This document shows positions 1 through 64,000 of a DNA stretch of 64,000 nt, piece after piece. Position numbers and translations under genes: made by a program. Every line of letters starts with the position of its first letter. The stretch's first letter is position 1. This DNA is from an uncultured Thermoleophilaceae bacterium (GTDB lineage: Bacteria; Actinomycetota; Thermoleophilia; Solirubrobacterales; Thermoleophilaceae). The notes under the pieces were generated by a model, which was not told where the DNA came from, did no database searches, and saw nothing but the letters and a program-made list of their open reading frames with translations. Where the stretch lies: contig CAVVIK010000003.1 of assembly GCA_963748315.1 (NCBI GenBank), positions 4,996-68,995 of the forward strand. Reading direction: 5' to 3'.

Positions 1-21
1 CCCGACCGCCGAGGAGGCACC

Positions 22-684
22 TTGAAGCTCTTGCTCACGTCGGGCGGCGTCACGAACCCGAGCATCCACTCGGCGCTCGTGCAGCTCTCGGCAAGCCGAT
101 CGCCGAGAGCCACGCCTCTGCGTCCCGACGGCGCAGTGGGGGCACCCGATGTGCGGTCCGACGTCGGTGCGGGGCTTGGTGGCCGCTGAGCCCGACGTGG
201 CAGCACTTCACCGGCCTGGGCTGGGCGTCGCTCGGTGTCCTCGAGCTCACCGCACTACCCACCATCGACGCGGAGCGATGGGTGCCCTGGGTCCGGGAGG
301 CCGACGCGCTCCTGGTCGACGGCGGCGACGCGACGTACCTGTGCCACTGGATGCGGGAGTCCGGGCTGGCCGACCTGCTGCCGTCACTGCCCGACACGGT
401 CTGGGTGGGGGTGAGCGCCGGAAGCATGGTGATGACGCCGCGGATCGGCGCGTACTTCGTCGAGTGGCCCTCGGCGCCGGACGACCGGACGCTGGGGGTC
501 GTCGACTTCTCGATCTTCCCGCACCTGGACGCGTTCCCGACGAACACCCTGGCCGACGCCGAGCGATGGGCCGCCGACATCGGCGTCCCGGCCTACGCCA
601 TCGACGAGACAGACGGCCATCAAGGTCGTCGACGGCGCCGTCGAGGGGTCATCTCAGGGACAGTGGAGGACGTTCGGGGCGTAG
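22..684 (+). pseudogene. S51 family peptidase E-like dipeptidase, reading frame interrupted
   Basis: GAGGAGG at 11-17 precedes TTG at 22. That frame reads LKLLLTSGGVTNPSIHSALVQL. ORF 282-710 carries DALLVDGGDATYLCHWMRESGL...VGVSAGSMVMTP. The C-terminus TAIKVVDGAVE..QWRTFGA* lies in a third frame and stops at 682-684. At least 2 frame changes. Confidence 0.6.
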
Positions 685-744
685 CGCATCTGAGTCGGGC
701 TGTGGGCTGACTCGGCTCCGAGCGTCGTAGTGCGATACTGAGCC

Positions 745-1429
745 ATGCCAGTCCGCACGGTCATCGAACGCGGGCCCAAGGGCAAGCGGGCCGTGGCCTT
801 CGCCGTCGACTGGCCAGGATGGAGCCGCGGCGCGAAGAGCGCCGAGCTCGCCCTGGAGACGCTCGAGTCGTATCGGGAGCGCTATCGGCCGGTCGCGGAC
901 CTCGCCGGGATGGCGCGCGAGTTCGATGCCGCCGGGCCCCTCGAGATCGTCGAGGACCGGGTCGGGACGGGCTCGACCGACTTCTGGGGCATCTCCTTCT
1001 CGCCATCGGCGACCGAGCACGGTCCGATGGAGCGAGGCGGAGCTCGAGCGCAAGATCACGCTGCTGCGGGCCTGCTGGGCGTTCTTCGACGGCGTCGCGG
1101 CGCGGGTCTCGCCGGAGATGCGCAAGGGTCCGCGCGGGGGAGGGCGCGACCGCGACCGGATCATCCGCCACACCATCCGCAACGAGAGCGAGGACTTCGC
1201 GAAGCAGGTCGGGTTGCGGATCCCGGAGGAGGCGGCGCTGACCCCGGACGGCCTGCGGCAGCATCGGAAGGACTACGTCGCGGCGATGCGCGCGTACAAC
1301 GCCGGCGAGGTCGAGCGGCGCATGCGGTCGTGGACGCTGCCGTTCCTCATCCGCCACTCCGCCTACCACACGCTCGACCACGCCTGGGAGATGGAGGACA
1401 AGGACCTCTCCGCCGAGGACGGGGCCTGA
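745..1429 (+). pseudogene. conserved hypothetical protein (possibly DinB-like), one frame change near 1,020
   Basis: ORF 745-1461 starts MPVRTVIERGPKGKRAVAFAVDWPGWSRGAKSAELALETLESYRERYRP. A sensible continuation WSEAELERKITLLRACWAFFDGV...AYHTLDHAWEMEDKDL sits in ORF 926-1429. The family assignment is only loose. Confidence 0.4.
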
Positions 1430-1557
1430 CCAAACCTTCCGTCGCCGACCGCCCGCGATGAACGGGCTTGGCCGAAACGCACGGATCCACCTAGTCCCGC
1501 GGCCCCGGTGATGCCGCCGATAGGTCAGCCGGGAGGCAGCCTGCGACCGCGCCGGAC

Positions 1558-3722
1558 CTAGCGGCCGCCGCGGACCTTGGGGAGCGGCGGCAGGCCGCGC
1601 TTGCCGTCGACCAGGAAGTGCCGGAACCAGCCCACTACGATCTCGAGGTTCTCGACCCGGCGGTACGGCGTCCCCGAGCGGGTCAGCTCGTGGGTCTCCT
1701 CCGGGACGCGCAGGAGCCGGACCGGCTGCTTGAGCGACCGCAGGACCGTGAACAGCGCCTCGGCCTGGCCGATCGTCGTCCGCAGGTCGCGCTCGCGAGT
1801 GCTGGATGAGCAGCGGCGTCTGGATCCGGTCGGCGTAGGTGATCGGCGAGATCTCGCGGAAGTAGGCCGGGTCGTCCCACGGCGTCACGTCGAACTCGAG
1901 CTTGGCCCAGTCGCCGCCGCTGATGTCGCCGGTCAGGAACAGCATCGCCCATGTCGCTGACGCAGCGGCAGGTCATCGCCGCCCGGAACCGCTGGTCGTG
2001 GGCCGACGATCCAGTTCGTGAGGTAGCCGCCGTACGAGCCGCCGGTCACGCCGAGGCGATCCGGGTCGGCCAGGCCGTCGGCGACGAGGGCGTCGACCCC
2101 GGCCAGCACGTCGCGCATCGGGCCCGGGCCCCAGTCGCGGATGGTTGGCGTCGTTGAACGCCTCGCCGTAGCCCTCGGAGCCGCGCGGGTTGCAGTAGAA
2201 GACGCCGATCCCGGCCGCGGCGAGGATCTGGAACTCCCAGATCGGCGACCAGCCGTAGAGCGTGTGCGGGCCGCCGTGGATCTCGGTCGACGAGCGGCGC
2301 GCGCGCCGGCTCCGTCGCCGGCCGCGGGATGAACCAGCCCTGGATGTCGCGACCGTCGACGGTGACGTGGCGCTCGCTGCGGCTCGCGCGAGCGCGAGGT
2401 CGCGAGCACGTCGTCGTTGAACGTGGTCAGACCGGTCGCGGGTTCGACCGGCACGCCGTCGCGGAGCCACAGGTCGGGCGGCTCGGTCGGCGTCGACCGC
2501 AGGTAGGCGATCGCGCAGCCGACGCGCCGACCCGCGCGCCGTGACCGCGGTCGCCACGCCGAGATGTAGTGGCGGCCCGTCCGTCATCCGCTCGAGCCGG
2601 CCGTCGGCCGACGGCGATGCGCCACAGCTCGTAGGCGCCCGTCGATCGGGGCCGTGAACGTGGAGCCAGCGCCCCGTCGGCGCGACGGGACAGGCGGGTC
2701 TCCTCGCCGCGCGTGACGTCGCTGTTCATCGCCGAGCCCGGCATCAGGTCGTGGCGTCGCCGACAGGTTCCGGCCGCCGTTCGGCGTCGCGTCCGATCCG
2801 TCCGCCGCGAACAGCCAGATGTCGTTGCGGCTGCCGGCTCCGGCCCTCGAACCGATGCCCGAGCGCCGCGATCGTCCGGCCGTCGGGCAGCCACGTCGGG
2901 CTGGCGAAGACCGAGCGCGGACCGCGCGGTGACGGCCGTGACCGCACCGGTCTCGACGTCGACGACGTGGATTCCGGTCGGCTGGAGACGCAGGTCGGCG
3001 TCGCGATGGCGGTTCGACGCGAAGGCGATCCGCGTGCCGTCGGGCGACCACGCCGGCTCGGTGTCCGGCAGCCGGGCCGTCGGTCAGGCGGCGTCGCCTC
3101 GCCGGTCGCGACGTCGACCAGCCAGAGGTGCGGACCCGGTCGTAGATGAACCCGGTCCCGTTGAGCATGTAGTCGAGCCGGTCGATGAAGCGGTAGTCGG
3201 ACGCGCGGCGGCGCCTCGCGGTCGGGCGTTCGCTCGAGCCCGCGCGGCGCTCGTCCTCCTGGCGGTCGCGCCGCGCGAGGTGCTGACGACGACGAGCCGC
3301 GTCCCGTCGGGCGACCATTCGAAGCCTCGACGCCGCGCGGCAGGTCGGTGAGGCGCCGCGCTTCGCCGCCGTCGAGCGGCAGCAGGTGGACCTGGTGCCG
3401 TCCTCGCGGTCGCTTCGATCGATCGGCGCGGCGATCGAGGCTCCTCCTCGACGATCGGAGCGGCGGTCCGAGATGAACGCGAGCGTCCGGCCGTCCGGCG
3501 AGAAGCGCGGATGCCGGTCGTGCGCGCACCGATGCGTCAGCTGGCGGGCTCGCCGCCGACCCGTCGGTCGGGACGAGCCACAGGGCGCTGGCGATAGCCA
3601 TCGAAGCCCGGGCGCGACCGTCTGGAGCGTGACGACCGCGAGCCGGCCGTCGGGCGACAGGCGCGGCTCGGTCGGCGATCCGGAGCCGGATACAGGTCGT
3701 CGGGGCGGGGCGGACGCGGCAC
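1558..3722 (-). pseudogene. S9 family serine peptidase (prolyl oligopeptidase / acylaminoacyl-peptidase type), multiple frame changes
   Basis: The parts are spread over minus ORFs 761-1945, 1933-2454, 1973-2587, 2584-3318 and 2744-3601. The N-terminus reads VPRPPRPDDLY from GTG 3722. Propeller segments include WLPDGRTIAALGHRFEG. IHGGPHTLYGWSPIWEFQILAAAGIGVFYCNPRGSEGYGEAF is present, as is the nucleophile elbow GGSYGGYLTNWIVG. The C-terminus is ISPITYADRIQTPLLIQHS...GWFRHFLVDGKRGLPPLPKVRGGR*, with the stop at 1558-1560. Confidence 0.7.
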
Positions 3723-3778
3723 GGGAACCTCCGGGCAGTCGGGACGACCGAAGTCTAGCGGGCTACCATCGGCCGACG

Positions 3779-4525
3779 ATGGCCGACCAGCTCTCGCTGC
3801 GCCTCGAGGCCGACCGGCTGCCCGATCTGCCGGACCTGCGGCCGATGCTCGCCGCGCCCGCTGCCGGCGCCGTTCGACTCGGACGAGCACCTGTTCGAGC
3901 CGTGGTGGGGCGGCGACGCGGGCGCTCGTGTCGATCGGCCCGGCCGACGCGGCCGGGAGCGGCGAGGTCGGATCGCGACGCCGACGGGCGCGACCTCACC
4001 GCGGCGCTCCCCGAGCTGGCCGGCACTGGCCGTCCGGGTCGCCGCACGGTCGGCGATCCTCGACGGGGAGCTGGTCGTCGTCGACGCCGCACGGCCGGGC
4101 CGATACCGCGGAGCTGGAGCGGCGACTCGCCGGCGAGGCCGGCCGGCCGGCCGCGTTCCTCGCCTTCGACCTGCTCCATCTCGACGGGCGGTCGCTGCTG
4201 TCGCAGCCGCTCGTCCGACGACGCGAGGCGCTGCGGCGGGTCCTCCGGCCGGGCGACGAGGTCGTCGCGGTGCCGGCGATCGCGACGGAGGGCATCGCGC
4301 TGTTCGATGCGGTCGTGGCCCAGGGCATCGCCGGGATGCTGGCCCGCCAGCGGCAGGGCCCCTACCTGCCCGGGCGTCCGCAGCCGGCTGTGGCGGTTCA
4401 TCCCGGCGGCCAGCCGGAGAGTCCCGTCGTCGAGGCGGAGCCGAGGACCGCCGGCCGCACCGACCGCGGCGACCGCGCCGGTCCTGGCGCTGATCAGCCG
4501 ACTGCCCCTCGACGACGAGGCGTAG
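3779..4525 (+). pseudogene. ATP-dependent DNA ligase (LigC / LigD ligase-domain type), frame-broken
   Basis: ATG 3779 gives MADQLSLRLEADRLPDLPDLRPMLAAP, followed by LFEPWWGG. ORF 3928-4566 has AFLAFDLLHLDGRSLLSQPLVRRREALRRVLRPGDEVVAVPAIATEGIALFDAVVAQGIAGMLARQRQGPYLPG. The tail ends at the TAG at 4523-4525 in the frame of ORF 3386-4525. Confidence 0.55.
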
Positions 4526-4536
4526 GCCGGGCGACT

Positions 4537-5876
4537 CAGCGCCGCGCGCGCGCGCCGCCGCGATGAACGCCCGGATCCCCGGACGCTGGCCGTACAGCAG
4601 CACGCCGGCCGCGTACATCCGGGTCGCGACCATCGCCACGACCACGATCGCCGCCACGAGCAGCCCGATCGACAGCGCGACCTGCCACGGCTGGACGGCG
4701 CCGACCATCAGCCGGGCGAGCATCACGAACGGGCTGAACGGCGGCAGGAACGACGCGATCGCGATCCACGTCCCGCCGCCGCCGCCGAGCGCCACGATCG
4801 CGGACAGGTAGCCGGCGATCGGCGACGAGGCTAGCGGCAGCGACAGGGTCTGCAGGTCATCCGGGCCGGCTGACGAACGAGCCCATCGACGCATAGATCA
4901 GCGCGAACAGCGTGAACCCGAGCAGGAAGAAGACGCCGTACCCGAGCGAGCAGCCCAGGGTCAGGCCGACCGGCGGCGCGCCCGTCGGCCCAGCCCGGCC
5001 CGAGGACCGCCTCGGCGATCCGGTCCTGGAACGCGAGGAGGACGAGCGCCGGCACGGCGATCGCGACGTACTGGGTCAGCCCGGCGGCGCCGATCCCGAC
5101 CACCTTGCCGGTCAGCATCTGGCGCGGCGACGCGGCGCTGATCATCAGCTCCATGACCCGGCTGCTCTTCTCGGCCGCGACGCCCGTCGCGACCCACATC
5201 CCGTAGATGACGACCGTGATGAACAGCAGGATGACGAACACGATGCCGAGGAAGGCGCGGCTGGCGACGCCTGCCGGCGTCGAGCGCACGTCCGCCCTCG
5301 GTCGGCGACGTTGGCGACTCGATCCTGAACTCGGCGGCTGGAACGCGCCGAGCTGGGAGTCCTCGGGCAGGGCCGACGTCCAGTCGACGATCGCCGAGGC
5401 CCAGGGCCGCGAACCCGACGAGCTGGGCTGCGGACGCTGTCGGCCGGCCCGTTCGTCGCGATAGACGACGTCGATCTGGCCGTCTGGGCAGTCGCTCGAC
5501 GATCATGACCCCGCCGATCGTCGCCGCTCGCGACAGCGTCGCGGCGGCCGACTCGGCGTCGGTCGCGCGCTCGACGATCGAACGGCTGCTTCCAGGTCGC
5601 CGGCGTCCACGCCCTGGGGCACGATGTTGAGCAGGCTGTCCGCGACACGGCGATGGCCCGCGGCGCCAGGTCTTCGTCGTCGGTCGACGACCGCGATGCG
5701 GGTGACCGTCTGACGGTCCAGGTAGCGGATCCCGATCGGGGCGAGCGCGACGACCAGCGCGAGCCCCATCAGGATGATCGTCGAGACGCGAAGAACAGCG
5801 GGCTGCGGACCCGGTCGCGGTACTCGCGGCGGGCGACGATCCCGGCGTTCGGCAGGAGCGGGTCGCGGCGCGCCAT
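4537..5876 (-). pseudogene. ABC-2 type exporter permease (NatB-like), frame-broken
   Basis: ATG 5876 (MARRDPLLPNAGIVARREYRDRVRSPLFF) overlaps the upstream ATPase stop as TGATG. ORF 4831-5289 has EKSSRVMELMISAASPRQMLTGKVVGIGAAGLTQY. The C-terminus LLYGQRPGIRAFIAAAR lies near 4,540. The pieces occupy at least 3 frames. Confidence 0.55.
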
Positions 5877-6846
5877 CAGGCGATGTCCCCGACGGGTGCG
5901 CTGGCGCCACGCGGACGCCAGCGTGGTGTCGTCGTCGGCCGGGCGCCCGACATGCTCGATGAACATCGCCTCGAGGCTCGGCTCGGCGAGCTCGAAGTGG
6001 CTCACGGGCGCGCCCCGCGCCACGAGCCGCGGCCAGGACCGCGCGCGGTTCGCGCCGGGCAGCAGCTCGAGCTCGGCGGCCCGGCGTCGGGCCGGACGGC
6101 CGCGACGCCGGGCGAGCTCGGCCAGCCAGGCCGGCGCCGGACTCGCCGTCGACGCCGAGGCGGACCGTCCGGCGCGCCGCTGGCCCGCTTGAGGTCGCGC
6201 GAGCGGCCGCCCGCCACGAGCCGCCCGCGGTCGACGATCGCCACCGATTCGCACAGGGCCTCGGCCGCTTCCATCTGGTGGGTCGAGAAGATGAGCGTCC
6301 GGCCCGCGGTCGCGCAGCTCGATGAACGCCTCGCGCAGCAGGACGAGGTTGACCGGATCGAGCCCGGTGAAGGGCTCGTCCATCAGCAGCACCTCGGGGC
6401 CGTGCAGGACCGCGGCGATGAACTGGACCTTCTGCTGGTTGCCCTTCGACAGCTCCTCGGCCCGCCGGTCGGCGTAGTCCGGGATGCGGAAGCGCGTCGA
6501 GCCAGGCGAGCGCCTCGCGGCGCGCCCGGTCGGGCGGGTCGCCGTACAGCGAACCGAAGTAGACGAGCTGGTCGAGGACGCCCATCCGTGGATACAGGCC
6601 GCGCTCCTCCGGCAGGTAGCCCCACGTCCGCCGCGGCAGCGTCCGCCGTCTGGCGGCCGTCCCAGCGGATCTCGCCGGCGTCGGCGTGCGAGGATCCCGA
6701 GGCAGATCCGCATCGTGGTCGTCTTGCCCGCGCCGTTGGCGCCGAGGAATCCGAAGACCTCGCCGCGGCCGACCTCGAAGGCCAGCCCGTCGAGGGCGAC
6801 GGTCGTCGCCGAAACGCTTCGTGACGTGATCGATCTCGAGGCTCAC
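5876..6846 (-). pseudogene. ABC transporter ATP-binding protein (NatA-like), frame-broken
   Basis: GTG 6846 gives VSLEIDHVTKRFGD. The Walker A remnant GAGKTTTMRICLGIL and LSKGNQQKVQFIAAVLHGPEVLLMDEPFTGLDP (signature plus Walker B) lie in different ORFs (5503-7017 and 5769-6713). Confidence 0.65.
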
Positions 6847-6929
6847 AAGGCGAGCATGCCGCGGAACCCGAGATGCGCCGTGAGCCGATGGTCCCGGTCG
6901 GCCGCGGTGACGGCACGGCGCAGCGGCGG

Positions 6930-9526
6930 TCACGCGACCCAGGCGCGTCCCGTCGTGGTCCGGACGAGCTCGGCGAGGAGGGCCGGGGCAAGGGCGATGG
7001 CGGCGACGAGGGCCCACTCGGAGCCATCGAGCGGCGTCGCCCGGAAGGCCTCGGCGAGCGCCGGCACATACGGGATGAGGGCCTGGATGACGACGACGAG
7101 CAGGCCCACGACCAGCAGGAAGCGGTTAAGCGGCAGGCGATGGAAGGGCTCCGCAGGCTGCGGTTCGCGTACGCCCGGACGCGCTTGGGCAGCGACGAGC
7201 GTCGTGAACGCCAGCCAGCGGCCGTGCTCGAAGCCGGCGCCGCTGGCCGATCATGACGCCACAAGCGCCGCGACCGCACTGAAGCCGCCCGCGACGCGCG
7301 ATCCGCGCCAGGAGGCCACTGCGTCAGCAGGGGCCGGCCGGCGTGGCCGCGGTGGCCGGGTCATGAGGTCCGGCTCGGGCGGCTCGCGCTCGAACGCGAC
7401 CGACGTCGACGAGGTCGATGAACAGCTCCAGCCACAGGATCTGGATCGGCAGGAGGGCCTGGCTGAACGCCGGAGATCGTCGCGATGAGGATGAAGCCGA
7501 GCAAGCGCGACGTGGGTCGAGAAGAGGAAGACGAGGCCCTTCTGGACGTTGTCGACGATCCGCCGACCCTCCGCCAGGCCGTACATCAGCGTCGCGAACG
7601 AGTCGTCACCGAGGACGAGGTCGGAGGCCTCCTTGGCGACCGCGGTGCCGCTGCCCATCGCGACCGCGACATCGGCGCCGTGGAGCGCCGGTGCGTCATT
7701 GACGCCGTCGCCCGTGACCGCGACGAGCCGACCCGCCGCCGGGCGGCGTCGACGAGCCGCACGCTTCTGGTCGGGCGTGGACCGCGCCACGACCGCGCAG
7801 AGTCGCCGGCAGCTCGCGCGCCAGCCGCTCGTCGTCCCACGCGCGCCAGCTCCGTCGCCGGTGCACGATCCGCTGGTCGTCGAGGCCCGCCTGCGCGGCG
7901 ATGGCCGCCGCCGTCGCGTGGATGGTCGCCGGTGACGACGACGACCTGGATCCCGGCGCCGCGCGCCGTCGCCATGCGCCTCGCGGATCCCCGCGCCGGA
8001 TCGGGTCCGCGAAGCCGAGCGAGCGCCCGCATGCGCCCACGGCCCGTCGTCGATCCGGCCGGCGAGCGCCGACGACGCCGCTCGCCCGCGGCGGCGCGGC
8101 TCCTCGACGACGGCTCGTGCCACGCGTCGGGTCGCCAGCGCTCGCGCCGGCCGGCGAGCATGGGCAGCACCGCCTCGGGCGCCCCGAGCGCCAGCTCCTC
8201 CACGCGGCCGTCGCGACGGCTGCGCGTGCCGAGTACGGCCGGTCATCCGTCGGACGGCTCGCGCTCGACGAGGTCGCCGGGATCGAGGGCACGCGTCGCC
8301 GCCGGCCGCCTCGACGGCGCGTCGCGCAGCGCCCGCGTGAACGAGCCCGGCGGCCGACCCGCGCTCGCCCAGCCCAGGCGTCGTCTTCGGCGCGAAGCGC
8401 CTCCGCGCAGCACGCGCGAGCCGGCTCGTCGGGCTCGGTCGACCGGCGCCGTCCGGTGTCGCGACGGAGGCGACGACCAGCCGGTTCTGCGGTCAGCGTC
8501 CGGTCTTGTCGGTGATGATCAGGTCGACCGCGCCGAGCGTCTCCTCGGCGTTGAGCCGACGGACGAGCACGCCGCGGCGCAGCAGCCGGTAGGCGCCGAG
8601 GCCGAGGATCGACCGCGAGCAGGACCGGCGGCTCCTCGGGGATGGCGGCGATCGCGGCCGAGATGCCCGCCAGCAGGTTCTCGCCGAGCGGGTTCCCGCG
8701 CAGCGAAACCGAGCCCGATGGTGATCGCGATGAGCCCGACCGCGACGACGAGCAGGATGCGCACGAGCCGATCGAGCTCGCGCTGCAGCGGCGAGCGGCG
8801 CCGCTCCGCGCGTCGCCAGGCTCGCCCGCGATCCGGCCGAACTCGGTCGCCGGGCCGGTGGCCACGACGACGCCCTTCGCCGCGCCCGCCGACGACGCTC
8901 GTACCCGAATACGCGATCGAATGCGGCGGTCGAGCGGGGGCGCCGCGTTGACGTCCGGCTCGACACTCCCCGCCTCCGGGAGCGGACTCGCCGGTCAGGA
9001 TGCTGCGGTCGAGGAGGAGGCGCTCCGGACGCGGATGAGGCGGAGGTCCGCCGGCACGACGTCGCCGACCTGGAGGAGGACGACGTCGCCGGGGACCAGG
9101 CGCCGCCGCGGGCGATCTCGACGACGCGCCCGTCGCGACGGACACGGGCGGCCGGCGCGCGAGGCGTCGCGAAGCGCCTCGAGGGCGCGCTCACCGCGGT
9201 ACTCGGTGACGACGTCGGCGCCGACGATCGGGACGAGGCCGAGCCAGGATCGAGCAGCCCGTCGCGGACCTCACCGAGGAGGATGGCCAGGACGCCCGGC
9301 GACGACGAGCAGCGAGCACGAAGGGCTCGGTGACCGCATCGAAGACCATCGCGAGCACGGGCTCGCGCTTGAAGGCCTCGAGCTCGTTCGGACCGGCGTC
9401 GGCGGCGCGGCGGCCGGCCTCGGACCCGGACAGGCCGATCGCCGGGTCGACGAGCAGGGATCGGGCGACGTCGTCGTATGGGTGTGCGAACGGGGCTCGC
9501 AGCGGATCGCGACCGTCCTCATCCAT
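6930..9526 (-). pseudogene. P-type cation-transporting ATPase, multiple frame changes
   Basis: ATG 9526 gives MDEDGRDPLRAPFAHPYDDVARSLLVDPAIGLSGSEAGRRAADAGPNELE. The phosphorylation-site region DLIITDKTG is in ORF 8493-9194. The hinge VAVTGDGVNDAPAL is in ORF 7251-8246. The C-terminal TM reads FHRLPLNRFLLVVGLLVVVIQALIPYVPALAEAF...LAELVRTTTGRAWVA*, with the stop at 6930-6932. Confidence 0.7.
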
Positions 9527-9564
9527 CCGATGCCATCTTCTCGCAAACGGGTACGATCGAGTGG

Positions 9565-9968
9565 ATGCACACCCATCGACGCCCGCCGACCAGGTCACGC
9601 CGACGCGATCCACGCCGACCGGGCGCCGGACGGCTCTCGATCGAGTGGCCCGACGGCCACGCGACGGGCTACGACCTCACGCGCTGCGCTGGCTGTGCCC
9701 GTGCGCCTACTGCCGCGGCGAGGCCGGGATGCCGGGCTGGCTCGACAGCGCACCCGACGCTCACCGCCGAGCAGACCCGGCTGGTCGACGTCCGCTGGTC
9801 GGCGACTACGCGATCGCCCCGGCCTGGGGCGACGGCCACCACACCGGCTACTACACCTTCACCCTGCTGCGCGAGCGCTGCCCGTGCGCCGAGTGCCGGC
9901 CGCGCCGCGGCCGGCGAGCGCGCCAGCCGCGGTCACGACACGCCGACCGCCACGAGGAGCACGCATGA
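9565..9968 (+). pseudogene. DUF971 (gamma-butyrobetaine hydroxylase-like N-terminal) domain protein, frame-broken
   Basis: The ATG is at 9565. IEWPDGHATGYDL sits in one frame. LRWLCPCAYCRGEAGMPGWLD...VGDYAIAPAWGDGHHTGYYTFTLLRERCPCAEC sits in another (ORFs 9478-10239 and 9330-9968). Confidence 0.5.
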
Positions 9969-10290
9969 TCGTCGTCACGACCCCGTTCCTCGCCGGCCAC
10001 CGCATCGTCGAGACCAAGGGCATGGTGTTCGGGCTCGTCGTCCGCAGCCGCGGGCTCGGCGGCAACCTCATGGCCGAGCTCCGCTCGCTCGGCGGCGGCG
10101 AGATCCACGAGTACACGAGCCTGCTCGAGGACACCCGCCGCCAGGCGCTCGACCGGCTCGTCAAGAACGCCACGCTGCTCGGGCGCGAACGCGATCATCT
10201 CGATGCGCTTCGACAGCTCCGAGCTGTCGGGGACGATGAGCGAGATCGTGGCCTACGGCACGGCGGTCGTCGTCGAGCCGGACGGCGGCG
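9965..10290 (+). pseudogene. YbjQ / UPF0145 family protein, one frame change near 10,190; 3' end approximate
   Basis: ATG 9965 overlaps the preceding stop as ATGA. It reads MIVVTTPFLAGHRIVETKGMVFGLVVRSRGLGGNLMAELRSLGGGEIHEYTSLLEDTRRQALDRLVKNATLLG. The continuation MRFDSSELSGTMSEIVAYGTAVVVEP is in the frame of ORF 10203-10487. Confidence 0.5.
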
Positions 10291-10796
10291 CGTCGCGCGC
10301 CCCGGCCGGCACGTCCAGTCGAATGAGCGTCGGACTGAGCCTCGCCGCGGTCTGTCGTCATCGTCAGCGGGCTGGCGGTCCTCGCTGCTCGGGCTCTGGC
10401 TCATCGCCGCCCGGCGGCTCGGCGGACGGTCGTCGGGATCTGGACCGTGCTCTGGTCGGCGCTGGCGCTGGTCGTCGGCGCCGCTGATCGAGCGGATGCG
10501 CTACCGCTCCGATGCGATCGGACCGCTCCGGGCCCCGACCGGCCCGGCGGCGGCGAGCCGCCCGGCGACGCCGCTCGAGCCGCGGTTCCGGCGGACCGAC
10601 GAGGTCTTCATGGACCCGACGACCGGCCACCGGATGCGCGTCTGGCATCGATCCCGCGACCGGCGAGCGGCGGTACGTCGCCGAGCGCTGAGGGCCTCGA
10701 CCGGGCGACCTGCGGTGCGTATCCTCGCCGGCCGGGGTACGCGTCCGTCATCGGCCGGCCACGTCATCGACCCTCAGGAGCGCTCGACCGCAGCCG

Positions 10797-12996
10797 ATGG
10801 CCGCGATCCGTCCAGGGGTACCGCGACCGGTCCCGCCGCGTCCGGCCGTCGCCGCCGCGCGCCCGGCGTACGGCCCGCGACCCAGGCCGACCTTCCCGTA
10901 CCTCAACCGCGAGCTGTCGTGGCTCGAGTTCAACGCGCGCGTCCTGCACGAGGCCCGCGACGAGCGCAACCCGCTGCTCGAGCGGGTCAAGTTCCTGGCG
11001 ATCTTCGCCGGCAACCTCGACGAGTTCTTCCAGGTCCGCGTCGCCGGCCTGCGCCAGCAGGTCGAGGCCGGCAAGGTCGCCCGCTCGCCCGACGGCCGGA
11101 CCGCCGACGAGCAGCTCGCCGCCGCCGCGAGCCCGCGTCCTCGAGCTCGTCGCCGAGCATCGGCGATCTTCGTCGACGTCCGGCGGACGCTCGCCGCCGA
11201 GGGCATCGAGCTCGTCGACTACGCCGCGATCCCCGAGCACCACGAGGCCCTCCGCCAGCGCTTCCTCGACGAGATCTTCCCGGTCCTGACGCCGCTCGCG
11301 GTCGATCCCGGGCACCCGTTCCCGTACATCTCGACGCTCAGCCTGTCGATCGCGGTCGGCCTGCGCGATCCGGAGACCGGCGAGCGCGGCTTCGCCCGGG
11401 TCAAGGTGCCCGCAGATCCTGCCGCGCCTGATCGAGGTCGAGCCGTCCCGCTTCGTCCTGCATCGACCAGGTCATCGAGGCCAACCTCGACGCGCTGTTC
11501 TCCGGCATGGAGGTCCTCGAGCACCACCTCTTCCGGGTCACCCGCAACGCCGACTTCGACGATCGAGGAGGACGAGGCCGACGACCTCCTCCTCGCGATC
11601 GAGGAGGAGCTCCGCCGGCGCCGGTTCGGCGAGGCGGTCCGGCTCGAGGTCGAGCGGTCGATGCCGGCCGGCGACGCGGACCCTGCTGCTGCGCGGGCTC
11701 GGCCTCGAGCCGAGGACGACTGCTACGAGGTCAGCGGGATGCTCGACCTGACCGGGCTGTGGGCGATCGCCGACCTCGACCGGCCCGACCTCAAGCTCCC
11801 GCCGTGGACGCCGGTCACGCCGCCACGCCTGATCCCGCCCGACGAGGACGAGCCCGCCGACGTGTTCGCCGCGATCCGCGCCGGCGACATCCTGGTCCAC
11901 CACCCGTACGAGTCGTTCGCGGCGTCGGTCGAGCGGTTCATCACCCAGGCCGCCGACGACCCGGACGTCCTGACGATCAAGCTGACGCTCTACCGGACGT
12001 CGGGCGACTCGCCGATCGTCCAGTCGCTCATCCGGGCCGCCGAGCGCGGCAAGCAGGTCGTCGTCCTGGTCGAGATCAAGGCCCGCTTCGACGAGGAGGC
12101 GAACATCGTCTGGGCGCGCAAGCTCGAGCGGGCCGGCGCCCACGTCGTCTACGGCCTGGTCGGGCTCAAGACCCACTCGAAGATGGCGCTCGTCGTCCGC
12201 CGCGAGGGATCCGGGCTGCGCCGCTACGTCCACATCGGGACCGGCAACTACAACCCCAAGACCGCCCGCCTGTACACCGACCTCGGGCTGCTGACCTGCC
12301 GCCCCGAGATCGGCGCCGACGTCACCGACCTGTTCAACGTCCTGACCGGGCTGTCGCGCCAGCGGACGTTCCGGCGGCTGCTCGTCGCGCCGCACAGCCT
12401 GCGCAGCGCGGTTCCTCGAGCTCGTCGATCGCGAGATCGGCGCACGCGCCGGCCGGGCGCGCCGGCGCGGATCGTGCTCAAGATCAACGCGATCGTCGAC
12501 GTCGCCGTCATCGAGGCGCTCTACCGCGCGTCGAGGCCGGCGTCGACATCGATCTCATCGTCCGCGGCGTCTGCTCGCTCCAGCCCGGGCGTGCCCGGCG
12601 TCTCGGAGCGGATCCGCGTCCGCTCGATCGTCGGCGAGTTCCTCGAGCACTCGCGGATCTGGGGCTTCGAGAACGGCGGCGACGCGCGAGTGGTACATCG
12701 GCTCGGCGGACCTGATGGACCGCAACCTCGACCGGCGCGTCGAGGCGTCGTGCCGGTCGAGGACCACGAGCGCAGGCGCGCCTGGCGGAGATCATCGAGT
12801 GCATGCTCGCCGACGACCGGCGCTCGTGGCAGCTCCAGCCGGATGCGTCCTGGGTCCGGACCGAGGAGATCAAGGGACGGCCGGGGACGATCGACACGTT
12901 CGAGATGCTCAAGGAGGACGCCCTCGCGCAGGGCAGGTCGCTCGCGCGCCGCACCGGCCCGGCGCCGGCGCCGGCTCGCTGGACCCGCGGGCATGA
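10797..12996 (+). pseudogene. ppk: polyphosphate kinase 1, multiple frame changes
   Basis: From ATG 10797 the frame reads FPYLNRELSWLEFNARVLHEARDERNPLLERVKFLAIFAGNLDEFFQVRVAGL. Further on are VLVEIKARFDEEANIVWARKLERAGAHVVYGLVGLKTHSKMALVVRREG and GTGNYNPKTARLYTDLGLLT. The C-terminal parts (EHSRIWGFENGG, MDRNLDRRVE, FEMLKEDALAQ) are in other frames. The proposed stop is at 12994-12996. Confidence 0.75.
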
Positions 12997-13370
12997 CCGA
13001 CACCGTCGAGCCGTGGCCGCGCCACCTCCCGTCGAGGTCGAGCTGAAGTATCGCGTGTCGTCGACCTGGCCGCCGCGGAGCGGTACCTGGCGGCCGACGG
13101 ATCGGCGCGTTCGAGCGGCACGACGGCGGCCGCGCGCGTCGCAGTTCGAGGACCGCTACGTCGACACCGCCGACGGCGCCATGGCCCGGGCCGGCTTCGC
13201 GGTCCGGCTCCGCCAGACGAGGAAGGGCACGACGTGTCACGGTCAAGTCGCTCGCCCAGACCGACGGACGCGGGCGGGCGATGCGTCGCGAGGAGCTCGA
13301 AGGTCCGGCCGACCCCAAGGGCGGACCCGGCGAGTGGCCGACCAGCGCGGCTCGAGCAATACGGCGATCA
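12993..13370 (+). pseudogene. CYTH domain protein, frame-broken and apparently truncated
   Basis: ATG 12993 overlaps the ppk stop as ATGA. VEVELKYRV and FEDRYVDTADGAMARAGFAVRLRQTRKGT are recognisable. Similarity fades at about 13,350. Confidence 0.4.
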
Positions 13371-13444
13371 GCCTCGGCGGCACCTGGTTCAGGTCTTCTC
13401 CGTCTACTTCGTTCAGTTGCGTCTTGCTGACCGATCCGAAGATC

Positions 13445-13819
13445 ATGGACCAGGCCTGGATCGGCAAGCAGGCGAAGTTGCCCGGGCCGCAGCTGCTTTC
13501 GCGCGCCGTCGGCGCGCGTGACCTGACGCTCGGAGCCGGCGGGCTGCAGGCGGCCGTCCGCAACGACGGCTCCGCGCGGCCGTGGCTCGCGGCAGCGGCC
13601 GTGTGCGACGCCGTCGACTTCGGCGCCACCTACACCGCGGGCCGCGGGATACCGCGCAGCGCTCGCACCACCGTGCTCGGGATCGCGGCGGTCGCCGCCG
13701 TGCTCTCGCTGATCGCGGCCGCAGGAACCGGGAAGCGGCGCCACGAAGAGCCGCTCGAGCCGGGTCACGACTTCAACGAGGTCGCCGCCGTCCCGAGCGA
13801 GCCTGTCGGGACCGCCTAG
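13445..13819 (+). CDS. hypothetical membrane protein
   Basis: An in-frame ATG at 13445 follows an AT-richer spacer. It reads MDQAWIGKQAKLPGPQLLSRAVGARDLTLGAGGLQAAV...TTVLGIAAVAAVLSLIAAAG, with a hydrophobic C-terminal half. Confidence 0.35.
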   Translation: MDQAWIGKQAKLPGPQLLSRAVGARDLTLGAGGLQAAVRNDGSARPWLAAAAVCDAVDFGATYTAGRGIPRSARTTVLGIAAVAAVLSLIAAAGTGKRRHEEPLEPGHDFNEVAAVPSEPVGTA

Positions 13820-14097
13820 CGCTTCTCGAGGGCGTGAACCTCGAAGATCTCCGGCTCGCCGGAGAACTCGACGCCCGCATCGGCCAGCGCGGGCATCAGG
13901 CGCTCGCCGAAGGCCTCGAACTGCTCGCGTGAGTCCCATATCTCGCTGACGCGTAGGTCGCCACTCTGGCCGAAGCAGACGTGGTAGTCCATGCCGTCGG
14001 GCGGGAACTCCACCCCCGCCTCCTCGAGCTTGCTGGTGGTCGAGTCGTACAGCTCGGCCGTGAGATTCGTCGGGCTGAAGCGGACGACGATGCTCAT
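13816..14097 (-). CDS. small ferredoxin-fold (ABM-like) hypothetical protein
   Basis: Clean 93-aa ORF: MSIVVRFSPTNLTAELYDSTTSKLEEAGVEFPPDGMDYHVCFGQSGDLRVSEIWDSREQFEAFGERLMPAL. The fold guess comes from the pattern only. Confidence 0.45.
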   Translation of the reverse strand: MSIVVRFSPTNLTAELYDSTTSKLEEAGVEFPPDGMDYHVCFGQSGDLRVSEIWDSREQFEAFGERLMPALADAGVEFSGEPEIFEVHALEKR

Positions 14098-14140
14098 GGC
14101 CAGTCCTTCCGTCGGGTGTCAGCCGACCCTACCTCGCCCG

Positions 14141-15757
14141 CTAGGCCGTGAGCGCGTGCGGCTGCGTTATCCGCGGCTTCGCGATCGACTCGGGCTCGGG
14201 CTCGTCGTCCGGCGCCGGCTTGTCCAGCAGCTGGTAGGCCAGGCGCGTCGCCAGCGCCATGATCGTGATCTGCGGGTTCACGCCGATCGAGCTGGGAATC
14301 ACGCTCGCGTCCGACACCCACACGTTCTCCATCTCGTGCAGGCGCAGATCGCCGGTGACGACGCCGTGATCCGGGCGCGCGTCGGCGCGCGCGGTGCCGA
14401 GCGGGTGGAACGCCATCAGGACGAGGTCCTGTGCGTTCAGCTCGGCACGGCGCAGCGGCTCGAGGTCGCCGCCGAGGATCTCGGGCACGCCGGCGACCGG
14501 CGGGTAGATCGCGCGCGCCCCCGCGGCGACGAACAGCTCGCACAGCCGCTCGATCCCCCGCGCGAAGGTGGCGGTGTCCTCGCGGTTCAGGTCGTAGCGG
14601 ATCTCGACACGCCCGGCGCGCTCGCGCACGTGGCCCCGTGAGAGGTCGGAGACCATCAGGCCGAACTGAGCGATGTTCCGGAACTGGAGCATCAGCTCGC
14701 GGTGCTTCTCGCCCGCGAACGGGAATGTCATCGCGGCGTAGTCCGGCGGCCCCGCGGCCCCCTCGAGCATGATCCCCTCGTCCGCGAACTCGTCGATGAA
14801 GTACGACTGCGGCACGCCGTTCGCCATGTCGATCTCCTCGTCGAACAGCGCGCGCACCGCCGTCGCGGGATGGATCGCGAGGTTGCGCCCGAGCTCGCCC
14901 GAGCGCCCGCCGAGGCCCTGCTTGGCGAGGAAGACCGGCGTGTGGATCGCCCCGCACGCGACGACGACGTGCGCGCACGTAACGCGCACTCGTCCGCCGC
15001 CCGCGGCGGTGGCGATCACCGCCTGCGCGCGGCGGCCGTCGTGCTCGATCCGCTCGGCGCGGCACTCGGTGAACGTCGTCGCCCCGGCGGCCCACGCTCT
15101 CGGCACGTAGCTCAAGCCCGACGTGCTGCTTGGCGGACGTCGGGCAGCCGAAGCCGCAGACGCCGGAGCCGACGCAGCCGCGCGCGTTGCGCCAGATGAA
15201 GTCGCCCCTCCACCCAATGCGTCCGCACCGCGCTTGGCGATCAGCGCGTTGCGGCCGGCGCGGTCCTCTGGCACCTGCACAACGTTCAGCTCTCGCTCGA
15301 CGCGGCGGAAGTAGGGATCGAGCTCGGCCAGGCCGTCGAGCCCGAACCGCTCGCCCCACATCTCGAGCACCGGCTCCGGCGTGCGGAAGCACGTGCCCGA
15401 ATTGATCATCGTCGTGCCGCCGATGCCCTTGCCGAGCGGCAGGATGATCGGCGTGTTGCCGACGGTCACGACCTGGCCGGCGTCGCGGTAGAGGATCGTC
15501 GACATCTCGCGCGGCCGGGCCGTGAAGTCGTCGGTCGTGAAGTGCCTGCCCTCCTCGAGCATCACGACGCTCATGCCGCCCTCTGCGAGCTCCTTCGCGA
15601 GCGGCGCGCCGCCGGCGCCGGTGCCGATCACGCACACGTCGCAATCGACCGAGCGGTCGTTCGGGATCCGCCCGCCGTCCTCCACCCGCGGCTCGACGGG
15701 TGGGTCCGGCGCGCCCCACTCGCGGTAGGCGTCGCCGGTCGTCGGGCGCACGCTCAC
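14141..15757 (-). CDS. GMC family FAD-dependent oxidoreductase
   Basis: The 538-aa ORF has the FAD Rossmann motif DVCVIGTGAGGAPLAKELAEGGMSVVMLEEG. Its C-terminal GMC motif is HPLGTARADARPDHGVVTGDLRLHEMENVWVSDASVIPSSIGVNPQITIMALA. GTG 15757 overlaps the upstream stop as GTGA. Confidence 0.85.
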   Translation of the reverse strand: MSVRPTTGDAYREWGAPDPPVEPRVEDGGRIPNDRSVDCDVCVIGTGAGGAPLAKELAEGGMSVVMLEEGRHFTTDDFTARPREMSTILYRDAGQVVTVGNTPIILPLGKGIGGTTMINSGTCFRTPEPVLEMWGERFGLDGLAELDPYFRRVERELNVVQVPEDRAGRNALIAKRGADALGGGATSSGATRAAASAPASAASAARRPPSSTSGLSYVPRAWAAGATTFTECRAERIEHDGRRAQAVIATAAGGGRVRVTCAHVVVACGAIHTPVFLAKQGLGGRSGELGRNLAIHPATAVRALFDEEIDMANGVPQSYFIDEFADEGIMLEGAAGPPDYAAMTFPFAGEKHRELMLQFRNIAQFGLMVSDLSRGHVRERAGRVEIRYDLNREDTATFARGIERLCELFVAAGARAIYPPVAGVPEILGGDLEPLRRAELNAQDLVLMAFHPLGTARADARPDHGVVTGDLRLHEMENVWVSDASVIPSSIGVNPQITIMALATRLAYQLLDKPAPDDEPEPESIAKPRITQPHALTA

Positions 15758-16191
15758 GGGCGCCCGTCCCGCTCGCGGACCGACCGGCCGCGCTCGACGT
15801 TCGCCTCGGCGTCGTAGCCGATCAGGAGCATCACCTGGTCGTCGCCGTAGTAGGCGAGCTGCCCGAAGCCCTGCATCAGCTTCCCGAGCTGGCGCAGCTG
15901 CGGGAGCCGGTTCTGCTCGATCGCGCGCAGGTACTCCGCGCGCCGCTTCGGCGTGAGACTGCGCATCCTCGCCCCGAAGCCGAGCAGGCGCGGCCCGGTC
16001 TCGAGTGCGTACAGGAGCGTGCGCAGCGCGACCCGGTTGGCGCGTGGCGCGCGGCCCATCATGCGGTCGAAGAACGCCACCGCGTCGGTGTCGCGCACGG
16101 GCGGCAACACCGGCTCGGGCGCGACCACCGTGTCGGCGAGACAGGCGAAAATCGAGGCCTCGCGCGGAGAGAGCACGGCCAGTTGGGCCAT
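15754..16191 (-). CDS. gluconate 2-dehydrogenase subunit 3-like small subunit
   Basis: This 145-aa ORF is translationally coupled to the GMC oxidoreductase. It reads LSPREASIFACLADTVVAP...QLAYYGDDQVMLLIGYD, typical of the small partner proteins of GMC dehydrogenases. Confidence 0.55.
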   Translation of the reverse strand: MAQLAVLSPREASIFACLADTVVAPEPVLPPVRDTDAVAFFDRMMGRAPRANRVALRTLLYALETGPRLLGFGARMRSLTPKRRAEYLRAIEQNRLPQLRQLGKLMQGFGQLAYYGDDQVMLLIGYDAEANVERGRSVRERDGRP

Positions 16192-16224
16192 GGCGGGACC
16201 CTACCTCTGATAGTCAGACAGGCC

Positions 16225-17349
16225 GTGCGCCGCCTGGTCCTGCTCGTCAGCGCGATCACCCTGCTCGACGTCGCCTTCTTCGCGGCGGTGGCGCCGCTGC
16301 TCCCGCACTACGTCGACGAGTTCGACCTCTCCAAGAGCGCCGCGGGGATCCTCACGGGTGCCTACGCCGCCGGCAACCTGGTCGCCGCGATTCCCGCCGG
16401 CTGGCTCGCCGGCCGCTGGGGAGTGAAGCCGACAACGATCGCGGGCCTGGCCGGCCTGGCTGTCTCGAGCCTCGTGTTCGGGCTCGCGCAGGACATCTGG
16501 CTCCTCGACGCCGCCCGCTTCACCCAGGGCCTTGCGAGCGCGTGCACCTGGGCCGCGGGCTTCGCGTGGGTCGTGGAACGCGCGCCGGCCGGACGGCGGG
16601 GTGAGGTGATCGGCACGCCGCTCGCCGCGGCGGTTGCCGGGACGCTCGTCGGACCTGTCCTCGGCACCGCCGCGGACGCGGCCGGGCCGGAGATCGTCTT
16701 CGCGGGCGTCGCGCTCGTCGCCGTCGCCCTGATCGTGCCGGCATCGCGCGAGCCGGCGCCGCCGGGCGAGCCGGCCGACATCCGGCGGGTCGTCGCGGCC
16801 ACGCGCATCCCGGCGGTCAGGCTCGGGTTCTGGCTCGTAGCGCTGCCCGCGCTCGCGGCGGGCGTCCTGAACGTCCTCGTCCCCCTGCGGATGGACGCGC
16901 TCGGTGCCGCCAGCGTCGCGATCGGCGGGACCTACCTCGTGGCGGCGACCCTCGAGACGATCGTCAACCCGCTCGTCGGCCGCTTCTCCGATCGCCGCGG
17001 CAGGCTCGTGCCGATACGCGCCGGGCTGCTCGCCGCGGCGGTGCTGCTCGTGTTGCTGCCGATCCCGGAGTCGGCCCCGGTCGTGGCTGTGCTCTTCGTG
17101 TGCACGGCGCTCACGACCGCCGCGTTCTGGACGCCGGCGATGGCGCTGCTCTCCGACGAGGTCGAGAGGGCGCGCGTGCACCAGGGATACGCGTTCGCGT
17201 TCACGAACATCGCGTGGTCGATCGGGCAGCTCGCGGGCAACGGCGGCGGCAGCGCGATCGCCCAGGCGACCGCGGACTGGGTCAGCTACGTCGCGGTCGC
17301 TGTTCTCTTCGCCGTCACGCTCGCGCGTCTGACGCGTCGGCCGGCGTAG
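16225..17349 (+). CDS. MFS transporter
   Basis: The hydrophobic multi-TM region from GTG 16225 reads VRRLVLLVSAITLLDVAFFAAVAPLLPHYVDEFDLSKSAAGILTGAYAAGNLVAAIPAGWLAGRWGVKP. The upstream part of ORF 15700-17349 is antisense to two real genes and is discounted. Confidence 0.7.
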   Translation: MRRLVLLVSAITLLDVAFFAAVAPLLPHYVDEFDLSKSAAGILTGAYAAGNLVAAIPAGWLAGRWGVKPTTIAGLAGLAVSSLVFGLAQDIWLLDAARFTQGLASACTWAAGFAWVVERAPAGRRGEVIGTPLAAAVAGTLVGPVLGTAADAAGPEIVFAGVALVAVALIVPASREPAPPGEPADIRRVVAATRIPAVRLGFWLVALPALAAGVLNVLVPLRMDALGAASVAIGGTYLVAATLETIVNPLVGRFSDRRGRLVPIRAGLLAAAVLLVLLPIPESAPVVAVLFVCTALTTAAFWTPAMALLSDEVERARVHQGYAFAFTNIAWSIGQLAGNGGGSAIAQATADWVSYVAVAVLFAVTLARLTRRPA

Positions 17350-19126
17350 TACGCGATCGCTGCGCCCACGAGCGTCAGCGCCACGCCGAGCCACGACGGG
17401 CCGGAGCTCCGCTCCGTCGCCGCCGGCTCATCTGCCGGTTCTAAGACAGGCGAGGCGTCGTCCTCCGAGATGCCCTGCGCCGGTGCCGGCCCGGGCACGT
17501 CCTTGTCAGCCGCTTTCGGCTTTTCCTTCGGTGGTTTCGCCGTTCCGCCCCCGTTGCCGGCACCACCGGACACGGGCGCCCCGCCACCGCCGCTCGAGTC
17601 GGTGGCCGCTCGCGTCCGCTGGCGCGGCACGGCTGCGAACGGCAGTGGCTTGCGCTTCAGGGCCATCAGCGCCTGCGCTGTCACCCACACCGGCGTCTGC
17701 GCGCTGACGCGCGAGTAGTCGACACTGCCGTCGCCGTTCTGCCGCGCGCGCAGGTAGCCGATCGGCGAGTTGCCGCTCTTGCGGAAGCGGCCGGGGTTGC
17801 GCTCAGCGGCGACGAGGCCCTGGACGGCGTAGGCGGTCGACTGCGAGTTCGAGCTGCGGCCCTCGAACTGCCCGAAGCCGCCGTCGCCGTTCTGCGCACG
17901 GCGCAGGTAGCCGACCGCGTCGTCGAGCGGGCCACCCCGCCCGGCCGTGGCCAGCGCCTGCATCGCTGCCCCCGTGTTGTCGACGTCCGACTGCGCGCTG
18001 GGCGACAGCCCGAACCCGCCGTCCTCATTCTGCTGCCGCGCGAGCCAGCGCGCCGGCTTGTTCGTGCCGGCGTCGGCGGCGCGCAGCGCGAGGATCCCGA
18101 ACGCCGTGTAGGAGATGAAGCCGGAGAACGAGCCGTCGGCGCGGCGATAACCGTTGAGACGCGCGACGAAGTCGCGTCCCGCGAAGTCGCGCGCGTTCAG
18201 CCCAGCCGCTTCGATCACGAGAATCGTTCGCTCGATCTCCCCCACGTCGCGGATCTGGCGCGCGCCGGAGCGGATGTAGTCGATCGCGCTGTGGCCGCGG
18301 CGCTCCACGTCGCGAGGATTGCGCCCGGCCGACGCGAGGCCGAGCGACGCCCATCCGGAGTACAGCGCGCCCGACGCTGTGCCCGGCGTGCTTCCGAACC
18401 CGCCGTCCTTGTTCTGCGCTTTCGCCATGTACGCGGCCGCGCGCTTGCTCGGGGACGCAGCGGATGCGCCGGCGGGCAGCGCGAGCATTAGGAGCACGGC
18501 GCCCGCGGCCACTGCGGCGGGCGCCCAGCGCACCTCGAAGCGGCGCCGGTAGCGCGACAAAGCGCGCAACAGCCCGGGCCCGATCAGCAGGCAGAAGACG
18601 ACGTTCCCGATCACGTGCGCGAGGTTGTACGGCAGCGAGCTGGCGCTCACGGCGATCCACGTGGCAAGGTCCTGCTCCGCGGCGAGCGTCCACTGGTAGG
18701 TGTCCATCACCGCGCCGAAGCCCGCGCCGGCGACCGCGCATGCGAGCGCGAGCGGCCAACGGCCGAGCTCGCGTCCGCGCGTCGCGCGTGCGAGCAGCGC
18801 GCCGCTGACGCCGACGCCGCCCCAGGCGACCATCTGCCACGGCGTCCACGGCCCGTGGCCCATGAAGATGTTCGAGACGACCGGGGTGATCGCGCCCACC
18901 GCGAACCCCGGCGCGCCGCCGAGCGCGTATCCCGACAGCAGGATGATGTCGGTGGTGGGCTTCACGTTCGGGAACGCCGCGAACGCGAGCCGCCCGACCA
19001 CGGCGAGGCCGGCCATCGCCGCGACGAGCGCGAGCACGCGCGCGCTCGGGCGCGAGCGCTCGTACCAGGCGAAGCCCGCGTCAGGACGACCGCGAGGATC
19101 GCGAATGACGCGAGCTGCCAGGTCAT
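17286..19126 (-). CDS. ECF transporter S-component fused to an extracytoplasmic prenyltransferase/squalene-cyclase-like alpha/alpha-toroid domain, with C-terminal TM anchor; apparent 1-nt frame break near 19,079
   Basis: ORF 17286-19037 has three parts. First is a ~170-aa polytopic S-component-like region (FPNVKPTTDIILLSGYALGGAPGFAVGAITPVVSNIFMGHGPWTPWQMVAWGGVG). Next is a domain with repeated QN.DGGFG-type motifs: AQNKDGGFG, RRADGSFSG, QQNEDGGFG, AQNGDGGFG and RQNGDGSVD. Last is a Gly/Pro/Lys linker and the TM WLGVALTLVGAAIAYYAG. ATG 19126 (MTWQLASFAILAVVLT) overlaps the EcfA stop as ATGA but sits in another frame. Confidence 0.7.
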
Positions 19127-20697
19127 CGGACGAGCTCCTCCGCCAGGAGCGCCGCGCCCGCCTCGGGCGTGAGCGCGCCGCCGGCCCCGTCGAGGATGCG
19201 CGCGACGTCCGTCGCGAAATGCCTGCCGCCGGCGAGGACGCTCGCCGCCGAGCCGTCGGCGATGACGTTGCCCTGGCCCATCAGCACGATGCGCTCGGCC
19301 CAGCTGGCGGCGAACTCGGTGTCGTGCGTCGCGACGATCACTGCGAGGCCGCGGCCGGCGAGCTCGCGAAGGCGCTGGCCGAGCGCCTCCTTCCAGCCGC
19401 GGTCCATGCCGCGCGTCGGCTCGTCGAGGCACACGACCGCGACGTCGTCTCCCTCGAGCACGATCTCGAGCGCCAGGCGCTGGCGTTCGCCGCCGGACAG
19501 GTCGCGCGGGTGCTTCGCCTCGCGGCCCGCCAGCCCGGCGCGCGCGATCGCGTCCGAGCCGGCCTCGTCGGCCACGTGCTCGTGGATCAGGAAGTCGCCG
19601 GGGTTCTGGAGCAGTAGCGCGACCTCGCCGCCGCGGACGACGCGGCCGCGTGTCGGATCGACGAGGCCCTTGGCGTGGCGCAGGAGCGTGCTCTTGCCCG
19701 CGCCGTTGCGCCCCATCAGCGCGACAAGCTCGCCCGGCCGCAGGTCGACATCAATGCCGCGCAGGATCGCCGGCCCGTCGGCGATCTCGTGCCAGACGCC
19801 CTCGAACCGCAACGCGGGACGGGCCCCCGCCTTCGGCGGATCCGGCGCCGCGGCGGCGGCGGCCGGCGCCAGGCCCGCGCCGTGGATCCGGTCGCGCGCC
19901 TCCTTGACCGACACGGGCGGCGGGCCTATTCCGGCGAGCGAGAACAGCCGCGCGGCCGGCGTCGCGAGCACGGAGCCGCGCTCGGTCGCCCAGTCGAGAA
20001 ACGCAGCCGGGCCCGCGTCGAACACGACCCGCCCGTCCTCCATCGCAAGCACGCGGTCCGCCGCCGGCAGGCAGCGCTCGACACGGTGCTCGGCCAGGAG
20101 GACCGCCGTTCCCCACTCCTCGTTCAGCCGCCGTAAGAGCCACACGAGGTCGTCGCCCGCGACCGGGTCGAGCTGCGAGGTCGGCTCGTCGAGCACGAGG
20201 AGAGACGGCTTGCCGGCGACGGCCGCAGCGAGCGCGACACGCTGCAGCTCGCCGCCCGAGAGCGTGTCGGTGCGGCGCTCCAGGAGATGGGCGACGCCCA
20301 GCTCGAGCGCAGCCTCCTCGACCGCGCGGGCGATCGCCGCCGCCTCGAGCCCGCGCTGCTCGAGTGGGAGCGCGAGCTCGGCGCGCACGCCGCTCATGAC
20401 GACCTGCGTCTCCGGGTCCTGGAGCAGCGTCGCGCAGCTCGCGGCCAGCTCGTTCGGGCCGTGGTCGCGGACGCTCATCCCGGCAACCTCGAGCTCGCCG
20501 TGCGCGTCGCCGCCGTGGAAGTGCGGCACTAGGCCGCACGCGGCGCGCAGGAGCGTCGACTTGCCGGAGCCCGACTCGCCGACCACGAGCGTGAAGGACC
20601 CCGGCTCGAGCTCGAGCGTGAGATCCGCGAGCGCGTCCTGTGCGGCGCTCGGGTACCGGTAGCCGAATCCCTCGGCGCGGAGCACGGGCTCAGGCAT
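19123..20697 (-). CDS. ECF transporter energy-coupling ATPase, fused EcfA-EcfA' (two ABC domains)
   Basis: The 524-aa ORF has two Walker A motifs (GESGSGKST, GRNGAGKST). It also has two signatures (LSGGELQRV, LSGGERQRL) and two Walker B motifs (LLVLDEPTS, VVCLDEPTR). Confidence 0.9.
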   Translation of the reverse strand: MPEPVLRAEGFGYRYPSAAQDALADLTLELEPGSFTLVVGESGSGKSTLLRAACGLVPHFHGGDAHGELEVAGMSVRDHGPNELAASCATLLQDPETQVVMSGVRAELALPLEQRGLEAAAIARAVEEAALELGVAHLLERRTDTLSGGELQRVALAAAVAGKPSLLVLDEPTSQLDPVAGDDLVWLLRRLNEEWGTAVLLAEHRVERCLPAADRVLAMEDGRVVFDAGPAAFLDWATERGSVLATPAARLFSLAGIGPPPVSVKEARDRIHGAGLAPAAAAAAPDPPKAGARPALRFEGVWHEIADGPAILRGIDVDLRPGELVALMGRNGAGKSTLLRHAKGLVDPTRGRVVRGGEVALLLQNPGDFLIHEHVADEAGSDAIARAGLAGREAKHPRDLSGGERQRLALEIVLEGDDVAVVCLDEPTRGMDRGWKEALGQRLRELAGRGLAVIVATHDTEFAASWAERIVLMGQGNVIADGSAASVLAGGRHFATDVARILDGAGGALTPEAGAALLAEELVR

Positions 20698-21571
20698 GCG
20701 CCACCCCCAGCCGCGCGCGGGCGCCGGCGAACGGTGCCAGCGCGAGAAGCGGCAGCAGCACGACCGCGGCGACGTCGGCCGGGGCCGCCGCGACCGCGAG
20801 CGTCGGGTAGGGGTCGAAGCCGCCGGCGCCTGCCACGCGCGTCGCGATCGCGGTTACCGCGATCGCCCCCGCTGCCAGCGCCACGCGCACGTCGTGGCGC
20901 GACCACGGCGCGGCATACCGCGGCGGCCGCTGCGCAGACGCATACCCGCGCAGCTCGAGCGCCGCCGCGACGTCCACCGCCCGCTCGAGCGCTCCCGCGA
21001 GTGTCGCGCGCGCGACCGCTGCGCGCGCGGGCGGCCGCGGCCGGCAACGCGCCGCGTCGCCCATCCTGAGCGCGTCCCGCGCGAGCACCGGCGCGAGCCG
21101 GGTGGCGAGCGACGCGGTGAGCGCGCTGCGGTACGACACGCGCCGCACGAGTCGCAGGAGGTCATCGGGATCGACACATGCGGAGAACAGGGCCAGCGCC
21201 AGCGCGAGCACGAACAGGCGCAGGCCGGCGGCGCCGCCGTAGGCGATCGCCTCGAGCGTGATCTCGATCCGATAGCCGAGCACCTCGCCGCCGCGGAACA
21301 GGAGCGTCGCCCCCTCGCGGTAGACGAGCGGGTTGATGATCACGATCAGGAGCACGAGCGGCACGGCGAGCCGCGCCGCGCGCGCGAGCTCCGCGCCGAC
21401 GCCGGCCGCGATTCCGGCGAGCGTCGCGGCGGCGAGCCCGCCCGCGAGCACGAGCGGGCTGTCGTAGAGCATCGGGACGAGTGCGAGCGCCGCGCAGAAG
21501 GACGTCGTCGCGCCGGCGCGGGCGGCGTGGAGCGGGCTCGGCCGCGGCTGGTATGTGGGCACGAGCCTCAT
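20690..21571 (-). CDS. ECF transporter transmembrane T component (EcfT / CbiQ family)
   Basis: ATG 21571 overlaps the upstream stop as ATGA. It reads MRLVPTYQPRPSPLHAARAGATTSFCAALALVPMLY...ITLEAIAYGGAAGLRLFVLALALALFSACVDPDDLLRLVRRVSYRSALTASLATRLAPVL...ALELRGY. The stop overlaps the EcfA start by 8 nt. Confidence 0.8.
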   Translation of the reverse strand: MRLVPTYQPRPSPLHAARAGATTSFCAALALVPMLYDSPLVLAGGLAAATLAGIAAGVGAELARAARLAVPLVLLIVIINPLVYREGATLLFRGGEVLGYRIEITLEAIAYGGAAGLRLFVLALALALFSACVDPDDLLRLVRRVSYRSALTASLATRLAPVLARDALRMGDAARCRPRPPARAAVARATLAGALERAVDVAAALELRGYASAQRPPRYAAPWSRHDVRVALAAGAIAVTAIATRVAGAGGFDPYPTLAVAAAPADVAAVVLLPLLALAPFAGARARLGVAHA

Positions 21572-22497
21572 TCGCCGTCCTCCGGCAGCGGGAGCTTGAC
21601 CGGCCCGTCTGCGGTGGCTGCGACGGCGAACGCGTTGCGCAGCGAGCGCGCGTCGAGGATGGAGGCCGCCGCCTGGACGCCGAGGTCGTCGAGCCCGGTC
21701 ACGATCCACACCACGGCCTGCTCCTCGAGCGCGGTCGCGGCCACGAGGCCGGTGCCCGGGTCGGCGGTTTGCACGGCGTCGCCATCCTCGTCGAGTAGCT
21801 CGAGCCGCTGGCCGTCATCGGTGAAGCGCGCGAACACCCCGCTCGCCTCGGGCCCCTCCTCGAGCAGGGCGGGCGTGCGCACGTCGCGCAGCTCGTCCCA
21901 CGTCCCCACGAGCACCCGGACGAGGTCCTTGCCGCCCGAGGCCGCGAGCTGCGATGAGCTGACACGCGCGCCGACGCCGGTCAGCGAGTCCTTGACGGAG
22001 GAGCACGCCTCGTCGTCCGAGTCGGCGCACTCGAGCCGAACCGGCAGCCGCTCGCCCTCGAGACCGCTGCGGAACGGCTCGGGGTAGGCGCCGACGATCG
22101 CCGGTATGCGCTCCTTCGCGCTCCAGTCGCGGTTGTCCCACTGGATCACGTCGCCGGCGTGCACTTCCCAGTCCGCCGCGCCGCGGTCGGCCCAGATGCC
22201 GTTTACGTAGTAGAACCAGTCGCGCGTGCCGCCGCCGCCCCCGGAACCCTCGAGGCCGTCGATCGCCTCCACGAAATTGCCGCCGAAGCGCGTGTCGACG
22301 TCGTGCTGCGACTGGAGCAGGCGCATGACGCTCTCGTCCTCGTGCACCGTGTCGATCTTGTCGGCGGCCAGCTGCTCGTGGCCGAAGTCCTTCGTCACAC
22401 GGATGTCTGCGCCGCCGTCCTGCGCCTCGCCCTCGCCGAACCCGCATCCGCCGAGGCAGATGGCGATGGTGAGGGCGACGGCGGCGACGCGTGTCAC
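21568..22497 (-). CDS. lipoprotein with DUF4430 (transcobalamin-like C-terminal) domain plus an unassigned C-terminal domain
   Basis: GTG 22497 overlaps the upstream stop as GTGA. The signal and lipobox read VTRVAAVALTIAICLGGC. The DUF4430-type pattern is SVMRLLQSQHDVDTRFGGNFVEAIDGLEGSGGGGGTRDWFYYVNGIWADRGAADWEVHAGDVIQWDN. Confidence 0.7.
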   Translation of the reverse strand: MTRVAAVALTIAICLGGCGFGEGEAQDGGADIRVTKDFGHEQLAADKIDTVHEDESVMRLLQSQHDVDTRFGGNFVEAIDGLEGSGGGGGTRDWFYYVNGIWADRGAADWEVHAGDVIQWDNRDWSAKERIPAIVGAYPEPFRSGLEGERLPVRLECADSDDEACSSVKDSLTGVGARVSSSQLAASGGKDLVRVLVGTWDELRDVRTPALLEEGPEASGVFARFTDDGQRLELLDEDGDAVQTADPGTGLVAATALEEQAVVWIVTGLDDLGVQAAASILDARSLRNAFAVAATADGPVKLPLPEDGE

Positions 22498-23188
22498 TCG
22501 ACGCGCACCCTCTCTGCGAACGAGCGGACGAAGCCGTCCTTCTCCGCGTACAGCCGGTGTGCGCCGGAGGCGAGGGCCAGCGTCGCGGTCCCGTCCGAGT
22601 CGGTCTCGGCCGTGCGGTTGCCGGCATGAACCGTCGCGCCCGCGAGCCGCGTGCCACGGCCCTCGTCGTCGTATGCGGTGACTCGCGCCGAGACGGTCCC
22701 CCCGCCCTCGTCGCGCACTCGCAGTCCGAGCGTCCGCTGGCAGCCGCCGACACGGAAGACGCAGTAGAACCACGTCACCCGCACGCGCCGCTTGATGCGC
22801 CCGCTGCCGAAGGGCCCGCTCGGGTCGGCGGCGCCGGTCGTGCCCTGCCGGTTGCCGACCTTGTAGACCCAGCCCGAGTCGCCGCGATTCCGGTCGTCGC
22901 CAATTTTGCGTACGAACAGGCTCGCCGGGTCGCAGGAGCCGGAGAAGTCGCGCACCTTAGCCTCGCCACGTCACTGCGCACGAGTGCGGCCAGCGGCGTC
23001 GCGCTGGGCACGCGGCAGCGGTGGTCACTCGCGCGTGTGCGCGTGCGTGCCGTGCCGACGGTCTCGCTCTTGGCCGTCCCGTCGCGGAAGACGACGAGCT
23101 GATCGAAGCGCGGCGCGCCGTTTGCGAGCGGCGCCACCGCCCCCGCAAATGCGAGGACGGCGGCGATCACGATCGCGGCTCGGGTCAC
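22494..23188 (-). CDS. secreted DUF4430 domain protein with C-terminal carboxypeptidase-regulatory-like Ig fold; apparent 1-nt frame break near 22,958
   Basis: GTG 23188 overlaps the upstream stop as GTGA. The signal peptide MTRAAIVIAAVLAFAGAVAPLANG and SATPLAALVRSDVARL are in ORF 22775-23188. The continuation KVRDFSGSCDPASLFVRKIGDDRNRGDSGWVYKVGNRQGTTGAADP...RVTWFYC plus GATVHAGNRTAETDSDGTATLALASGAHRLYAEKDGFVRS is in ORF 22494-22955. Confidence 0.65.
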
Positions 23189-24147
23189 CTGCGCCTGACC
23201 GTCTCGCAGTTGCGCTTGACGCGGTCGAGCTGGTCGACGCGCGCGACGTCGTCGCCGCGGCCGCAGCGGATCTTGTCCGACGCGTCGTCGCCGCGCGAGT
23301 TGATCCTGTCGTCGCCGGCGCGGCCGGCGAACCGCTCCGGGTTGTCGGTGCCGCGCATGCGGTCATCGCCACGGGTGCCAATTGTCCAACCGGTCAGCCA
23401 CCTGTCGCACTCGGAAGCGGAGTCCTCCCACACGCACAGGTGCAGCAGGTCCGTCTGGACGTCGCCATCTCGAACGCCGCGGATGAACGGCCGGCTGGCC
23501 TCGTCGAAGACGACCTCCGCGGTGCCGTCCGCACCCGTCATCACGTCGCCTGCGCCATCGAGTCGAACGCCCGCAGCCGGCATGACCGCGCCGTTGTCGT
23601 CGTATTCACGGACGTTCACGTCCACGGGAGTGCCCGCCTGCACCACGTTGTCGGACAGGACGAGTTCGAGCTCCTTGCCGACGTTCGTGCCGGTGTCGAG
23701 GTTCAGGAAGTACCACAGCACCTCGCCATGCGAGCGGTTGATTGGGAACTGGTCGGCGCCGATCTCCGGCAGGACGTGATCGACCTTGTAGCTCCAGAAC
23801 GCCGTGTCGCTGCCCACGAAGCCGCCGATACCGCATACGAACTTGCCGAAGTCGAACTCGTCGCTGACCTGCACCGGACGCAGGTCGCGGGTGAATTCGG
23901 CCGCCTGGAATACGAGACCGAGGGCCGACGGGCCGTCGATCGCGTAGCTGTTGCTAGTGCCGCCACACGCGGCGCTCGCTTCGTACGTCACGGAGTCGTG
24001 CACGTAGCGGAAGCCCGGGCCGATGTCGTGGCCGCCGGCCTCGACACGCAGCTTGGTGGTCACGGCATCGGCGATGGCGGGCGAAGCCGCCATCACCACG
24101 AACACGCACACGGCAAGAGCCGCGCGCTTCAGGGAATGGATGTGCAT
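23185..24147 (-). CDS. secreted DUF4430 domain protein with Ig-like middle region and RTX-like GDD repeats
   Basis: ATG 24147 follows GAAAGGG. The signal peptide is MHIHSLKRAALAVCVFVVMAASPAIADA. The DUF4430-type pattern is GPSALGLVFQAAEF...FGKFVCGIGGFVGSDTAFWSYKVDHVLPEIGADQFPINRSHGEVLWYF. The C-terminus is GTRGDDRMRGTDNPERFAGRAGDDRINSRGDDASDKIRCGRGDDVARVDQLDRVKRNCETV. Confidence 0.7.
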   Translation of the reverse strand: MHIHSLKRAALAVCVFVVMAASPAIADAVTTKLRVEAGGHDIGPGFRYVHDSVTYEASAACGGTSNSYAIDGPSALGLVFQAAEFTRDLRPVQVSDEFDFGKFVCGIGGFVGSDTAFWSYKVDHVLPEIGADQFPINRSHGEVLWYFLNLDTGTNVGKELELVLSDNVVQAGTPVDVNVREYDDNGAVMPAAGVRLDGAGDVMTGADGTAEVVFDEASRPFIRGVRDGDVQTDLLHLCVWEDSASECDRWLTGWTIGTRGDDRMRGTDNPERFAGRAGDDRINSRGDDASDKIRCGRGDDVARVDQLDRVKRNCETVRRR

Positions 24148-24182
24148 CAGAGGCACCCTTTCCTCGAGGGTTGACGTTGCCT

Positions 24183-24348
24183 GTGACCGGAGGCAGGTCT
24201 CCTGGCTCCCGGATTCGCCCTTCCGCGCCTTCCCGGGGTGCTGTCGCTCCCCAGTGGCTGCCATTGGCGGATGGCCTAGCCGGTCACAGTGGCGGGACCG
24301 CGCCGGATTTGCACCGGACTTCCCTTGACCACCGGTCGCCGCCCAGGA
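24183..24348 (-). promoter_or_regulatory. cobalamin (B12) riboswitch
   Basis: The minus strand reads GGTGGTCAAGGGAAGTCCGGTGCAAATCCGGCGCGGTCCCGCCACTGTGACCGG (core, ~24,280-24,335). It continues GCAGCCACTGGGG...CCCCGGGAAGGCG. The B12 box GAGCCAGGAGACCTGCCTCCGG follows (box at 24,192-24,207). This lies 36 nt upstream of ATG 24147. It matches the conserved Cbl-riboswitch core and B12 box from memory of the family consensus. Confidence 0.85.
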
Positions 24349-24546
24349 TACACGCGCAACCCTCCAACTTCGCGCGCGCCCGAGCGTTCAAAAGTCGAGG
24401 ACCAGGGCCGGGGCGTTCGCCGACTTGTCAATCGGAGGGCATGGAGAGAACGCCCTTCGGCGAGTGTGTCTCCGCCACCAGCCGAAGGCCCAACAGGAAG
24501 TACCCCCAAGGGAAGGGCGCTCCATGACGGGGCGCCCTTCCCGGTT

Positions 24547-24810
24547 TCAGCGCCGGTCGTGGACGGTGAGCACGGCGCCGACGAGTAGGGCCACGAGCAC
24601 GGCCGTGGCCGCGGCGACCACCGCGAACGTCGTGTGGCCCTCCGCGTAGCCGGTCACGCGCGGGAGGCGCTCGAGCGCCAGCCAGCCGACCACCACGAGC
24701 GGCACCAGCATCGCCACCACGGCGGGCCACCACGCGTAGGGCTCCTCGCGCGTCGGGAGGGCGGCGTTCAGCCGGCCTGTCCGCAGCACGGCAGCGCGGC
24801 GAAGCACCAC
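24547..24810 (-). CDS. small hypothetical membrane protein (start uncertain; may begin at 24711)
   Basis: Two hydrophobic helices are visible: AVVAMLVPLVVVGWLAL and FAVVAAATAVLVALLVGAVL. At the longest start the ORF overlaps the PAP2 3' end. Confidence 0.3.
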   Translation of the reverse strand: MVLRRAAVLRTGRLNAALPTREEPYAWWPAVVAMLVPLVVVGWLALERLPRVTGYAEGHTTFAVVAAATAVLVALLVGAVLTVHDRR

Positions 24811-25460
24811 GTCGTGGCGACGAGATACCCGCCGGCGACGTCGCTCGGGAAATGCCAGTCGAGCGACATGATCGCGAAGCCAACCGCGAGCGCGAAGAGT
24901 GCGCCGATGCAGCCGACCAGCGGCTTGAGCCGTGCGGGCGCGACCATCACCGCCGCCAGCGCTAGCGACATCGCCGCCGTGGCGTGCCCGCTGGGGAAGG
25001 CCTCGGCGGCGACGTCGAACTCGCCGAACGTCCCGCGTGGGTTCGCGAGCAGCGGCTTCAGCACCTGGCTCGTCACGTTCGCCCCGACCAGCATCACGCC
25101 CGCGGCAAGTCCGACGAGCGGATATCCACGCACGAACGCGATCGCGACGAGAATGAGCCCGATCAGCGCGAAGGGCTTGGGGTCCGCGAGCGTCGCAATG
25201 TTGTCCGCAAGTTCGGCGAGGCGGGGCCGCTGGAGCTCGCCAAAGCCGTGAAGCGCGCGCTGGTCGGCGGCGGCACCCGGCTCGGTCGTGTAGACGACCG
25301 CCAGCAGGACCAGGAAGGCGGCGACGCAGACAGCCGCGGCCGTCCAGAGCCGCCGGGGCGTATCCAGCATCCGTTCGAGGCTACTGAGCGCCCCCGCCGC
25401 AATCGCGGCCAAGAACGACCACGGCCGAGCCTCTAGAATCGCCCGTTCCCAGGCCGCCAT
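24768..25460 (-). CDS. PAP2 superfamily phosphatase (membrane)
   Basis: Three PAP2 motifs are present: KPLLANPR, PSGH and WHFPSDVAGG. The protein is polytopic. The longest start, 25460, overlaps tRNA-Glu by 8 nt, so the internal ATG at 25370 (MLDTPRRLW) may be the true start. Confidence 0.75.
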   Translation of the reverse strand: MAAWERAILEARPWSFLAAIAAGALSSLERMLDTPRRLWTAAAVCVAAFLVLLAVVYTTEPGAAADQRALHGFGELQRPRLAELADNIATLADPKPFALIGLILVAIAFVRGYPLVGLAAGVMLVGANVTSQVLKPLLANPRGTFGEFDVAAEAFPSGHATAAMSLALAAVMVAPARLKPLVGCIGALFALAVGFAIMSLDWHFPSDVAGGYLVATTWCFAALPCCGQAG

Positions 25461-25525
25461 CGTCTAGGGGACTAGGACGCCGCCCTCTCACGGCGGAAAC
25501 CGGGGTTCGAATCCCCGTGGCGGTA
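25453..25525 (+). tRNA. tRNA-Glu (anticodon CTC)
   Basis: A 73-nt cloverleaf. Acceptor GCCGCCA/TGGCGGT; D arm GTCT-AGGGGACTA-GGAC; anticodon arm CCGCC-CTCTCAC-GGCGG; T arm CGGGG-TTCGAAT-CCCCG; discriminator A. No CCA is encoded. Confidence 0.9.
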
Positions 25526-25527
25526 CT
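25506..25527 (+). repeat. direct repeat copy 1 (3' end of tRNA-Glu; putative attL)
   Basis: TTCGAATCCCCGTGGCGGTACT, identical to 27608-27629. Confidence 0.85.
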
Positions 25528-25529
25528 AC

Positions 25530-25554
25530 GAAGCCCGCTCTATGAGCGGGCTTC
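25530..25554 (+). terminator. hairpin immediately after tRNA-Glu
   Basis: A perfect 11-bp stem GAAGCCCGCTC / GAGCGGGCTTC with a TAT loop. It is not followed by a strong T-tract. Confidence 0.5.
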
Positions 25555-26004
25555 TGCGCTGTGGCGCGCTCGTGGGAAACGCCTCGGGAAACAGTGTTCT
25601 GCACGGAATAGGTGCCCGTGGCTGAGATGCGGCGAGCCGCGTGTGCACCCCGCGCAAAGCGGCAGCGGCGGTAATGCTTAGGCGGCGCGTGAACCCATAA
25701 GGAAGAGGGGCGTCCTCGCTGGCGCTCCGCAACGGTGCGGAGCTCCGCAAGCGTGCTCCGAGAATACGACCTTCGTGTTGCTCGGACTCGGCGTGCGATC
25801 GCTGCGGCGGCGGAGGCACAGGGGACGCGCTGCGCCTATCGCGCCTGTTCCTAGCGCCAGGGCTTGCGCTTACATGATTAGCGAGTCGCGAGCGTTGAGC
25901 TGTGCCGGCGGAGCCGGGCCGCCGCTTTTCCGCCACGTGCCGCGCAGCGTTGGGGACAGCGTGGTACGGCTCCACCCCGCACACGTCCCGTGCGGCCCCG
26001 GGGC

Positions 26005-26538
26005 TTACGGAACCAGCCGCCATGCGGTGACTCCATCTTGAGCCGCGTATGCGAACGCGCCTGCGATGTTGTCGAACTGCTTGGTCGGCTGTCCCCTCGG
26101 GCCGGTGGCGAAGTACACGGTCTTCGGGACCTTCTCGAGTTCGTAGACCGTCTTGCACTTGTACTCGTAGTCCTGGCTGTAGAAGTCGTATTCGTTCGCG
26201 CATTTTTGGATCGGCCGCCGTTCGTTCACGGTGATCGTCCCCCGTGCGACCTGTACCTCGCCGTTCGGTGTGTAGCCACCGACTGCCCTGCCCGCGCGCG
26301 CGGCCTCGTACGCCTGCTGCCCGTTGAGCGGGTACCCGGAGGGTGTGGGCGCGGGTGACAGCCTCGGCGACGTGCCGGGGCTCGGGCTGGGTGTTGGTGT
26401 TGGGCTGCGCGCTGGCGCCGGCGCCGGCGCCGGCGCAGGGCTAGGCGCCGGACCCGGATCCGAGTTGGGGTCCTCGCCGCAGTCCGATGCCCCTGTGGCC
26501 AACAGCGCGAGACAGAGGAGCGGTACCAGCTTTCGCAT
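26005..26538 (-). CDS. hypothetical secreted protein / lipoprotein with Ala/Pro/Ser/Thr-rich linker
   Basis: ATG 26538 gives MRKLVPLLCLALLATGASDCG. The linker is PGPAPSPAPAPAPAPARSPTPTPSPSPGTSP. The globular C-terminus has 2 Cys (IQKCANEYDFYSQDYEYKCKTVYELEK). Confidence 0.55.
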   Translation of the reverse strand: MRKLVPLLCLALLATGASDCGEDPNSDPGPAPSPAPAPAPAPARSPTPTPSPSPGTSPRLSPAPTPSGYPLNGQQAYEAARAGRAVGGYTPNGEVQVARGTITVNERRPIQKCANEYDFYSQDYEYKCKTVYELEKVPKTVYFATGPRGQPTKQFDNIAGAFAYAAQDGVTAWRLVP

Positions 26539-26626
26539 GGAAGGGCCTAACCCAAATGTGGGTCGCACGAACGGGGAGTCATCTGTCGCGACGGTTTCGC
26601 GATAGACCGATAGGAACGGCGCCCTT

Positions 26627-27022
26627 CTAGTCGGTGGTGGCGGTGTTGATCACGTCTGTGTTGTCAAGACCGAGATCCAAACCGGCCGCCGCAGCCCAAA
26701 GGACGCACGCGTTGACGAGAGCGACGATGAAGGCGCCGAGAATCTGAGAGCCCTTCAGGTTGCCGGCCTCCAGCGCCTGCCAGAAAAAGAAGATGCCGAG
26801 TACCCCGGCGACGATTCCTGGGAACCAATGTCCTTCCCAACCAAACAGGGCATTGGCGACCTTCCACAGGACCGTGATGACAACGGATCCTCCGGCGAAC
26901 GTAGCCAGGCTTTGTGACGTAATGAAAGCTGGTTGGCTTACCTGCTCTGCGGGCGCGGAGTTGCCAGTATTCGCATCTAGGGGCGCGTCTCGTTTTGTCG
27001 TGATGTTGAAAAGTGAGTCCAT
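26627..27022 (-). CDS. hypothetical membrane protein
   Basis: The 131-aa ORF has three hydrophobic helices: FAGGSVVITVLWKVANALF, WFPGIVAGVLGIFFFWQAL and ILGAFIVALVNACVLWAAAAGL. Its codon usage is atypical of the flanks. Confidence 0.5.
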   Translation of the reverse strand: MDSLFNITTKRDAPLDANTGNSAPAEQVSQPAFITSQSLATFAGGSVVITVLWKVANALFGWEGHWFPGIVAGVLGIFFFWQALEAGNLKGSQILGAFIVALVNACVLWAAAAGLDLGLDNTDVINTATTD

Positions 27023-27607
27023 AGATTCACCCTACCCCCAATAGCGGTAATGCGCCACTCGAACGGGCGCCGGACGAGGGTCGGCGGGGGTAGTAGCGGG
27101 GCGATACCGGAGTTAGGTCTTCGCCTGCCTCAATCTTCATGGTGTCGACGGCAGCCCGGTGTTCCGTGAGTTCGGGCTGGCAATCAGTTCCCGCGAAATG
27201 TGGACGGCTCGGGGCCACGGCCCCACGAAAATCGACTCCGCCATGCTCGGTAAGCGATGAGGAGTTGGCTAAGCGATAGCGCTCTCAGTTGGTTGCAATT
27301 GTGCGCTGGCATTGACCGCATGACACGGCGACCAATGACCACCTCCGGTCGGTCGACAAGGGGCGCGGCCGTGTCACGCGGGATCCGCGGACGACAAGCT
27401 CACGTGGAGTCCGGCGGCGGTGAGTCCATGCCGAGCCCATCGCAACAAGCGAGTAGCGACGGCGCCGCCCCACACTTCCGGACCCCCGGGCGCCTGGGAA
27501 ACCAGGGGGAAACGCTGTCTCGATCCCAGCGGTCTCAGGCGGTTTCAGCCAACCCCGATTTCGCAGCGCCACGCGAAATCCCGCGCCCCAGCCAGAGCCG
27601 GGGCCGT

Positions 27608-27629
27608 TTCGAATCCCCGTGGCGGTACT
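27608..27629 (+). repeat. direct repeat copy 2 (orphan tRNA-Glu 3' end; putative attR)
   Basis: TTCGAATCCCCGTGGCGGTACT. It is preceded by CCGGGG as in the tRNA T-stem, but with an extra CCGT. Confidence 0.85.
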
Positions 27630-27704
27630 CGTCCCTGCCGTACTGGCGGCCAGGAGGCGGGCAAAAAGTGCAGAGAAGTCCTGCATAGGCCGATTTTCGA
27701 CCGC

Positions 27705-28691
27705 ATGCGCGCAGCCGCACTCGCCTTCGTGCTTGGGATTGGCCTCGTCCTGCCCGCGGCCGCTGACGCCAGCCGCGCGAACGTCGCCGCCCTCCAGGTG
27801 GCGATGCGTGCGCTCGGGTTGTACGGGAGCTCGGTCGACGGAATTGAAGGGCCTCTGACTCGCGGCGCCGTGCGCACCTACCAGCGCCGGCACGACTTGC
27901 AGGTGGACGGCATTGCGGGACCGCGCACGCGTCATGCGCTGGGACGACGTGGTGGGCCGCGACTCGGCAGCCGAAACATGCACAAGGGCATGCGCGGCTG
28001 GGACGTCGCCGCCCTCCAGTTCCTGCTTGCCAGTCGTGGCTACGGGCGGGGCGGATACGACGGCGGCTTCGGGCCGAACACGAAGGACGCTGTCCTCCGC
28101 TACCAGCGCGCTGTGGGGCTGACCGTCGATGGCATAGCGGGTCCCGCGACGCTGAGCGCACTCCGGCACCGGCGCGTGTACTCCACTCCGGGTGACCCGG
28201 TCCGGTTCTTCCGGCCGATCAGCGCGACGATCACCGATGGGTTCGGATGGGTCAGTGGACGCCAACACACCGGGCTCGACATGCCGGCCGCCTATGGCAG
28301 GCGCGTCGGCGCCGCGGGTCGTGGACGCGTGGCCTTCGCCGGCTGGAACTCAGGCGGCTACGGCAACCTCGTCGTCATCAAGCACCGCTTGGGCTTCGAG
28401 TCGTGGTACGCGCACCTGTCGAGCATCGCCGTGTCGCCGGGGCAGTGGGTCGTCGGCGGAAACACAATCGGCTACGTCGGCTCGACCGGCCGCTCGACCG
28501 GGCCACACCTCCACTTCGAAGTGCGCCATTTCGGCACTCCGATCGACCCGAGGCCGCGACTGCTCACCGCGGCGGCGGCACGCCTAGCGCCGAAGCAGGG
28601 CGCTCGCCGGCTCACCTGTCGCCCCAACGCGGACGCTCGGCGGACCAGGGGCGCCGATCCGCCGGTCGCTCGCTTCGGCCGCTGTCCGTGA
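27705..28691 (+). CDS. M23 family metallopeptidase with two peptidoglycan-binding (PG_binding_1) repeats
   Basis: ATG 27705 gives the signal peptide MRAAALAFVLGIGLVLPAAADA. The repeats are LGLYGSSVDGIEGPLTRGAVRTYQRRHDLQVDGIAGPRT and GGYDGGFGPNTKDAVLRYQRAVGLTVDGIAGPAT. The M23 motifs are HTGLD and GSTGRSTGPHLHFEV. Confidence 0.85.
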   Translation: MRAAALAFVLGIGLVLPAAADASRANVAALQVAMRALGLYGSSVDGIEGPLTRGAVRTYQRRHDLQVDGIAGPRTRHALGRRGGPRLGSRNMHKGMRGWDVAALQFLLASRGYGRGGYDGGFGPNTKDAVLRYQRAVGLTVDGIAGPATLSALRHRRVYSTPGDPVRFFRPISATITDGFGWVSGRQHTGLDMPAAYGRRVGAAGRGRVAFAGWNSGGYGNLVVIKHRLGFESWYAHLSSIAVSPGQWVVGGNTIGYVGSTGRSTGPHLHFEVRHFGTPIDPRPRLLTAAAARLAPKQGARRLTCRPNADARRTRGADPPVARFGRCP

Positions 28692-28810
28692 TCCTCATCA
28701 CTAGTCGCACAGGTTTCTTGCTCCTCCCAGCGCCTTTTGGAACTGACGTTTTACGCCCGCGATCAACGCGGTAAGCCAAGCCCGCTAGCAACCACTGAAA
28801 AGGGAGACAC

Positions 28811-29356
28811 GTGAAGAAACTCATGCTGATTGCGGTTGGGCTGGCACTGGTGGCGCTGCCTGCAAGTGCAGGCGCCAAGCAGGGCACCGCCGCAAAGAAG
28901 AAGGCAAGCGCAGAGTGCCGCGCCGAGCGGGGCGCTGCAGGAGCGGAGAACTTCCGCACCCTGTACCGGAGCTTCGGTCAGTGCGTGAGGCTGACGGTGC
29001 GCGAGAACCGGGCCGCGCGCGCGCAGGGGCGTGCCGCGGCGCGGGCCGAGGATCAGGCCGAGCTCAACGCGGCGCGGGAGTGCCGCGCCGAGCGCGATGA
29101 GATCGGCGACGAGCCGTTCGCCGAGCAGTACGGCACCAACCACAACAAGAGGAATGCCTTCGGCAAGTGCGTCTCCGGACGCGTTGCGCAGGAGGAGACC
29201 GAGGAACCGGAGGCAGAAACGACACCCGACGACGGCGAGGAAACCGAGCCGGACGACGGCGATGAGGAGACTCAGCCCGAGACCGGTGAGGAAGAGACTC
29301 CGCCGGACGACGGTGAGGAGACCCCTGACGACGACACCGCGGAGGACGTCGCGTAG
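28811..29356 (+). CDS. hypothetical secreted protein with duplicated Cys motif and acidic tail
   Basis: GTG 28811 follows AAAGGGAGA. The signal peptide is MKKLMLIAVGLALVALPASAGA. There are two ECRAER...F...Y....GxCV modules. The tail is rich in E, D, T and P. Confidence 0.6.
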   Translation: MKKLMLIAVGLALVALPASAGAKQGTAAKKKASAECRAERGAAGAENFRTLYRSFGQCVRLTVRENRAARAQGRAAARAEDQAELNAARECRAERDEIGDEPFAEQYGTNHNKRNAFGKCVSGRVAQEETEEPEAETTPDDGEETEPDDGDEETQPETGEEETPPDDGEETPDDDTAEDVA

Positions 29357-29385
29357 TCGCTCGACACAGGTCTCATCAGCTGGAG

Positions 29386-29411
29386 CGAGGGGCGCCTACT
29401 GGCGCCCCTCG
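29386..29411 (+). terminator. intrinsic-terminator-like hairpin
   Basis: A perfect 11-bp stem CGAGGGGCGCC / GGCGCCCCTCG with loop TACT, 30 nt after the stop at 29356. The downstream T-tract is weak (TCGTCTCAT). Confidence 0.55.
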
Positions 29412-29435
29412 TCGTCTCATCCGTAACGGTTATGA

Positions 29436-30020
29436 ATGGGCCGGCTGCCGAACAGCGCGCATACCTCGCACCCCTGGCGAATCCACGAGATCACGCGCGA
29501 CTTCCGGCTCGAGGACGTGTGGGCGCTGCCGACGCCCGGCGGGCCGGACGACTTCCCGCTGCTGGTCGACGCCCTCGCGTCCGGCGACCCGGAAGCGCAG
29601 AGCCCGTCCCGCCTCGCCCGCGCCCTGTGGGCGCTCCGCTGGAAGCTCGGCGAGTGGTTCGGCTGGGACGACGAGGACACCGGCGTCGGCTCCCGGGTGC
29701 CGACGCTGCGCGACCGGCTTCCGGCCGACCTGCGCGAGGGGCCGACAGGACCCGACTTCTCGACGCTGCCGTTCACGCCGATCTACCTGACCGACAGCGA
29801 GTGGGCGGCGGAGGTGGCGAACAAGACCGTGCACGGCGTGATGCACCTGGGCTGGGTCTCTGACGGCACAGGCGGCTACCGCGGCCAGATGGCTGTGCTC
29901 GTGAAGCCCAACGGACTGTTCGGCAACATCTACATGGCCGCGATCAGACCGTTCCGGCACCTGATCGTGTACCCGCCGGCGATGCGCCAGATTGGTCGCG
30001 CATGGCGGGAGCGAATCTGA
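29436..30020 (+). CDS. DUF2867 domain protein
   Basis: The 194-aa ORF contains FRLEDVWALP...ANKTVHGVMHLGWVSDGTGGYRGQMAVLVKPNGLFGNIYMAAIRPFRHLIVYPPAMRQI. This matches the DUF2867 pattern from memory. Confidence 0.55.
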   Translation: MGRLPNSAHTSHPWRIHEITRDFRLEDVWALPTPGGPDDFPLLVDALASGDPEAQSPSRLARALWALRWKLGEWFGWDDEDTGVGSRVPTLRDRLPADLREGPTGPDFSTLPFTPIYLTDSEWAAEVANKTVHGVMHLGWVSDGTGGYRGQMAVLVKPNGLFGNIYMAAIRPFRHLIVYPPAMRQIGRAWRERI

Positions 30021-30035
30021 GAAAGTCCCCGCTCG

Positions 30036-32740
30036 ATGAGGAGGGGGGTCTCCTGCGCAGTGATCGCGCTCGCCGCGTTGCCGGCGACTGCAGCCGCGCA
30101 GGATCCACCTCCGGTCACCGCCCCCGTCTTCCAGGGCTTCCGGTCGGTGCTCGCGCAGGGCGAGGGGCAGCAGCTCAACGCCGTCGAGTTCGGCTCCTAC
30201 CAGCTCTCCGGCGAGCCGCCCGAGACGTACACGAGCCAGCAGCCGCTCTACGTCGACATCATGCCGCGCGCGTCCGCGCTGACGACCGACGACCTCGACC
30301 GCTACTACAAGCACACGGAGTTCGGCGAGATGCCCGGCGGGGTCGGCACGCAGTACTCGCCGCGGCCAGGCGCGCAGGTCTTCCGCGACGCCGAGTTCGG
30401 GATGGCGCACATCTACGGCGACACGCGTTCCGACGTGATGTTCGGCGCGGGCTATGCGACGGCGGAGGAGCGGCTGTTCGCGATGGACATCCTCCGCCAC
30501 GCAGCGAAAGGAACGCTCGCCGAGCTGATCGGCCCGGACGGCGCCGAGATGGACCGCGAGCAGCTAACCGACCAGGACTTCACCGACGAGGAGCTGCGCG
30601 AGCAGTTCGACAACCTCCCGGAGCAAGTTCGGCGACACCGGCGTGCGCGGGCAGCAGGACATCCTCGACTACATCGCGGGCATCAACGCGCGCATCGACG
30701 ACGTGAAGAGCGACCCGACGATCCTGCCCGCCGAGTACGCGGCCCTCAACGTCAGCCCGGACGAGTGGGACGTGTCCGACAGCGTCGCGATGGCGGTGCT
30801 GCTGGTGACGCAGTTCACCGTGTCGAACGGCGGCGAGGAACGGAACGCGATGATGCGGCTCGAGTTCCGCAAGCGCTTCGGCAAGCGCTGGCGCGCGCGT
30901 TTCGACGACTTCCGCAACCGCGACGACCCGGAGACGTTCACGGTCGCGCGGCGCGAGCACCGCTCGGACAGGCCGGGCAGGCGGCGCGCGGGCGTGAACG
31001 TAATGCCGGACCTCGGCTCGATCGAGAGCTTCAATCCCCAGACGACGGGCCCGGGCGCCGCCGAGGCGGGCGCGACCGCGCCGTGGGTCGAGCGGGTGTC
31101 GAAGTTCAAGCGCGCCCTCCCCCACCACGCCTCGAACGGCGTCGTGGTCGGCTCGCGCTTCTCGGAGACCGGCCGGCCGCTGTGGGCCGCGGGCCCGCAG
31201 GTCGACTACTGGTCACCGCAGATCTTCGTCGAGTACGAGCTGCACGGAGGCGGGCTCGACGGAACCGGAGTGACGTTCCCCGGTGCCAGCCCGTGGCCAT
31301 TGATCGGACACGGGATCGACTTCGCATGGAGCGGCACGAGCGCGAACGGCGACAACCAGGACACGTTCGTCGAGTGGCTGTGCGAGCCGGACGGGTCCGA
31401 CCCGACGTCCGGAGAGCCGCAGCTACATGTACAAGGGCGACTGCACGCCGTTCCGCGAGCGCGACGTCTCGGTGACCACGCCGCCTCCGTCGGCCGGCAA
31501 CATGAGCCCGCAGGAGGAGATCGTCTACCACCCGCTGCGCTCCGTGCACGGGCCGGTCTTCGCGTTCGCGACGGTCGACGGCAAGCCCGTCGCGCTGACC
31601 AAGGCGAAGGGCGTCAACTTCCGCGAGCTCGACGCCGTGCTGCCGTTCATGCACGTGGCCGAGAACGAGCCGACCGGCTACCGGAGCTTCGTCCGCACCT
31701 TCAGCCCGTTCCCGGGGACGGAGAACTGGTTCTACGTCGACAACGAGCGCGCGGGCTTCATGCAATCCGGCTACTACCCCGCGCACGCGCGCGGAGCGGA
31801 CGTCGACCTCCCCTACAACGGCGACGGCAGCGGCGACTGGCAGGGCTTCGACCCCTCCGACTACACCTACGAGCACATCCCGCTTCGCCGGCGCCCGAAG
31901 GCGGTCGACTCGCGGCAGCCGATCATCATCAGCTGGAACCAGAAGGAGGCGCCCGGCTGGCGCAAGGGCCCGACCGAGTGGGGCGACGGGTCCGTCCACC
32001 ACGCCGAGATGCTCAACCGCTGGGTGCGGCGCGAGATCAGGAAGGGCGACGGCAAGATCGACCTGACCGCGCTGACGCGGGCGGTCAACCGCGCGGCGAC
32101 GACCGACCTGCGCGCGCAGCACGTCTACCCGTGGATGCGGCGCGTGATCCGCGGCGCGCGCGGCCAGAACAAGGAGCTCCTGGCACTCATCGACGAGTGG
32201 TGGAAGGCCGGCGGCCAGCGGCTCGACGAGGACGGCGACAACATCTACGAGCACAGCCCCGGTGTCGCGCTCTTCGACCAGTGGTGGCCGCTCTTCGTGC
32301 GCGCGTCGTTCCAGCCCGCGCTCGGCAAGAGCCTGTTCGACAAGGTCGAGGGCTTCCTCCCGCTCAGCAGCACGGTCTCAGGCGACTGGGGCTGGCGCTG
32401 GTCGAGCAACGTCGAGAAGGACCTGCGGATGGTGCTCGGACGCAGGGTCAGGGGCGCACACTCGCGTCTCTACTGCGGCGGCAAGAAGCAGCGCGGCGCG
32501 CGACGACGCTGCCGGGCGGTCCTGCTGCGGACGCTGAAAGACGCCGCTGCGGCCACCTCGGAGGAGTACGGCAGCGCCGACCCCGGCAACTGGCAGGTCC
32601 CGGCGCTGTGCGACGACGCCAGCCCGCCGACCTGCGACCAGAACGTCCCGACTGCGCTCGGGGCCGTGGACACCCCCGCCTTCCCGTGGCAGAACCGCGG
32701 GACCTACCACCAGGTCGTCGAGCTAACCGAGCACCGCTAG
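30036..32740 (+). pseudogene. penicillin acylase (S45, Ntn-hydrolase) family protein, two frame changes (~30,620-30,645 and ~31,415-31,430)
   Basis: The signal peptide is MRRGVSCAVIALAALPATAAAQ. The alpha-subunit part is FGMAHIYGDTRSDVMFGAGYATAEERLFAMDILRHAAKGTLAELIG (ORF 30036-31475). The beta-subunit N-terminal nucleophile region is HHASNGVVVGSRFSETGRPLWAAGPQVDYWSPQIFVEYELHGGG (ORF 30643-32937). The remainder YMYKGDCTPF...WFYVDNERAGFMQSGYYP...TYHQVVELTEHR* is in ORF 31427-32740. Confidence 0.75.
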
Positions 32741-33291
32741 CTCGGGAGGTCCTCGAGCCCCTCGTCCTGCTCGACGCCGAGCGAGTTCAGCGTGAACGCG
32801 ACCATGTGGTACTGGCCGACGACCATCGGGATCTCGATCAACTGCTTCTCGTCGTAGGCCTTCGCCAGCTGCGCCCAGGTGTCGTCGCCGATCTTCGCGT
32901 CCGCGTGCAGCTCGTCGGCCGCGCGCAGGAGCGCTGACTCCGCGTCGGACCAGCCGTCGGCGTCCGGGCCGTCGACGACGCGGTCGATCGTCTCGCGCTC
33001 GATCCCGCCCGCCTCGGAGATGCGCACGTGCTGTCCCCACTCGTACGGCGAGGCGCAGTTGAGCGCCGTGCGCAGGATCAGGAGCTCACGGTCGCGGCCC
33101 GACAGCGTCCCGGCCGTCAGCAGGTAGCCGCCGAACGGCATCCAGGCCTTGAACAGCTCCGGGTTGCGGGCGAAGGTCGAGAAGATGTTGAGCCGGCCGA
33201 GCGGCATGTCGGTGCCGGGCGGCTTCGCACCCAGGATCGGCGCGACGTCCTCGCCCCACTGGTCCTCGGGGAGCGGATCGATCCGTGCCAT
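32737..33291 (-). CDS. carboxymuconolactone decarboxylase (AhpD-like) family protein
   Basis: The 184-aa ORF contains NIFSTFARNPELFKAWMPFGGYLL...LSGRDRELLILRTALNCASPYEWGQHVRI. Confidence 0.7.
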   Translation of the reverse strand: MARIDPLPEDQWGEDVAPILGAKPPGTDMPLGRLNIFSTFARNPELFKAWMPFGGYLLTAGTLSGRDRELLILRTALNCASPYEWGQHVRISEAGGIERETIDRVVDGPDADGWSDAESALLRAADELHADAKIGDDTWAQLAKAYDEKQLIEIPMVVGQYHMVAFTLNSLGVEQDEGLEDLPS

Positions 33292-34070
33292 CAGGTCCTG
33301 AATCCCACGCCGAGCCCGCCGTCGACGACGAGGCTCTGGCCGGTCATGTACGAGGACTCGTCGCTCATCAGGAACAGCGCAGCGTACGCGACCTCCGACG
33401 CCGTGCCCTGGCGGCCGAGCGGGATGTGCACCTCGGCGCGCTGCGGCGCGAGCTTCGTGGCGAGCCGCCCCAGCGGCGTGTCGATCAGGCCAGGGATCAA
33501 GAGGTTCACTCGGACCGACGGCGCTCCCTCGATCGCGCCGTTGCGTACCAGCGACTCGAGCGCCCCCTTCGATGCGGCGTAGGCGGGCGAGGGCATCGTC
33601 TCGCGTGACGCCAGCGATCCGGTCAGGACGATCGAGCCGCCGTCGGCGAGCGCCGGGAGCCCGTGCTTGAGCCCGAGGAAGTGACCGCGCGCGTTCACGG
33701 CCATCACCCTGTCCCAGTCCTCGACCGTCGTCCCCTGCAGGCCGAGCCCGCCCGCGACGCCCACGTTCAGCACGATTCCGTCGAGGCCGCCCAGCCCCGA
33801 CTTCGCCTCGCCGACCATGCGCGCGACGTCGTCTTCATTCGAGGCGTCGGCTGCGATCGCTACGGCCGTGGCGTCCTCGGCCCGCACGAGTTCGGCTGTT
33901 TCTTCGGCGGTCGCCTCGTTCAGGTCGGCGACGGCGACCGTGGCGCCCTCGCGGGCGAAGAGCACGGACATCGCCCGGCCGTTCCCGACCGGCGGATCCT
34001 CGATGCCGTAGTTCTCCTGGCCGCCGCCGACAATGAGGATCTTCCGGCCCGCCAGTCGCTCCGCGCCCAC
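33291..34070 (-). CDS. SDR family oxidoreductase
   Basis: The 259-aa ORF has the Rossmann motif KILIVGGG, a catalytic YAASKGAL motif and the PG motif LIPGLIDTPL. Confidence 0.85.
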   Translation of the reverse strand: MGAERLAGRKILIVGGGQENYGIEDPPVGNGRAMSVLFAREGATVAVADLNEATAEETAELVRAEDATAVAIAADASNEDDVARMVGEAKSGLGGLDGIVLNVGVAGGLGLQGTTVEDWDRVMAVNARGHFLGLKHGLPALADGGSIVLTGSLASRETMPSPAYAASKGALESLVRNGAIEGAPSVRVNLLIPGLIDTPLGRLATKLAPQRAEVHIPLGRQGTASEVAYAALFLMSDESSYMTGQSLVVDGGLGVGFRT

Positions 34071-34091
34071 GGGCGCGACCCTACAGCTACG

Positions 34092-34421
34092 TCAGCGCGA
34101 CCGCGTGTCGCTCGGCTCGACCTCGGCATCCGGGTCGATCTCGGCCGCCTGCCGCTGGTGCTGCTCGGCCTCTGCCCGCGCGCTCTCGGCGCGAGCTGCC
34201 TGGTGCTCCGCGGCCGCGGCCTCGCGCCGCGCGCGAGCGGCCCGTTCCTCAGCCTGAGCCTTCTGCTGGTCGGCCTCCAGCCCACGGGTGTGTGCCGTCT
34301 GCCGAAGCTCGCCGGCTTCCTCGCGACGGCCCTCGAGCTGGCGCTCGCGTTGCTTGCGTACGAGCATCCAGATGATCGCCAGGACCACGAGCGCTGCCAA
34401 AACGATGAGCACGACTTCCAT
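34092..34421 (-). CDS. small membrane-anchored coiled-coil protein, hypothetical
   Basis: The N-terminal TM is MEVVLIVLAALVVLAIIWMLV. It is followed by an E/R/A/Q-rich helical region. Confidence 0.45.
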   Translation of the reverse strand: MEVVLIVLAALVVLAIIWMLVRKQRERQLEGRREEAGELRQTAHTRGLEADQQKAQAEERAARARREAAAAEHQAARAESARAEAEQHQRQAAEIDPDAEVEPSDTRSR

Positions 34422-34484
34422 GCGAACTCCCTCCTCGGGGTTTTGCAGCCCGTCCGCCCTAGGAGTGCCCGGTGTGGGGGTTCC

Positions 34485-35390
34485 CTAACCGCTCCGATGC
34501 CGCTCTGAGCGCTCGACCTCGGACACCCTGAGCTCCTTCGGCGCACCGGGCGCCTTCAGCCGCTTCGCCCTGGCGATATCGAACAGCTCCGGATCGAGCG
34601 CGCGGCAGCTGACCTCCGACACGAGCACCTGCTGCGGGCTCGCAGCCTCGACGACGCGTGCGGCGATGTTGACGTCGACGCCGAGGTAGTCGCCACCGAG
34701 CTTGCGCGGCTTCCCGGCGTGCACGCCGGACCGCAGGCGGGGCCGGTGCCCCGCAACTTCGATCTCCCCCATTCCGTCGCGAGCGTCGAGCGCTGCGACG
34801 ACCGCGTCATTCGAATGCTCGAACACGGCCATGGTGCCGTCGCCGAGGTGCTTGACGACGGCGCCGTCGTGTTCTTCGATCGCCGTGTCGATGACATCGC
34901 CGACTTCGCGCAGCAGCGCGATCGCCTGCTCGTCACCGACCTCGAGCGCCCACGACGAGAACCCGACCAGGTCGGTGAAGAGGAGTGCGACCTCCTCCGT
35001 TCCCCGGCCGCGGCCCGTCGCCTCGGACAGGTTCTGCCACACCTGGAGCGCGCCCAGGCCGAGCTCGTGGGCAACGCTCGGGCGATCGCTGCGCTGGAGA
35101 GCCGAGACCTGGCGCGCGATGACCGCGGGCGGCGCGTCGCCGGCGGTCGAGAGCGGGTCGCCGAAGCGCGCGTCTCCGGGGAGCCGCTTGCGCAGCCAGC
35201 GGGCGACAGCCAGCAGCTGTGGCGCGCTGTCGGCCTGGACCGCCCTGGCCCTGATCCGCGCCAGTCGCCGCTCCCGCTTGCCCTCGGTCTCCTCGAGCTC
35301 CTCTGCCACGGCGGCGAAGGCTCTCACAAGGCCGGTCGCTTTTCCGCGCTTGTCTTCGCGCGCGTGCGCGCGCACGCGTGAGTGGCCCAT
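34485..35390 (-). CDS. class III adenylate/guanylate cyclase domain protein
   Basis: The cyclase core reads VALLFTDLVGFSSWALEVGDEQAIALLREVGDVIDTAIEEHDGAVVKHLGDGTMAVF...SGVHAGKPRKLGGDYLGVDVNIAARV. Confidence 0.85.
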   Translation of the reverse strand: MGHSRVRAHAREDKRGKATGLVRAFAAVAEELEETEGKRERRLARIRARAVQADSAPQLLAVARWLRKRLPGDARFGDPLSTAGDAPPAVIARQVSALQRSDRPSVAHELGLGALQVWQNLSEATGRGRGTEEVALLFTDLVGFSSWALEVGDEQAIALLREVGDVIDTAIEEHDGAVVKHLGDGTMAVFEHSNDAVVAALDARDGMGEIEVAGHRPRLRSGVHAGKPRKLGGDYLGVDVNIAARVVEAASPQQVLVSEVSCRALDPELFDIARAKRLKAPGAPKELRVSEVERSERHRSG

Positions 35391-35448
35391 TCGGCTAGGG
35401 GTCAGGGGCGGACTTCAAGCGCTGGGCACCCGTGCCGATGCGATTCCC

Positions 35449-36822
35449 ATGCAGGCTGTGCTTGTCCTGTTCGTGCTTGCCGTGGTCGGTTCCACGGCCT
35501 GGCTAGCGCTGGACGCGTCCAAGCGCGACTGGACCGACAACAGCTTTGCCAAGAACGTCCCTTCGTGGGCGATCGGCTCGCTGCTGCTCTGGCCGATCGT
35601 CTTCCCGATGTACGTGTTCTCGCACCGGAAGAACGCGCCGCTGCTCGCGAAGCCGGAGGCTGCTCCAGCCGCTGCGATGGCCGCGGCCGGCCCGTCCGAG
35701 CAGTACGGCCCATCGATCGACGAGATCGAGCAGGAGCCGGCCGTCGAGATCGTCGAGCCGGAGCCGGTCGTGCAGGTGGAGCCTGAGCCGGTCGTGGACG
35801 TCGCCCCGCCGGAACCTGTGGTCGACGTCGTCCCCCCGGAGCCAGTCGTCGACGTCGTCCCGCCCGAGCCCACCGTCGAGGTGGAGCCCGAGCCCGTCGT
35901 CGAGATCAGCCAGCCCGAACCGGTCGTCGATGTTGTTCCCCCTGAGCCCGTCGTCGACGTCGTCCCCCCGGAACCCGTCGTCGACGTCGTCCCGCCCGAG
36001 CCCACCGTCGAGGTGGAGCCCGAGCCGGTCCTCGAGATCAGCGAGCCCGAGCCGGTCGCATTCCAGCCTGAGCCTGAGCCTGACCCCGTCGCCCCGGAGC
36101 CTGAGCCAGTCGTTCCGGACTCCGAGCCGGCGCCGATGATCGACGCGGGGCCCGAGGCGGACTCCGTGCTCGAGATCTCCTACCCCATGCCCGACGACGC
36201 ACCCCCCGGCCTCTCCGTAGACGCCTTCAAGGACATCAAGCCGGTCGCCTTCGGCGGCATCGTGGTCGAGGAGACCGAGCGCGCGCCGGAGCCCGCCCCC
36301 GAGCCCGAGATCGAGGCGCAGCCCGAGCCGGTGGTCGATGTCCATCCGGAGCCGATCGTCGAGGAAGCCCCCGCCCCCGACTTCGAGCCGCTCACCTACC
36401 CGGGCGTCGAGGACGTCCCGCCGCTCGCGCCCGAGTTCGAAGCTGAGCCGGCCATCGAGCCCGAGCCGGCGATGGCGCCGGCCGTCGCCGAGCCCGTGGT
36501 CGAGGAAACAGTGGCCGACGAGCCCAAGCCGAAGAAGCGGGGCTTCCGGATCCCGAACCCCGAGCTCAAGCTTCCGAGCTTCGGCAAGAAGAAGGCCAAG
36601 GCGGATGCCCCGGCCGAGCCGAAGTCGAAGGGCGGCCTGAAGCTCCCGCAGATCACCCTGCCGCCCAACCTGCAGGGCCCTCTGAGCGACCTCGAGCGCA
36701 AGATCGCCCTCGGCTCGATCCTGGCGATCGTGGCCGCCGGCGCGTTCGGGTATTCGACCGCGCCCTCGGACGACGCGGGCGCTCCCCCGCCGACTCCCAC
36801 TCCCGCGGCCGCCTCGCGCTAG
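35449..36822 (+). CDS. membrane protein with long PEPVV-type tandem-repeat region and C-terminal TM
   Basis: ATG 35449 is in frame with ORF 34702-36822. The N-terminus has 2 TM (MQAVLVLFVLAVVGSTAWLAL, WAIGSLLLWPIVFPMYVF). The repeats are PEPVVDVVP, PEPTVEVE and PEPVVEIS. The C-terminal TM is LGSILAIVAAGAFGY. Confidence 0.65.
   Translation: MQAVLVLFVLAVVGSTAWLALDASKRDWTDNSFAKNVPSWAIGSLLLWPIVFPMYVFSHRKNAPLLAKPEAAPAAAMAAAGPSEQYGPSIDEIEQEPAVEIVEPEPVVQVEPEPVVDVAPPEPVVDVVPPEPVVDVVPPEPTVEVEPEPVVEISQPEPVVDVVPPEPVVDVVPPEPVVDVVPPEPTVEVEPEPVLEISEPEPVAFQPEPEPDPVAPEPEPVVPDSEPAPMIDAGPEADSVLEISYPMPDDAPPGLSVDAFKDIKPVAFGGIVVEETERAPEPAPEPEIEAQPEPVVDVHPEPIVEEAPAPDFEPLTYPGVEDVPPLAPEFEAEPAIEPEPAMAPAVAEPVVEETVADEPKPKKRGFRIPNPELKLPSFGKKKAKADAPAEPKSKGGLKLPQITLPPNLQGPLSDLERKIALGSILAIVAAGAFGYSTAPSDDAGAPPPTPTPAAASR
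35809..36072 (+). repeat. in-frame tandem duplication, 2 x 132 nt, each built from 27-nt PEPVVDVVP-type subrepeats
   Basis: Copy 1 (35809-35940) and copy 2 (35941-36072) align base for base with a handful of differences. Related 27-nt units extend from ~35,755. Confidence 0.85.
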
Positions 36823-36888
36823 CGCTTGCCCGCGCCAGCAGGGGAAAATCCGCTTTGCGGACGCCGAAAGCTGCGCTAGATTCGCTCT

Positions 36889-37509
36889 ATGGACGCGCGC
36901 CGTACGGATGTGCTGAAGGCCTCTCCTCGCATGTTCGAGTCGGATCTCCTGGACCGCCTCTCGCGCGTGCATCCGGTCGTGCCTGTCCTGATCTTCCTGC
37001 CGGTGATCACCGTGCTGGCCGGAACGGCGGCCGAGCGCATGGGGCCGTTCGAGACGCTCGCATGGATCGGTGGCGGCTACGTCTTCTGGACGCTCACCGA
37101 GTACTGGCTGCACCGAGTGATCTTCCACTTCGAGCCGGAAGATGGGATCGGCGCGCGGCTCCACTGGATCATGCACGGCGTCCACCACGACCATCCGAAC
37201 GACCCGATGCGGCTCGTGATGCCGCCGTCGGTCAGCGTCCCCCTGTCGGCGCTGTTCTACCTCGGCTTCTACCTGGTGCTCGGCGACACCTACGCGCTCG
37301 CGTTCGGCGCCGGGTTCCTCGGCGGCTACCTCCTCTACGACATGACGCACTACCACGTGCATCACCACAAGCCGCGCACGCGCGCCGGCAAGCGCTTGCG
37401 CCAGCTGCACATGCGCCACCACTTCCAGGACGACACGCGCGGCTTCGGCGTGAGCGCGCCGTGGTGGGACCTCGTGTTCGGCACCGCTCCGCGGAACCGG
37501 CGCGGCTAA
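36889..37509 (+). CDS. fatty acid hydroxylase / sterol desaturase superfamily membrane protein
   Basis: The histidine boxes are HRVIFH, HGVHHDHP, HYHVHHH and HMRHHF. Several TM helices are present. Confidence 0.8.
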   Translation: MDARRTDVLKASPRMFESDLLDRLSRVHPVVPVLIFLPVITVLAGTAAERMGPFETLAWIGGGYVFWTLTEYWLHRVIFHFEPEDGIGARLHWIMHGVHHDHPNDPMRLVMPPSVSVPLSALFYLGFYLVLGDTYALAFGAGFLGGYLLYDMTHYHVHHHKPRTRAGKRLRQLHMRHHFQDDTRGFGVSAPWWDLVFGTAPRNRRG

Positions 37510-38159
37510 AGGCGCTCCACCGCCACTGAGCTGTCGACCTCCTCGACTATCCGCCAGTCGGGTAGGGCTCCGGGCCCGCGGAAGAGCGAGTCGACGACGA
37601 GCGTGGGTCCCGGCCCCGCATCGCCACCGCCAGGGTGACCGACACGCGCGTCGTGGAAGATGACGACGCCCCCGGTAACGACGTGCGGCGAGAACGCCTC
37701 CCAGTCGCTCCGGGCGCCTGCCTCGGAATGATCGCCGTCGATGAACAGCAGGTCGATCGGGTCGGACCATCCATCCGCCACCGCGGCCGAGCGCGCGATG
37801 TGCCATTCGACGTGCGGGCCTCCACGCTCGCGGGTGGCGCGCTCCATGACCCGCCGCGTGGCACGCTCGGTGCCCTTCCAACCGAACAGGAGCGCATTGC
37901 CCTCGTACGAGTCGATCAGGTGGAGCGTCGCGTCGGCATCCATCGCCCGCGCGAACACGACGGCCGACGACCCCTCGTACGTCCCGATCTCGACGACCGT
38001 TCGGCGCCCAGGGGCGAGCCGCGCGAGGAGGGCGGCCTCGGCATCCGAGTGCATCGGCCGCGGAGGGACGAGCCCGACCCGCAGCGCGAAGCCGCGGATC
38101 CGCTCGGAGTTCTTGATGCGCTCCGGGGTGGCATGGCGAACGGCAGCCGGAAGAGGCAC
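37506..38159 (-). CDS. class I SAM-dependent methyltransferase (Methyltransf_24 type)
   Basis: TVVEIGTYEGSSAVVFARAM and LLFIDGDHSEAGARSDWEAFSPHVVTGGVVIFHDA are present. Confidence 0.7.
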   Translation of the reverse strand: MPLPAAVRHATPERIKNSERIRGFALRVGLVPPRPMHSDAEAALLARLAPGRRTVVEIGTYEGSSAVVFARAMDADATLHLIDSYEGNALLFGWKGTERATRRVMERATRERGGPHVEWHIARSAAVADGWSDPIDLLFIDGDHSEAGARSDWEAFSPHVVTGGVVIFHDARVGHPGGGDAGPGPTLVVDSLFRGPGALPDWRIVEEVDSSVAVERL

Positions 38160-38230
38160 CGGCGCATTGTGACCGGAGGGCGGTCGCGCTGACCCGTCCC
38201 GTATCGCTCTCCCCGGCCGACCTCTCGGCC

Positions 38231-39673
38231 GTGCAGGCCGAGCAGGGCCCCGTCCACATGCACGTGGGCGGCGTCCTGATCCTGGACGGGCGCGTCCCGG
38301 CCGCCACCGTGATCCGGCGAATCGAGGAGCGGATCCACCTGATCCCGCACTACCGGATGCGGCTCGTCGAGAGCGCGCCGGGCGGGCTCGTCAATCCGGT
38401 GTGGGAGGACGACCCGAACTTCGACGCCGCAAACCACGTCGCGGCGGTGCCGTGGCCGGAGCCGGGCGGCGACGCGGAACTGTGCCGCATCGTCGGCGAG
38501 GCGATGTCGGAGCGCCTCGACCGCTCGCGGCCACTCTGGGAGATCCTCGTGGTCGACAGCCCGGAGCGCGGACAAACAGCGCTCGTCGTGAAGATGCACC
38601 ACGCGCTGGTCGACGGGATCGCCGCGATCGGGGTCGGCACGATCATCTTCGACCCGACCCCGGAGCCCCTCGACCTGCCGCCGCCGACGGGCGCACCGGA
38701 GCAGCGCCAGCGAATCTGGCTCGACGAGCTGTCGCGGCTGATGCCGCAACTGAGGGCGGAACGGCGGCTCGAGCTGATCGAGCCGCTGATACGCCGGGTG
38801 CCGGCCGACCTCGTGCCCGATCGCCGCGCGCTTCAGCGCGTGGCGACGGCCCAGCTCGACGTGCCTCGGCGGTTCGCACGCAGCGCGGTCGAGCGCGCCC
38901 GGTCACTCGACCCCCGTCAGGCACACAAGCGCGTCGGCGAGGGCGTGCAGTTGGTCCGCGATCTCGCACGCGTTCGCCCCGCGGCCCCGCCGACGCGACT
39001 CAACCAGGAGATCGGCCGCAACCGCCTGTTCGCCCTAGGCCGCGGGCGGCTCGACGACGTGAAGCGGGTCAAGACGGCCACCGGCGCGACGGTGAACGAC
39101 GTGCTGCTCACCGCGGTCGCGCTGATGCTGAGCGAGTACCTGGGCGAGGAGGCGCCCGAGCGCGCCGTTGCGCTCGTGCCCGTCTCGGTACGCACGGAGT
39201 CGCACACCGGCGAGCTTGGCAACCGCATCTCGACCGTCTTCGTCGATCTGCCCATGCGCGGCGAGCCGCTCGAACGGCTCGCGGCGATCTCAGCGGCGAT
39301 GCGGGACGTCAAGGACTCCGCGCAGGTCCGCGCCGGGTCGCTGATAGTGGGCGCGGCCGGACTCGCGCCGCCGATCGTGTCGGGACTCGCCGCGCGCGCG
39401 ATGAGCGCACCGCGGGTGTTCAACCTGGTCGTCTCGAACGTCCCGGGGCCGCAGCAGACGTTCTACCTCGACGGCGTCCCGCTGCGGGAGGTCTACCCGG
39501 CGGTGCCGCTCAACCCGCGCAACCAGGCGCTCAGCATCGGGATCCTGAGCTACGACGGCGGCGTGCACTTCGGCCTGCTGGCCGACCGCGGAGCGCTACC
39601 CGACGTGGCCGATGCGGCCGCTCAGCTCGAGGCGGCCGTCGCGCTGCTTGCGGCGGCGGCTCCGTCCGGCTGA
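38231..39673 (+). CDS. wax ester synthase / diacylglycerol acyltransferase (WS/DGAT) family protein
   Basis: The active-site motif is HHALVDGIAA. The conserved C-terminal region is NLVVSNVPGP. The family-typical N-terminus LSPADLSAVQAEQGPVHMHVGGVL extends upstream of GTG 38231. There only a CTG (38189) is in frame, so the true start is uncertain. Confidence 0.8.
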   Translation: MQAEQGPVHMHVGGVLILDGRVPAATVIRRIEERIHLIPHYRMRLVESAPGGLVNPVWEDDPNFDAANHVAAVPWPEPGGDAELCRIVGEAMSERLDRSRPLWEILVVDSPERGQTALVVKMHHALVDGIAAIGVGTIIFDPTPEPLDLPPPTGAPEQRQRIWLDELSRLMPQLRAERRLELIEPLIRRVPADLVPDRRALQRVATAQLDVPRRFARSAVERARSLDPRQAHKRVGEGVQLVRDLARVRPAAPPTRLNQEIGRNRLFALGRGRLDDVKRVKTATGATVNDVLLTAVALMLSEYLGEEAPERAVALVPVSVRTESHTGELGNRISTVFVDLPMRGEPLERLAAISAAMRDVKDSAQVRAGSLIVGAAGLAPPIVSGLAARAMSAPRVFNLVVSNVPGPQQTFYLDGVPLREVYPAVPLNPRNQALSIGILSYDGGVHFGLLADRGALPDVADAAAQLEAAVALLAAAAPSG

Positions 39674-40188
39674 CGACGCCGGGCAGTCAGCGGCGCGGCG
39701 AGGCAGAGAAGGAATCCGATCCCCGCCGCGATCGTGGCGCCGTTGTGGATCTTGTCCGCCAGGGAGGGCGCCTTCTCCATCACGTCGTAGCCGTTCGGCC
39801 CGAGGATGAGCGCCCAGTCGTTCTTGTCGTCGCCGAGCAGCTCGAGCGTGGGCTTGGGCGCGTCGGCCACGTAGAGCGAGACCTCGAGCGCGGATGCCGC
39901 CGCCCACACCAGCAAGACACCGGCGAGGACCCAGTCGCCGCGGCGCAGGAAGAAATAGATGGCGAGCATCGCCGGGATCGCGACCTGCGCAATCGGGCCG
40001 GCGAGCGAGTTGGTCAGGTCCGAGTTGGCGTACGTCAGCATGTGCCCCAGCTGGTGGAGCCCGGTGTTGACGTAGGTCAGGCCGGGGACCTTGTCTTCCT
40101 GTGCGAACGCGAGGACCCACATCGCGACGATGAGGCCGAGGCCGATTAGCCAGCGGGCCGGTGACCTGGTCGAAAAGCCCTTCCCCAT
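39622..40188 (-). CDS. hypothetical membrane protein
   Basis: The 188-aa ORF has 4-5 hydrophobic helices. Its 3' end overlaps the WS/DGAT 3' end by ~50 nt. Confidence 0.5.
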   Translation of the reverse strand: MGKGFSTRSPARWLIGLGLIVAMWVLAFAQEDKVPGLTYVNTGLHQLGHMLTYANSDLTNSLAGPIAQVAIPAMLAIYFFLRRGDWVLAGVLLVWAAASALEVSLYVADAPKPTLELLGDDKNDWALILGPNGYDVMEKAPSLADKIHNGATIAAGIGFLLCLAAPLTARRRQPDGAAAASSATAASS

Positions 40189-40266
40189 GGGGGAAATATC
40201 GGCGCGAAACGGCAGGCGACATTACGTTTGCCCACCCAGTTCTGGACGCTATGGTGATGCGGCCAC

Positions 40267-40350
40267 GCGGATGTGGCGGAATTGGCAGACGCGCGGCGTT
40301 CAGGTCGCCGTGGGGGCAACCCCGTGGAGGTTCGAGTCCTCTCATCCGCA
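40267..40350 (+). tRNA. tRNA-Leu (anticodon CAG)
   Basis: 84 nt. Acceptor GCGGATG/CATCCGC; anticodon arm CGGCG-TTCAGGT-CGCCG; long variable arm TGGGGGCAACCCCGTG; T arm GGAGG-TTCGAGT-CCTCT; discriminator A. Confidence 0.9.
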
Positions 40351-40355
40351 CTAAC

Positions 40356-41711
40356 TCAGAGCCCGTACTCCTCCAGGAAGTAGAGCCACAGCTCGCTCCG
40401 GGCGGGGAACGGCGGCACGGCGTGCGCGAGCTTCGTCAGCGGCACCTCCCCGACCACGGCGACGGTAGCCGCCTGGACGAATTCGGCGACCTCTGGCCCC
40501 ACGAACGTCACGCCGGCGAGGATTTGGCGGTCCTCGTCGACGATGAACCGCGTCGTCCCCTCGGCGCCGCGGCCGTAGAACGAGCCGCCTGCCGAGCCCT
40601 CCGTCGGGACGTCCACGTGCCTCACGTTCAGACCCTCCTTCTCGGCTGACGCGAGCGTGTGGCCGACGGCTGCGACCTGCGGGTCGGTGAAAACGACCCG
40701 CGGCGACCGGACGCCGTCGATCTCGATCCGCCCGTCGCCGCCCGCGATGTTGTCGGCGGCCAGGCGCGCGTGGTACTTGCCCATGTGCGTCAGCGGCGCG
40801 CGGCCGTTGACGTCGCCGATCGCGTACAGCCACGGGTGCTCGGGCACCTTGAGCGTGGAATCGGTGTCGACGTACTTGCCGGGCTCGAGGCCGACCGTGT
40901 CGAGGCCGACGTCCTCTGTGGGCGGCTTGCGGCCGACGACCACGAGCAGCTCGTCCGCCTCGGCGGTGTCACCGCCTGAGAGCGACACGACCACGCGCCC
41001 GTTCTCGCGCGCGACGCGCTCCGCCTTCACCTCGATCCGCAAATCCACCCCGGCCTCGGCGAGCGCCGCGGCAACCTGGTGCCCGGCGAAGGGCTCCTCG
41101 CGCGCGAGCACACAGTCGCCCGCCTCCAACACGACGACCTCGCTTCCGAGCGACCGCCACGCCTGCGCGAGTTCGACCCCCGCCACACCGCCGCCGAGCA
41201 CGACCAGCGAATCCGGGACCGTCTTCGATGTGGTGCCCTCCCGGTTGGTCCAGACGTCGACCTCGTCGATCCCTTCGATCGGCGGGATGTTCGCGAGACT
41301 GCCGGCCGCCAGGATCACGGCCTTCCGCGCCTCGAGCGTCTTGCCGTCCACCTCGACCTTGCGCTCGCCGGCGAGCCGCCCGCGCCCTCGCACGAGCGTG
41401 ATCCCGCGTTCCTCGAGCCACGGCAGCTGGCTCGAGTCGTCGAGGTCGTGCACCACCTCGTCGCGCCTGCGCAGGACCGCATCGGCTTCCGGCCCGGTGG
41501 CCGTGACGCCTGGGATCCTGCCCGCCTCCCGGACGATCTCCTGAGGTCTGAGCAGCGCCTTCGAGGGCATGCACGCGTAGAAGGAGCATTCGCCGCCGAC
41601 GAGGTGCTGCTCGACGAGCGCGACGTCCAGCCCGTGGCGCTTGGCGAGACGCCCCGCGGCGACTTCGCCCGCGGGTCCGGCGCCGATGACGATTACGTCG
41701 TGCGAGTCCGT
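40356..41711 (-). CDS. class I pyridine nucleotide-disulfide oxidoreductase (dihydrolipoyl dehydrogenase / mercuric reductase-like)
   Basis: The FAD Rossmann motif is HDVIVIGAGPAGEVAAGRLA. The redox disulfide is GGECSFYACMPSK. The NAD site is LVVLGGGVAGVELA, and the dimerisation region follows. The homologous N-terminus runs to just after the TAG at 41716-41718 with no ATG, GTG or TTG. The candidate first codon is ACG at 41709-41711. The first canonical start is the internal ATG at 41570. Confidence 0.8.
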   Translation of the reverse strand, partial: TDSHDVIVIGAGPAGEVAAGRLAKRHGLDVALVEQHLVGGECSFYACMPSKALLRPQEIVREAGRIPGVTATGPEADAVLRRRDEVVHDLDDSSQLPWLEERGITLVRGRGRLAGERKVEVDGKTLEARKAVILAAGSLANIPPIEGIDEVDVWTNREGTTSKTVPDSLVVLGGGVAGVELAQAWRSLGSEVVVLEAGDCVLAREEPFAGHQVAAALAEAGVDLRIEVKAERVARENGRVVVSLSGGDTAEADELLVVVGRKPPTEDVGLDTVGLEPGKYVDTDSTLKVPEHPWLYAIGDVNGRAPLTHMGKYHARLAADNIAGGDGRIEIDGVRSPRVVFTDPQVAAVGHTLASAEKEGLNVRHVDVPTEGSAGGSFYGRGAEGTTRFIVDEDRQILAGVTFVGPEVAEFVQAATVAVVGEVPLTKLAHAVPPFPARSELWLYFLEEYGL

Positions 41712-41715
41712 GCGG

Positions 41716-42126
41716 TCAGGCTACAGCGGCGGGCGCCGTGGATGCACGACTTTCGATCTTCTGGCGCGCTCTTCCGCCCAACGCTCCGAGCACGATCCCG
41801 AAGACGGTCGTGATCACGACCAGCAGGATCTCGGGCTCGGGCAGGTGCGCCTTCCGCTCGAGCCCGGTCACCGCGTGCGCGGCGAGGATGAACGTGCCGA
41901 AGAGGATGCCGCCCGTGAACCCGCGCGTCGCGCCCTCGCTCGCACCGATGTGCTCCTTGCCGGCCATGTAGCCGCCGCCGATGCCGAGGATCGACAGCAC
42001 GAGATAGACGATCTCCGAGACCCCCAGGAAGATCCCCGTGATCGCGCCGAACACCGACGGCACGACGAGCGCGAGGATCAGCTGTGTCTCTGGCGAGTGT
42101 GACTCGAGCAGGTCCGGCTGGCGCAT
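41716..42126 (-). CDS. hypothetical membrane protein
   Basis: The 136-aa ORF has four Gly-rich TM helices: LILALVVPSVFGAITGIFLGV, IVYLVLSILGIGGGYMAG, GFTGGILFGTFILAAHAV and ILLVVITTVFGIVLGALGG. Confidence 0.55.
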   Translation of the reverse strand: MRQPDLLESHSPETQLILALVVPSVFGAITGIFLGVSEIVYLVLSILGIGGGYMAGKEHIGASEGATRGFTGGILFGTFILAAHAVTGLERKAHLPEPEILLVVITTVFGIVLGALGGRARQKIESRASTAPAAVA

Positions 42127-42150
42127 CCCGGCGGGTATTCAATCACCGAA

Positions 42151-42912
42151 TCAGGGCTCGGGGCGGCAGGTCTCCTCGCCGTGGCTCAGCGCAGCGACGA
42201 TCGTGGCCACGTTGACCGTCATCGCGCCGAGGTAGGAGCCCGCCGGCATGCCCGGCATGTCGAGCGTGTCAGCCCAGAGCCTCCTCCCCACGTCCGCGCC
42301 CCGGCCATCGGGGCCGACGATCGACATCCCGTAGCGATCGTTGAAGTAGGCGAACCCGTCGTGCTGCGCGGCGAGCCTCCCGCGCGGGCGATCCAGCAGC
42401 GACATGCAGATCCGCGTGTCGCGGTGCAGCCGCCGGAGGCGGTCGAGGAAATCCGCCGTCGCGGCCTCGTAGTACCCGGCGCCTGGCACGTCGGTGCGCG
42501 CCAGCTCGTTTCGGATCTCCTTCGCCGCCCGCTCGACCCGGACCGGGTCCTGCCACCAATGCGGATCGCGCCCGAGGGGATCGACGAGCGGCAGCAGGCC
42601 GAGCTCGCGCTCGGGGTCTTCGGCGACCGCCCAGCGGTCGACCGCGCCGCCCGTCCACACGACGAGATCCGCGGTCCGCAGCGCCTGGCGCGCGTCCGCA
42701 TCGGGGCGCCATCCATGAGGGTCGACGCCGGGCGGGACGAGCGTGGTCACCCGAACTCGGCGCCCGCCCGCGTTGTGGACGATGTCCGCGACCGGCGCGA
42801 GGGTCGCGGCCACGTCGACCGTGCCCTCGCCGCGGCTCGCGCGGTCGCTGCCGCAGCCACCCAGGGGTGCGAGCGCGAGGGCGAGGCAGGCGAGAGCCGC
42901 GAGTCGTCTCAT
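42151..42912 (-). CDS. ZnuA/TroA-family metal-binding lipoprotein, unusually short
   Basis: The lipobox is LALALAPLGGCGS. Family motifs are VDPHGWRP, DPHWWQDP, HDGFAYFNDRYGM and the C-terminal LWADTL...SYLGAMTVNVATIVAAL. No ABC permease or ATPase lies nearby. Confidence 0.6.
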   Translation of the reverse strand: MRRLAALACLALALAPLGGCGSDRASRGEGTVDVAATLAPVADIVHNAGGRRVRVTTLVPPGVDPHGWRPDADARQALRTADLVVWTGGAVDRWAVAEDPERELGLLPLVDPLGRDPHWWQDPVRVERAAKEIRNELARTDVPGAGYYEAATADFLDRLRRLHRDTRICMSLLDRPRGRLAAQHDGFAYFNDRYGMSIVGPDGRGADVGRRLWADTLDMPGMPAGSYLGAMTVNVATIVAALSHGEETCRPEP

Positions 42913-42969
42913 CGCGACGATGATTCCAGCCCTCGTGCGGTCTTAGGCGTGCTCTAGCCTCTCGGACCT

Positions 42970-44262
42970 GTGAAGCCGAGTCTGGCCAAGCGCGGACCGA
43001 TGCGCCGACGGTTACGGATACTCCGGCGTCGCCGCGAGGCGATGTTGCTCGACCTCGGCGCGCTCGTGCTCGAGATGCACCGGCACGGCAGATTCCTTCC
43101 CGACAGCCTGCAGCGCCGCGCCGGCGAGGCGGTCGGGACGGACGCAGAACTGCGCGCGCTGTCGCGCTCGCTCGAGGCGGGCGACGGCAATCCCGACCTC
43201 GTCGCGGCCGGCGTGGCCGGCAACTGCGACCGCTGCGGCGCCCTCCACACGATCGGCTCCGCCTACTGCTCGCAGTGCGGCAATGAGCTCGCCGGCGGCG
43301 TGCTGCCGCGCAAGGCGGCGCTCGGCAGCGACCCGGAGCTCGTCGGCGGCGCCCCCGTACCGCGCCGCACGGTCACCGCCGCCGCCCCGGCGGCCGCCAC
43401 GGCGGAGGCCACAAAGGTGATCGAACCGGACGAGGCCGAGCCCGAGGAGACAGCGGACGCGGAAGCGGAGACGAAGGACGAGCAGCAGCCCTCCGCTCCG
43501 GAGCCCGCGGCCACCAACGGCGACTCCGCCGCTCTCCCCCCGATCTCACGCCGCGCCCGCGCGACGCGCGTGCGGCAGCGTCTCGACGAGCCCTCGCGCA
43601 GCCCACAGTCGCTGCCCACCGGACTGCTCGCGGGGATCGCGGGAGGCCTGATCGTGATCGTCGTGGGCATCCTCCTGCTCTCGGGCGGGGACGACGGAGG
43701 CGACGAGCCGAACCGTGCCGCGCAGGCGCCGGCGCAAGGCGAGCCCGAGCCGCCTCCGCCGGACGAGGCCGCGTCGCCGACAGGCGCCCCGAGCGACGAC
43801 CAGGGCGCGGCCCCTGCGGCGCTCGAGCCCGTCAGCGCCGTCACCGCGACGGCCTACGACCCGAGCGGCGACGACTCCGAGCACGACGAGGAGGCGCAGC
43901 TCGCGGTGGACGGCGACGCCGCCACCTCTTGGCCGACCGAGGAGTACGACACCGGCTCGTTCCAGAAGGACGGCGTCGGGCTCGTGCTCGGCCCCGCATC
44001 GCCGGTACCCGCGCGCGGGCTCGACATCCAGACCTCCACCCCCGGCTTCGACGTCACGATCTACGGCTCGGACAGCTCCGTCGTCCCGGACTCGGTCGAG
44101 TCCGGCTGGACTGAGATCGCGAGCGAGGACGCCGTCGACGGCAAGGGCCGGATCGACCTCGACTCGGCCGGCAGCGACTTCTCGAATTACCTGATCTGGA
44201 TCACGACCCTCCCCGGCAAGGAGAACAAGGTCGAGATCCAGGAAGCCCAGCTGCTGCGCTAG
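42970..44262 (+). CDS. zinc-ribbon membrane protein with C-terminal discoidin / galactose-binding-like domain
   Basis: The zinc ribbon is CDRCGALHTIGSAYCSQCGNEL. The TM is LLAGIAGGLIVIVVGILLL. A Pro/Ala/Glu linker follows. The C-terminus is AYDPSGDDSEHDEEAQLAVDGDAATSWPTEEY...NYLIWIT. Confidence 0.6.
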   Translation: MKPSLAKRGPMRRRLRILRRRREAMLLDLGALVLEMHRHGRFLPDSLQRRAGEAVGTDAELRALSRSLEAGDGNPDLVAAGVAGNCDRCGALHTIGSAYCSQCGNELAGGVLPRKAALGSDPELVGGAPVPRRTVTAAAPAAATAEATKVIEPDEAEPEETADAEAETKDEQQPSAPEPAATNGDSAALPPISRRARATRVRQRLDEPSRSPQSLPTGLLAGIAGGLIVIVVGILLLSGGDDGGDEPNRAAQAPAQGEPEPPPPDEAASPTGAPSDDQGAAPAALEPVSAVTATAYDPSGDDSEHDEEAQLAVDGDAATSWPTEEYDTGSFQKDGVGLVLGPASPVPARGLDIQTSTPGFDVTIYGSDSSVVPDSVESGWTEIASEDAVDGKGRIDLDSAGSDFSNYLIWITTLPGKENKVEIQEAQLLR

Positions 44263-44860
44263 CCGCCTATCTCGATCCGCCGGCGGACGGGCGGCATCGA
44301 GCGCGCGGTGATCACCAGCTTCTGCGTGCCCGCGGGTAGGCCGTCCGTCGAGATCTCGATCCGGCCCGCGCCCGCTGGGAGCTTCACCGACGCCTCGCGA
44401 CCGGCGAGCTCGACCGTGCCCTCCGTCGGAGCGGTGAAGAAGAAGCGGACGACGACCGGCTCGCCCTCCGCGACGCGGGTTGCCTTCGGCGAGGCGAACC
44501 CGCCCTCCGCGACTTGCGGCGCGATCTCGCTCGCGCGCAGGGCCTCGCTCTGGAGCTGGGCCCCGCTCTCGCCCTGGCCCCCTCCGACCGCGTCAAGCGA
44601 CACCCTGGTCGGAGACCACCGCCACTTCGAGGTTCGAGCGGCCGCCGTCGATCGTCGTCGGAGATGACGAGCGCGAGCACGACCGCCGCGGCAGCCGCGG
44701 TCGCCACGGCGGGGATCACGATCCGCAGCGACGGCATCCGCCGGCGCGGGCGCTCACGCAGCCACTCGGCGGCGCGCTCATCGAGCGCGCGCGCGAACTC
44801 CGGCGCCGGCTCGGCGCGCGTCTCGCGCAGCTCGCGTCCGATGTCGTCGTGCTCGCTCAA
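44259..44860 (-). pseudogene. anti-sigma factor-like single-pass membrane protein, frame changes around 44,600-44,660
   Basis: TTG 44860 overlaps the sigma-factor stop as TTGA. The N-terminus plus TM (LRIVIPAVATAAAAAVVLALVI) is in ORF 44384-44860. IDGGRSNLEVAVVSDQGVA is in a second frame. The extracytoplasmic part SLDAVGGGQGES...VVRFFFTAPTEGTVELAG...KLVITARS is in ORF 44259-44603. Confidence 0.5.
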
Positions 44861-45357
44861 CCCATCGCCTCTCTCAGCTTTGCCATCGCGCGCGACAGCC
44901 GCGTGCCCACATTGGTCTCGGTGATGCCGAGCACGGTGCCGATCTCCGCGCCCGAGAGGCCCGCCTCGAACCTGAGCGCGACGAGCTCGCGCTCGTCTTG
45001 GGAGAGCCGGCCCAGCGCAGCTGCGAGCGCCGCCCGCCGCACCGCGACATCGGCCGTGGTGTCGCCGGTCGGCGCGCTGCGCTCCTCAGGGTCGGCCGCC
45101 GGCTCGGTGCGGCCGCGCCGGCGCAGCTCGTCATAGGCCGCGTTGCGCGCGATGCCGAAGAGCCATGCGCGCGGGCTGCCGCGCCCGGGCTTGTACGAAG
45201 AGCGGCGCGTGAGCGCGCGCTCGAACGCCGCGGCCGTGACCTCCTCGGCACTCGCCCGGTCGCGCAGCATCCCGGCGACGAACGCGTACACGTCGTCGCG
45301 GCTCGTGCGGTAGAGCGCCTCGAAGTCGATTTCCTCACCGGCCGTTCTACGGGCCAC
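44857..45357 (-). CDS. ECF-type RNA polymerase sigma-70 family factor
   Basis: Region 2 reads DVYAFVAGMLRDRASAEEVTAAAFERAL...PRAWLFGIARNAAYDELRRR. Region 4 reads LSQDERELVALRFEAGLSGAEIGTVLGITETNVGTRLSRAMAKLRE. Confidence 0.9.
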   Translation of the reverse strand: MARRTAGEEIDFEALYRTSRDDVYAFVAGMLRDRASAEEVTAAAFERALTRRSSYKPGRGSPRAWLFGIARNAAYDELRRRGRTEPAADPEERSAPTGDTTADVAVRRAALAAALGRLSQDERELVALRFEAGLSGAEIGTVLGITETNVGTRLSRAMAKLREAMG

Positions 45358-45378
45358 GGCGAGATGTCGTCACAGGCA

Positions 45379-45846
45379 CTAGCGGGTGACCCAGGCGTCC
45401 GGGTCCTTCGCGAGCTTCTCGATCTCGGGCGGGAGAGAGCCCGATGCCACGTCGGCGACGGTGACGTGCTCCACCACAGCCCGGAGGTTCGCGCGCACCG
45501 CGATCCACACCTGTTCGAGCGCCTCGGCCGGGCCCGCGTAATGGACCTCCTCGGGCGGCTCACCCCTCACGTGGGCGAGCGGGCCCTCGACCGCGCGCAC
45601 TACATCGGCAATCGTGATGTCGTCAGCGTCTCGCGCCAGCCAGTAGCCGCCGTCGCGCCCGCGCTGGCTTCGGACAAGTCCCGCATGTCGCATCTCGATG
45701 AGGATGTTCTCGAGGAACTTGAGCGGGATGTCCTGGGACTGTGAGATATGGTCGCCCTTGACGGGAGCCTCACCCGATGCGAGCTCGACTGCTGCTCGCA
45801 CGGCATAGTCCGCCTTCGCTGAGATACGCACGTACCCCATTGTCAA
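45379..45846 (-). CDS. Rrf2 family transcriptional regulator (no cysteines)
   Basis: VRISAKADYAVRAAVELA...ISQSQDIPLKFLENILIEMRHAGLVRSQRGRDGGYWLARDADDITIADVVRAVEGPL is present. The translated ORF contains no Cys residue. Confidence 0.85.
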   Translation of the reverse strand: MTMGYVRISAKADYAVRAAVELASGEAPVKGDHISQSQDIPLKFLENILIEMRHAGLVRSQRGRDGGYWLARDADDITIADVVRAVEGPLAHVRGEPPEEVHYAGPAEALEQVWIAVRANLRAVVEHVTVADVASGSLPPEIEKLAKDPDAWVTR

Positions 45847-45854
45847 CTATTTCG

Positions 45855-47489
45855 CTGACGAAACGTGAAATTGGCATTGCCGTCCTCCTCGGGGTGGCGC
45901 TCGCCATCGTCATGCACTGGCCGCTGCCGCTCCACATCGGCAGCGATATCCCCAAGGACCTCGGCGACCCGCTCATCCAGGCCTGGCAGATCGCCTGGGA
46001 CGGCAACGCTCTCCAGCACCAGCTCTCCGACTTCTGGCAGGCGAACATCTTCTACCCGCTCGAGAACTCGCTCGCGTTCTCGGACGCACTTGTCGGGTAC
46101 GCGCCGTTCGGCCTGATCGGCGAGGGCTTCGAGGCCGCGATCGTCCGCTACGACCTGCTGTTCCTGTTCGCGTACGCGCTCGCGTTCATCGGCGGATACC
46201 TGCTCGCCCGCGAGCTCGGCGTCGACCGTTTTCCCGCGGCCGTCGCGGGCGTCGCGTTCGCGTATGCCCCATGGCGGCTCGAGCAGGACGGGCACATGCA
46301 CGTGATCTCGAGCGGCGGCATCCCGCTGGCGCTCTTCCTGCTCGTGCGCGGCTATCGGCGCGGCAGCGTGCGGACGATCCTTGCGGGCTGGCTGGTCGCG
46401 GCATGGCAGCTGGCGCTCGGGTTCACCCTCGGACTGATGCTCGCGTACCTGCTCGCCATCCTCGCCGTCCTCGTGCTGCTTGCCTGGAGGCGAAAGCGGC
46501 CCTCCGGTGACGTCATCGCCGCCAGCCTGATCGGCGCGACGGCATTCGCGGCGATCGCCTTGGTGCTCGCCCTCCCGTATCAGGAGGTGCGGGACGACCA
46601 CCCCGAGTCCGCGCGGACGAAATACGTAGTCGCCGCCTTCTCCGGCGGGCCCGAGATGTTCCTGGCCGCCCCGGACCAGAGCACCGTCTGGGGGTCGATA
46701 ACCGAGCCCGTGCGCGACGGGCTCGACTTCGTGCCCGAGCAGACGCTCTTCCCCGGACTGCTCGTCGTCCTGCTAGCCGGTTTCGGACTGTCGCGAGCGT
46801 CGCCATTTTCCAAGCGGCTGCGGATCGGGCTGGGGATCGGGGTCCTGGCTGCGGCCCTGCTCTCGCTGGGATTCCAGATTCCATCCCATGGCGTGCCTTA
46901 TCCCTACCGCGCGCTCTACGAGTTGCCCGGCTGGGACAGCGTGCGTACGCCGGGCCGGCTCAACACGCTCACGTCGCTCGGCCTCGCCCTGCTCGCTGCG
47001 GCGGGCGCGCACGCTCTGATCGCCCGCGAACGCCCGTGGATCCGCCGTATGCGGTGGCCTCATGGACGCACGGTGCTTGCGGTAGCGCTACCGCTGCTCG
47101 TGCTCGTCGAGGGCATGGGGTTCCCGGCACCGCACCCGACCGTTGCCAAGCCGCCCGCCGGGCTCGAGCAAGCAACTCCGCCGCGCCTCCACCTGCCGAT
47201 GAACGCGTACGAGTCGCGCCGGTTCATCTTGTGGTCCACGAACGGCTTCCCTGAGATCGTCAACGGGCGCGGCAGCTTCGACCCCACGTTCTTCGTCGAC
47301 CTCGAGGAGGAGATGGCGGCGTTCCCAGACCCCGCGGTCGTCGAGCACCTGCGCGAACTGGGTATCAACACAGTCGTGCTGCATCCGGAGCTCGTGGCGG
47401 GCACCCCATGGGAGAACTGGCAGGACTGGCCGCTCGAGGGCGAGAGCGTGGGCGGAATGGTCTTCTACCGGTTGAATACGGCCGGTTGA
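45855..47489 (+). CDS. large polytopic membrane protein, GT-C glycosyltransferase-like (start uncertain)
   Basis: After the first TM (IGIAVLLGVALAIVMHW) comes DLGDPLIQAWQIAWDGNALQHQLSDFWQANIFYPLENSLAFSDALVGYAPF, then more than 10 further TM helices. The ORF 45777 start would overlap the divergent Rrf2 gene. CTG 45855 is only a guess. Confidence 0.55.
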   Translation: MTKREIGIAVLLGVALAIVMHWPLPLHIGSDIPKDLGDPLIQAWQIAWDGNALQHQLSDFWQANIFYPLENSLAFSDALVGYAPFGLIGEGFEAAIVRYDLLFLFAYALAFIGGYLLARELGVDRFPAAVAGVAFAYAPWRLEQDGHMHVISSGGIPLALFLLVRGYRRGSVRTILAGWLVAAWQLALGFTLGLMLAYLLAILAVLVLLAWRRKRPSGDVIAASLIGATAFAAIALVLALPYQEVRDDHPESARTKYVVAAFSGGPEMFLAAPDQSTVWGSITEPVRDGLDFVPEQTLFPGLLVVLLAGFGLSRASPFSKRLRIGLGIGVLAAALLSLGFQIPSHGVPYPYRALYELPGWDSVRTPGRLNTLTSLGLALLAAAGAHALIARERPWIRRMRWPHGRTVLAVALPLLVLVEGMGFPAPHPTVAKPPAGLEQATPPRLHLPMNAYESRRFILWSTNGFPEIVNGRGSFDPTFFVDLEEEMAAFPDPAVVEHLRELGINTVVLHPELVAGTPWENWQDWPLEGESVGGMVFYRLNTAG

Positions 47490-49066
47490 GGGGCGTCGAG
47501 CGCCAGTCCCAGGTCTACGTCGGCGGCATAAGCGGCCGGCGGCCGCGTGTGCCGGTCGACTTCTCCGAGCTCGAGCGCCGCGCCGAGGCCGCGATGAGCG
47601 AAAAGGCGTTCGCGTACGTCGCCGCGGGCGCCGGCCTCGAGGAGACGATGCGCGCGAACCGCGAGGCATTCCGGCGCTGGCAGATCGTGCCGCGAATGCT
47701 GCGGGACGTCTCCGAGCGGGACACGGGCATCGAGCTGTTCGGCCGCCGCATTCCCTACCCGTTCCTGCTCGCGCCGATCGGCGTGCTCGAGCTCGCGCAC
47801 CGTCAGGCCGAGCGGGCCGTGGCCCCGGCCGCCGCCGCGACCGGCATCCCGATGATCTTCTCGAATCAGGCGTCCACCCCGATGGAGGACGTGGCCGGGC
47901 TCCTGGGCGACAGCCCACGCTGGTTCCAGCTCTACTGGAGCGTCTCGAACGATCTCGTCGAGAGCCTCGTGAGCCGCGCCGAGGCGTGCGGATGCGAGGC
48001 GATCGTCGTCACGCTCGATACGACGGTGCTCGGTTGGCGGACGCGTGACCTCGAGCTCGCCTACCTACCGTTCCTGCGCGGCAAGGGAATCGCGCAGTAC
48101 ACGAGCGACCCCGTCTTCCAGCGCCTGCTCGACGAGGATTCCTCGGGCGCCCTTCCTGGCGCCGCACCCCGGCCCGGGCCGGCGGCCCTCGGCACGCTCT
48201 TCCAACTGATCCGCAACTACCCGGAGCGCTTCAACCCCGCACGCGCACGGAAGGCGGTCGAGCGTTTCATCCAGGTCTACTCGCGCCCGTCGCTCTCCTG
48301 GGACGACCTGCCCTTCCTGCGCGAGCGGACCAAGCTGCCGATCGTGCTCAAGGGCATCGTGCATCCCGACGACGCGCGCCGCGCGGTCGACGCCGGCATG
48401 GACGGGATCGTCGTCTCGAACCACGGCGGCCGCCAGGTGGACGGCTCGATCGGGACGCTCGACGCGCTCCCGGGGGTCGCCGAGGCGATCGACGGGCGGA
48501 TCCCGGTGCTGCTCGACAGCGGCGTCCGCGGCGGCGCCGACGTCTTCAAGGCACTCGCCCTCGGAGCGAGCGCGGTGCTGCTCGGCCGGCCCTACGTCTA
48601 CGGCCTCGCGGTCGCCGGCGAGCCCGGTGTGCGCGAGGTGCTTCGCAACTTCATGGCCGACTTCGACCTGACGATGGGACTGGCTGGGTGCGGGTCGGTC
48701 GAGGCGATCGATCGGCAAACGCTCGTCGCGAGCCGCCTGAGCGGCAACGAAACCGCGATCGCCACGAGGCCGGCGACGGCGGCCGCGGCGATCAGAGGGA
48801 TCACCGGGTGGCTGTCGGGACCGAGGTCGCGCCCGCGGATCTCGGGCAGCGCCACCGCCAGGACCGCCCAGAGCAGCACGACGCCCACGGCCGCAAGCCG
48901 CTCCCGCGACCGCCACTCGACCGGACCGGTCGCGCGCGCGGCGAGCACGGCCGCGCCGAGCAGCGCGGCCACGAACGGCAGGAGCGCGAGCCAGCCGTTG
49001 TCGAGCCCGGCAACGCTCAGGACGGTGTGCTCGAAGGACTCGAGCTCGACGATGTGGCCCCAGTAG
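47486..49066 (+). CDS. FMN-dependent alpha-hydroxy acid oxidase / lactate 2-monooxygenase family; homology ends near 48,735 but no in-frame stop until 49066
   Basis: TTG 47486 overlaps the upstream stop as TTGA. Conserved regions are AFRRWQIVPRMLRDVSERDT, PFLLAPIGV, RWFQLYW, IVVTLDT and IVLKGIVHPDDARRAVDAGMDGIVVSNHGGRQVDG...LDSGVRGGADVFKALALGASAVLLGRPYVYGLA. The last ~110 codons are antisense to the next gene and look non-native. Confidence 0.75.
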   Translation: MRGVERQSQVYVGGISGRRPRVPVDFSELERRAEAAMSEKAFAYVAAGAGLEETMRANREAFRRWQIVPRMLRDVSERDTGIELFGRRIPYPFLLAPIGVLELAHRQAERAVAPAAAATGIPMIFSNQASTPMEDVAGLLGDSPRWFQLYWSVSNDLVESLVSRAEACGCEAIVVTLDTTVLGWRTRDLELAYLPFLRGKGIAQYTSDPVFQRLLDEDSSGALPGAAPRPGPAALGTLFQLIRNYPERFNPARARKAVERFIQVYSRPSLSWDDLPFLRERTKLPIVLKGIVHPDDARRAVDAGMDGIVVSNHGGRQVDGSIGTLDALPGVAEAIDGRIPVLLDSGVRGGADVFKALALGASAVLLGRPYVYGLAVAGEPGVREVLRNFMADFDLTMGLAGCGSVEAIDRQTLVASRLSGNETAIATRPATAAAAIRGITGWLSGPRSRPRISGSATARTAQSSTTPTAASRSRDRHSTGPVARAASTAAPSSAATNGRSASQPLSSPATLRTVCSKDSSSTMWPQ

Positions 49067-50361
49067 CCGATGTCGTCATTCCCGATCAGCGGCAGCGTCA
49101 CCGTGGCCGTCGCCATCAGCAGGGCGGACACCGAGGCGAGCGCGAGCGCGGTCGCCGGCCATCGTTTCCACGCAACCGCAAGCGGGATCGCGAGGAAGGG
49201 CAGCACGGGGACGAGGAAGCGCGGCCCGGGCGAGCCGCCGCCGAACGGCAGCCAGTAGCCCGAGTTGTACGTGAGGTAGACCAGGAACAGCCCGCCGATC
49301 ACGTACGCCTCGGCGCGGTGGCCGCGGCGATGGAGCAGCACGATCCCAACGAGGCCGAGCGCGAGCACCGGTGCGAGCGTGATCAGGCCCTTGTTGGCGA
49401 ACAGAAGGTCGAGCGCGATCTGGAAGTCCGGCGGGTCGATGCCGAAGAACCCGCTGTCGTTCAGCCCGACGACGTCGTGTCCGGTGTCACCCTGGATCGC
49501 GACGGCGCCGGTGTACGAGGAGTGCGTCACGCTGCCGAAGGCCCACAGGTTGTAGGCGACGAGCGGTGCGATTCCGGCCGCGAAGCCGGCGGCATAGGCG
49601 ACACCGCGTCTCAGCGACCGTCGCATCGCATAGAGCCCGAGCACGATCGCGGCGAGCCCGAGCGGGTACTCGGTCACGATTGCGAAGCCCGCCAGCGCAC
49701 CGCCCGCCGCGACCAGTAGGAGGCGTTCGGGTCCCGCCCGCTCCCGCCAGAGCACGGCGAACGCCGCAAACGCGAGCATCGCCGACATGACGTGCGAGAA
49801 GAACAGCGTCCCGAACGGCAGGATCAGCGTGCCGGCGCCGAGCGCGACCGCGGCCGCCGTCCCATAGCCCGGCTCGATTCGCTCCGCAACGGATCGCACG
49901 AGCAGGAGGAGCAGAAGCGCCGGCAGTACGACGCCCACGAGGCCGAGCGCCCACACCATCGGCGTCTCTTCCTCGATGTTCGTGCGCACCCGCTCGGCGC
50001 GCTGCGGATCATCCGAGTAGAGGCCCTTCGAGGTCCCCTCGCGCTCCCACCGCGTGGCGCCGCCTTCGCGCGCGGTCCGCGCAAGATCGGCCGATGCGCC
50101 GGTTCCTCCGACCGCGGTGAGCGCCTTGTAGGCCGGCGTTGCCACGAGCGCCAGGCCCGGAGCCTTGACGGAGTAGAAGTGGCCGTCGTGCCACGACTTG
50201 TCCTTCGTCTCCCACTGCCAGCGGTCGATCTCGGGCTTGCCGTCGGCGAACGCGCGCACGAGCGCGAAGTTGGACGTCTCCGCCCACCCGAGGGAGTGCA
50301 TGACCATGGCGTAGGCGATCGCGAGACACGCGATCGCTCCCAGCCCGTAGCGACGCTTCAC
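48598..50361 (-). CDS. large polytopic membrane protein, GT-C glycosyltransferase-like; last ~45 codons doubtful
   Basis: The 587-aa ORF starts MKRRYGLGAIACLAIAYAMVMHSLGW, followed by an extracytoplasmic loop WHDGHFYSVKAPGLALVATPAYK. About 12 further TM helices follow. The sequence after ...VIPLIAAAAVAGLVAIAVSL is antisense to the oxidase core. Confidence 0.6.
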   Translation of the reverse strand: MKRRYGLGAIACLAIAYAMVMHSLGWAETSNFALVRAFADGKPEIDRWQWETKDKSWHDGHFYSVKAPGLALVATPAYKALTAVGGTGASADLARTAREGGATRWEREGTSKGLYSDDPQRAERVRTNIEEETPMVWALGLVGVVLPALLLLLLVRSVAERIEPGYGTAAAVALGAGTLILPFGTLFFSHVMSAMLAFAAFAVLWRERAGPERLLLVAAGGALAGFAIVTEYPLGLAAIVLGLYAMRRSLRRGVAYAAGFAAGIAPLVAYNLWAFGSVTHSSYTGAVAIQGDTGHDVVGLNDSGFFGIDPPDFQIALDLLFANKGLITLAPVLALGLVGIVLLHRRGHRAEAYVIGGLFLVYLTYNSGYWLPFGGGSPGPRFLVPVLPFLAIPLAVAWKRWPATALALASVSALLMATATVTLPLIGNDDIGYWGHIVELESFEHTVLSVAGLDNGWLALLPFVAALLGAAVLAARATGPVEWRSRERLAAVGVVLLWAVLAVALPEIRGRDLGPDSHPVIPLIAAAAVAGLVAIAVSLPLRRLATSVCRSIASTDPHPASPIVRSKSAMKLRSTSRTPGSPATARP

Positions 50362-51185
50362 CCGGTCGAGGATGCCAAACGCTCGGCCAGCCGGTTCATC
50401 CCGCGCTCACGCACGGCTTCCGCACCCCCGGCTCGGTCGGTCTCGCGGTCGGCGGGGCGCTCGACGTCGAGCCGCTGCAGAGACGCCATCTCCTTGTAGG
50501 TGCGCAGCTGATCGGCGACCGGCGCGAGCTTCCCGGTGAGCGTTCCCTCCAGCGAGCCGTGCCGGTTCAGCAGGCTGGCCGCGGTCTTCTCGCCGACGCC
50601 CTTCGCGCCGGGGATCCCGTCGGAGGGATCGCCGCGCAGCGCGATGAAGTCGGGCACGAGCTCGGGCGGGATGCCGTAGCGCGCCTCCACCTCAGCGGCG
50701 TCGACCGGCTGCGCGCCCTTCGAGCCCGTGCGCACGTAGAGCACCTTCACGTGGTCGTCAACGCACTGGAACATGTCGCGGTCGCCCGTGAGGATCAACG
50801 TGTCTCCGCCGGCGTCCGTCTCCACGATCGCGTACGACCCGAGCAGGTCGTCCGCCTCGTGGTCATCGCTCTGCGCGACGTACCAGCCGAGCGCCTCGTA
50901 CAGCCCGGGGGCCAGCTTCCATTGGGGCGAGAGCTCGTCGGGCATCGGCGGACGATCCGCGTGGTAGTCGGCGAAGAGCTCGACCCGGTACTCGGCCGCG
51001 TCGATGCCGAAGCACATCACGACCGCGCGCGGGTTGTGCAGCTCGATCTCGCGCAGCACGATGTTGATCGAACCGAGGAGCGCATTGACCGGCTGTCCCT
51101 CCCCATCGGTGATCGACTTCGGCAGCGCGTAGAACGCGCGGTACAGAAGCGACGGTGCGTCGACCACTAACAGCGGGCGTGCCAC
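50358..51185 (-). CDS. 5'-3' exonuclease (FEN / Pol I N-terminal domain family)
   Basis: LLVVDAPSLLYRAFYALP, HEADDLLGSYA, ILTGDRDMFQCV and the H3TH motif DFIALRGDPSDGIPGAKGVGEKTAASLL are present. Confidence 0.85.
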   Translation of the reverse strand: MARPLLVVDAPSLLYRAFYALPKSITDGEGQPVNALLGSINIVLREIELHNPRAVVMCFGIDAAEYRVELFADYHADRPPMPDELSPQWKLAPGLYEALGWYVAQSDDHEADDLLGSYAIVETDAGGDTLILTGDRDMFQCVDDHVKVLYVRTGSKGAQPVDAAEVEARYGIPPELVPDFIALRGDPSDGIPGAKGVGEKTAASLLNRHGSLEGTLTGKLAPVADQLRTYKEMASLQRLDVERPADRETDRAGGAEAVRERGMNRLAERLASSTG

Positions 51186-51205
51186 GCCCGCAGGTTATGC
51201 GAGCG

Positions 51206-51628
51206 CTAGCGCAGGTACCCGGAGGGGTGCTCTTCGACCTGCATGGTCAGGTGGTCGAGCAGCAGCTCGCGCGCGACCCCGGCGCGGTAGAGCGCCTTCG
51301 AGAAGTCCTTGCCATAGGTCCCGAGGACCGCGAACAGGAGGTCGATCGTGCCGACCACCCTGCCGCCGCGCGCGCGCGCGTACATCTTCGCCCGCTCCGC
51401 GACCTCCGCGATGGACACCGTGGGCTCGTTCTCATACGCCATGCGCGCCTCAGCCGCGCTCTCGAGCGGGCCGTCGGGCACGCCGAGGGCACCCAGCGCA
51501 TCACCTGTGCGCTCGAGGCGGCGCAAGATCCGCAGCCAACGCTCGGCCTCGCCCTGGCGCGAGCGCGCATACGGGACCGTGGTCTCGGCCAGCTCGAGTG
51601 CAATCACCACTTCACGCGAAAGGTTCAT
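51206..51628 (-). CDS. Clp N-terminal (Clp R) domain-like protein
   Basis: The 140-aa ORF has a two-repeat helical pattern: VIALELAETTVPYARSRQGEAERWLRIL and VAERAKMYARARGGRVVGTIDLLFAVL. Recognition is moderate. Confidence 0.4.
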   Translation of the reverse strand: MNLSREVVIALELAETTVPYARSRQGEAERWLRILRRLERTGDALGALGVPDGPLESAAEARMAYENEPTVSIAEVAERAKMYARARGGRVVGTIDLLFAVLGTYGKDFSKALYRAGVARELLLDHLTMQVEEHPSGYLR

Positions 51629-51697
51629 GCGTTTGTGGTCGGCCGCGAATTCGCGGCCTAGAAGCGCAGGGCGCCGCAGTGGACGAACGTTTTCGCG

Positions 51698-52033
51698 CTA
51701 CGGAAGGCCAGGCGTGGCCATCTTCGCCAGCCGCTCGTGCCACTCGGTCACGTGCTTCTTGACCGCGTCGTCATCCGGCCGGTCGTGCACGAGATCCCAG
51801 GTCCGCTCCGCGATCCCCTTCGCGGTCTCCGGCGTGGCCTGCGCGCCGAGCGCGTCGACGAGCTTCATCTCGAACTCGTCGACCTGCTTCTCGGGGTCGC
51901 CCGGTGAGAGCTTCGGGAGCGGCTCCTCGACCGCCTCACGCCACATGCCGGCAGCGATCGCCAGCCTGTTCTCGAGCCTGCGCGCGTCCATGGTGCGAGC
52001 GTAACCGACGGCGCCGGATACGATGGGCAGCAT
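51698..52033 (-). CDS. hypothetical protein
   Basis: An ORF with ordinary composition (MDARRLENRLAIAAGMWREAVEEPLPKLSPGDPEKQVDEFEMKLVDALG...). The start may be the internal ATG. Confidence 0.4.
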   Translation of the reverse strand: MLPIVSGAVGYARTMDARRLENRLAIAAGMWREAVEEPLPKLSPGDPEKQVDEFEMKLVDALGAQATPETAKGIAERTWDLVHDRPDDDAVKKHVTEWHERLAKMATPGLP

Positions 52034-52247
52034 GAGCGACCTGGAGCGCCGAGGCAGTTACACGCCGCGCCGGACACGCGAGCAGCGCGCCTACCGGCTC
52101 GCGGTTGCCGGCGGAGTGGCTGGCGCCATCGGTGTCGTCGGCCTTGCGCTCGCGATCTTCGGCGTCGTCGGTGCGGGGATCCCGCTCCTCGCGCTGGTCA
52201 TCGCCGCGGTCTGCGGCTTCCTCTTCCGCCGAACCGTCTCGCGTTAG
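52023..52247 (+). CDS. small hypothetical membrane protein
   Basis: The 74-aa ORF has a basic N-terminus and two hydrophobic helices (LAVAGGVAGAIGVVGLALAIFGVVGAGIPLLALVIAAVCGFLF). Confidence 0.4.
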   Translation: MGSMSDLERRGSYTPRRTREQRAYRLAVAGGVAGAIGVVGLALAIFGVVGAGIPLLALVIAAVCGFLFRRTVSR

Positions 52248-53111
52248 CTAGCCCTTGGATGAGGCGGCGGGACACTCGCCGCCGATGCCGCCCGCGGCCG
52301 ACGCTGCGGAGACGAAGTAGTAACCGTCGCGAGTGCAGAACCCGAGCTCGCCCCCGCCGTCCTTGAACGGATCGCTGACGAGGTACATGCCGCCGCCGAA
52401 TGCGAAGCAGGTCGCCTCACCACCGACCGAGCTGGTGCACTCGCGCGCCTTCGGCAGTTGGCCGCCGCCGGTCTCGTCACCGGCGGAACCGTCCGGGCAT
52501 TCAACGCCCGCACCGCCGTCAGGAGTCGGCCCCGCGACGAAGTAGTAGCCCGAGCTCGTGCAGAACCCCATCTCGCCGGCACCGTCGTTCGCGGCGTCTC
52601 CGACGAGATAGCTGCCGTCGGGGAACTCGACGCAGATCGCGTCGCCCCCGATCGCGCTCGTGCATTCCGTGATCTTCAGCAGGTCGAGGACGCGCTCCCG
52701 CACGCGCGGGATCACCTGCGTGATCTGATCGACGTCGGCCCGGCCGGAGCTTTGCCGCTGCTGCTCATCGCCTGAGACGACGAACGCGGCGGCGACTGCC
52801 TGTCCGCTGCGCGAGGCGTCGCCCCAGCTCCCCTCGCAACGCCGGTCATCGCCGCAGTGCTTCGGCTTGGCGCGCTCCTCGTCGGCGGCGCGGGGCTCCT
52901 CGCTGCTCGACTGGGCGCCGAGCACCTCGCCCGTGGCGGGTGGTTTCGCGCCGGTGGCGCCGGCGATCTGACCGACCGAGCCTGAGCCCGAGTGCGACTT
53001 GTCGGCCTCCCGCGTGTTGATCAGGCTGTTCGCAGCGGCGAACGTCACCGCGATACCGGAGATGATCAGCGCGATGGAGACAACGAGGCGAGTGCGAGTC
53101 GAAGGGCGCAT
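52248..53111 (-). CDS. membrane-anchored / secreted protein with two Cys-rich repeat modules
   Basis: The signal anchor is LVVSIALIISGIAVTFAAA. Two ~58-aa modules fit ECTS..GG.A.C..F..G.YLV.D....G.GE.GFCT..GYYFV......GG.G.ECP. Confidence 0.55.
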   Translation of the reverse strand: MRPSTRTRLVVSIALIISGIAVTFAAANSLINTREADKSHSGSGSVGQIAGATGAKPPATGEVLGAQSSSEEPRAADEERAKPKHCGDDRRCEGSWGDASRSGQAVAAAFVVSGDEQQRQSSGRADVDQITQVIPRVRERVLDLLKITECTSAIGGDAICVEFPDGSYLVGDAANDGAGEMGFCTSSGYYFVAGPTPDGGAGVECPDGSAGDETGGGQLPKARECTSSVGGEATCFAFGGGMYLVSDPFKDGGGELGFCTRDGYYFVSAASAAGGIGGECPAASSKG

Positions 53112-54032
53112 GTGACCAACAAACGTGCGAATTGGCGCGTTCTTGCGCGTTTCATCACGGCGTTTGCCGTCGCGGTGGCGGCCCTCCCTGGCACCGCGTC
53201 AGCCGGGTCGCCCGCGCTCGCCCAGGCCTACGCCGGGCTCGGGACCTGGATCGACATCTTCGACGACGCGGCGTGGGAGCACCCTGAGGCGACGGTGCGC
53301 GCGGCGTACCGCAAGGACGTGACGATCCTCTTCCTCCAGACCGCCAGCAGCCGGCCCGGGCGGGCCGTCCACCGCCCCGCGCGAACCGCGCGCTTCCTGC
53401 GCGCCGCGCACGAGCGCGGCATGACCGTGGTCGCGTGGTACCTCGCACCCTACGTGGACCGAAGGTACGAGACGCGCCGGGCGATCGCGGCGATCCAATT
53501 CGAGACGTTGGACGGCGAGCGCTTCGACTCGTTCGCGCTCGACATCGAGACGGCGGCGGACTCGCCGCCCGCTGCGGTTCGCAATCGCCGCCTACTGAAG
53601 ATGTCGGAGCAGCTGCGCGACGTGGCCGGGCCGCTGTACCCGCTCGGCGCGATCACTCCCTCACCCGCCGGCTTGGCGATGCCGCACGGGCAGGCGTGGT
53701 GGCCGGACTTCCCGTACCAGGACCTCTACGAGCTCTACGACGCGTTCCTACCGATGGGCTACTACACGTACCACGCGGAGACCGCCCACGACGCGTATCG
53801 CGACACGCGCCGCAACATCCGCTTGCTTCGACAGGAGACGGACGATCCGGACGTCCCGATCCACCTCATCGGCGGCGCGGCCGCTGACTCGAGCGGCGCC
53901 GAGGGACGGGCGTTCGCCCGCGCCGCCAACAACTACGGAGTGCTCGGCGCGAGCATGTACGACCAGATGACGATGGGCGCAGAGGACTGGCGGGCCGTAC
54001 GCGCCATCGAGTTTCAGCTGCCGCAACTCTAG
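53112..54032 (+). CDS. secreted hypothetical protein (possible glycoside-hydrolase-like TIM barrel)
   Basis: GTG 53112 gives the signal peptide VTNKRANWRVLARFITAFAVAVAALPGTASA. GLGTWIDIFDD...VAWYLAPY...FDSFALDIE...FLPMGYYTY follows. The fold guess is weak. Confidence 0.45.
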   Translation: MTNKRANWRVLARFITAFAVAVAALPGTASAGSPALAQAYAGLGTWIDIFDDAAWEHPEATVRAAYRKDVTILFLQTASSRPGRAVHRPARTARFLRAAHERGMTVVAWYLAPYVDRRYETRRAIAAIQFETLDGERFDSFALDIETAADSPPAAVRNRRLLKMSEQLRDVAGPLYPLGAITPSPAGLAMPHGQAWWPDFPYQDLYELYDAFLPMGYYTYHAETAHDAYRDTRRNIRLLRQETDDPDVPIHLIGGAAADSSGAEGRAFARAANNYGVLGASMYDQMTMGAEDWRAVRAIEFQLPQL

Positions 54033-54056
54033 GTATCCAGGGGGTTCTCCCCTCCG

Positions 54057-55348
54057 ATGCTCAAGACACCTCTCCTCGTACTCACCGCCCTGCTCGTCCT
54101 CCCGTCCGTCGCGTCGGCCGCGATGGTGACCGCGGACACGGAGCTCCGCCACGGCGCCCTGTTCGGACCGGTCAAGCTCAAAGCGAGCGCCGGCGAGCGG
54201 AACGTTCTCACGGTTACCCAGGCGAACGGCCAGCTGCGCTTCCACGACACTTCCAACCCGGTCGTCGCACAGGGCGACTGCGACCAGGTGGATGTGCACA
54301 CGGCGACGTGCCCTGTCACGGAAAACTTCGCCAGTGTCAGGCTGGCCAACCGCGACGACGAAGCCAAGGTCGAGGGCCGGGTCTTCATGTTCGGCGGCAG
54401 CGGTGACGACGTTCTGCGCGGCTCGCGCGGCGCGGACATCCTGCACGGCCAAAGCGACGCGGACCGCCTGATCGGCAAGGGAGGCAGCGACCGCCTTACC
54501 GCCGGCCCCGGGTCCGACACCGTGCTCGGCGGCGGCGGAGATGACGACCTGATCGACGGAGAGACGGACACGCGTCCCTTTACGGACGTATTCCGCGGCG
54601 GGCGCAGCCGCGACACAGCCGGTTCCGATCGCGGCGATCTGATCTCCTACTCGATGCGCGAGCGCGCGCTCGAGATCAGGCTCAGCCAGGGTCGGGACAC
54701 CCCCGACGGAGATGTGCTCAACAGCCTCGAGAGCGTCGAGGGCGGATCGGGGAATGACCGGATCGTGGGCGACTTCGACGACAACTGGCTCCAGGGCAAC
54801 GGCGGCAAGGACCGCCTGGATGGGCGGCACGGCGACGACACCGTCACGGGGGGCAGCGGCGACGACGACGTCCGCGGTGGCCCTGACGACGATCTTGTAT
54901 CGGGAGACGCGGGGCACGACCGGTTCAACGGTCAGGGGGACGACGACATGTTCATCGCGAACGACTCCGTCGCCGAGATGGATCAAGTGCAACCTCGGCT
55001 TCGACACCGCGCGCGTCACGCGCATCGACAAGCTCGTCGATTGTGAGGTCGCGAGCTCGGACCCGCTCTTCATCCGCGTTCGACCGGAGATCAGCGGCGA
55101 CACGGCCACGTTCCTGGTCGCGTGCCAGCAGTTGAACGGCTGCGACGGAACGCTGCAGCTCAGCGGCCCGGACGGGCAAGACTTTGGGCGCGGCACGTTC
55201 AATGATCTGCCGGACGACCCCGAGACGTTCTCACCGGTGATGGTCAACCTGACCGATGCTCGCCGTCGAGGCTCTCGCCGCCGGCGTCATCGTGCAGGTC
55301 GCGCACGGTGACACCGGCGGCTACAAGGCCTTCATGCAGAGCGGCTAG
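54057..55348 (+). pseudogene. RTX-type calcium-binding repeat secreted protein, two frame changes (~54,982 and ~55,255)
   Basis: The signal peptide is MLKTPLLVLTALLVLPSVASA. The repeats are GGSGDDVLRGSRGADILHGQSDADRLIGKGGSDRLTAGPGSDTVLGGGGDDDLIDG and GGSGNDRIVGDFDDNWLQGNGGKDRLDGRHGDDTVTGGSGDDDVRGGPDDDLVSGDAGHDRFNGQGDDD. IKCNLGFDTARVTRIDKLVDCEV is in the frame of ORF 54712-55311. The final LAVEALAAGVIVQVAHGDTGGYKAFMQSG* is in a third frame, with the stop at 55346-55348. Confidence 0.65.
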
Positions 55349-55872
55349 GCCTGCGGGTTCAGCATCGGGTGCTCGAGCCCGTACTTCTCGCACAGCTCGG
55401 CAACCGTCTCGGGCTGGAACTCGATGCCGTAGCGCTCGCCTAGCTCGCCGAACTGCTCCGGCTCCGGGCCGCCGCCCTCGACCAGCGTGCCGAGCTCGTC
55501 GAAGAAGTGCTCGAAGCCGCCGGGAGCGATGATCTCGAGGATCCGGCACGGCTCGTCGCCCGCGTTCCAGAACGTGTGCCACTGGTGGCGCGGCTTGAAC
55601 ACGGTGTCACCGGCCTCCGCGTAGACGACGTCATCCCCGAGGAGGGCGCCCATGCGGCCCTCGAGCACGTAGCTGTACTCATCCTCGCGCGAGTGCTTGT
55701 GGATCGGCGCGGCCAGGCGGCGCGGGGGCATCGGGTGCTCGAGGAGCGAGAACGAGCCGTTCGGGACGTCCTCGGTCCAGATCATCATCCGAGCGGCGAT
55801 CGAGCCGAGGTCGGCCAGCCTGCCGTCGTTCGGTCCGACGATCTTGGGGCCAGTCGTGGTTGCGGGTGCCAT
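55345..55872 (-). CDS. cupin domain protein
   Basis: ATG 55872 follows AAGGAGGAGG. The cupin motifs are HKHSREDEYSYVLEG and GDTVFKPRHQWHTFWN. Confidence 0.75.
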   Translation of the reverse strand: MAPATTTGPKIVGPNDGRLADLGSIAARMMIWTEDVPNGSFSLLEHPMPPRRLAAPIHKHSREDEYSYVLEGRMGALLGDDVVYAEAGDTVFKPRHQWHTFWNAGDEPCRILEIIAPGGFEHFFDELGTLVEGGGPEPEQFGELGERYGIEFQPETVAELCEKYGLEHPMLNPQA

Positions 55873-55957
55873 TGCGGTCCTCCTCCTTTTGGTTGAACAC
55901 TGCTGTATAGTGAACCTACCACCGTCCAAATCGTCTGTCAAGATTGATTGAACAAAG

Positions 55958-56560
55958 ATGTCTAACGAAACTCGCAAGTACACGAAACGGCGCCGCGCCG
56001 AGAGCGAGCAGGAGACCCGCCAGCGGATCACCGAAGCGGCCATGTCACTCCATGGAACGATCGGACCGGCACGGACCACGATCAGCGCGGTGGCCGACAA
56101 AGCGGGCGTCCAGCGGGCGACCGTCTACCGTCATTTCCCCGACGACGAGTCCCTGTTCGCGGCGTGCAGCGGTCATTACGCCGCTCTGAACCCTCCCCCC
56201 GACCTGACCGCCTGGAGCGAGGAGAAGGACGTCGATGCGCGTCTACGTCGAGCTCTGACCGAGATGTATTCGTGGTACGCGCGAACGGAGCCGATGCTCG
56301 AGAACGTGGTCCGCGACGCGCCGGTGGTTCCCGCGATGGGGGCAGCGGTCGCCAGGCGGCTTGCCTACCTCGACATGGTCTTGGACGCGGTGCTCAGCGG
56401 CCGGAGCGAACGTGGACACGCGCGACGAAGGGTGAAAGCTGCGCTCGCGCACGCTTTCGCATTCCCGACGTGGCAATCACTCGTCCGCGACAACGGCCTC
56501 GAGGAGACCGAGGCGGTGTCGCTGATGGCCGCGATGGTCGAGGCCGCGGGCCGTCCCTAG
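55958..56560 (+). CDS. TetR family transcriptional regulator
   Basis: The HTH region is TRQRITEAAMSLHGTIGPARTTISAVADKAGVQRATVYRHFPDDESLF. The gene is divergent from the cupin gene. Confidence 0.85.
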   Translation: MSNETRKYTKRRRAESEQETRQRITEAAMSLHGTIGPARTTISAVADKAGVQRATVYRHFPDDESLFAACSGHYAALNPPPDLTAWSEEKDVDARLRRALTEMYSWYARTEPMLENVVRDAPVVPAMGAAVARRLAYLDMVLDAVLSGRSERGHARRRVKAALAHAFAFPTWQSLVRDNGLEETEAVSLMAAMVEAAGRP

Positions 56561-57651
56561 CCGGGCTGGTAGTAGAACGCGACCGGGACGGACCCGGGTG
56601 GCCGGTCGAGCAGCTCGAGCGGGGACGCGCGTGCCGGCTCACTGGCTCGGAAGCGCAACCGCTCGAAGCTGTCGGTCTCCGTGGAGTCGACCAGCTTGAA
56701 CTCGGACGGCGGGCGGACGTCGATGCTCGGGTCCCCCCGGGTGTCGGCCCCGACCACCGCCAGCAGCAACAGGAGCAACGCGCCGGACGCCGCGATGACG
56801 CCGGCGACCTGCGCGCCCCGACGAGTCTCCGGATCCGCCCGTCTGATCAGCAGCCAGAACGACAAGAGGACGAGCGCGCCGCCGGCGATCGCGAGCGGAA
56901 CCTCGAGCGGTATGTCGTACCCCACCAAGAACTGCTTCGGAAATTGAGCGACGCGGGTCGCCAGCGCCGTCGCCTCGGGCTCACCGCCACCCGCCTGCTC
57001 GCTCTGTTCGACGATGAGCGGGATGAGCGCCGCGCCCGTGATGGCCGGCGGCACCATCGCGGCGATGACGGGCCGGCGTGCCGACGCGGCCATGTAGAGC
57101 CAGACCGCCTCCGGAACGATCACGAGCGCGGCGAAGTAGTGCGTTAGGAGCGCGGCGGCCGACGCGGCCGACCAACCGACCAGGTTCCAGTTCCGGCTTC
57201 CCGCGTCGCGCAACAAGCGTGCGAAGAACCAAAGCCCGAGCGCGGTCAGGAACATCAGCAGCGCATACGCCCGTGCCTCCTGCGCGTACCAGACAGCGAG
57301 CGGATTCACCGCCATGAGCAGCGCAGCGACCAGGCCGACGCGTGCGTTGACGAGCGTCTTGCCGATCGCGTACGCGACGGGCACGGTGGCGATCGACAGG
57401 ATCGCGGGCAGCGTTCGCAACCCGACCTCTCCCGTGCCGAAGAGCTGCGCCCAGAACCAGCTCAGCACGTAGTACAGCGGCGGCGTGCCCTCGAACTCCG
57501 GGATCTCGGACACCATCGATCCGAAGTCCATGCGCTGCAGGACGACCGTGTAGGTCTCGAAGTCGCCGAAGCTCTGGCTGTCGATCGTGGCGAGCCGGAG
57601 GAGCGCGGCGCCGACGACCGTCGCCCCCAGGAGGATCCCCGTGCGCTGCAC
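56557..57651 (-). CDS. GT-C (family 39/83-like) membrane glycosyltransferase-like protein
   Basis: GTG 57651 gives VQRTGILLGATVVGAALLRLATIDSQSF. Further on are GTPPLYYVLSWFWAQLFG...LRTLPAILSIATVPVAYAIG...AVNPLAVWYAQEARAYALLMFLTALGLWFF. The upstream part of ORF 56557-57813 overlaps the divergent gene. Confidence 0.6.
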   Translation of the reverse strand: MQRTGILLGATVVGAALLRLATIDSQSFGDFETYTVVLQRMDFGSMVSEIPEFEGTPPLYYVLSWFWAQLFGTGEVGLRTLPAILSIATVPVAYAIGKTLVNARVGLVAALLMAVNPLAVWYAQEARAYALLMFLTALGLWFFARLLRDAGSRNWNLVGWSAASAAALLTHYFAALVIVPEAVWLYMAASARRPVIAAMVPPAITGAALIPLIVEQSEQAGGGEPEATALATRVAQFPKQFLVGYDIPLEVPLAIAGGALVLLSFWLLIRRADPETRRGAQVAGVIAASGALLLLLLAVVGADTRGDPSIDVRPPSEFKLVDSTETDSFERLRFRASEPARASPLELLDRPPGSVPVAFYYQPG

Positions 57652-57703
57652 GGGCGGCGACTCTAGCGGCGCGTCTCGAATAACCAGATAGCGTGCCCGC
57701 GCA

Positions 57704-58345
57704 ATGACTGCGGAACGCCAGGCGGGCATCAGTGGGATCGCGGTCGCCGTGCTCTTCGGCACCGGTAGCGCGATCTGGGGGCTCGACATGCCCGAGGACG
57801 GCACCGCCGTCATCGACGTAATCGACTTCTACCGCGACACCGCCGACCGGATCGTCGTCGGGGCGTCCCTCAGCCTGCTCGCGATCGCCGCGTTCCTGTG
57901 GTTCGCGGCCGCGCTGCGCCGCGTCCTCGCCGACGCCGAGGGAAGCGACGTCCTGGCGACGACCGCCTTTGCCGGCGCGCTGCTCAGCATGGCGGCGGGG
58001 ATCGGCGCCGAGACGATCAACATGGCGGCCGCGCTCCGCGCGCAGGACGACGAGCTGAGCGACGAGCTCGCCCGGTCGCTGTTCGAGACCTCACAGGTGC
58101 TCGGCTCGGTCGCGACCGCCGTCGGGCTCGGGGTGTTCGCTCTGGCCACCGCCGCAGTCGCGCTCCGCAGCGGTCTCGTCCTGCCCCGCATCATCGCGAT
58201 CGCATTCGGGGTGCTGGGCGTGGTGCTGCTGAGCCCGCTCGCGCATGTCAACTGGCTCCCCGGCGCCGCCTTGGTCGTGATCACCCTCGTCACCGGCATC
58301 GTGATGCTCCGCGAGAACACAGGAGGAAGAACGCGCGGCCCGTAG
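57704..58345 (+). CDS. hypothetical membrane protein (DUF4386-like)
   Basis: The 213-aa ORF has 5-6 TM helices. Confidence 0.5.
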   Translation: MTAERQAGISGIAVAVLFGTGSAIWGLDMPEDGTAVIDVIDFYRDTADRIVVGASLSLLAIAAFLWFAAALRRVLADAEGSDVLATTAFAGALLSMAAGIGAETINMAAALRAQDDELSDELARSLFETSQVLGSVATAVGLGVFALATAAVALRSGLVLPRIIAIAFGVLGVVLLSPLAHVNWLPGAALVVITLVTGIVMLRENTGGRTRGP

Positions 58346-58360
58346 AACAGCGGGCATAAC

Positions 58361-58678
58361 GTGCGGAAACTCTTGCTCCTGTCTGCTGTCCTCGTCGTCG
58401 CCCTACCGGTTCCGGCGAGCGCACGCGAACCGTCCGGGCCGGTGGTGGCGCCCGAGTTCGCGAATAGCTTCCCGGCGCTCCTCCCCGTGCAGGAGACCGC
58501 GAAGGCCGATCCGCCGGCCTCGGGCGCTCTGGGGCCCGACGAGCGCGTACTGCTCGCCGCGACCTTCTGGCTGCTGCTGGCCGGCCTCGCGATCTCGCGC
58601 GCCGGCCGCCGGCCGGAGCACGATCCGACCCCGATCACGGGGTGGGTCCTCGGCTACGCGCCGCCGCTGCCTCGTTAG
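58361..58678 (+). CDS. small secreted / membrane-anchored hypothetical protein
   Basis: The signal peptide is MRKLLLLSAVLVVALPVPASA. The C-terminal TM is LLAATFWLLLAGLAI. Confidence 0.4.
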   Translation: MRKLLLLSAVLVVALPVPASAREPSGPVVAPEFANSFPALLPVQETAKADPPASGALGPDERVLLAATFWLLLAGLAISRAGRRPEHDPTPITGWVLGYAPPLPR

Positions 58679-59410
58679 CTAGCCGCTCGTCCTCAATCCA
58701 GCCGGGAACTGCGTGATCGTCTGGTTGCCGCTCTTGTCGCGCGCCAGCACCTCGCCCGCCGTCTTCGTGTCGGGCTTGAGGAACTCGCCCGGGATCGTCC
58801 CGCTCGTCGCGTCACCCGGCAGGTACATGTCGAACGTGCGCTCGCCCTGCTCGACGATCACCTCGTAGGTGACGATGTCGACGCCGGCCGGCTTCGTCAC
58901 GCGGTCCCAGGTGACGACGAAGCCATCCGGGTCGAGCGTCGAGTCCTTCGCCGGGAAGGTCAGGTTCGGCCCGTCCGGGATCAGATGCGAAAGCCGGTCG
59001 GAGCCGACCATCTTGCGGCCGGACGGCGTCTCGCCCCTGAAGCGGTACTTCCCCTCCGGGAACTGCTGCTTGAACTTGCTGAGCGGCACCTCGTCGAACG
59101 ACGGCTCGCTGGCCTCGAGGAAGAGCTCGGACAGGCCAACCTTGCGCACCTTTCCCTTCGTGTTCAGGTTGATCATCGTGTTGCCGTTCTTATCGAGGAG
59201 CTTGAAGTGCCTCCACTCCTCACCGTCCGCGAACAGCTGCAATCCGGCGTCCTTGTCGGTGTCGTTCGTCTCTATGTAGAGGTCGTGCGCCTCGAACTCG
59301 AGCGGCTTCTTGGCCGCCGTCTTGCCGTCACCGCCGCCTGCTGCGAGGGCCGCGCCGACGGTCCCCATCACTGCGATAGCGAATACGGCTACTCCAAGCC
59401 TGCGCCTCAT
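58679..59410 (-). CDS. secreted hypothetical protein
   Basis: ATG 59410 gives the signal peptide MRRRLGVAVFAIAVMGTVGAALAAGG. The rest has ordinary globular composition (LEFEAHDLYIETNDTDKDAGLQLFADGEEWRHFKLLDKNGN...). Confidence 0.55.
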   Translation of the reverse strand: MRRRLGVAVFAIAVMGTVGAALAAGGGDGKTAAKKPLEFEAHDLYIETNDTDKDAGLQLFADGEEWRHFKLLDKNGNTMINLNTKGKVRKVGLSELFLEASEPSFDEVPLSKFKQQFPEGKYRFRGETPSGRKMVGSDRLSHLIPDGPNLTFPAKDSTLDPDGFVVTWDRVTKPAGVDIVTYEVIVEQGERTFDMYLPGDATSGTIPGEFLKPDTKTAGEVLARDKSGNQTITQFPAGLRTSG

Positions 59411-59488
59411 CTCGATCTCCCGGGTCGTGTGTCTCGACGCGCCGACGCTAACTCGCACATATGAGGCCGAAATGAGAGGCTCTCCCCG

Positions 59489-60172
59489 ATGGCGACTTTC
59501 GTCCTGCTGCACGGCGCCTGGCACGACGCCTCCTGCTGGGACCAGCTGATCCCCGAGCTGCGCGAGCGCGGACACGAGGGGATCGCACCCGCGCTACCGC
59601 TCGACGACCCCGAAGCGACGTTCGAGGACCGCGCACGCCCGGCAATCGAAGCGAGCGTGAACGTGGCAGGACCGGTGATCGTCGTAGGCCACTCGATGAG
59701 CTCCGCGTACGCGCCTCTCGTCGCGGACGCGCTGGACGGCGCGCTGCTCGTTCACCTGTGCCCGAGCCTCTCCCCCTTCCCGCCACCGCCCGAGGCGCCG
59801 GACAAGTTCCGGCCCGAGCTGCCGTTCCCGCCCGCTCGCCCCGACGGCTCGACCGTCTGGGACCCCGACGAGGCGCTCGAGTCGATCTACGCTCGCCTGC
59901 CGGAGCCGACGGCGCGCGAGCTTGCCGAGCGGCTGTGCCCGATGTCGCCGCCGCCGGACGAATTCCCGCTCGACGGCCACCCGGACGTGCCCACCGTCCT
60001 GATCTATGCGGCCGACGACGAGTTCTTCAACCCCGACTGGGAGCGGTTCATGGCGCGCGAGGTGCTCGGGCTCGAGCCGATCGAGATCCCCGGCGGGCAC
60101 TTCCCCATGGCCGAGGACCCGGTGGCGCTCGCAGATCTGCTGGCTTCGCTCGCGGAGCGCCCCGGTACCTAG
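59489..60172 (+). CDS. alpha/beta hydrolase
   Basis: The oxyanion region is FVLLHGAWH. The nucleophile elbow is VVGHSMS. The C-terminal GGHFPMAEDP carries the catalytic His. Confidence 0.8.
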   Translation: MATFVLLHGAWHDASCWDQLIPELRERGHEGIAPALPLDDPEATFEDRARPAIEASVNVAGPVIVVGHSMSSAYAPLVADALDGALLVHLCPSLSPFPPPPEAPDKFRPELPFPPARPDGSTVWDPDEALESIYARLPEPTARELAERLCPMSPPPDEFPLDGHPDVPTVLIYAADDEFFNPDWERFMAREVLGLEPIEIPGGHFPMAEDPVALADLLASLAERPGT

Positions 60173-61333
60173 TCAGTGCTCGACGTCCACGTCGAAGCCG
60201 GCGGCGCGCATCGCCTCGGTGATCTCGAGCGCGTGCTCCACGCCGCGCGTCTGGATGACCAGCCGGATCAGGGTCTCGCGCACGTGCAGGTCGACGCCCT
60301 CGCGCAGGTGCTCGACGTCGACGATGTTCGCGCTGTGATCCGCGACGACCCGCAGTAGCGCGTCGAGCGCACCGGGGCGGTCGGGGACCACCGTCTTCAG
60401 CACAGCGCGCCGCCCCGCCGCGGTCTCCCCCATCCGGATGCACTCCGCCAGGAGCGACGCGTCGACGTTGCCGCCCGACAGCACGATGCACGCCGATCCG
60501 CTCGGGGGCGCCTCGACGCGGCCGCACAGCACCGCTGCCACACCCGCGGCGCCCGCGCCCTCCACGACGAGCTTCGATCGGTCGATCAGGTGCACCATCG
60601 CCTGGGCGATGTCGTCGTCGGAGACGGCAACCACGTCGTCCACGTGTTCCTCGACCAGTCGCGCGGTCAACTCGGCGGGCTTCTTGACGGCGATGCCGTC
60701 GGCGATCGTCCGTTTCGTGCGCTCAGCCGCCTGGACCGCGACGATCCGCACTCCGTCGAGCCGATCCTTCGCGGCTATCGCGACGCCCGAGACGAGCCCG
60801 CCACCGCCCATCGGCACGACGACCAGCCGCGTCTCCGGCGCATCCTGGGCGATCTCGAGAGCGACGGTTCCCTGACCCGCGATCACATCGGGGTCGGCGA
60901 ACGCGTGGATCAGCGACAACCCGTCGGCCTCGGCCAGCTTGCGGGCGGCCTCCTGCGCATCCTCGTAGCTGCCTTCGACGAGTTGAACGTCCGCGCCCAG
61001 CGCGCGTACCGCCTCGAGCTTCGCAAGCGGGCAGTCGGCGGGCATGCAGACCGTGACCGTCGCGCCGGCGTCCGCCGCGGCACGCGCCACGGCCTGGGCG
61101 TGATTGCCCGCACTGGCCGCGACGAGGCCGCGCTCGAGGCGCTCGCGCGGCAGCTTCGCGATCGCGTTGGTCGCGCCGCGCAGCTTGAATGACCCGGTGG
61201 CCTGGAGGTTCTCCGCCTTCAGCCCAACGGGCACGCCGAGCTGCTGCGACAGCGAGTCGGAGGCGAGGATCGGCGTGCGCCAGGCGAACCGCTCGACGCG
61301 GGCTTGGGCGTCCTCGATGTCAGCCGGAGTTAC
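60173..61333 (-). CDS. ilvA: threonine ammonia-lyase (threonine dehydratase), short form with one ACT-like domain
   Basis: The PLP site is TGSFKLRGA, followed by ASAGNHAQAVA, a GGGGL loop and a C-terminal ACT-like domain. The conserved N-terminus VTPADIEDAQARVERFAWRTPILASDSLSQQLG lies upstream of GTG 61234 with no ATG, GTG or TTG in frame. The candidate first codon is GTA at 61331-61333. Confidence 0.8.
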   Translation of the reverse strand, partial: VTPADIEDAQARVERFAWRTPILASDSLSQQLGVPVGLKAENLQATGSFKLRGATNAIAKLPRERLERGLVAASAGNHAQAVARAAADAGATVTVCMPADCPLAKLEAVRALGADVQLVEGSYEDAQEAARKLAEADGLSLIHAFADPDVIAGQGTVALEIAQDAPETRLVVVPMGGGGLVSGVAIAAKDRLDGVRIVAVQAAERTKRTIADGIAVKKPAELTARLVEEHVDDVVAVSDDDIAQAMVHLIDRSKLVVEGAGAAGVAAVLCGRVEAPPSGSACIVLSGGNVDASLLAECIRMGETAAGRRAVLKTVVPDRPGALDALLRVVADHSANIVDVEHLREGVDLHVRETLIRLVIQTRGVEHALEITEAMRAAGFDVDVEH

Positions 61334-61346
61334 GACGCCGAGAAGG

Positions 61347-63602
61347 CTACGGCTCGTAGTCCCTGCACGGCTCGCCCCTGAGCCCGGGACACGGCGGCAG
61401 CTCGGTCGGGACGTCCACGCCGGGCACCACCGGCAGGATCAGGCGCGACGGCCTGTTCGCGGAGCGGGCGATCTCGACCTTCGCGCGCCGCTTCTTCGGC
61501 TTCGGCTCTTCGAACGCCCAAATCGGCTGGTCGCCGTTCGGGTCGCTGATGGTCACGCGGATCTGCGAGTCGGCCCGGTACGCGTGCCCCTGGTAGTAGA
61601 GCGGGATGACGACCTTCACGAAGCGGTCGTCCGGCATCGGCTTCACATCCCGCGCCCGGAGGCTGAGCACCGGCCGCAGCAGCGTGCTCTGCTTCCGGTC
61701 GAGCTTGCGCATCTCGCCGCGCACCCATCCGCTCTGCACGAACGTCTCCTTGCCGTCAGGCCGGACCTCGGTGACGGTGGCGATGAGGTCGACGGTCGGC
61801 TTCGACGAGCGGACCCAGGCGTGCACCGCGCCCGAGCCGATGACCGTCGTGTCCTCGCTCAGCGGCTCGCTCACATATGAGAGGCGGTTGCCTTCGGGCG
61901 CCTGCACCCAGTCGTAGGCGGGCGTCGCCGTCCACAGCCCGTTCTCGCCCGCGGCCGTGCTCGTGCCCTCGATGAGGTCGGTGAGCGGCTTCGTCTTGGC
62001 GTTCCACTTGAACGAGTCGACCCCCTCGCCGCCGGGCGGGTCGGCCTGGAGCGCGCCGTCGGCGCCGAAGTACCACGAGCTCGCGGTGGTGTCGGGCACC
62101 GGGAAACTCGAGAACGACTGCTCGTAGCCCGGGTTGGGCTTGCCCGGGTCGCCGCCCGCACCGTTGTCGAACAGAATCCGGATCGGCTCCTGCGCCTCGA
62201 ACGCTGCGAGCGCGCCGTCGTAGCTCGGCTCCTCCTGAATCGGGTCCGGCGGCAGCTGCTGACCTTCGACTCCCATCGCGGCCTCGTAGATGAGCGGCGC
62301 CGCGGCGCGGATTCCCGCCTGATTCTTCATCGGCGTGTCTCTGGCCACGTACAGCGTCAAGAAGTCGTACCAGCGGTTGAACGTCTCCGGCGCGAGTGAG
62401 TCAACGTGCGTTCCGTTCGTGAACGTGAACCACTTCTTGTCGGTGCCGGTGAAGCGCTCGGGCAGCGTCGGGCAGTGGCCGCCGGTCTGCTCGTCCGTCC
62501 ACTGGCAGGCCATGAAGACGGGCACGTCGATCTCGTCGACGAACGTGACCGGCGACAGCGGGTCCGCGACCTTCGGCCGGTACGTGTTGTTGGCGCGAAC
62601 CTTCTTGATCAGCTTGGCGGCCTCGCCGTGCATGACCTGGTTCTCCTCGCAGGTCTCGTCGCCCTCCTGGATCCGCTTGTACGCCCACTCCTGGCCGTCC
62701 TCGGGACCGGCGGGCCTGGCCTCCTCTGCGCGCTCCTTCGCCCAGTTGAACGCGAAGCCCGTGTTCAGGATCCCGCCCGGGTAGAGCGTCGTCTGCACCT
62801 GGTCGATCACCGACAGCGGTGAGATCGCGGCGAGGCTCGGCGGCCTGGTCTGCGCGGTGAAGAGCTGGCTGATCCCGCCGTACGAGATCCCCATCATCCC
62901 GACCTTGCCGAACTTGACCCACGGCTGGCGGGAGATGGTCTCGACGATGTCGTAGCCGTCGAGGCTCTGCAGCGGCTCGAAGAAGTCGAATGCGCCGCCC
63001 GAACAGCCGGTGCCGCGCATGTTCACGTCGACGACGGTGAAGCCCATCAAATTCGCGAGGATCGAGATGCCGCTCTGCGGGCCGGCCGGGTCCGCGTAGC
63101 CGTAGCCCGAGTACTCGATCAACGTCGGCGTCGGGCCGGCGGGAACGTGCGGGACGTAGCCGGTCGGAAGCGCGTTCGACACGTCCTCCGGCGGGTGCAC
63201 GTAGATCGCGAGCTTGGTGCCGTCGCGGGTGGTCAGGTACTGGTAGCCGCTGTCCGCGATCTGCTGCTCGTAGCTGTCCTCGTTCGGCGGTGCCGAGCGC
63301 TCCGAGAAGACGGTCAGCCGCTCGGACTTCGCCCCTCCCGAGCGGACGCGGTACTCGCCCGGCTTCACCTTGCGGAACAGCAGGCCGCCCAGCTCGTTCG
63401 CCCGCCTGGTCGCGATCGTCTCGCCCGACCTGACGAGCTTCGTGCGCGCGCCCGCCTCGAGCCCGGTGACGTACACCTGCTTCGCGCTGGCGTTCGCGCT
63501 GAAAGGCGCCTCGGCGGCACCTGCGGCCGCCGGAAACGCGAGTGCCGCCCCGGCGACCAGGAACAGACCGGCTCCCCTGATCACAGCCGCGGACTCAATC
63601 AC
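61347..63602 (-). CDS. CocE/NonD family hydrolase (S15 X-Pro dipeptidyl-peptidase-like), secreted
   Basis: The 751-aa ORF has a signal peptide GLFLVAGAALAFPAAAGAAEA. RDGTKLAIYVHPP, VVDVNMRGTGCSGG and the nucleophile region GMMGISYGG are present. The C-terminus is a beta-sandwich region. Confidence 0.8.
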   Translation of the reverse strand: MIESAAVIRGAGLFLVAGAALAFPAAAGAAEAPFSANASAKQVYVTGLEAGARTKLVRSGETIATRRANELGGLLFRKVKPGEYRVRSGGAKSERLTVFSERSAPPNEDSYEQQIADSGYQYLTTRDGTKLAIYVHPPEDVSNALPTGYVPHVPAGPTPTLIEYSGYGYADPAGPQSGISILANLMGFTVVDVNMRGTGCSGGAFDFFEPLQSLDGYDIVETISRQPWVKFGKVGMMGISYGGISQLFTAQTRPPSLAAISPLSVIDQVQTTLYPGGILNTGFAFNWAKERAEEARPAGPEDGQEWAYKRIQEGDETCEENQVMHGEAAKLIKKVRANNTYRPKVADPLSPVTFVDEIDVPVFMACQWTDEQTGGHCPTLPERFTGTDKKWFTFTNGTHVDSLAPETFNRWYDFLTLYVARDTPMKNQAGIRAAAPLIYEAAMGVEGQQLPPDPIQEEPSYDGALAAFEAQEPIRILFDNGAGGDPGKPNPGYEQSFSSFPVPDTTASSWYFGADGALQADPPGGEGVDSFKWNAKTKPLTDLIEGTSTAAGENGLWTATPAYDWVQAPEGNRLSYVSEPLSEDTTVIGSGAVHAWVRSSKPTVDLIATVTEVRPDGKETFVQSGWVRGEMRKLDRKQSTLLRPVLSLRARDVKPMPDDRFVKVVIPLYYQGHAYRADSQIRVTISDPNGDQPIWAFEEPKPKKRRAKVEIARSANRPSRLILPVVPGVDVPTELPPCPGLRGEPCRDYEP

Positions 63603-63627
63603 AGCCCGGCTCTGCGGCGTCGCAGTG

Positions 63628-63969
63628 TCACTCCGCCCTGATCAGCTCGCCGTCAGGGTTCAGCTCGACGAAGTGCGACGCATCGCCCTGGCGGTAGCGG
63701 TGGCACTGGTTCTCGGCGTCGTCGTCGACGTCCTCGCGCGGGTCGTGTGCCACATCGGCAACCCAGTCCGCCAGCTCCGGCAGCGACTCGGCTAGGCACG
63801 GCCCCTTGTCCAGGTCGTCGCCGCGCGTGAGCGCCTGCTGGTACGCCTGCTGCGCCGCCGCCACCGCCCGGCTGCGCTCGTCGTCGGAGACGTCATCGCC
63901 GCCGCCGCATCCGGCGAGGGCGATCGCCGTCAGCGCTGTCGCAACCGCGATCTCAGAGCGCGAACGCAA
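63628..63969 (-). CDS. hypothetical lipoprotein
   Basis: The lipobox is MRSRSEIAVATALTAIALAGCGG. The mature part is acidic. Confidence 0.55.
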   Translation of the reverse strand: MRSRSEIAVATALTAIALAGCGGGDDVSDDERSRAVAAAQQAYQQALTRGDDLDKGPCLAESLPELADWVADVAHDPREDVDDDAENQCHRYRQGDASHFVELNPDGELIRAE

Positions 63970-64000
63970 TGAGCAGCACGACGAGCAGGACCACCACGCC
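63953..64000 (-). CDS. 3' end of a membrane protein gene running off the window
   Basis: The reverse translation reads GVVVLLVVLLIAFAL*, with the stop at 63953-63955. It overlaps the next gene's start by 17 nt. Only 16 codons are visible. Confidence 0.25.
   Translation of the reverse strand, partial: GVVVLLVVLLIAFAL

Follow-up and report, generated by a model that had tools for sequence, protein, structure and literature searches.

On balance, our analyses favour the reading of a minus-strand operon in the window (the whole 64,000-nucleotide stretch of DNA that was analysed) as encoding a dedicated (group I) ECF importer of corrinoids of the CbrTUV kind, with putative surface capture by DUF4430 proteins and a toroid, the operon being probably intact. 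A full-length cobalamin riboswitch heads the operon and is followed by three exported proteins (g1–g3), EcfT (g4), a fused EcfA-A' ATPase (g5) and a fusion of S-component and toroid (g6) (Table 1). This supports the outline drawn in an earlier note, namely a dedicated ECF importer behind a cobalamin riboswitch, with its S-component fused to an extracytoplasmic toroid and exported DUF4430 proteins alongside; the overlaps claimed there at all five gene junctions were each found in place. The claim of six genes holds in part, since g1, g3, g4 and g5 are open frames with the claimed domain content, whereas the lengths of g2 (695 nt, split over two frames) and g6 (1841 nt) are not divisible by three, and neither gene is a single ORF.

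Table 1. Features of the operon in window coordinates.
Feature	Position	Strand	Basis or detail
Cobalamin riboswitch aptamer (RF00174)	24175..24348	-	cmscan, E=7e-22
Short leader, probable expression platform	24148..24174	-	sequence read directly
g1, exported protein, 320 aa	23185..24147	-	open frame; Sec-type signal peptide ...SPAIA/DA
Junction g1/g2	23185-88	-	GTGA start/stop overlap
g2, exported protein, 231 aa after repair	22494..23188	-	signal peptide ...APLANG/AP; 1-nt deletion near 22958
Junction g2/g3	22494-97	-	GTGA start/stop overlap
g3, lipoprotein, 309 aa	21568..22497	-	lipobox G-C-G with invariant Cys18
Junction g3/g4	21568-71	-	ATGA start/stop overlap
g4, EcfT, CbiQ-type transmembrane T component, 293 aa	20690..21571	-	PF02361, 44.6 bits
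Junction g4/g5	20690-97	-	ATGCCTGA overlap
g5, fused EcfA-EcfA' ATPase, 524 aa	19123..20697	-	two ABC_tran domains
Junction g5/g6	19123-26	-	ATGA start/stop overlap
g6, N-terminal CbrT-type ECF S-component domain	18528..19126	-	repaired residues 1-200
g6, TM7, residues 202-223	18459..18524	-	RYRRRFEVRW-APAAVAAGAVLLMLALPAGASA/AS, read directly
g6, toroid, residues 225-497	17637..18455	-	12-helix (alpha/alpha)6 barrel with QN.DGGFG repeats
g6, C-terminal linker, TM anchor, basic tail and stop codon	17286..17636	-	AF2 model

The riboswitch that had been described as canonical was recovered over the full length of the RF00174 model (positions 1-189 of 189), scoring 93.2 bits where the gathering score is 31.5. 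Its reported distance of 36 nt from the operon fits when counted from the 3' strand of P1, but the aptamer match itself ends 27 nt from the ATG at 24147. Within the short leader that separates them, a Shine-Dalgarno-like GGAAAGG sits in a small hairpin (ACCCU-cgaggaa-AGGGU), no terminator-like site was found between 24148 and 24174, and MFE folding (z=0.4) did not resolve the expression platform. Regulation is probably translational, with the ribosome-binding site sequestered. The host is a soil actinobacterium of the class Thermoleophilia. A riboswitch precedes the operon in 8 of 8 orthologous loci searched with Rfam, and nhmmer located it in 72/72 Thermoleophilia species genomes holding the operon, a count that takes in only those genomes of the class having sequence upstream of it.

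The transport core is made up of ECF components. The g4 match to PF02361 lies above the gathering score of 25 and is accompanied by TIGR02454 (E=1e-7), the synteny of EcfT being kept across all loci, while g5 contains PF00005 twice, likewise above the Pfam threshold (E=2e-43), with ECF_ATPase_1 and ECF_ATPase_2 as top NCBIfam matches. By sequence, the S-domain of g6 is a near full-length homologue of CbrT, aligning at residues 29-196 with residues 9-175 of the 182 in chain A of the ECF-CbrT structure (PDB 6FNP; phmmer E=2.1e-15, 31% identity; profile search E=4e-19). Because of this homology and of the riboswitch in 72/72 related genomes with upstream sequence, the corrinoid assignment is better founded than the earlier note had it. 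CbrTUV was predicted as a B12 ECF transporter by Rodionov et al. (2009), and the L. delbrueckii ECF-CbrT transports Cbl and Cbi, hemin being no competitor, and moves B12 in proteoliposomes without accessory protein (Santos et al. 2018). The window operon resembles these systems in its S-domain, EcfT, two ATPase domains, genomic B12 context and presumed substrates, cobalamin and cobinamide. It differs from ECF-CbrT, whose module is shared, in encoding its own dedicated module with fused A-A', in an S-component some 400 residues longer (TM7, toroid, linker and C-terminal TM), in co-encoding two or three exported DUF4430-type proteins and in its control by a cobalamin riboswitch.

The proposal of three DUF4430 proteins stands firmly for g3 only. 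Its N-terminal transcobalamin-beta-like domain (residues 55-122; 22132-22335), followed by an alpha/beta domain, reached 50.8 bits with PF14478. In the AF2 model (pLDDT 88.8) this DUF4430 domain has the fold of the transcobalamin beta-domain, with Foldseek matches to 3U7Z (7e-5) and transcobalamin 2BB6 (3e-4), as well as to haptocorrin and intrinsic factor (4KKI, 2PMV), and a TMt of 0.70 and rmsd of 2.5 A against the beta-domain in 5NO0. The g3 gene was found in all related operons. In g1, a marginal DUF4430-like core (residues 98-147; 23707-23856) scores 20.8 bits, under the Pfam gathering score of 23.8 (23.0 bits for an orthologue; 318 aa at L081/L082), although an iterated HMM gave E=3e-8 and hhalign aligned it with the g3 domain at E=3e-4. 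Its C-terminal tail is rich in Asp and Gly; the claim that it is RTX-like comes down to two degenerate nonapeptides. For g2 no Pfam DUF4430 hit was obtained; a weak core at about 22764-22928 aligns with the g3 domain by hhalign (E=1e-4, probability 55%), and the C-terminus is a CarboxypepD_reg-like Ig/beta-sandwich domain (27-31 bits versus a gathering score of 32.3). With their marginal matches, g1 and g2 may be regarded as divergent, lineage-variable extra DUF4430-like proteins.

The toroid is joined covalently to the S-domain via an extra transmembrane segment, and a TM anchor at the C-terminus holds it in place. TM7, modelled by AF2 as a helix at residues 204-221, would act as an additional transmembrane or internal signal-peptide-like segment placing the toroid outside the cell, topology and any cleavage being predictions. 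The toroid itself gave the expected HMM matches (PF00432, 43-46 bits; PF13243, 38-42 bits) and was modelled with confidence (pLDDT about 95, 12 helices); in the joint S-toroid model (pTM 0.54) the inter-domain geometry is uncertain. The linker that follows is disordered and Gly/Pro/Lys/Asp-rich (pLDDT below 50 for residues 507-581), and leads to the anchor WLGVALTLVGAAIAYYAG (17340-17393; AF2 helix at 582-601).

In eukaryotic transcobalamin, intrinsic factor and haptocorrin (PF01122 plus PF14478), the beta-domain shares the fold of the g3 DUF4430 domain, and the 12-helix alpha/alpha barrel that accompanies g3 falls, broadly, into the toroid class of their alpha-domain; in both cases the two parts are extracellular and B12-linked, ligand binding being putative for the window proteins, which, unlike transcobalamin, carry the two parts on separate polypeptides. 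The earlier equation of the toroid with the transcobalamin alpha-domain is nonetheless not supported, as the g6 toroid had no PF01122 match and no transcobalamin, intrinsic factor or haptocorrin structure occurred within its Foldseek top 50. Its sequence places it among repeat proteins of the terpene-cyclase/prenyltransferase type, nearest to class II terpene cyclases (7XQ4, drimenyl diphosphate synthase, 1e-26; 1GSZ, squalene-hopene cyclase, 1e-20, in PDB profile searches) and to prenyltransferase beta subunits, families that also supplied its best Foldseek matches. That its kinship is with terpene cyclases more than with the alpha-domain of transcobalamin counts against a role in corrinoid capture. 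It shares with these enzymes repeated QxxDGGFG-type hairpins and an alignment that crosses the DxDD region, but differs in having one barrel only, a degenerate motif (DVDN, within SDVDNTG at 17970-17990; family consensus DxDM), no conserved Zn ligands, a predicted extracytoplasmic location and a tether to a transporter.

The way in which these parts are combined elsewhere bears on their function. Among the best 120 matches listed, all close g6 homologues carry the toroid-S fusion (about 610 aa each). Firmicutes have unfused or differently fused versions, a minority with a cobalamin riboswitch: in L. curvatus the toroid stands alone as an LPXTG protein, and the same gene set, named CbrVUT, lies in the 'cobalamin region' of an L. 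plantarum plasmid. The operon of Bacillus sp. N5-665 and B. cereus-like strains (L085, L087-L089) resembles that of the window in its S-component (35.5% identity), its toroid (E=8e-22) and the presence of EcfT, EcfAA' and DUF4430; however, its toroid is fused to DUF4430 in N5-665 (beta-then-alpha) and LPKTG-anchored, and none of these operons has a cobalamin riboswitch. Fusion of the toroid to S here and to DUF4430 in Bacillus therefore supports, in the Rosetta-stone sense, a functional coupling of the parts. As for the suggested association of toroid, DUF4430 and ECF genes behind cobalamin riboswitches, it was borne out in all 72 Thermoleophilia genomes with upstream sequence and in several other lineages, including toroid-containing operons of unrelated metagenomic lineages (GC 37-67%), but not in many Firmicutes homologues (0/3 annotated loci), and 12 of 20 toroid-containing metagenomic loci lacked the riboswitch.

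These data have to be weighed against an unlikely alternative, according to which an ECF-CbrT core imports B12, DUF4430 or CbrT alone binds the vitamin, and the toroid binds no ligand but is an enzyme or scaffold descended from a cyclase or prenyltransferase and serving, for example, in envelope anchoring, DUF4430 docking or corrinoid processing. The enzymatic kinship described above would be in keeping with this, as would the undetectable similarity to PF01122, the invariance of the first two Asp of DxDD across the toroid family (SDxD), the dispensability of accessory proteins for L. delbrueckii ECF-CbrT in proteoliposomes and the 25 metagenomic operons that carry DUF4430 without a nearby toroid. 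On the other hand, the third Asp of the motif is lost (N in g6, M in the consensus), the invariant Cys or His that a Zn site of the prenyltransferase kind would require is missing from the family, and the predicted location would keep the toroid away from isoprenoid diphosphates. The toroid also correlates with the riboswitch, present in 8 of 20 metagenomic operons with a toroid and in 1 of the 25 without, and appears repeatedly fused or adjacent to DUF4430, an arrangement like that of transcobalamin's alpha and beta domains.

A single base has to be restored in each of the two broken genes, near 22958 in g2 and near 19080 in g6 (after codon 15/16), relative to intact orthologues: at L082, g2 (231 aa) differs by a single-base gap, and g6 has 611 aa there, 616 aa in P0002 and 615 aa in P0241, the last being 94% identical to the repaired g6. 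That the frameshifts are real and the operon a decaying, non-functional pseudogene cluster, as these deletions and the truncated public gene call of the contig (583-aa ORF, P0001) might suggest, seems quite improbable to us. The same type of lesion affects unrelated neighbours, namely the adjoining PAP2 gene (single-base deletion at about 24786) and, twice, a penicillin amidase gene (30036-32740, scattered over three frames), making at least three more frame breaks in the window. Moreover, in-frame stops and other decay are lacking, coding sequence flanking each break is conserved (78-94% amino acid identity), intact copies exist at 94-97% identity (P0241, P0121), and matches split in a similar way occur at related loci from long-read MAGs, L007 among them. 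Because of the lesions in the PAP2 and penicillin amidase genes, the breaks are most likely assembly indels, and the operon is therefore probably intact in the organism; were they real, this copy would be inactive.

The earlier statement that no characterised ECF system has this architecture does not hold, as the core is of the CbrTUV type, with CbrT already characterised, and the five components all occur, as unfused proteins, in the L. sakei operon lsa1836-1840. Its deletion and complementation altered the intracellular heme signal, and its toroid and DUF4430 proteins were modelled as split transcobalamin alpha and beta domains for heme, with docking putting the heme between the alpha-like protein and its beta-like partner (Verplaetse et al., bioRxiv 10.1101/864751); the idea of a split transcobalamin with an ECF module is thus already in print. 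This operon and its L. curvatus counterpart (L084) share with the window the five component types, in the order toroid/DUF4430, EcfT, fused EcfAA', CbrT-like S; the S-domains of window and L. curvatus share 35% identity, and the LPXTG protein is recovered with the toroid profile (E=1e-15). Unlike in the window, the toroid is separate and LPXTG-anchored there, a single DUF4430 protein is present, the substrate assigned by the authors is heme, and no cobalamin riboswitch was detected at L084. That the only experimentally studied homologous operon is linked to heme uptake counts against corrinoids. Import of heme or another tetrapyrrole, scavenged by toroid and DUF4430, would agree with the L. 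sakei results, with the riboswitch-free L. curvatus orthologue near a Dyp-type peroxidase and with an S-domain slightly nearer to that of L. curvatus (35%) than to CbrT (31%), but appears very unlikely in view of the riboswitch conserved in the window's lineage and found in several others, the 55% identity between the S-components of the L. plantarum 'cobalamin region' and L. curvatus, the failure of hemin to compete with Cbl in ECF-CbrT, and the reliance of L. sakei heme binding on docking alone.

Under the favoured reading of a corrinoid importer, the riboswitch would switch the system off when cellular B12 is sufficient. Scarce extracellular corrinoids might be bound by the surface-tethered DUF4430 protein(s) together with the toroid and then handed to the adjacent CbrT domain, whose toppling against EcfT within the membrane would be powered by the ATPase activity of EcfA-A', while g1 and g2 may broaden ligand range or reach. 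Overall, the operon is a lineage-specific, fused version of a widespread gene set with a proposed role in B12 capture.

The operon on the minus strand of the window comprises three exported proteins (g1, g2 and g3), EcfT (g4), a fused EcfA-EcfA' ATPase (g5) and an S-component with an extracytoplasmic toroid on the same polypeptide (g6). The earlier note had placed a cobalamin riboswitch ahead of it, and the RF00174 check, when run with cmscan on the window, recovered the full-length aptamer (model positions 1-189 of 189) at 93.2 bits against a gathering score of 31.5 (E = 7e-22); all five start/stop overlaps named in that note are likewise present in the sequence as given. Between the end of the aptamer match and the g1 start codon (ATG 24147) there are 27 nt, and an SD-like GGAAAGG lies inside a small hairpin ahead of this codon. 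Since the terminator scan gave chance-level matches only, with no terminator-like element in the leader, this hairpin-embedded motif makes translational control likely. Minimum free energy folding of aptamer and leader (z = 0.4) did not yield a usable model of the expression platform, and the promoter scan detected no promoter. Taken at the level of sequence, the operon would very probably encode a riboswitch-repressed, dedicated (group I) ECF corrinoid importer of the CbrT type. The extracytoplasmic toroid and the DUF4430 proteins would provide a surface capture stage for this importer, and we are moderately inclined towards the combined reading of an importer equipped with such a stage.

EcfT matches PF02361 (CbiQ family) at 44.6 bits against a gathering score of 25, and g5 is one 524-aa protein with two PF00005 stretches (E = 2e-43), whose best NCBIfam matches, ECF_ATPase_1 and ECF_ATPase_2, both fall under their equivalog cut-offs. 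The first 200 residues of g6 reach only 23-24 bits with Pfam S-component models, under the gathering scores. Comparison with CbrT, the S-component of the crystallised ECF-CbrT complex, gave E = 2.1e-15 (residues 29-196 against 9-175 of 182 in 6FNP_A), and E = 4e-19 with a family profile, so that the S-domain is clearly homologous to CbrT. Prediction of CbrT and CbrTUV as a B12 ECF system preceded the validation of CbrT; ECF-CbrT (PDB 6FNP) transports cobalamin and cobinamide, without competition by hemin, and transport and binding of these two corrinoids have been demonstrated only for the L. delbrueckii complex. No B12 enzymes occur among the flanking genes sampled in the window. The 3' end of g6 overlaps that of a convergent MFS transporter gene by ~60 nt, an arrangement also found in L081, a comparison locus with the same operon and flanks. 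The window also carries two tRNA genes, of which tRNA-Glu is syntenic with the operon in loci L081, L082 and L004.

The segment that links the S-domain to the toroid resembles an internal signal peptide, with a basic n-region, a hydrophobic core and the sequence ASA/AS, and the fusion might be cleaved after insertion into two membrane-associated proteins. In the AF2 model of an intact g6 orthologue (P0002, 84% identical), residues 225-497 form a 12-helix alpha/alpha barrel (pLDDT about 95), followed by a disordered linker of ~85 residues and finally by a C-terminal TM helix; the positive-inside rule would place the barrel outside the cell. The toroid matches PF00432 (43-46 bits, gathering score 26.5) and PF13243 (38-42 bits, gathering score 26.1), in the PDB it is most closely related to drimenyl-diphosphate synthase (E = 1e-26), followed by squalene-hopene cyclase, and the Foldseek top 50 consist of terpene cyclases, prenyltransferases and one glycosidase. 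The proposal that it corresponds to the alpha domain of transcobalamin, intrinsic factor and haptocorrin (TC/IF/HC) did not hold, as PF01122, the model of that domain, gave no match on the toroid even at E<=10 and no TC, IF or HC structure appeared in the Foldseek top 50. What the toroid and that domain have in common is the general 12-helix alpha/alpha barrel. In TC/IF/HC the alpha and beta domains belong to one chain and enclose the ligand, whereas the operon encodes them as separate genes.

Alignment to terpene cyclases located a degenerate DxDD motif, which reads SDVDNT in the window, SDVDDT in SsDMS/drimenyl-PP synthase and SDxDMT in the family consensus. Whereas the first two Asp are invariant across the family, the third has been lost, and the toroid columns of the family alignment contain no invariant Cys or His for a prenyltransferase beta Zn site; for both reasons the toroid looks cyclase-derived and is probably non-catalytic. 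Its cyclase ancestry makes it plausible that it acts as a scaffold or an enzyme and not as a ligand binder. The capture role of the toroid and the DUF4430 proteins is suggested by the fold homology of DUF4430, the pattern of fusion and synteny and the linkage to the riboswitch, and we regard its chances as evenly balanced. A gene-calling artefact as the origin of the S-toroid fusion was rejected, because it is present as one ~610-aa ORF in all of the ~120 close homologues listed, which come from JGI, ENA and NCBI assemblies independent of one another.

All three exported proteins had been described as carrying DUF4430 (PF14478, transcobalamin beta-domain-like), a description that stands for g3 (50.8 bits, gathering score 23.8) and is weakened for the other two. 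In g1 the match (20.8 bits; 23.0 bits in its orthologue) remains under the gathering score, with E = 3e-8 against the iterated family HMM, and g2 has no Pfam DUF4430 match, its hhalign comparison with the g3 domain giving E = 1e-4 at a probability of 55%. Both g1 and g2 carry Sec-type signal peptides. The C-terminal domain of g2 is CarboxypepD_reg-like, slightly under threshold, and the 'RTX-like' tail ascribed to g1 reduces to two degenerate nonapeptides. The fold comparison, which among these proteins covers g3 alone, relates this lipoprotein, whose lipobox Cys is invariant, to the vitamin carriers: its AF2 model (pLDDT 88.8) retrieved the R. gnavus DUF4430 structure 3U7Z (7e-5) and transcobalamin 2BB6 (3e-4) in Foldseek, superposes on the transcobalamin beta domain 5NO0 with TMt 0.70 and rmsd 2.5 A, and also matches the beta domains of haptocorrin and intrinsic factor. 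Single-sequence and profile searches of g3 against the PDB returned no match, so the relation to the transcobalamin beta domain is known only from the fold search. The C-terminal alpha/beta domain of g3 is confidently modelled and has weak structural matches to BcsB and alpha-glucuronidase N-domains. In the full-text literature we found neither biochemical data on bacterial DUF4430 nor a paper on its function.

More than 5,700 proteins of the protein collection matched the S-toroid fusion at E<=1e-5, although some of them may cover just one domain; the best 120 are ~610 aa long and contain both, many being annotated merely as ECF S-component. The species-representative genomes gave at least 572 matched stretches that code for a relative, and the best 80 of these loci all belong to Thermoleophilia (Solirubrobacterales, Thermoleophilaceae and Conexibacter arvalis DSM 23288). 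The S-component is encoded in the same operon as EcfT and EcfA-A' throughout, the order g3-EcfT-EcfAA'-S~toroid being kept in 80/80 of the best loci wherever the contig allows. Upstream of this core lie one or two variable genes of g1 or g2 type, assigned by an iterated domain-HMM scan, which gave two DUF4430-like domains in 66 of 75 operons and three in 8 of 75. A cobalamin riboswitch precedes the operon in all eight Thermoleophilia loci checked with Rfam and, by nhmmer profile, in 72/72 of those among the best 80 that have upstream sequence. In two unrelated loci, probably by coincidence, the operon is followed at a distance of a few kb by riboswitches for c-di-AMP (ydaO-type).

Outside Thermoleophilia, tblastn against annotated plasmid and chromid records recovered an L. 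curvatus operon of the L. sakei lsa1836-1840 type. It encodes in order an LPXTG protein, DUF4430, EcfT, a fused ATPase and S, and a Dyp peroxidase gene lies in its vicinity; its LPXTG protein is matched by the Thermoleophilia toroid profile at E = 1e-15, and its S-component is 35% identical to that of the window and 55% identical to the S-component (CbrT) of an L. plantarum plasmid. That plasmid carries an EcfT-AA'-S-toroid-like-DUF4430 set, in a region termed by its authors a cobalamin salvage region with a transporter named CbrV/U/T. In Bacillus sp. N5-665, the first gene of a homologous ECF operon joins DUF4430 (56 bits) and toroid (E = 8e-22) in a single chain with an LPKTG anchor, a beta-then-alpha 'bacterial transcobalamin', whereas the toroid of the window is fused to S. 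Depending on the lineage, then, the toroid is joined to S, joined to DUF4430 or free, a Rosetta-stone pattern that argues for a physical or functional unit. A metagenome scan with Firmicutes-type S-components added 80 loci, almost all of which share the DUF4430-T-AA'-S core, and many of which contain toroids. Some operons place duplicated capture modules (TOR-DUF-DUF-TOR-DUF or DUF-DUF-TOR-DUF) before EcfT-AA'-S and behind cobalamin riboswitches. This riboswitch, absent from the three annotated Firmicutes loci, heads five of eight metagenomic operons examined with Rfam. By iterated nhmmer it was found in 8 of 20 toroid-containing operons with upstream context against 1 of 25 toroid-less ones, that one being weak, and its presence correlates with that of the toroid in these operons.

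The architecture had been put forward as unprecedented, yet the concept has already been published: work on L. sakei lsa1836-1840 described an ECF transporter supplied by extracellular alpha-like and beta-like 'transcobalamin' proteins, drew on HHpred, homology models and docking as well as on deletion with complementation, and gave heme as the substrate (bioRxiv 10.1101/864751). Heme or another tetrapyrrole as substrate of the Thermoleophilia system is nevertheless disfavoured, given that the cobalamin riboswitch is invariant here, and from the relationships found above the L. sakei assignment may merit re-examination against B12. Full-text searches turned up no paper that connects cobalamin riboswitches with prenyltransferase-like proteins and no description of an S-component-toroid fusion. 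While the type of system is known, its Thermoleophilia form, in which S is fused to the toroid, accompanied by two or three DUF4430-type proteins and preceded by an invariant cobalamin riboswitch, is an undescribed variant.

Both g2 and g6 had been taken as open genes, but their lengths of 695 and 1841 nt are not divisible by three and each is spread over two frames. Alignment with L081/L082, an Illumina-derived JGI reference sharing the operon and its flanks (PAP2 upstream; MFS, a 145-aa gene and a GMC oxidoreductase downstream), located single-base deletions at ~19080 in g6 and ~22958 in g2, with conserved coding sequence on either side. Repaired g6 starts with MTWQLASFAILAVVLTAGFAWYERSRPSARVLALV..., the exact N-terminus of close intact homologues of 611-616 aa, and also matches a 615-aa protein with 94% identity. 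Relative to the same reference, a single-base deletion near 24786 splits the PAP2-family gene, and the penicillin-amidase-family ORFs cover Pfam profile positions 2-66, 86-257 and 261-575, so that two further frame breaks are implied, which speaks for an assembly prone to indels. Since conserved genes that are unrelated to one another contain five breaks or more and show no decay otherwise, assembly indels are the best explanation. True decay of the operon in this organism is unlikely, since indels occur window-wide, and programmed frameshifting was rejected because orthologues are in-frame at both sites and unrelated genes share the type of lesion. The gene call in L081 joins EcfT and EcfAA' in one 792-aa protein, where the near-identical L082 has two genes (293 and 525 aa); this call reflects either an indel in the contig or a real T-AA' fusion.

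Location of the features discussed in the window and in the comparison loci
Feature	Location	Strand	Remarks
MFS transporter gene	window 16219-17349	plus	overlap with g6 at 17286-17349
g6	window 17286-19126	minus	
Degenerate DxDD motif SDVDNTG	window 17970-17990	minus	g6 residues 380-386
g6 linking segment	window 18459-18524	minus	residues 202-223; basic then hydrophobic; ends ...PAGASA/AS
g3 C-terminal alpha/beta domain	window 21568-22131	minus	residues ~135-309
g2	window 22494-23188	minus	
Cobalamin riboswitch aptamer	window 24175-24348	minus	RF00174
PAP2-family phosphatase gene	window 24547-25460	minus	directly upstream of riboswitch; two frames
tRNA-Glu(CTC)	window 25453-25526	plus	
Penicillin-amidase-family gene	window 30036-32740	plus	three overlapping ORFs, three frames
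tRNA-Leu(CAG)	window 40267-40351	plus	
EcfT + EcfAA' single call	L081:4365-6743		
c-di-AMP riboswitches	L010:14166-14286; L155:9915-10070		
L. curvatus operon	L084 (CP117684.1 112221-126664)		
Bacillus sp. N5-665 DUF4430-toroid gene	L085:1620-3386 (NZ_CP093325.1)		also L087, L089
Metagenomic operons with duplicated modules	L096:185-8696; L103:1139-8543; L090		also L092, L093, L100

ECF transporters are the textbook case of importers that need no substrate-binding protein, whether soluble or tethered. The clearest genomic hint to date that some of them use an external stage to capture a large and scarce ligand is an S-component covalently joined to a barrel that faces outward. The hint gains strength because transcobalamin-beta-like surface proteins are co-encoded with the fusion in every case and a B12 riboswitch invariably precedes it. 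The Thermoleophilia fusion also offers a natural 1:1 construct for probing external capture. More tentatively, the fusion and DUF4430 could form an obligate extracytoplasmic corrinoid-capture apparatus for an ECF transporter, with the toroid/DUF4430 pair as the two-gene ancestor of the TC/IF/HC family. If true, this would be the first front end resembling a substrate-binding protein in a transporter class defined by lacking one, and the three arrangements of the pair, joined to S, joined to each other or free, would document the origin of the eukaryotic single-chain carrier; animal B12 carriers may descend from a bacterial two-part module. The finding bears on two questions, the existence of an external binding stage in ECF transporters and the origin of eukaryotic B12 carriers, and the system marks the abundant soil Thermoleophilia as corrinoid scavengers.

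Follow-up and report, generated by a model that had tools for sequence, protein, structure and literature searches.

The window analysed here, a stretch of 64,000 nucleotides from an uncultured Thermoleophilaceae bacterium, encodes a protein in which an ECF S-component, of the CbrT type as judged by homology, is fused to a folded alpha/alpha toroid. This fusion is a conserved, undescribed variant of a known uptake system. We consider it probable that the fusion protein serves as the S subunit of a dedicated, riboswitch-controlled ECF importer for vitamin B12 or related corrinoids. To our knowledge, ECF transporters are the textbook case of ABC importers that have no binding protein outside the membrane, and the prevailing view is that their S-components topple within the complex and, in some systems, dissociate from it. 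The fusion gene is the last of an operon in the order cobalamin riboswitch, DUF4430 proteins, EcfT, fused EcfA-A' and fusion gene, with the following features from the head of the operon.

24175..24348, minus strand: cobalamin riboswitch aptamer at the operon head (Rfam RF00174, 93.2 bits, E = 7e-22, full model 1-189)
23185..24147, minus strand: gene 1, secreted protein with signal peptide (MHIHSLKRAALAVCVFVVMAASPAIADA), weak DUF4430 match and RTX-like C-terminal repeats (Pfam)
22494..23188, minus strand: gene 2, secreted protein with CarboxypepD_reg-like domain (Pfam CarboxypepD_reg, E = 5e-6), frameshift near 22955
21568..22497, minus strand: gene 3, lipoprotein (LTIAICLGGC lipobox) with DUF4430/transcobalamin-beta-like (SLBB) domain (Pfam)
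20690..21571, minus strand: EcfT (CbiQ family), transmembrane coupling subunit (Pfam CbiQ, E = 3.3e-11; NCBIfam ECF_T_CbiQ weak)
19123..20697, minus strand: fused EcfA-EcfA' ATPase, two ABC domains, 524 aa (Pfam ABC_tran, two stretches, E = 2e-43)
19038..19126, minus strand: TM0, an extra N-terminal helix (MTWQLASFAILAVVLT/AGFAWYERSRPSAR), out of frame via a 1-nt deletion near 19079
18528..19037, minus strand: predicted CbrT-type ECF S-component bundle, residues 1-170 of the 583-aa ORF (match to PDB 6FNP_A)
18459..18527, minus strand: seventh hydrophobic segment, signal-peptide-like (WAPAAVAAGAVLLMLALPAGASA), predicted to take the chain outside (hydropathy 1.93)
17622..18458, minus strand: alpha/alpha toroid, predicted extracytoplasmic, with five QN-DGGFG-type repeats and a decayed DxDD motif (SDVDNTG) (Pfam, PDB profile, Foldseek, AF2)
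17394..17621, minus strand: disordered Gly/Ala/Pro/Ser/Lys-rich linker, 76 aa (composition, pLDDT <50)
17286..17393, minus strand: C-terminal TM anchor (WLGVALTLVGAAIAYYAG), basic cytoplasmic tail with 6 K/R, stop codon (hydropathy peak)

The fusion ORF runs uninterrupted on the minus strand over 17286-19037, from a GTG start through 583 aa to the stop codon, and GC3 stays constant along it at 0.93. The first-pass annotation had described one reading frame over 17286-19126 that joins an S-component, a toroid, a linker and a final TM helix. All four parts are indeed contained in the 583-aa ORF between 19037 and 17286, but the start at 19126 has to be given up, as the length of the longer interval, 1841 nt, is not divisible by 3, and the ATG at 19126 lies in a different frame. 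Translation from this ATG, which shares bases with the TGA stop of the ABC ATPase gene upstream, gives MTWQLASFAILAVVLT. The homologues, 609-640 aa long, use the equivalent ATG and start with MTWQLASF...AGFAWYERSRPSAR, which is TM0. In the window the ATG is out of frame because of a single-base deletion at about 19079 (ACG-GCG versus AC-GCG), located by alignment with the metagenomic homologue L001, which is 95% identical over the compared DNA stretch and encodes a product (P0002) that is 84% identical. We regard the deletion as probably an assembly error because frameshifts also affect other genes in the window: a penicillin amidase gene is spread over three consecutive frames (Pfam positions 2-65, 86-255 and 257-575), and several further abutting frame switches can be seen. 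Comparable damage occurs in relatives that come from similar MAG assemblies (P0044 and P0046). That the fusion gene of this genome, and perhaps the whole operon, is instead a decaying pseudogene would be suggested by the two frameshifts within one operon, the deletion after codon 16 and the one in gene 2, if both were real mutations. We find this quite unlikely in view of the frame switches elsewhere in the window, the similarly damaged relatives and the GC3 that holds over the entire fusion ORF. Gene 2 forms two overlapping ORFs in different frames in the window, and its halves share one frame, according to the match coordinates, in 13 of the 14 related loci in which both were matched.

The fusion architecture is neither chance nor an artefact, since it is continuous and in frame in relatives. 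Both fusion domains lie in one frame in all 80 related genome loci (80/80), which were drawn from at least 578 matching species genomes; the same architecture is found in more than 100 metagenome proteins, and 109 of 149 cluster representatives contain both domains. The gene order is kept among related loci. Rfam places a same-strand riboswitch upstream of the operon in 8/8 related loci, and nhmmer does so in 64/64 loci that had sufficient upstream DNA. The fusion, the gene order and the riboswitch thus recur throughout Thermoleophilia.

The N-terminal part had been proposed to be an ECF S-component, and homology searches point the same way while suggesting a more specific assignment. The single sequence matches PDB 6FNP_A at E = 8.8e-15 (query residues 29-196 versus chain residues 9-175), and with the family profile against the whole PDB 6FNP_A was the sole match, at E = 1e-24, no other S-component being among the profile matches at E<=10. 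We take this chain ('Membrane protein', 182 aa) to be CbrT from the composition of the PDB entry. The Pfam families ECF_trnsprt, ECF-ribofla_trS and DUF6580 match the bundle weakly; ECF_trnsprt aligns over positions 3-167 of 169, below its curated cutoff. In the AF2 model the helices of the bundle span residues 2-167 with pLDDT 80-96, which corresponds to approximately six TM helices with K/R-rich segments before TM1 and after TM6, in keeping with cytoplasmic loops at both ends of the bundle, and the genes for EcfT and EcfA-A' lie immediately upstream. Taken together, homology identifies the N-terminal bundle as a CbrT-type vitamin B12 ECF S-component. The whole protein is larger than a stand-alone CbrT-family S-component (~180-200 aa), with 583 aa in the window and 609-640 aa in homologues that are intact; the extra parts are TM0, the toroid, the linker and the anchor. 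TM0 was present in 31/33 complete representatives, and AF2 modelled it as a helix at residues 3-25 (pLDDT 60-73) in P0002, an intact homologue. It was absent from the earlier list of parts, and its removal from the window copy by the frameshift counts as an observation against the B12-capture view.

The S-component is followed by a seventh hydrophobic segment at residues 171-193, which the first-pass annotation had not listed. Without this segment the toroid would be cytoplasmic; the segment is predicted to carry the chain outside. This helix, which precedes the toroid, resembles a Sec signal peptide. Its cytoplasmic end is flanked by RALSRYRRRFEVR (6 K/R) and that of the helix after the toroid by RRVRRASVTAKR (6 K/R), and by this positive-inside charge bias the toroid is predicted to lie outside the cell, in line with the extracellular placement proposed earlier. 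The toroid is connected to the C-terminal helix by the 76-aa linker (A13 G13 P11 S8 K5), with pLDDT <50 in both AF2 models and variable in sequence and length among homologues. The last TM helix, SWLGVALTLVGAAIAYYAG, is followed by RRVRR; the anchor was modelled as a helix at residues 549-579 and is kept in the family consensus, so that the Gly/Pro/Lys-rich linker and final TM helix were correctly recognised. The pTM of the AF2 models of the 583-aa ORF and P0002 was 0.58-0.59, at which the position of the toroid with respect to the S-component pocket is not reliable, a further point against the B12-capture view.

The 280-aa domain between the two helices is a genuine alpha/alpha toroid of the squalene-cyclase/prenyltransferase superfamily, as its repeats had suggested. 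All five repeats quoted in the first-pass annotation are present (AQNKDGGFG at 207-215, RRADGSFSG at 298-306, QQNEDGGFG at 335-343, AQNGDGGFG at 381-389 and RQNGDGSVD at 432-440). The domain was modelled by AF2 with pLDDT 96-99, and its profile matches squalene-hopene cyclase (SHC) in the PDB at E = 1.5e-37. Pfam Prenyltrans and SQHop_cyclase were found in 23/23 members, and counting Prenyltrans, SQHop_cyclase_C/N and TED_complement individually, each in 21-23 of 23. The top Foldseek matches were drimenyl-PP synthase, SHC and prenyltransferase beta, with probability 1.00 and E about 1e-7. D353, SNAQST and QTPVWVT are strongly conserved. The likeness to transcobalamin, intrinsic factor and haptocorrin at which the first-pass annotation had hinted was not found: none of the three was among the top 50 Foldseek matches or, as chains, among the best 60 of the 68 PDB matches of the toroid profile at E<=10, and Pfam Cobalamin_bind matched one of 23 members at E = 0.29. 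This lack of detectable likeness to the alpha domain of these carriers is a further observation against the B12-capture view.

The operon context and the cobalamin riboswitch had been missed by the first-pass annotation. The operon is translationally coupled, with start and stop codons that abut or overlap: the GTG start of gene 3 abuts the stop of gene 2, and the ATG of EcfT at 21571 directly abuts the stop of gene 3 (21568-21570). The EcfT and the two EcfA ATPase domains (NCBIfam ECF_ATPase_1, E = 6e-73; ECF_ATPase_2, E = 9e-69), on the same strand directly upstream and kept in relatives, partner the S-component. DUF4430 is the C-terminal, B12-contacting domain of transcobalamin (PMC4350170; PMC1796856). 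Gene 3, kept in all loci with enough flank, matches Pfam DUF4430 at E = 2.3e-13 (50.8 bits versus a cutoff of 23.8). Gene 1, the least conserved gene in the operon, matches it at E = 5.5e-4, below the curated cutoff, and its homologue in a related locus (L011) at 4.6e-8, above the cutoff, followed by HemolysinCabind. A DUF4430-like motif in gene 2 was seen by eye only, and Pfam gives it no support. The beta domain (DUF4430/SLBB) therefore sits in separate proteins of the operon, in gene 3 and weakly in gene 1, and none was found in the fusion protein. By sequence, the link of this operon to transcobalamin comes from the separate DUF4430 proteins, the toroid not being its source.

These results suggest how the system could work. 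The intact protein would consist, from N to C terminus, of TM0 with its N-terminus outside, the six-helix CbrT-type S-component, the short signal-peptide-like helix, the toroid outside the membrane, a disordered spacer of ~75 aa and the C-terminal TM anchor. When B12 is scarce, the riboswitch would permit expression of the whole operon. The toroid and the co-encoded secreted and lipid-anchored DUF4430 proteins would capture the corrinoid at the membrane surface and pass it to the CbrT pocket, and the EcfT/EcfA-A' module would power import. Having toroid and S-component as one chain would guarantee proximity and a 1:1 stoichiometry. We infer cobalamin or cobinamide as the substrate from the homology to CbrT together with the cobalamin riboswitch; the role of the toroid in corrinoid capture is putative, as is its lasting covalent attachment. 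We propose more tentatively, as a rather doubtful extension, that the attached toroid and the DUF4430 lipoprotein might form a transcobalamin-like clamp above the CbrT pocket, with the conserved, outward-facing N-terminus of TM0 (M-[ST]-W) involved in gating or liganding, as in CbiM. If so, this would be an ECF transporter that carries its own extracellular capture module, from which B12 would pass straight to a toppling S-component.

Lasting attachment presupposes that the chain stays intact, yet the join resembles a cleavable signal. One chain could be made and then cut by signal peptidase I after a conserved A-x-A. The CbrT S-component would then keep one additional helix at its C-terminus, and the toroid would be a separate product held only by its own C-terminal TM, like stand-alone SCO2321-type proteins; in that case the fusion would serve co-expression and co-insertion and would not be a permanent tether. 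A basic n-region (RRYRRRFEVR) precedes a short h-region of ~15 aa in this segment, and the homologues conserve P(-6) in 95/113, A(-3) in 104/113 and A(-1) in 97/113. The join has pLDDT ~50 in both AF2 models and is mostly coil in the second (P0002). Related stand-alone toroids bear classical N-terminal signal peptides, and the toroid matches the NCBIfam SCO2321 family membrane protein at 89.5 bits. Conversely, cleavage of internal signal-like segments behind a polytopic domain is not routine for signal peptidase, A-x-A arises easily in Ala-rich sequence of a 71% GC genome, and residues 172-186 form a helix in the first AF2 model. We see cleavage as a serious possibility, although we would not bet on it.

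The toroid might also have a task other than corrinoid binding, as a docking platform or spacer that holds the DUF4430 binders by the S-component, or as a cell-wall anchor of the complex. Its lack of transcobalamin-alpha likeness, the two to three extracytoplasmic partner proteins conserved in the operon and the protein-protein contexts in which the related TED toroids of complement and alpha-2-macroglobulin act would all fit such a role; however, the toroid and beta domain of transcobalamin both contact B12 (PMC1796856), and the conserved D353, SNAQST and QTPVWVT fit a ligand site as well as an interface, so we hold this to be unlikely. A surface-exposed terpene cyclase or prenyltransferase is harder still to reconcile with the data. 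Despite the strong fold and sequence likeness to SHC, drimenyl-PP synthase and prenyltransferase beta subunits, and an SDxD relic that aligns with the DxDD motif, the complete motif is retained in just 10/113 homologues (at the fourth position 61 have M, 37 N, 5 I and 10 D) and reads DVDN in the window. Moreover, a single toroid outside the membrane is away from isoprenoid diphosphates, and it is invariably tied to a B12 riboswitch and an ECF module; we consider enzymatic activity extremely improbable. As for the substrate, import of heme or another tetrapyrrole in place of corrinoids has been proposed for Lsa1836-1840 of L. sakei, in which the same five components are encoded unfused by lsa1836-1840 and linked to heme uptake (bioRxiv 10.1101/864751). 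That this unfused system is tied experimentally to heme, not B12, is also an observation against the B12-capture view. On the other hand, a cobalamin riboswitch lies over the operon in every examinable locus, and the S-component matches B12-specific CbrT and no other solved S-component, which makes heme import very unlikely here.

If the B12 importer reading holds, Thermoleophilia, a whole class abundant in soil, would possess a B12-specific S-component fused to a folded outside domain, co-expressed with transcobalamin-beta-like proteins. Should the toroid join in capture, the fusion would offer a natural, genetically compact model of how a capture module passes its substrate to an S-component. 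The extent of motion that an S-component actually requires could be probed with it too; the toppling of CbrT seen in 6FNP has to be squared with a tether to a 280-aa domain, which also weighs against the B12-capture view. The fusion bears on the origin of animal B12 carriers as well, as the toroid partner of the bacterial beta-like domain is here clearly of the squalene-cyclase/prenyltransferase type. Genes of this kind are at present annotated either as 'ECF S component' or as 'prenyltransferase beta subunit', and each label leaves half of the protein out of sight.

Class II terpene cyclases and prenyltransferase beta subunits (SHC 1GSZ, drimenyl-PP synthase 7XQ4, FTase/GGTase beta) share the fold and QW-like repeats with the toroid, whereas the protein described here has a single toroid domain, predicted to be extracytoplasmic, with a decayed DxDD in a transporter context. 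The SCO2321 family membrane protein (NCBIfam NF053823) matches the toroid in three stretches at E = 2e-25; we rejected membership of the fusion protein in this family, the 89.5 bits being far under the 300-bit equivalog cutoff. Judged from its length of 405 positions, the model fits a protein without an S-component. The natural CbiM-CbiN fusions of Co/Ni ECF transporters likewise combine an S-component with extra TMs and an extracytoplasmic element that aids substrate loading, and CbiM has an extra N-terminal helix with the N-terminus outside, like TM0. CbiN, however, is a small two-TM protein with a loop instead of a folded domain of 280 aa, and the substrate is a metal ion.

ECF-CbrT of Lactobacillus delbrueckii (PDB 6FNP; Santos et al. 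2018, PMC5997447) transports cobalamin and cobinamide. Its S-component is homologous to the one described here (profile E = 1e-24), and both systems have ECF-type energising subunits and a corrinoid substrate, here suggested by the riboswitch. CbrT of L. delbrueckii is a stand-alone protein of 182 aa that shares a general ECF module (group II), whereas the fusion adds an N-terminal helix, a C-terminal toroid predicted to be outside and an anchor, and its operon has its own EcfT and fused EcfA-A' (group I-like). By its described components, L. sakei Lsa1836-1840 comprises an S-component, a fused A-A', a T subunit, a prenyltransferase-like (transcobalamin alpha-like) toroid and a separate transcobalamin-beta-like protein; as here, the parts are predicted to act together to catch a tetrapyrrole outside the cell. 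Its toroid is a separate secreted protein and the system was assigned to heme, whereas here the toroid is fused to the S-component and membrane-anchored, and a cobalamin riboswitch governs expression. Burroughs, Balaji, Iyer and Aravind (2007; PMC1796856) describe bacterial SLBB and toroid surface proteins encoded with CbiO/CbiQ and predicted to be B12 scavengers, covering toroid-SLBB fusions and paralogous SLBB proteins; a toroid-S-component fusion is absent from the portions consulted. Such systems resemble ours in having extracytoplasmic toroid and SLBB (DUF4430) domains, a CbiO-like ATPase and CbiQ-like membrane proteins. Mammalian transcobalamin, intrinsic factor and haptocorrin share the logic of an alpha/alpha toroid with a DUF4430-type beta domain, which sandwich one B12 within a single soluble polypeptide. 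Here, in contrast, the sequence of the toroid places it in the squalene-cyclase/prenyltransferase group, and it resides on a membrane-anchored S-component fusion, with DUF4430 on separate secreted proteins and lipoproteins.

The gene that joins an ECF S-component to a toroid is the last of six minus-strand genes, whose stops and starts abut or overlap. The features of this operon are the following:

24348-24175, minus strand: cobalamin riboswitch (93 bits)
23185-24147, minus strand: gene 1, a secreted protein with a weak match to DUF4430 (the SLBB/transcobalamin beta-like domain) and RTX-like repeats
22494-23188, minus strand: gene 2, a secreted CarboxypepD_reg-like protein
21568-22497, minus strand: gene 3, a lipoprotein in which DUF4430 is clearly recognised (E=2.3e-13)
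genes 4-6, minus strand: EcfT/CbiQ, a fused EcfA-A' and then the fusion gene (17286-19037)
17970-17990, minus strand, within the fusion gene: SDVDNTG motif, aligned with the DxDD catalytic motif of cyclases

The first-pass annotation had proposed that the N-terminal bundle is an ECF S-component. Pfam matches to the N-terminal 170 aa (ECF_trnsprt, ECF-ribofla_trS and DUF6580) were all sub-threshold. A single-sequence search of the PDB matched chain A of 6FNP, a membrane protein of 182 aa from the ECF-CbrT vitamin B12 transporter, over nearly its entire length (E=8.8e-15), and with a 13-sequence family profile the same chain was the sole match in the entire PDB (E=1e-24), confirming the assignment. 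CbrT is known by both structure and function, and ECF-CbrT transports cobalamin and cobinamide (PMC5997447). A cobalamin riboswitch was found upstream on the same strand at 8 of 8 related loci with Rfam and at all 64 loci with sufficient upstream sequence with nhmmer. The system is best read as a dedicated ECF importer of the CbrT type that is repressed by B12.

The toroid assignment also held. All five quoted QN-DGGFG-type repeats were located within the 583-aa ORF (residues 207-215, 298-306, 335-343, 381-389 and 432-440), and residues 194-472 match Pfam Prenyltrans, SQHop_cyclase_C/N and the macroglobulin TED domain. The toroid profile matched squalene-hopene cyclase among PDB sequences (E=1.5e-37), AlphaFold2 modelled the toroid with a pLDDT of 96-99, and Foldseek retrieved drimenyl-diphosphate synthase along with squalene-hopene cyclases and beta subunits of prenyltransferases; the domain belongs to the squalene-cyclase/prenyltransferase superfamily. 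We considered an enzymatic role. The counterpart of the cyclase DxDD motif, which aligns with that of drimenyl-PP synthase and squalene-hopene cyclase, reads S-D-x-D-[M/N/I/D]; just 10 of 113 homologues keep Asp as its fourth residue, and the copy in the window reads DVDN. Cyclase-type catalysis is therefore unlikely, and the decayed motif led us to reject the toroid as an active cyclase. Despite the decay of the motif as a whole, D353 is invariant (113/113 homologues) and may have been re-used for ligand contact. The anticipated likeness to transcobalamin, intrinsic factor and haptocorrin was not detected among the matches listed: transcobalamin similarity was found neither among the best 50 Foldseek PDB matches, nor among the best 60 of 68 PDB-sequence profile matches, nor when 23 members were scanned with Pfam at E<=10.

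Both the linker and the final transmembrane helix described by the first-pass annotation are present in the 583-aa ORF, where a 76-aa stretch rich in Gly/Ala/Pro/Ser/Lys is followed by a terminal hydrophobic helix and RRVRR. The intact protein has nine hydrophobic segments: an extra N-terminal helix (TM0), six of the S-component, a seventh segment at residues 171-193 ahead of the toroid, and the C-terminal one. Clusters of K/R follow TM0 (RSRPSAR), lie in the TM4-5 region, follow TM6 (RALSRYRRRFEVR, 6 K/R) and occur in the C-terminal tail (6 K/R). Under the positive-inside rule, these clusters place the N-terminus and the toroid outside, supporting the extracytoplasmic rather than cytoplasmic toroid that had been suggested, and predict the usual in-in orientation of the S-component. 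TM0 (19038-19126, minus strand; residues 1-30 of P0002, the homologue encoded at locus L001) would have its N-terminus outside by charge bias, and conservation reaches at least 90% at each of its residues W3, S7, L11 and G18-F19-x-W21-Y22-E23-R24-x-x-P27. CbiM/NikM have a similar extra N-terminal helix, the N-terminus of which enters the binding pocket.

The seventh segment is atypical for a transmembrane helix. Its hydrophobic core comprises only about 15 residues, its pLDDT is about 50 in both AlphaFold2 models, and after the core Pro at -6 (95/113 homologues), Ala at -3 (104/113) and Ala at -1 (97/113) are conserved. Taken together, these features are those of a Sec signal peptide. Some related toroids stand alone, each behind an ordinary N-terminal signal peptide, and these observations suggest that an S-component gene was probably joined to the gene of a secreted toroid lying downstream of it. 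With the Pro/Ala pattern after a short hydrophobic core so conserved, signal peptidase may still cut here and free the toroid from the S-component; the anchoring at both ends that was first proposed would then be lost. A stand-alone toroid (P0180) was also found on a 1.4 kb contig. Two distant relatives vary the architecture: P0227 (834 aa, 38% identity) is an S-component-toroid fusion with a longer N-terminal extension and additional C-terminal sequence ahead of the anchor, and P0233, a giant protein of 1786 aa that is secreted, combines several toroids of the subfamily with five PKD domains. We rejected P0233 as a "Rosetta stone" linking toroid and DUF4430, since Pfam found no DUF4430 in it at E<=0.001.

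The claim that one reading frame joins bundle, repeats, linker and final helix stood for the ORF from 19037 to 17286 and failed for a start at 19126, from which the frame as first annotated meets stops on the minus strand. The minus strand is open without a stop from 19127 to 17286 in a frame shifted by one base, and GTG at 19037 is the first start codon past the in-frame upstream stop, giving a product of 583 aa. Read as plus-strand coding sequence, 17286-19126 gives a translation full of stops. At 19126, an ATG that overlaps the stop codon (TGA) of the ATPase gene upstream opens the sequence MTWQLASFAILAVVLT, in a different frame from the rest of the gene; homologues of 609-640 aa begin MTWQLASF..LTAGFAWYERSRPSARVLALV. 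A DNA alignment with the P0002 gene (95% identical over the compared stretch; 84% for the protein) showed that the window lacks exactly one base near 19079 (ACG-GCG versus AC-GCG). This deletion puts the first 16 codons, along with the conserved ATG (MTWQLASFAILAVVLT), outside the frame of the remaining gene, and hence the single frame from 19126 fails for the window copy. The window has a GC content of 71%, and its frames are interrupted elsewhere:

30114-32734, plus strand: penicillin amidase gene in three consecutive frames (Pfam positions 2-65, 86-255 and 257-575)
22494-23188, minus strand: gene 2, two overlapping ORFs in different frames, with the switch near 22955
~751-1420 (plus strand), 1573-1945, 2005-2284 and 4111-5268 (minus strand): other abutting frame switches in a GC3 frame scan

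The amidase split and the abutting frame switches suggest an assembly prone to indels. Both halves of gene 2 share one frame in 13 of the 14 relatives in which both were matched, and P0044 (96% identical) and P0046, close relatives in similar assemblies, are likewise broken. We considered a pseudogene in this genome; given the amidase split, the gene 2 switch, the GC3 frame switches and the broken close relatives, errors of assembly probably account for the frame damage.

At E<=1e-5, a protein search gave 5757 matches, of which the best 120 are mostly 600-700 aa long with both domains. An exhaustive representative search gave 564 clusters at E<=1e-30; both domains are present in 109 of 149 representatives, and TM0 in 31 of the 33 complete ones. 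At least 578 loci were matched in GTDB species genomes. The best 80, which we analysed, are all from Thermoleophilia (Thermoleophilaceae, Solirubrobacteraceae, Conexibacter) except for one MAG labelled Bifidobacterium breve, and each gave a single in-frame alignment across both domains (80/80), on which ground we rejected a stop-loss or a frameshift as the source of the fusion. Gene order is kept wherever the flank is long enough. In the exception (L047, CAMCUD010000046.1), the operon is typical of Solirubrobacterales and includes the fusion at 52% identity; this MAG is probably mislabelled or its bin contaminated.

Several features of the surroundings recur among loci. The fusion gene and a convergent MFS transporter gene (ORF 15700-17349, plus strand) overlap by 64 nt at their 3' ends (17286-17349), and L001 likewise has a convergent overlap of 64 nt. 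A tRNA gene (25453-25525, plus strand) lies just upstream of the riboswitch, and a tRNA adjoins it also in L002, L005 and L021, serving as a synteny marker. In L025 (3267-3661), L030 (3271-3665) and L044 (2183-2608), a second cobalamin-riboswitch-like element lies back to back on the opposite strand, implying a divergently transcribed second B12-regulated unit. In L042, the fusion gene is followed some 3.7 kb further downstream by a c-di-AMP riboswitch (13169-13313, plus strand, 66 bits). Neighbours in the window include a polyphosphate kinase (10893-12683, plus strand), a wax-ester synthase/DGAT (38207-39646, plus strand) and an S15 X-Pro dipeptidyl peptidase (61353-63503, minus strand). Neither enzymes that depend on B12 nor genes for its biosynthesis turned up in the ten large window ORFs scanned, and a promoter and terminator scan gave nothing exceeding shuffled expectation.

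Two publications identify the B12-contacting C-terminal domain of transcobalamin as DUF4430 (PMC4350170; PMC1796856). The DUF4430 lipoprotein gave nothing meaningful in a single-sequence search of the PDB, and BLASTP found no significant similarity among the three putative SLBB paralogues, so that the DUF4430 assignment of gene 2 is by eye only. We infer that the outside toroid and the DUF4430 proteins would form a corrinoid capture and hand-over module beside the CbrT pocket, with a logic analogous to the two halves of transcobalamin; the AlphaFold2 models (pTM 0.58-0.59) leave the inter-domain geometry unfixed. We also considered, as less likely, the toroid as a scaffold only, for which the lack of transcobalamin alpha similarity among the matches listed speaks, and, as improbable given the cobalamin riboswitch and the CbrT match, heme as the substrate, for which the link of an unfused counterpart in L. 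sakei to heme uptake (bioRxiv 10.1101/864751) speaks.

In the fusion, the ECF S-component would have an extracellular partner that is either built in or co-translated, a proposal testable by existing B12-uptake assays. Automatic database annotation labels the fusion homologues either "ECF transporter S component" or else "prenyltransferase beta subunit". In the literature searched, Rodionov et al. 2009 on cbrTUV/cbrS aside, we found no description of an S-component-toroid fusion with TM0 and a C-terminal anchor, nor of its dominance in Thermoleophilia. Bacterial surface proteins with SLBB (DUF4430) and toroid domains, encoded with CbiO/CbiQ, were predicted to be B12 scavengers by Burroughs et al. 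2007 (PMC1796856), and the 2019 preprint describes the L. sakei version as a five-gene system. Whereas the toroid is unfused in the L. sakei system, it is fused to the S-component in Thermoleophilia.
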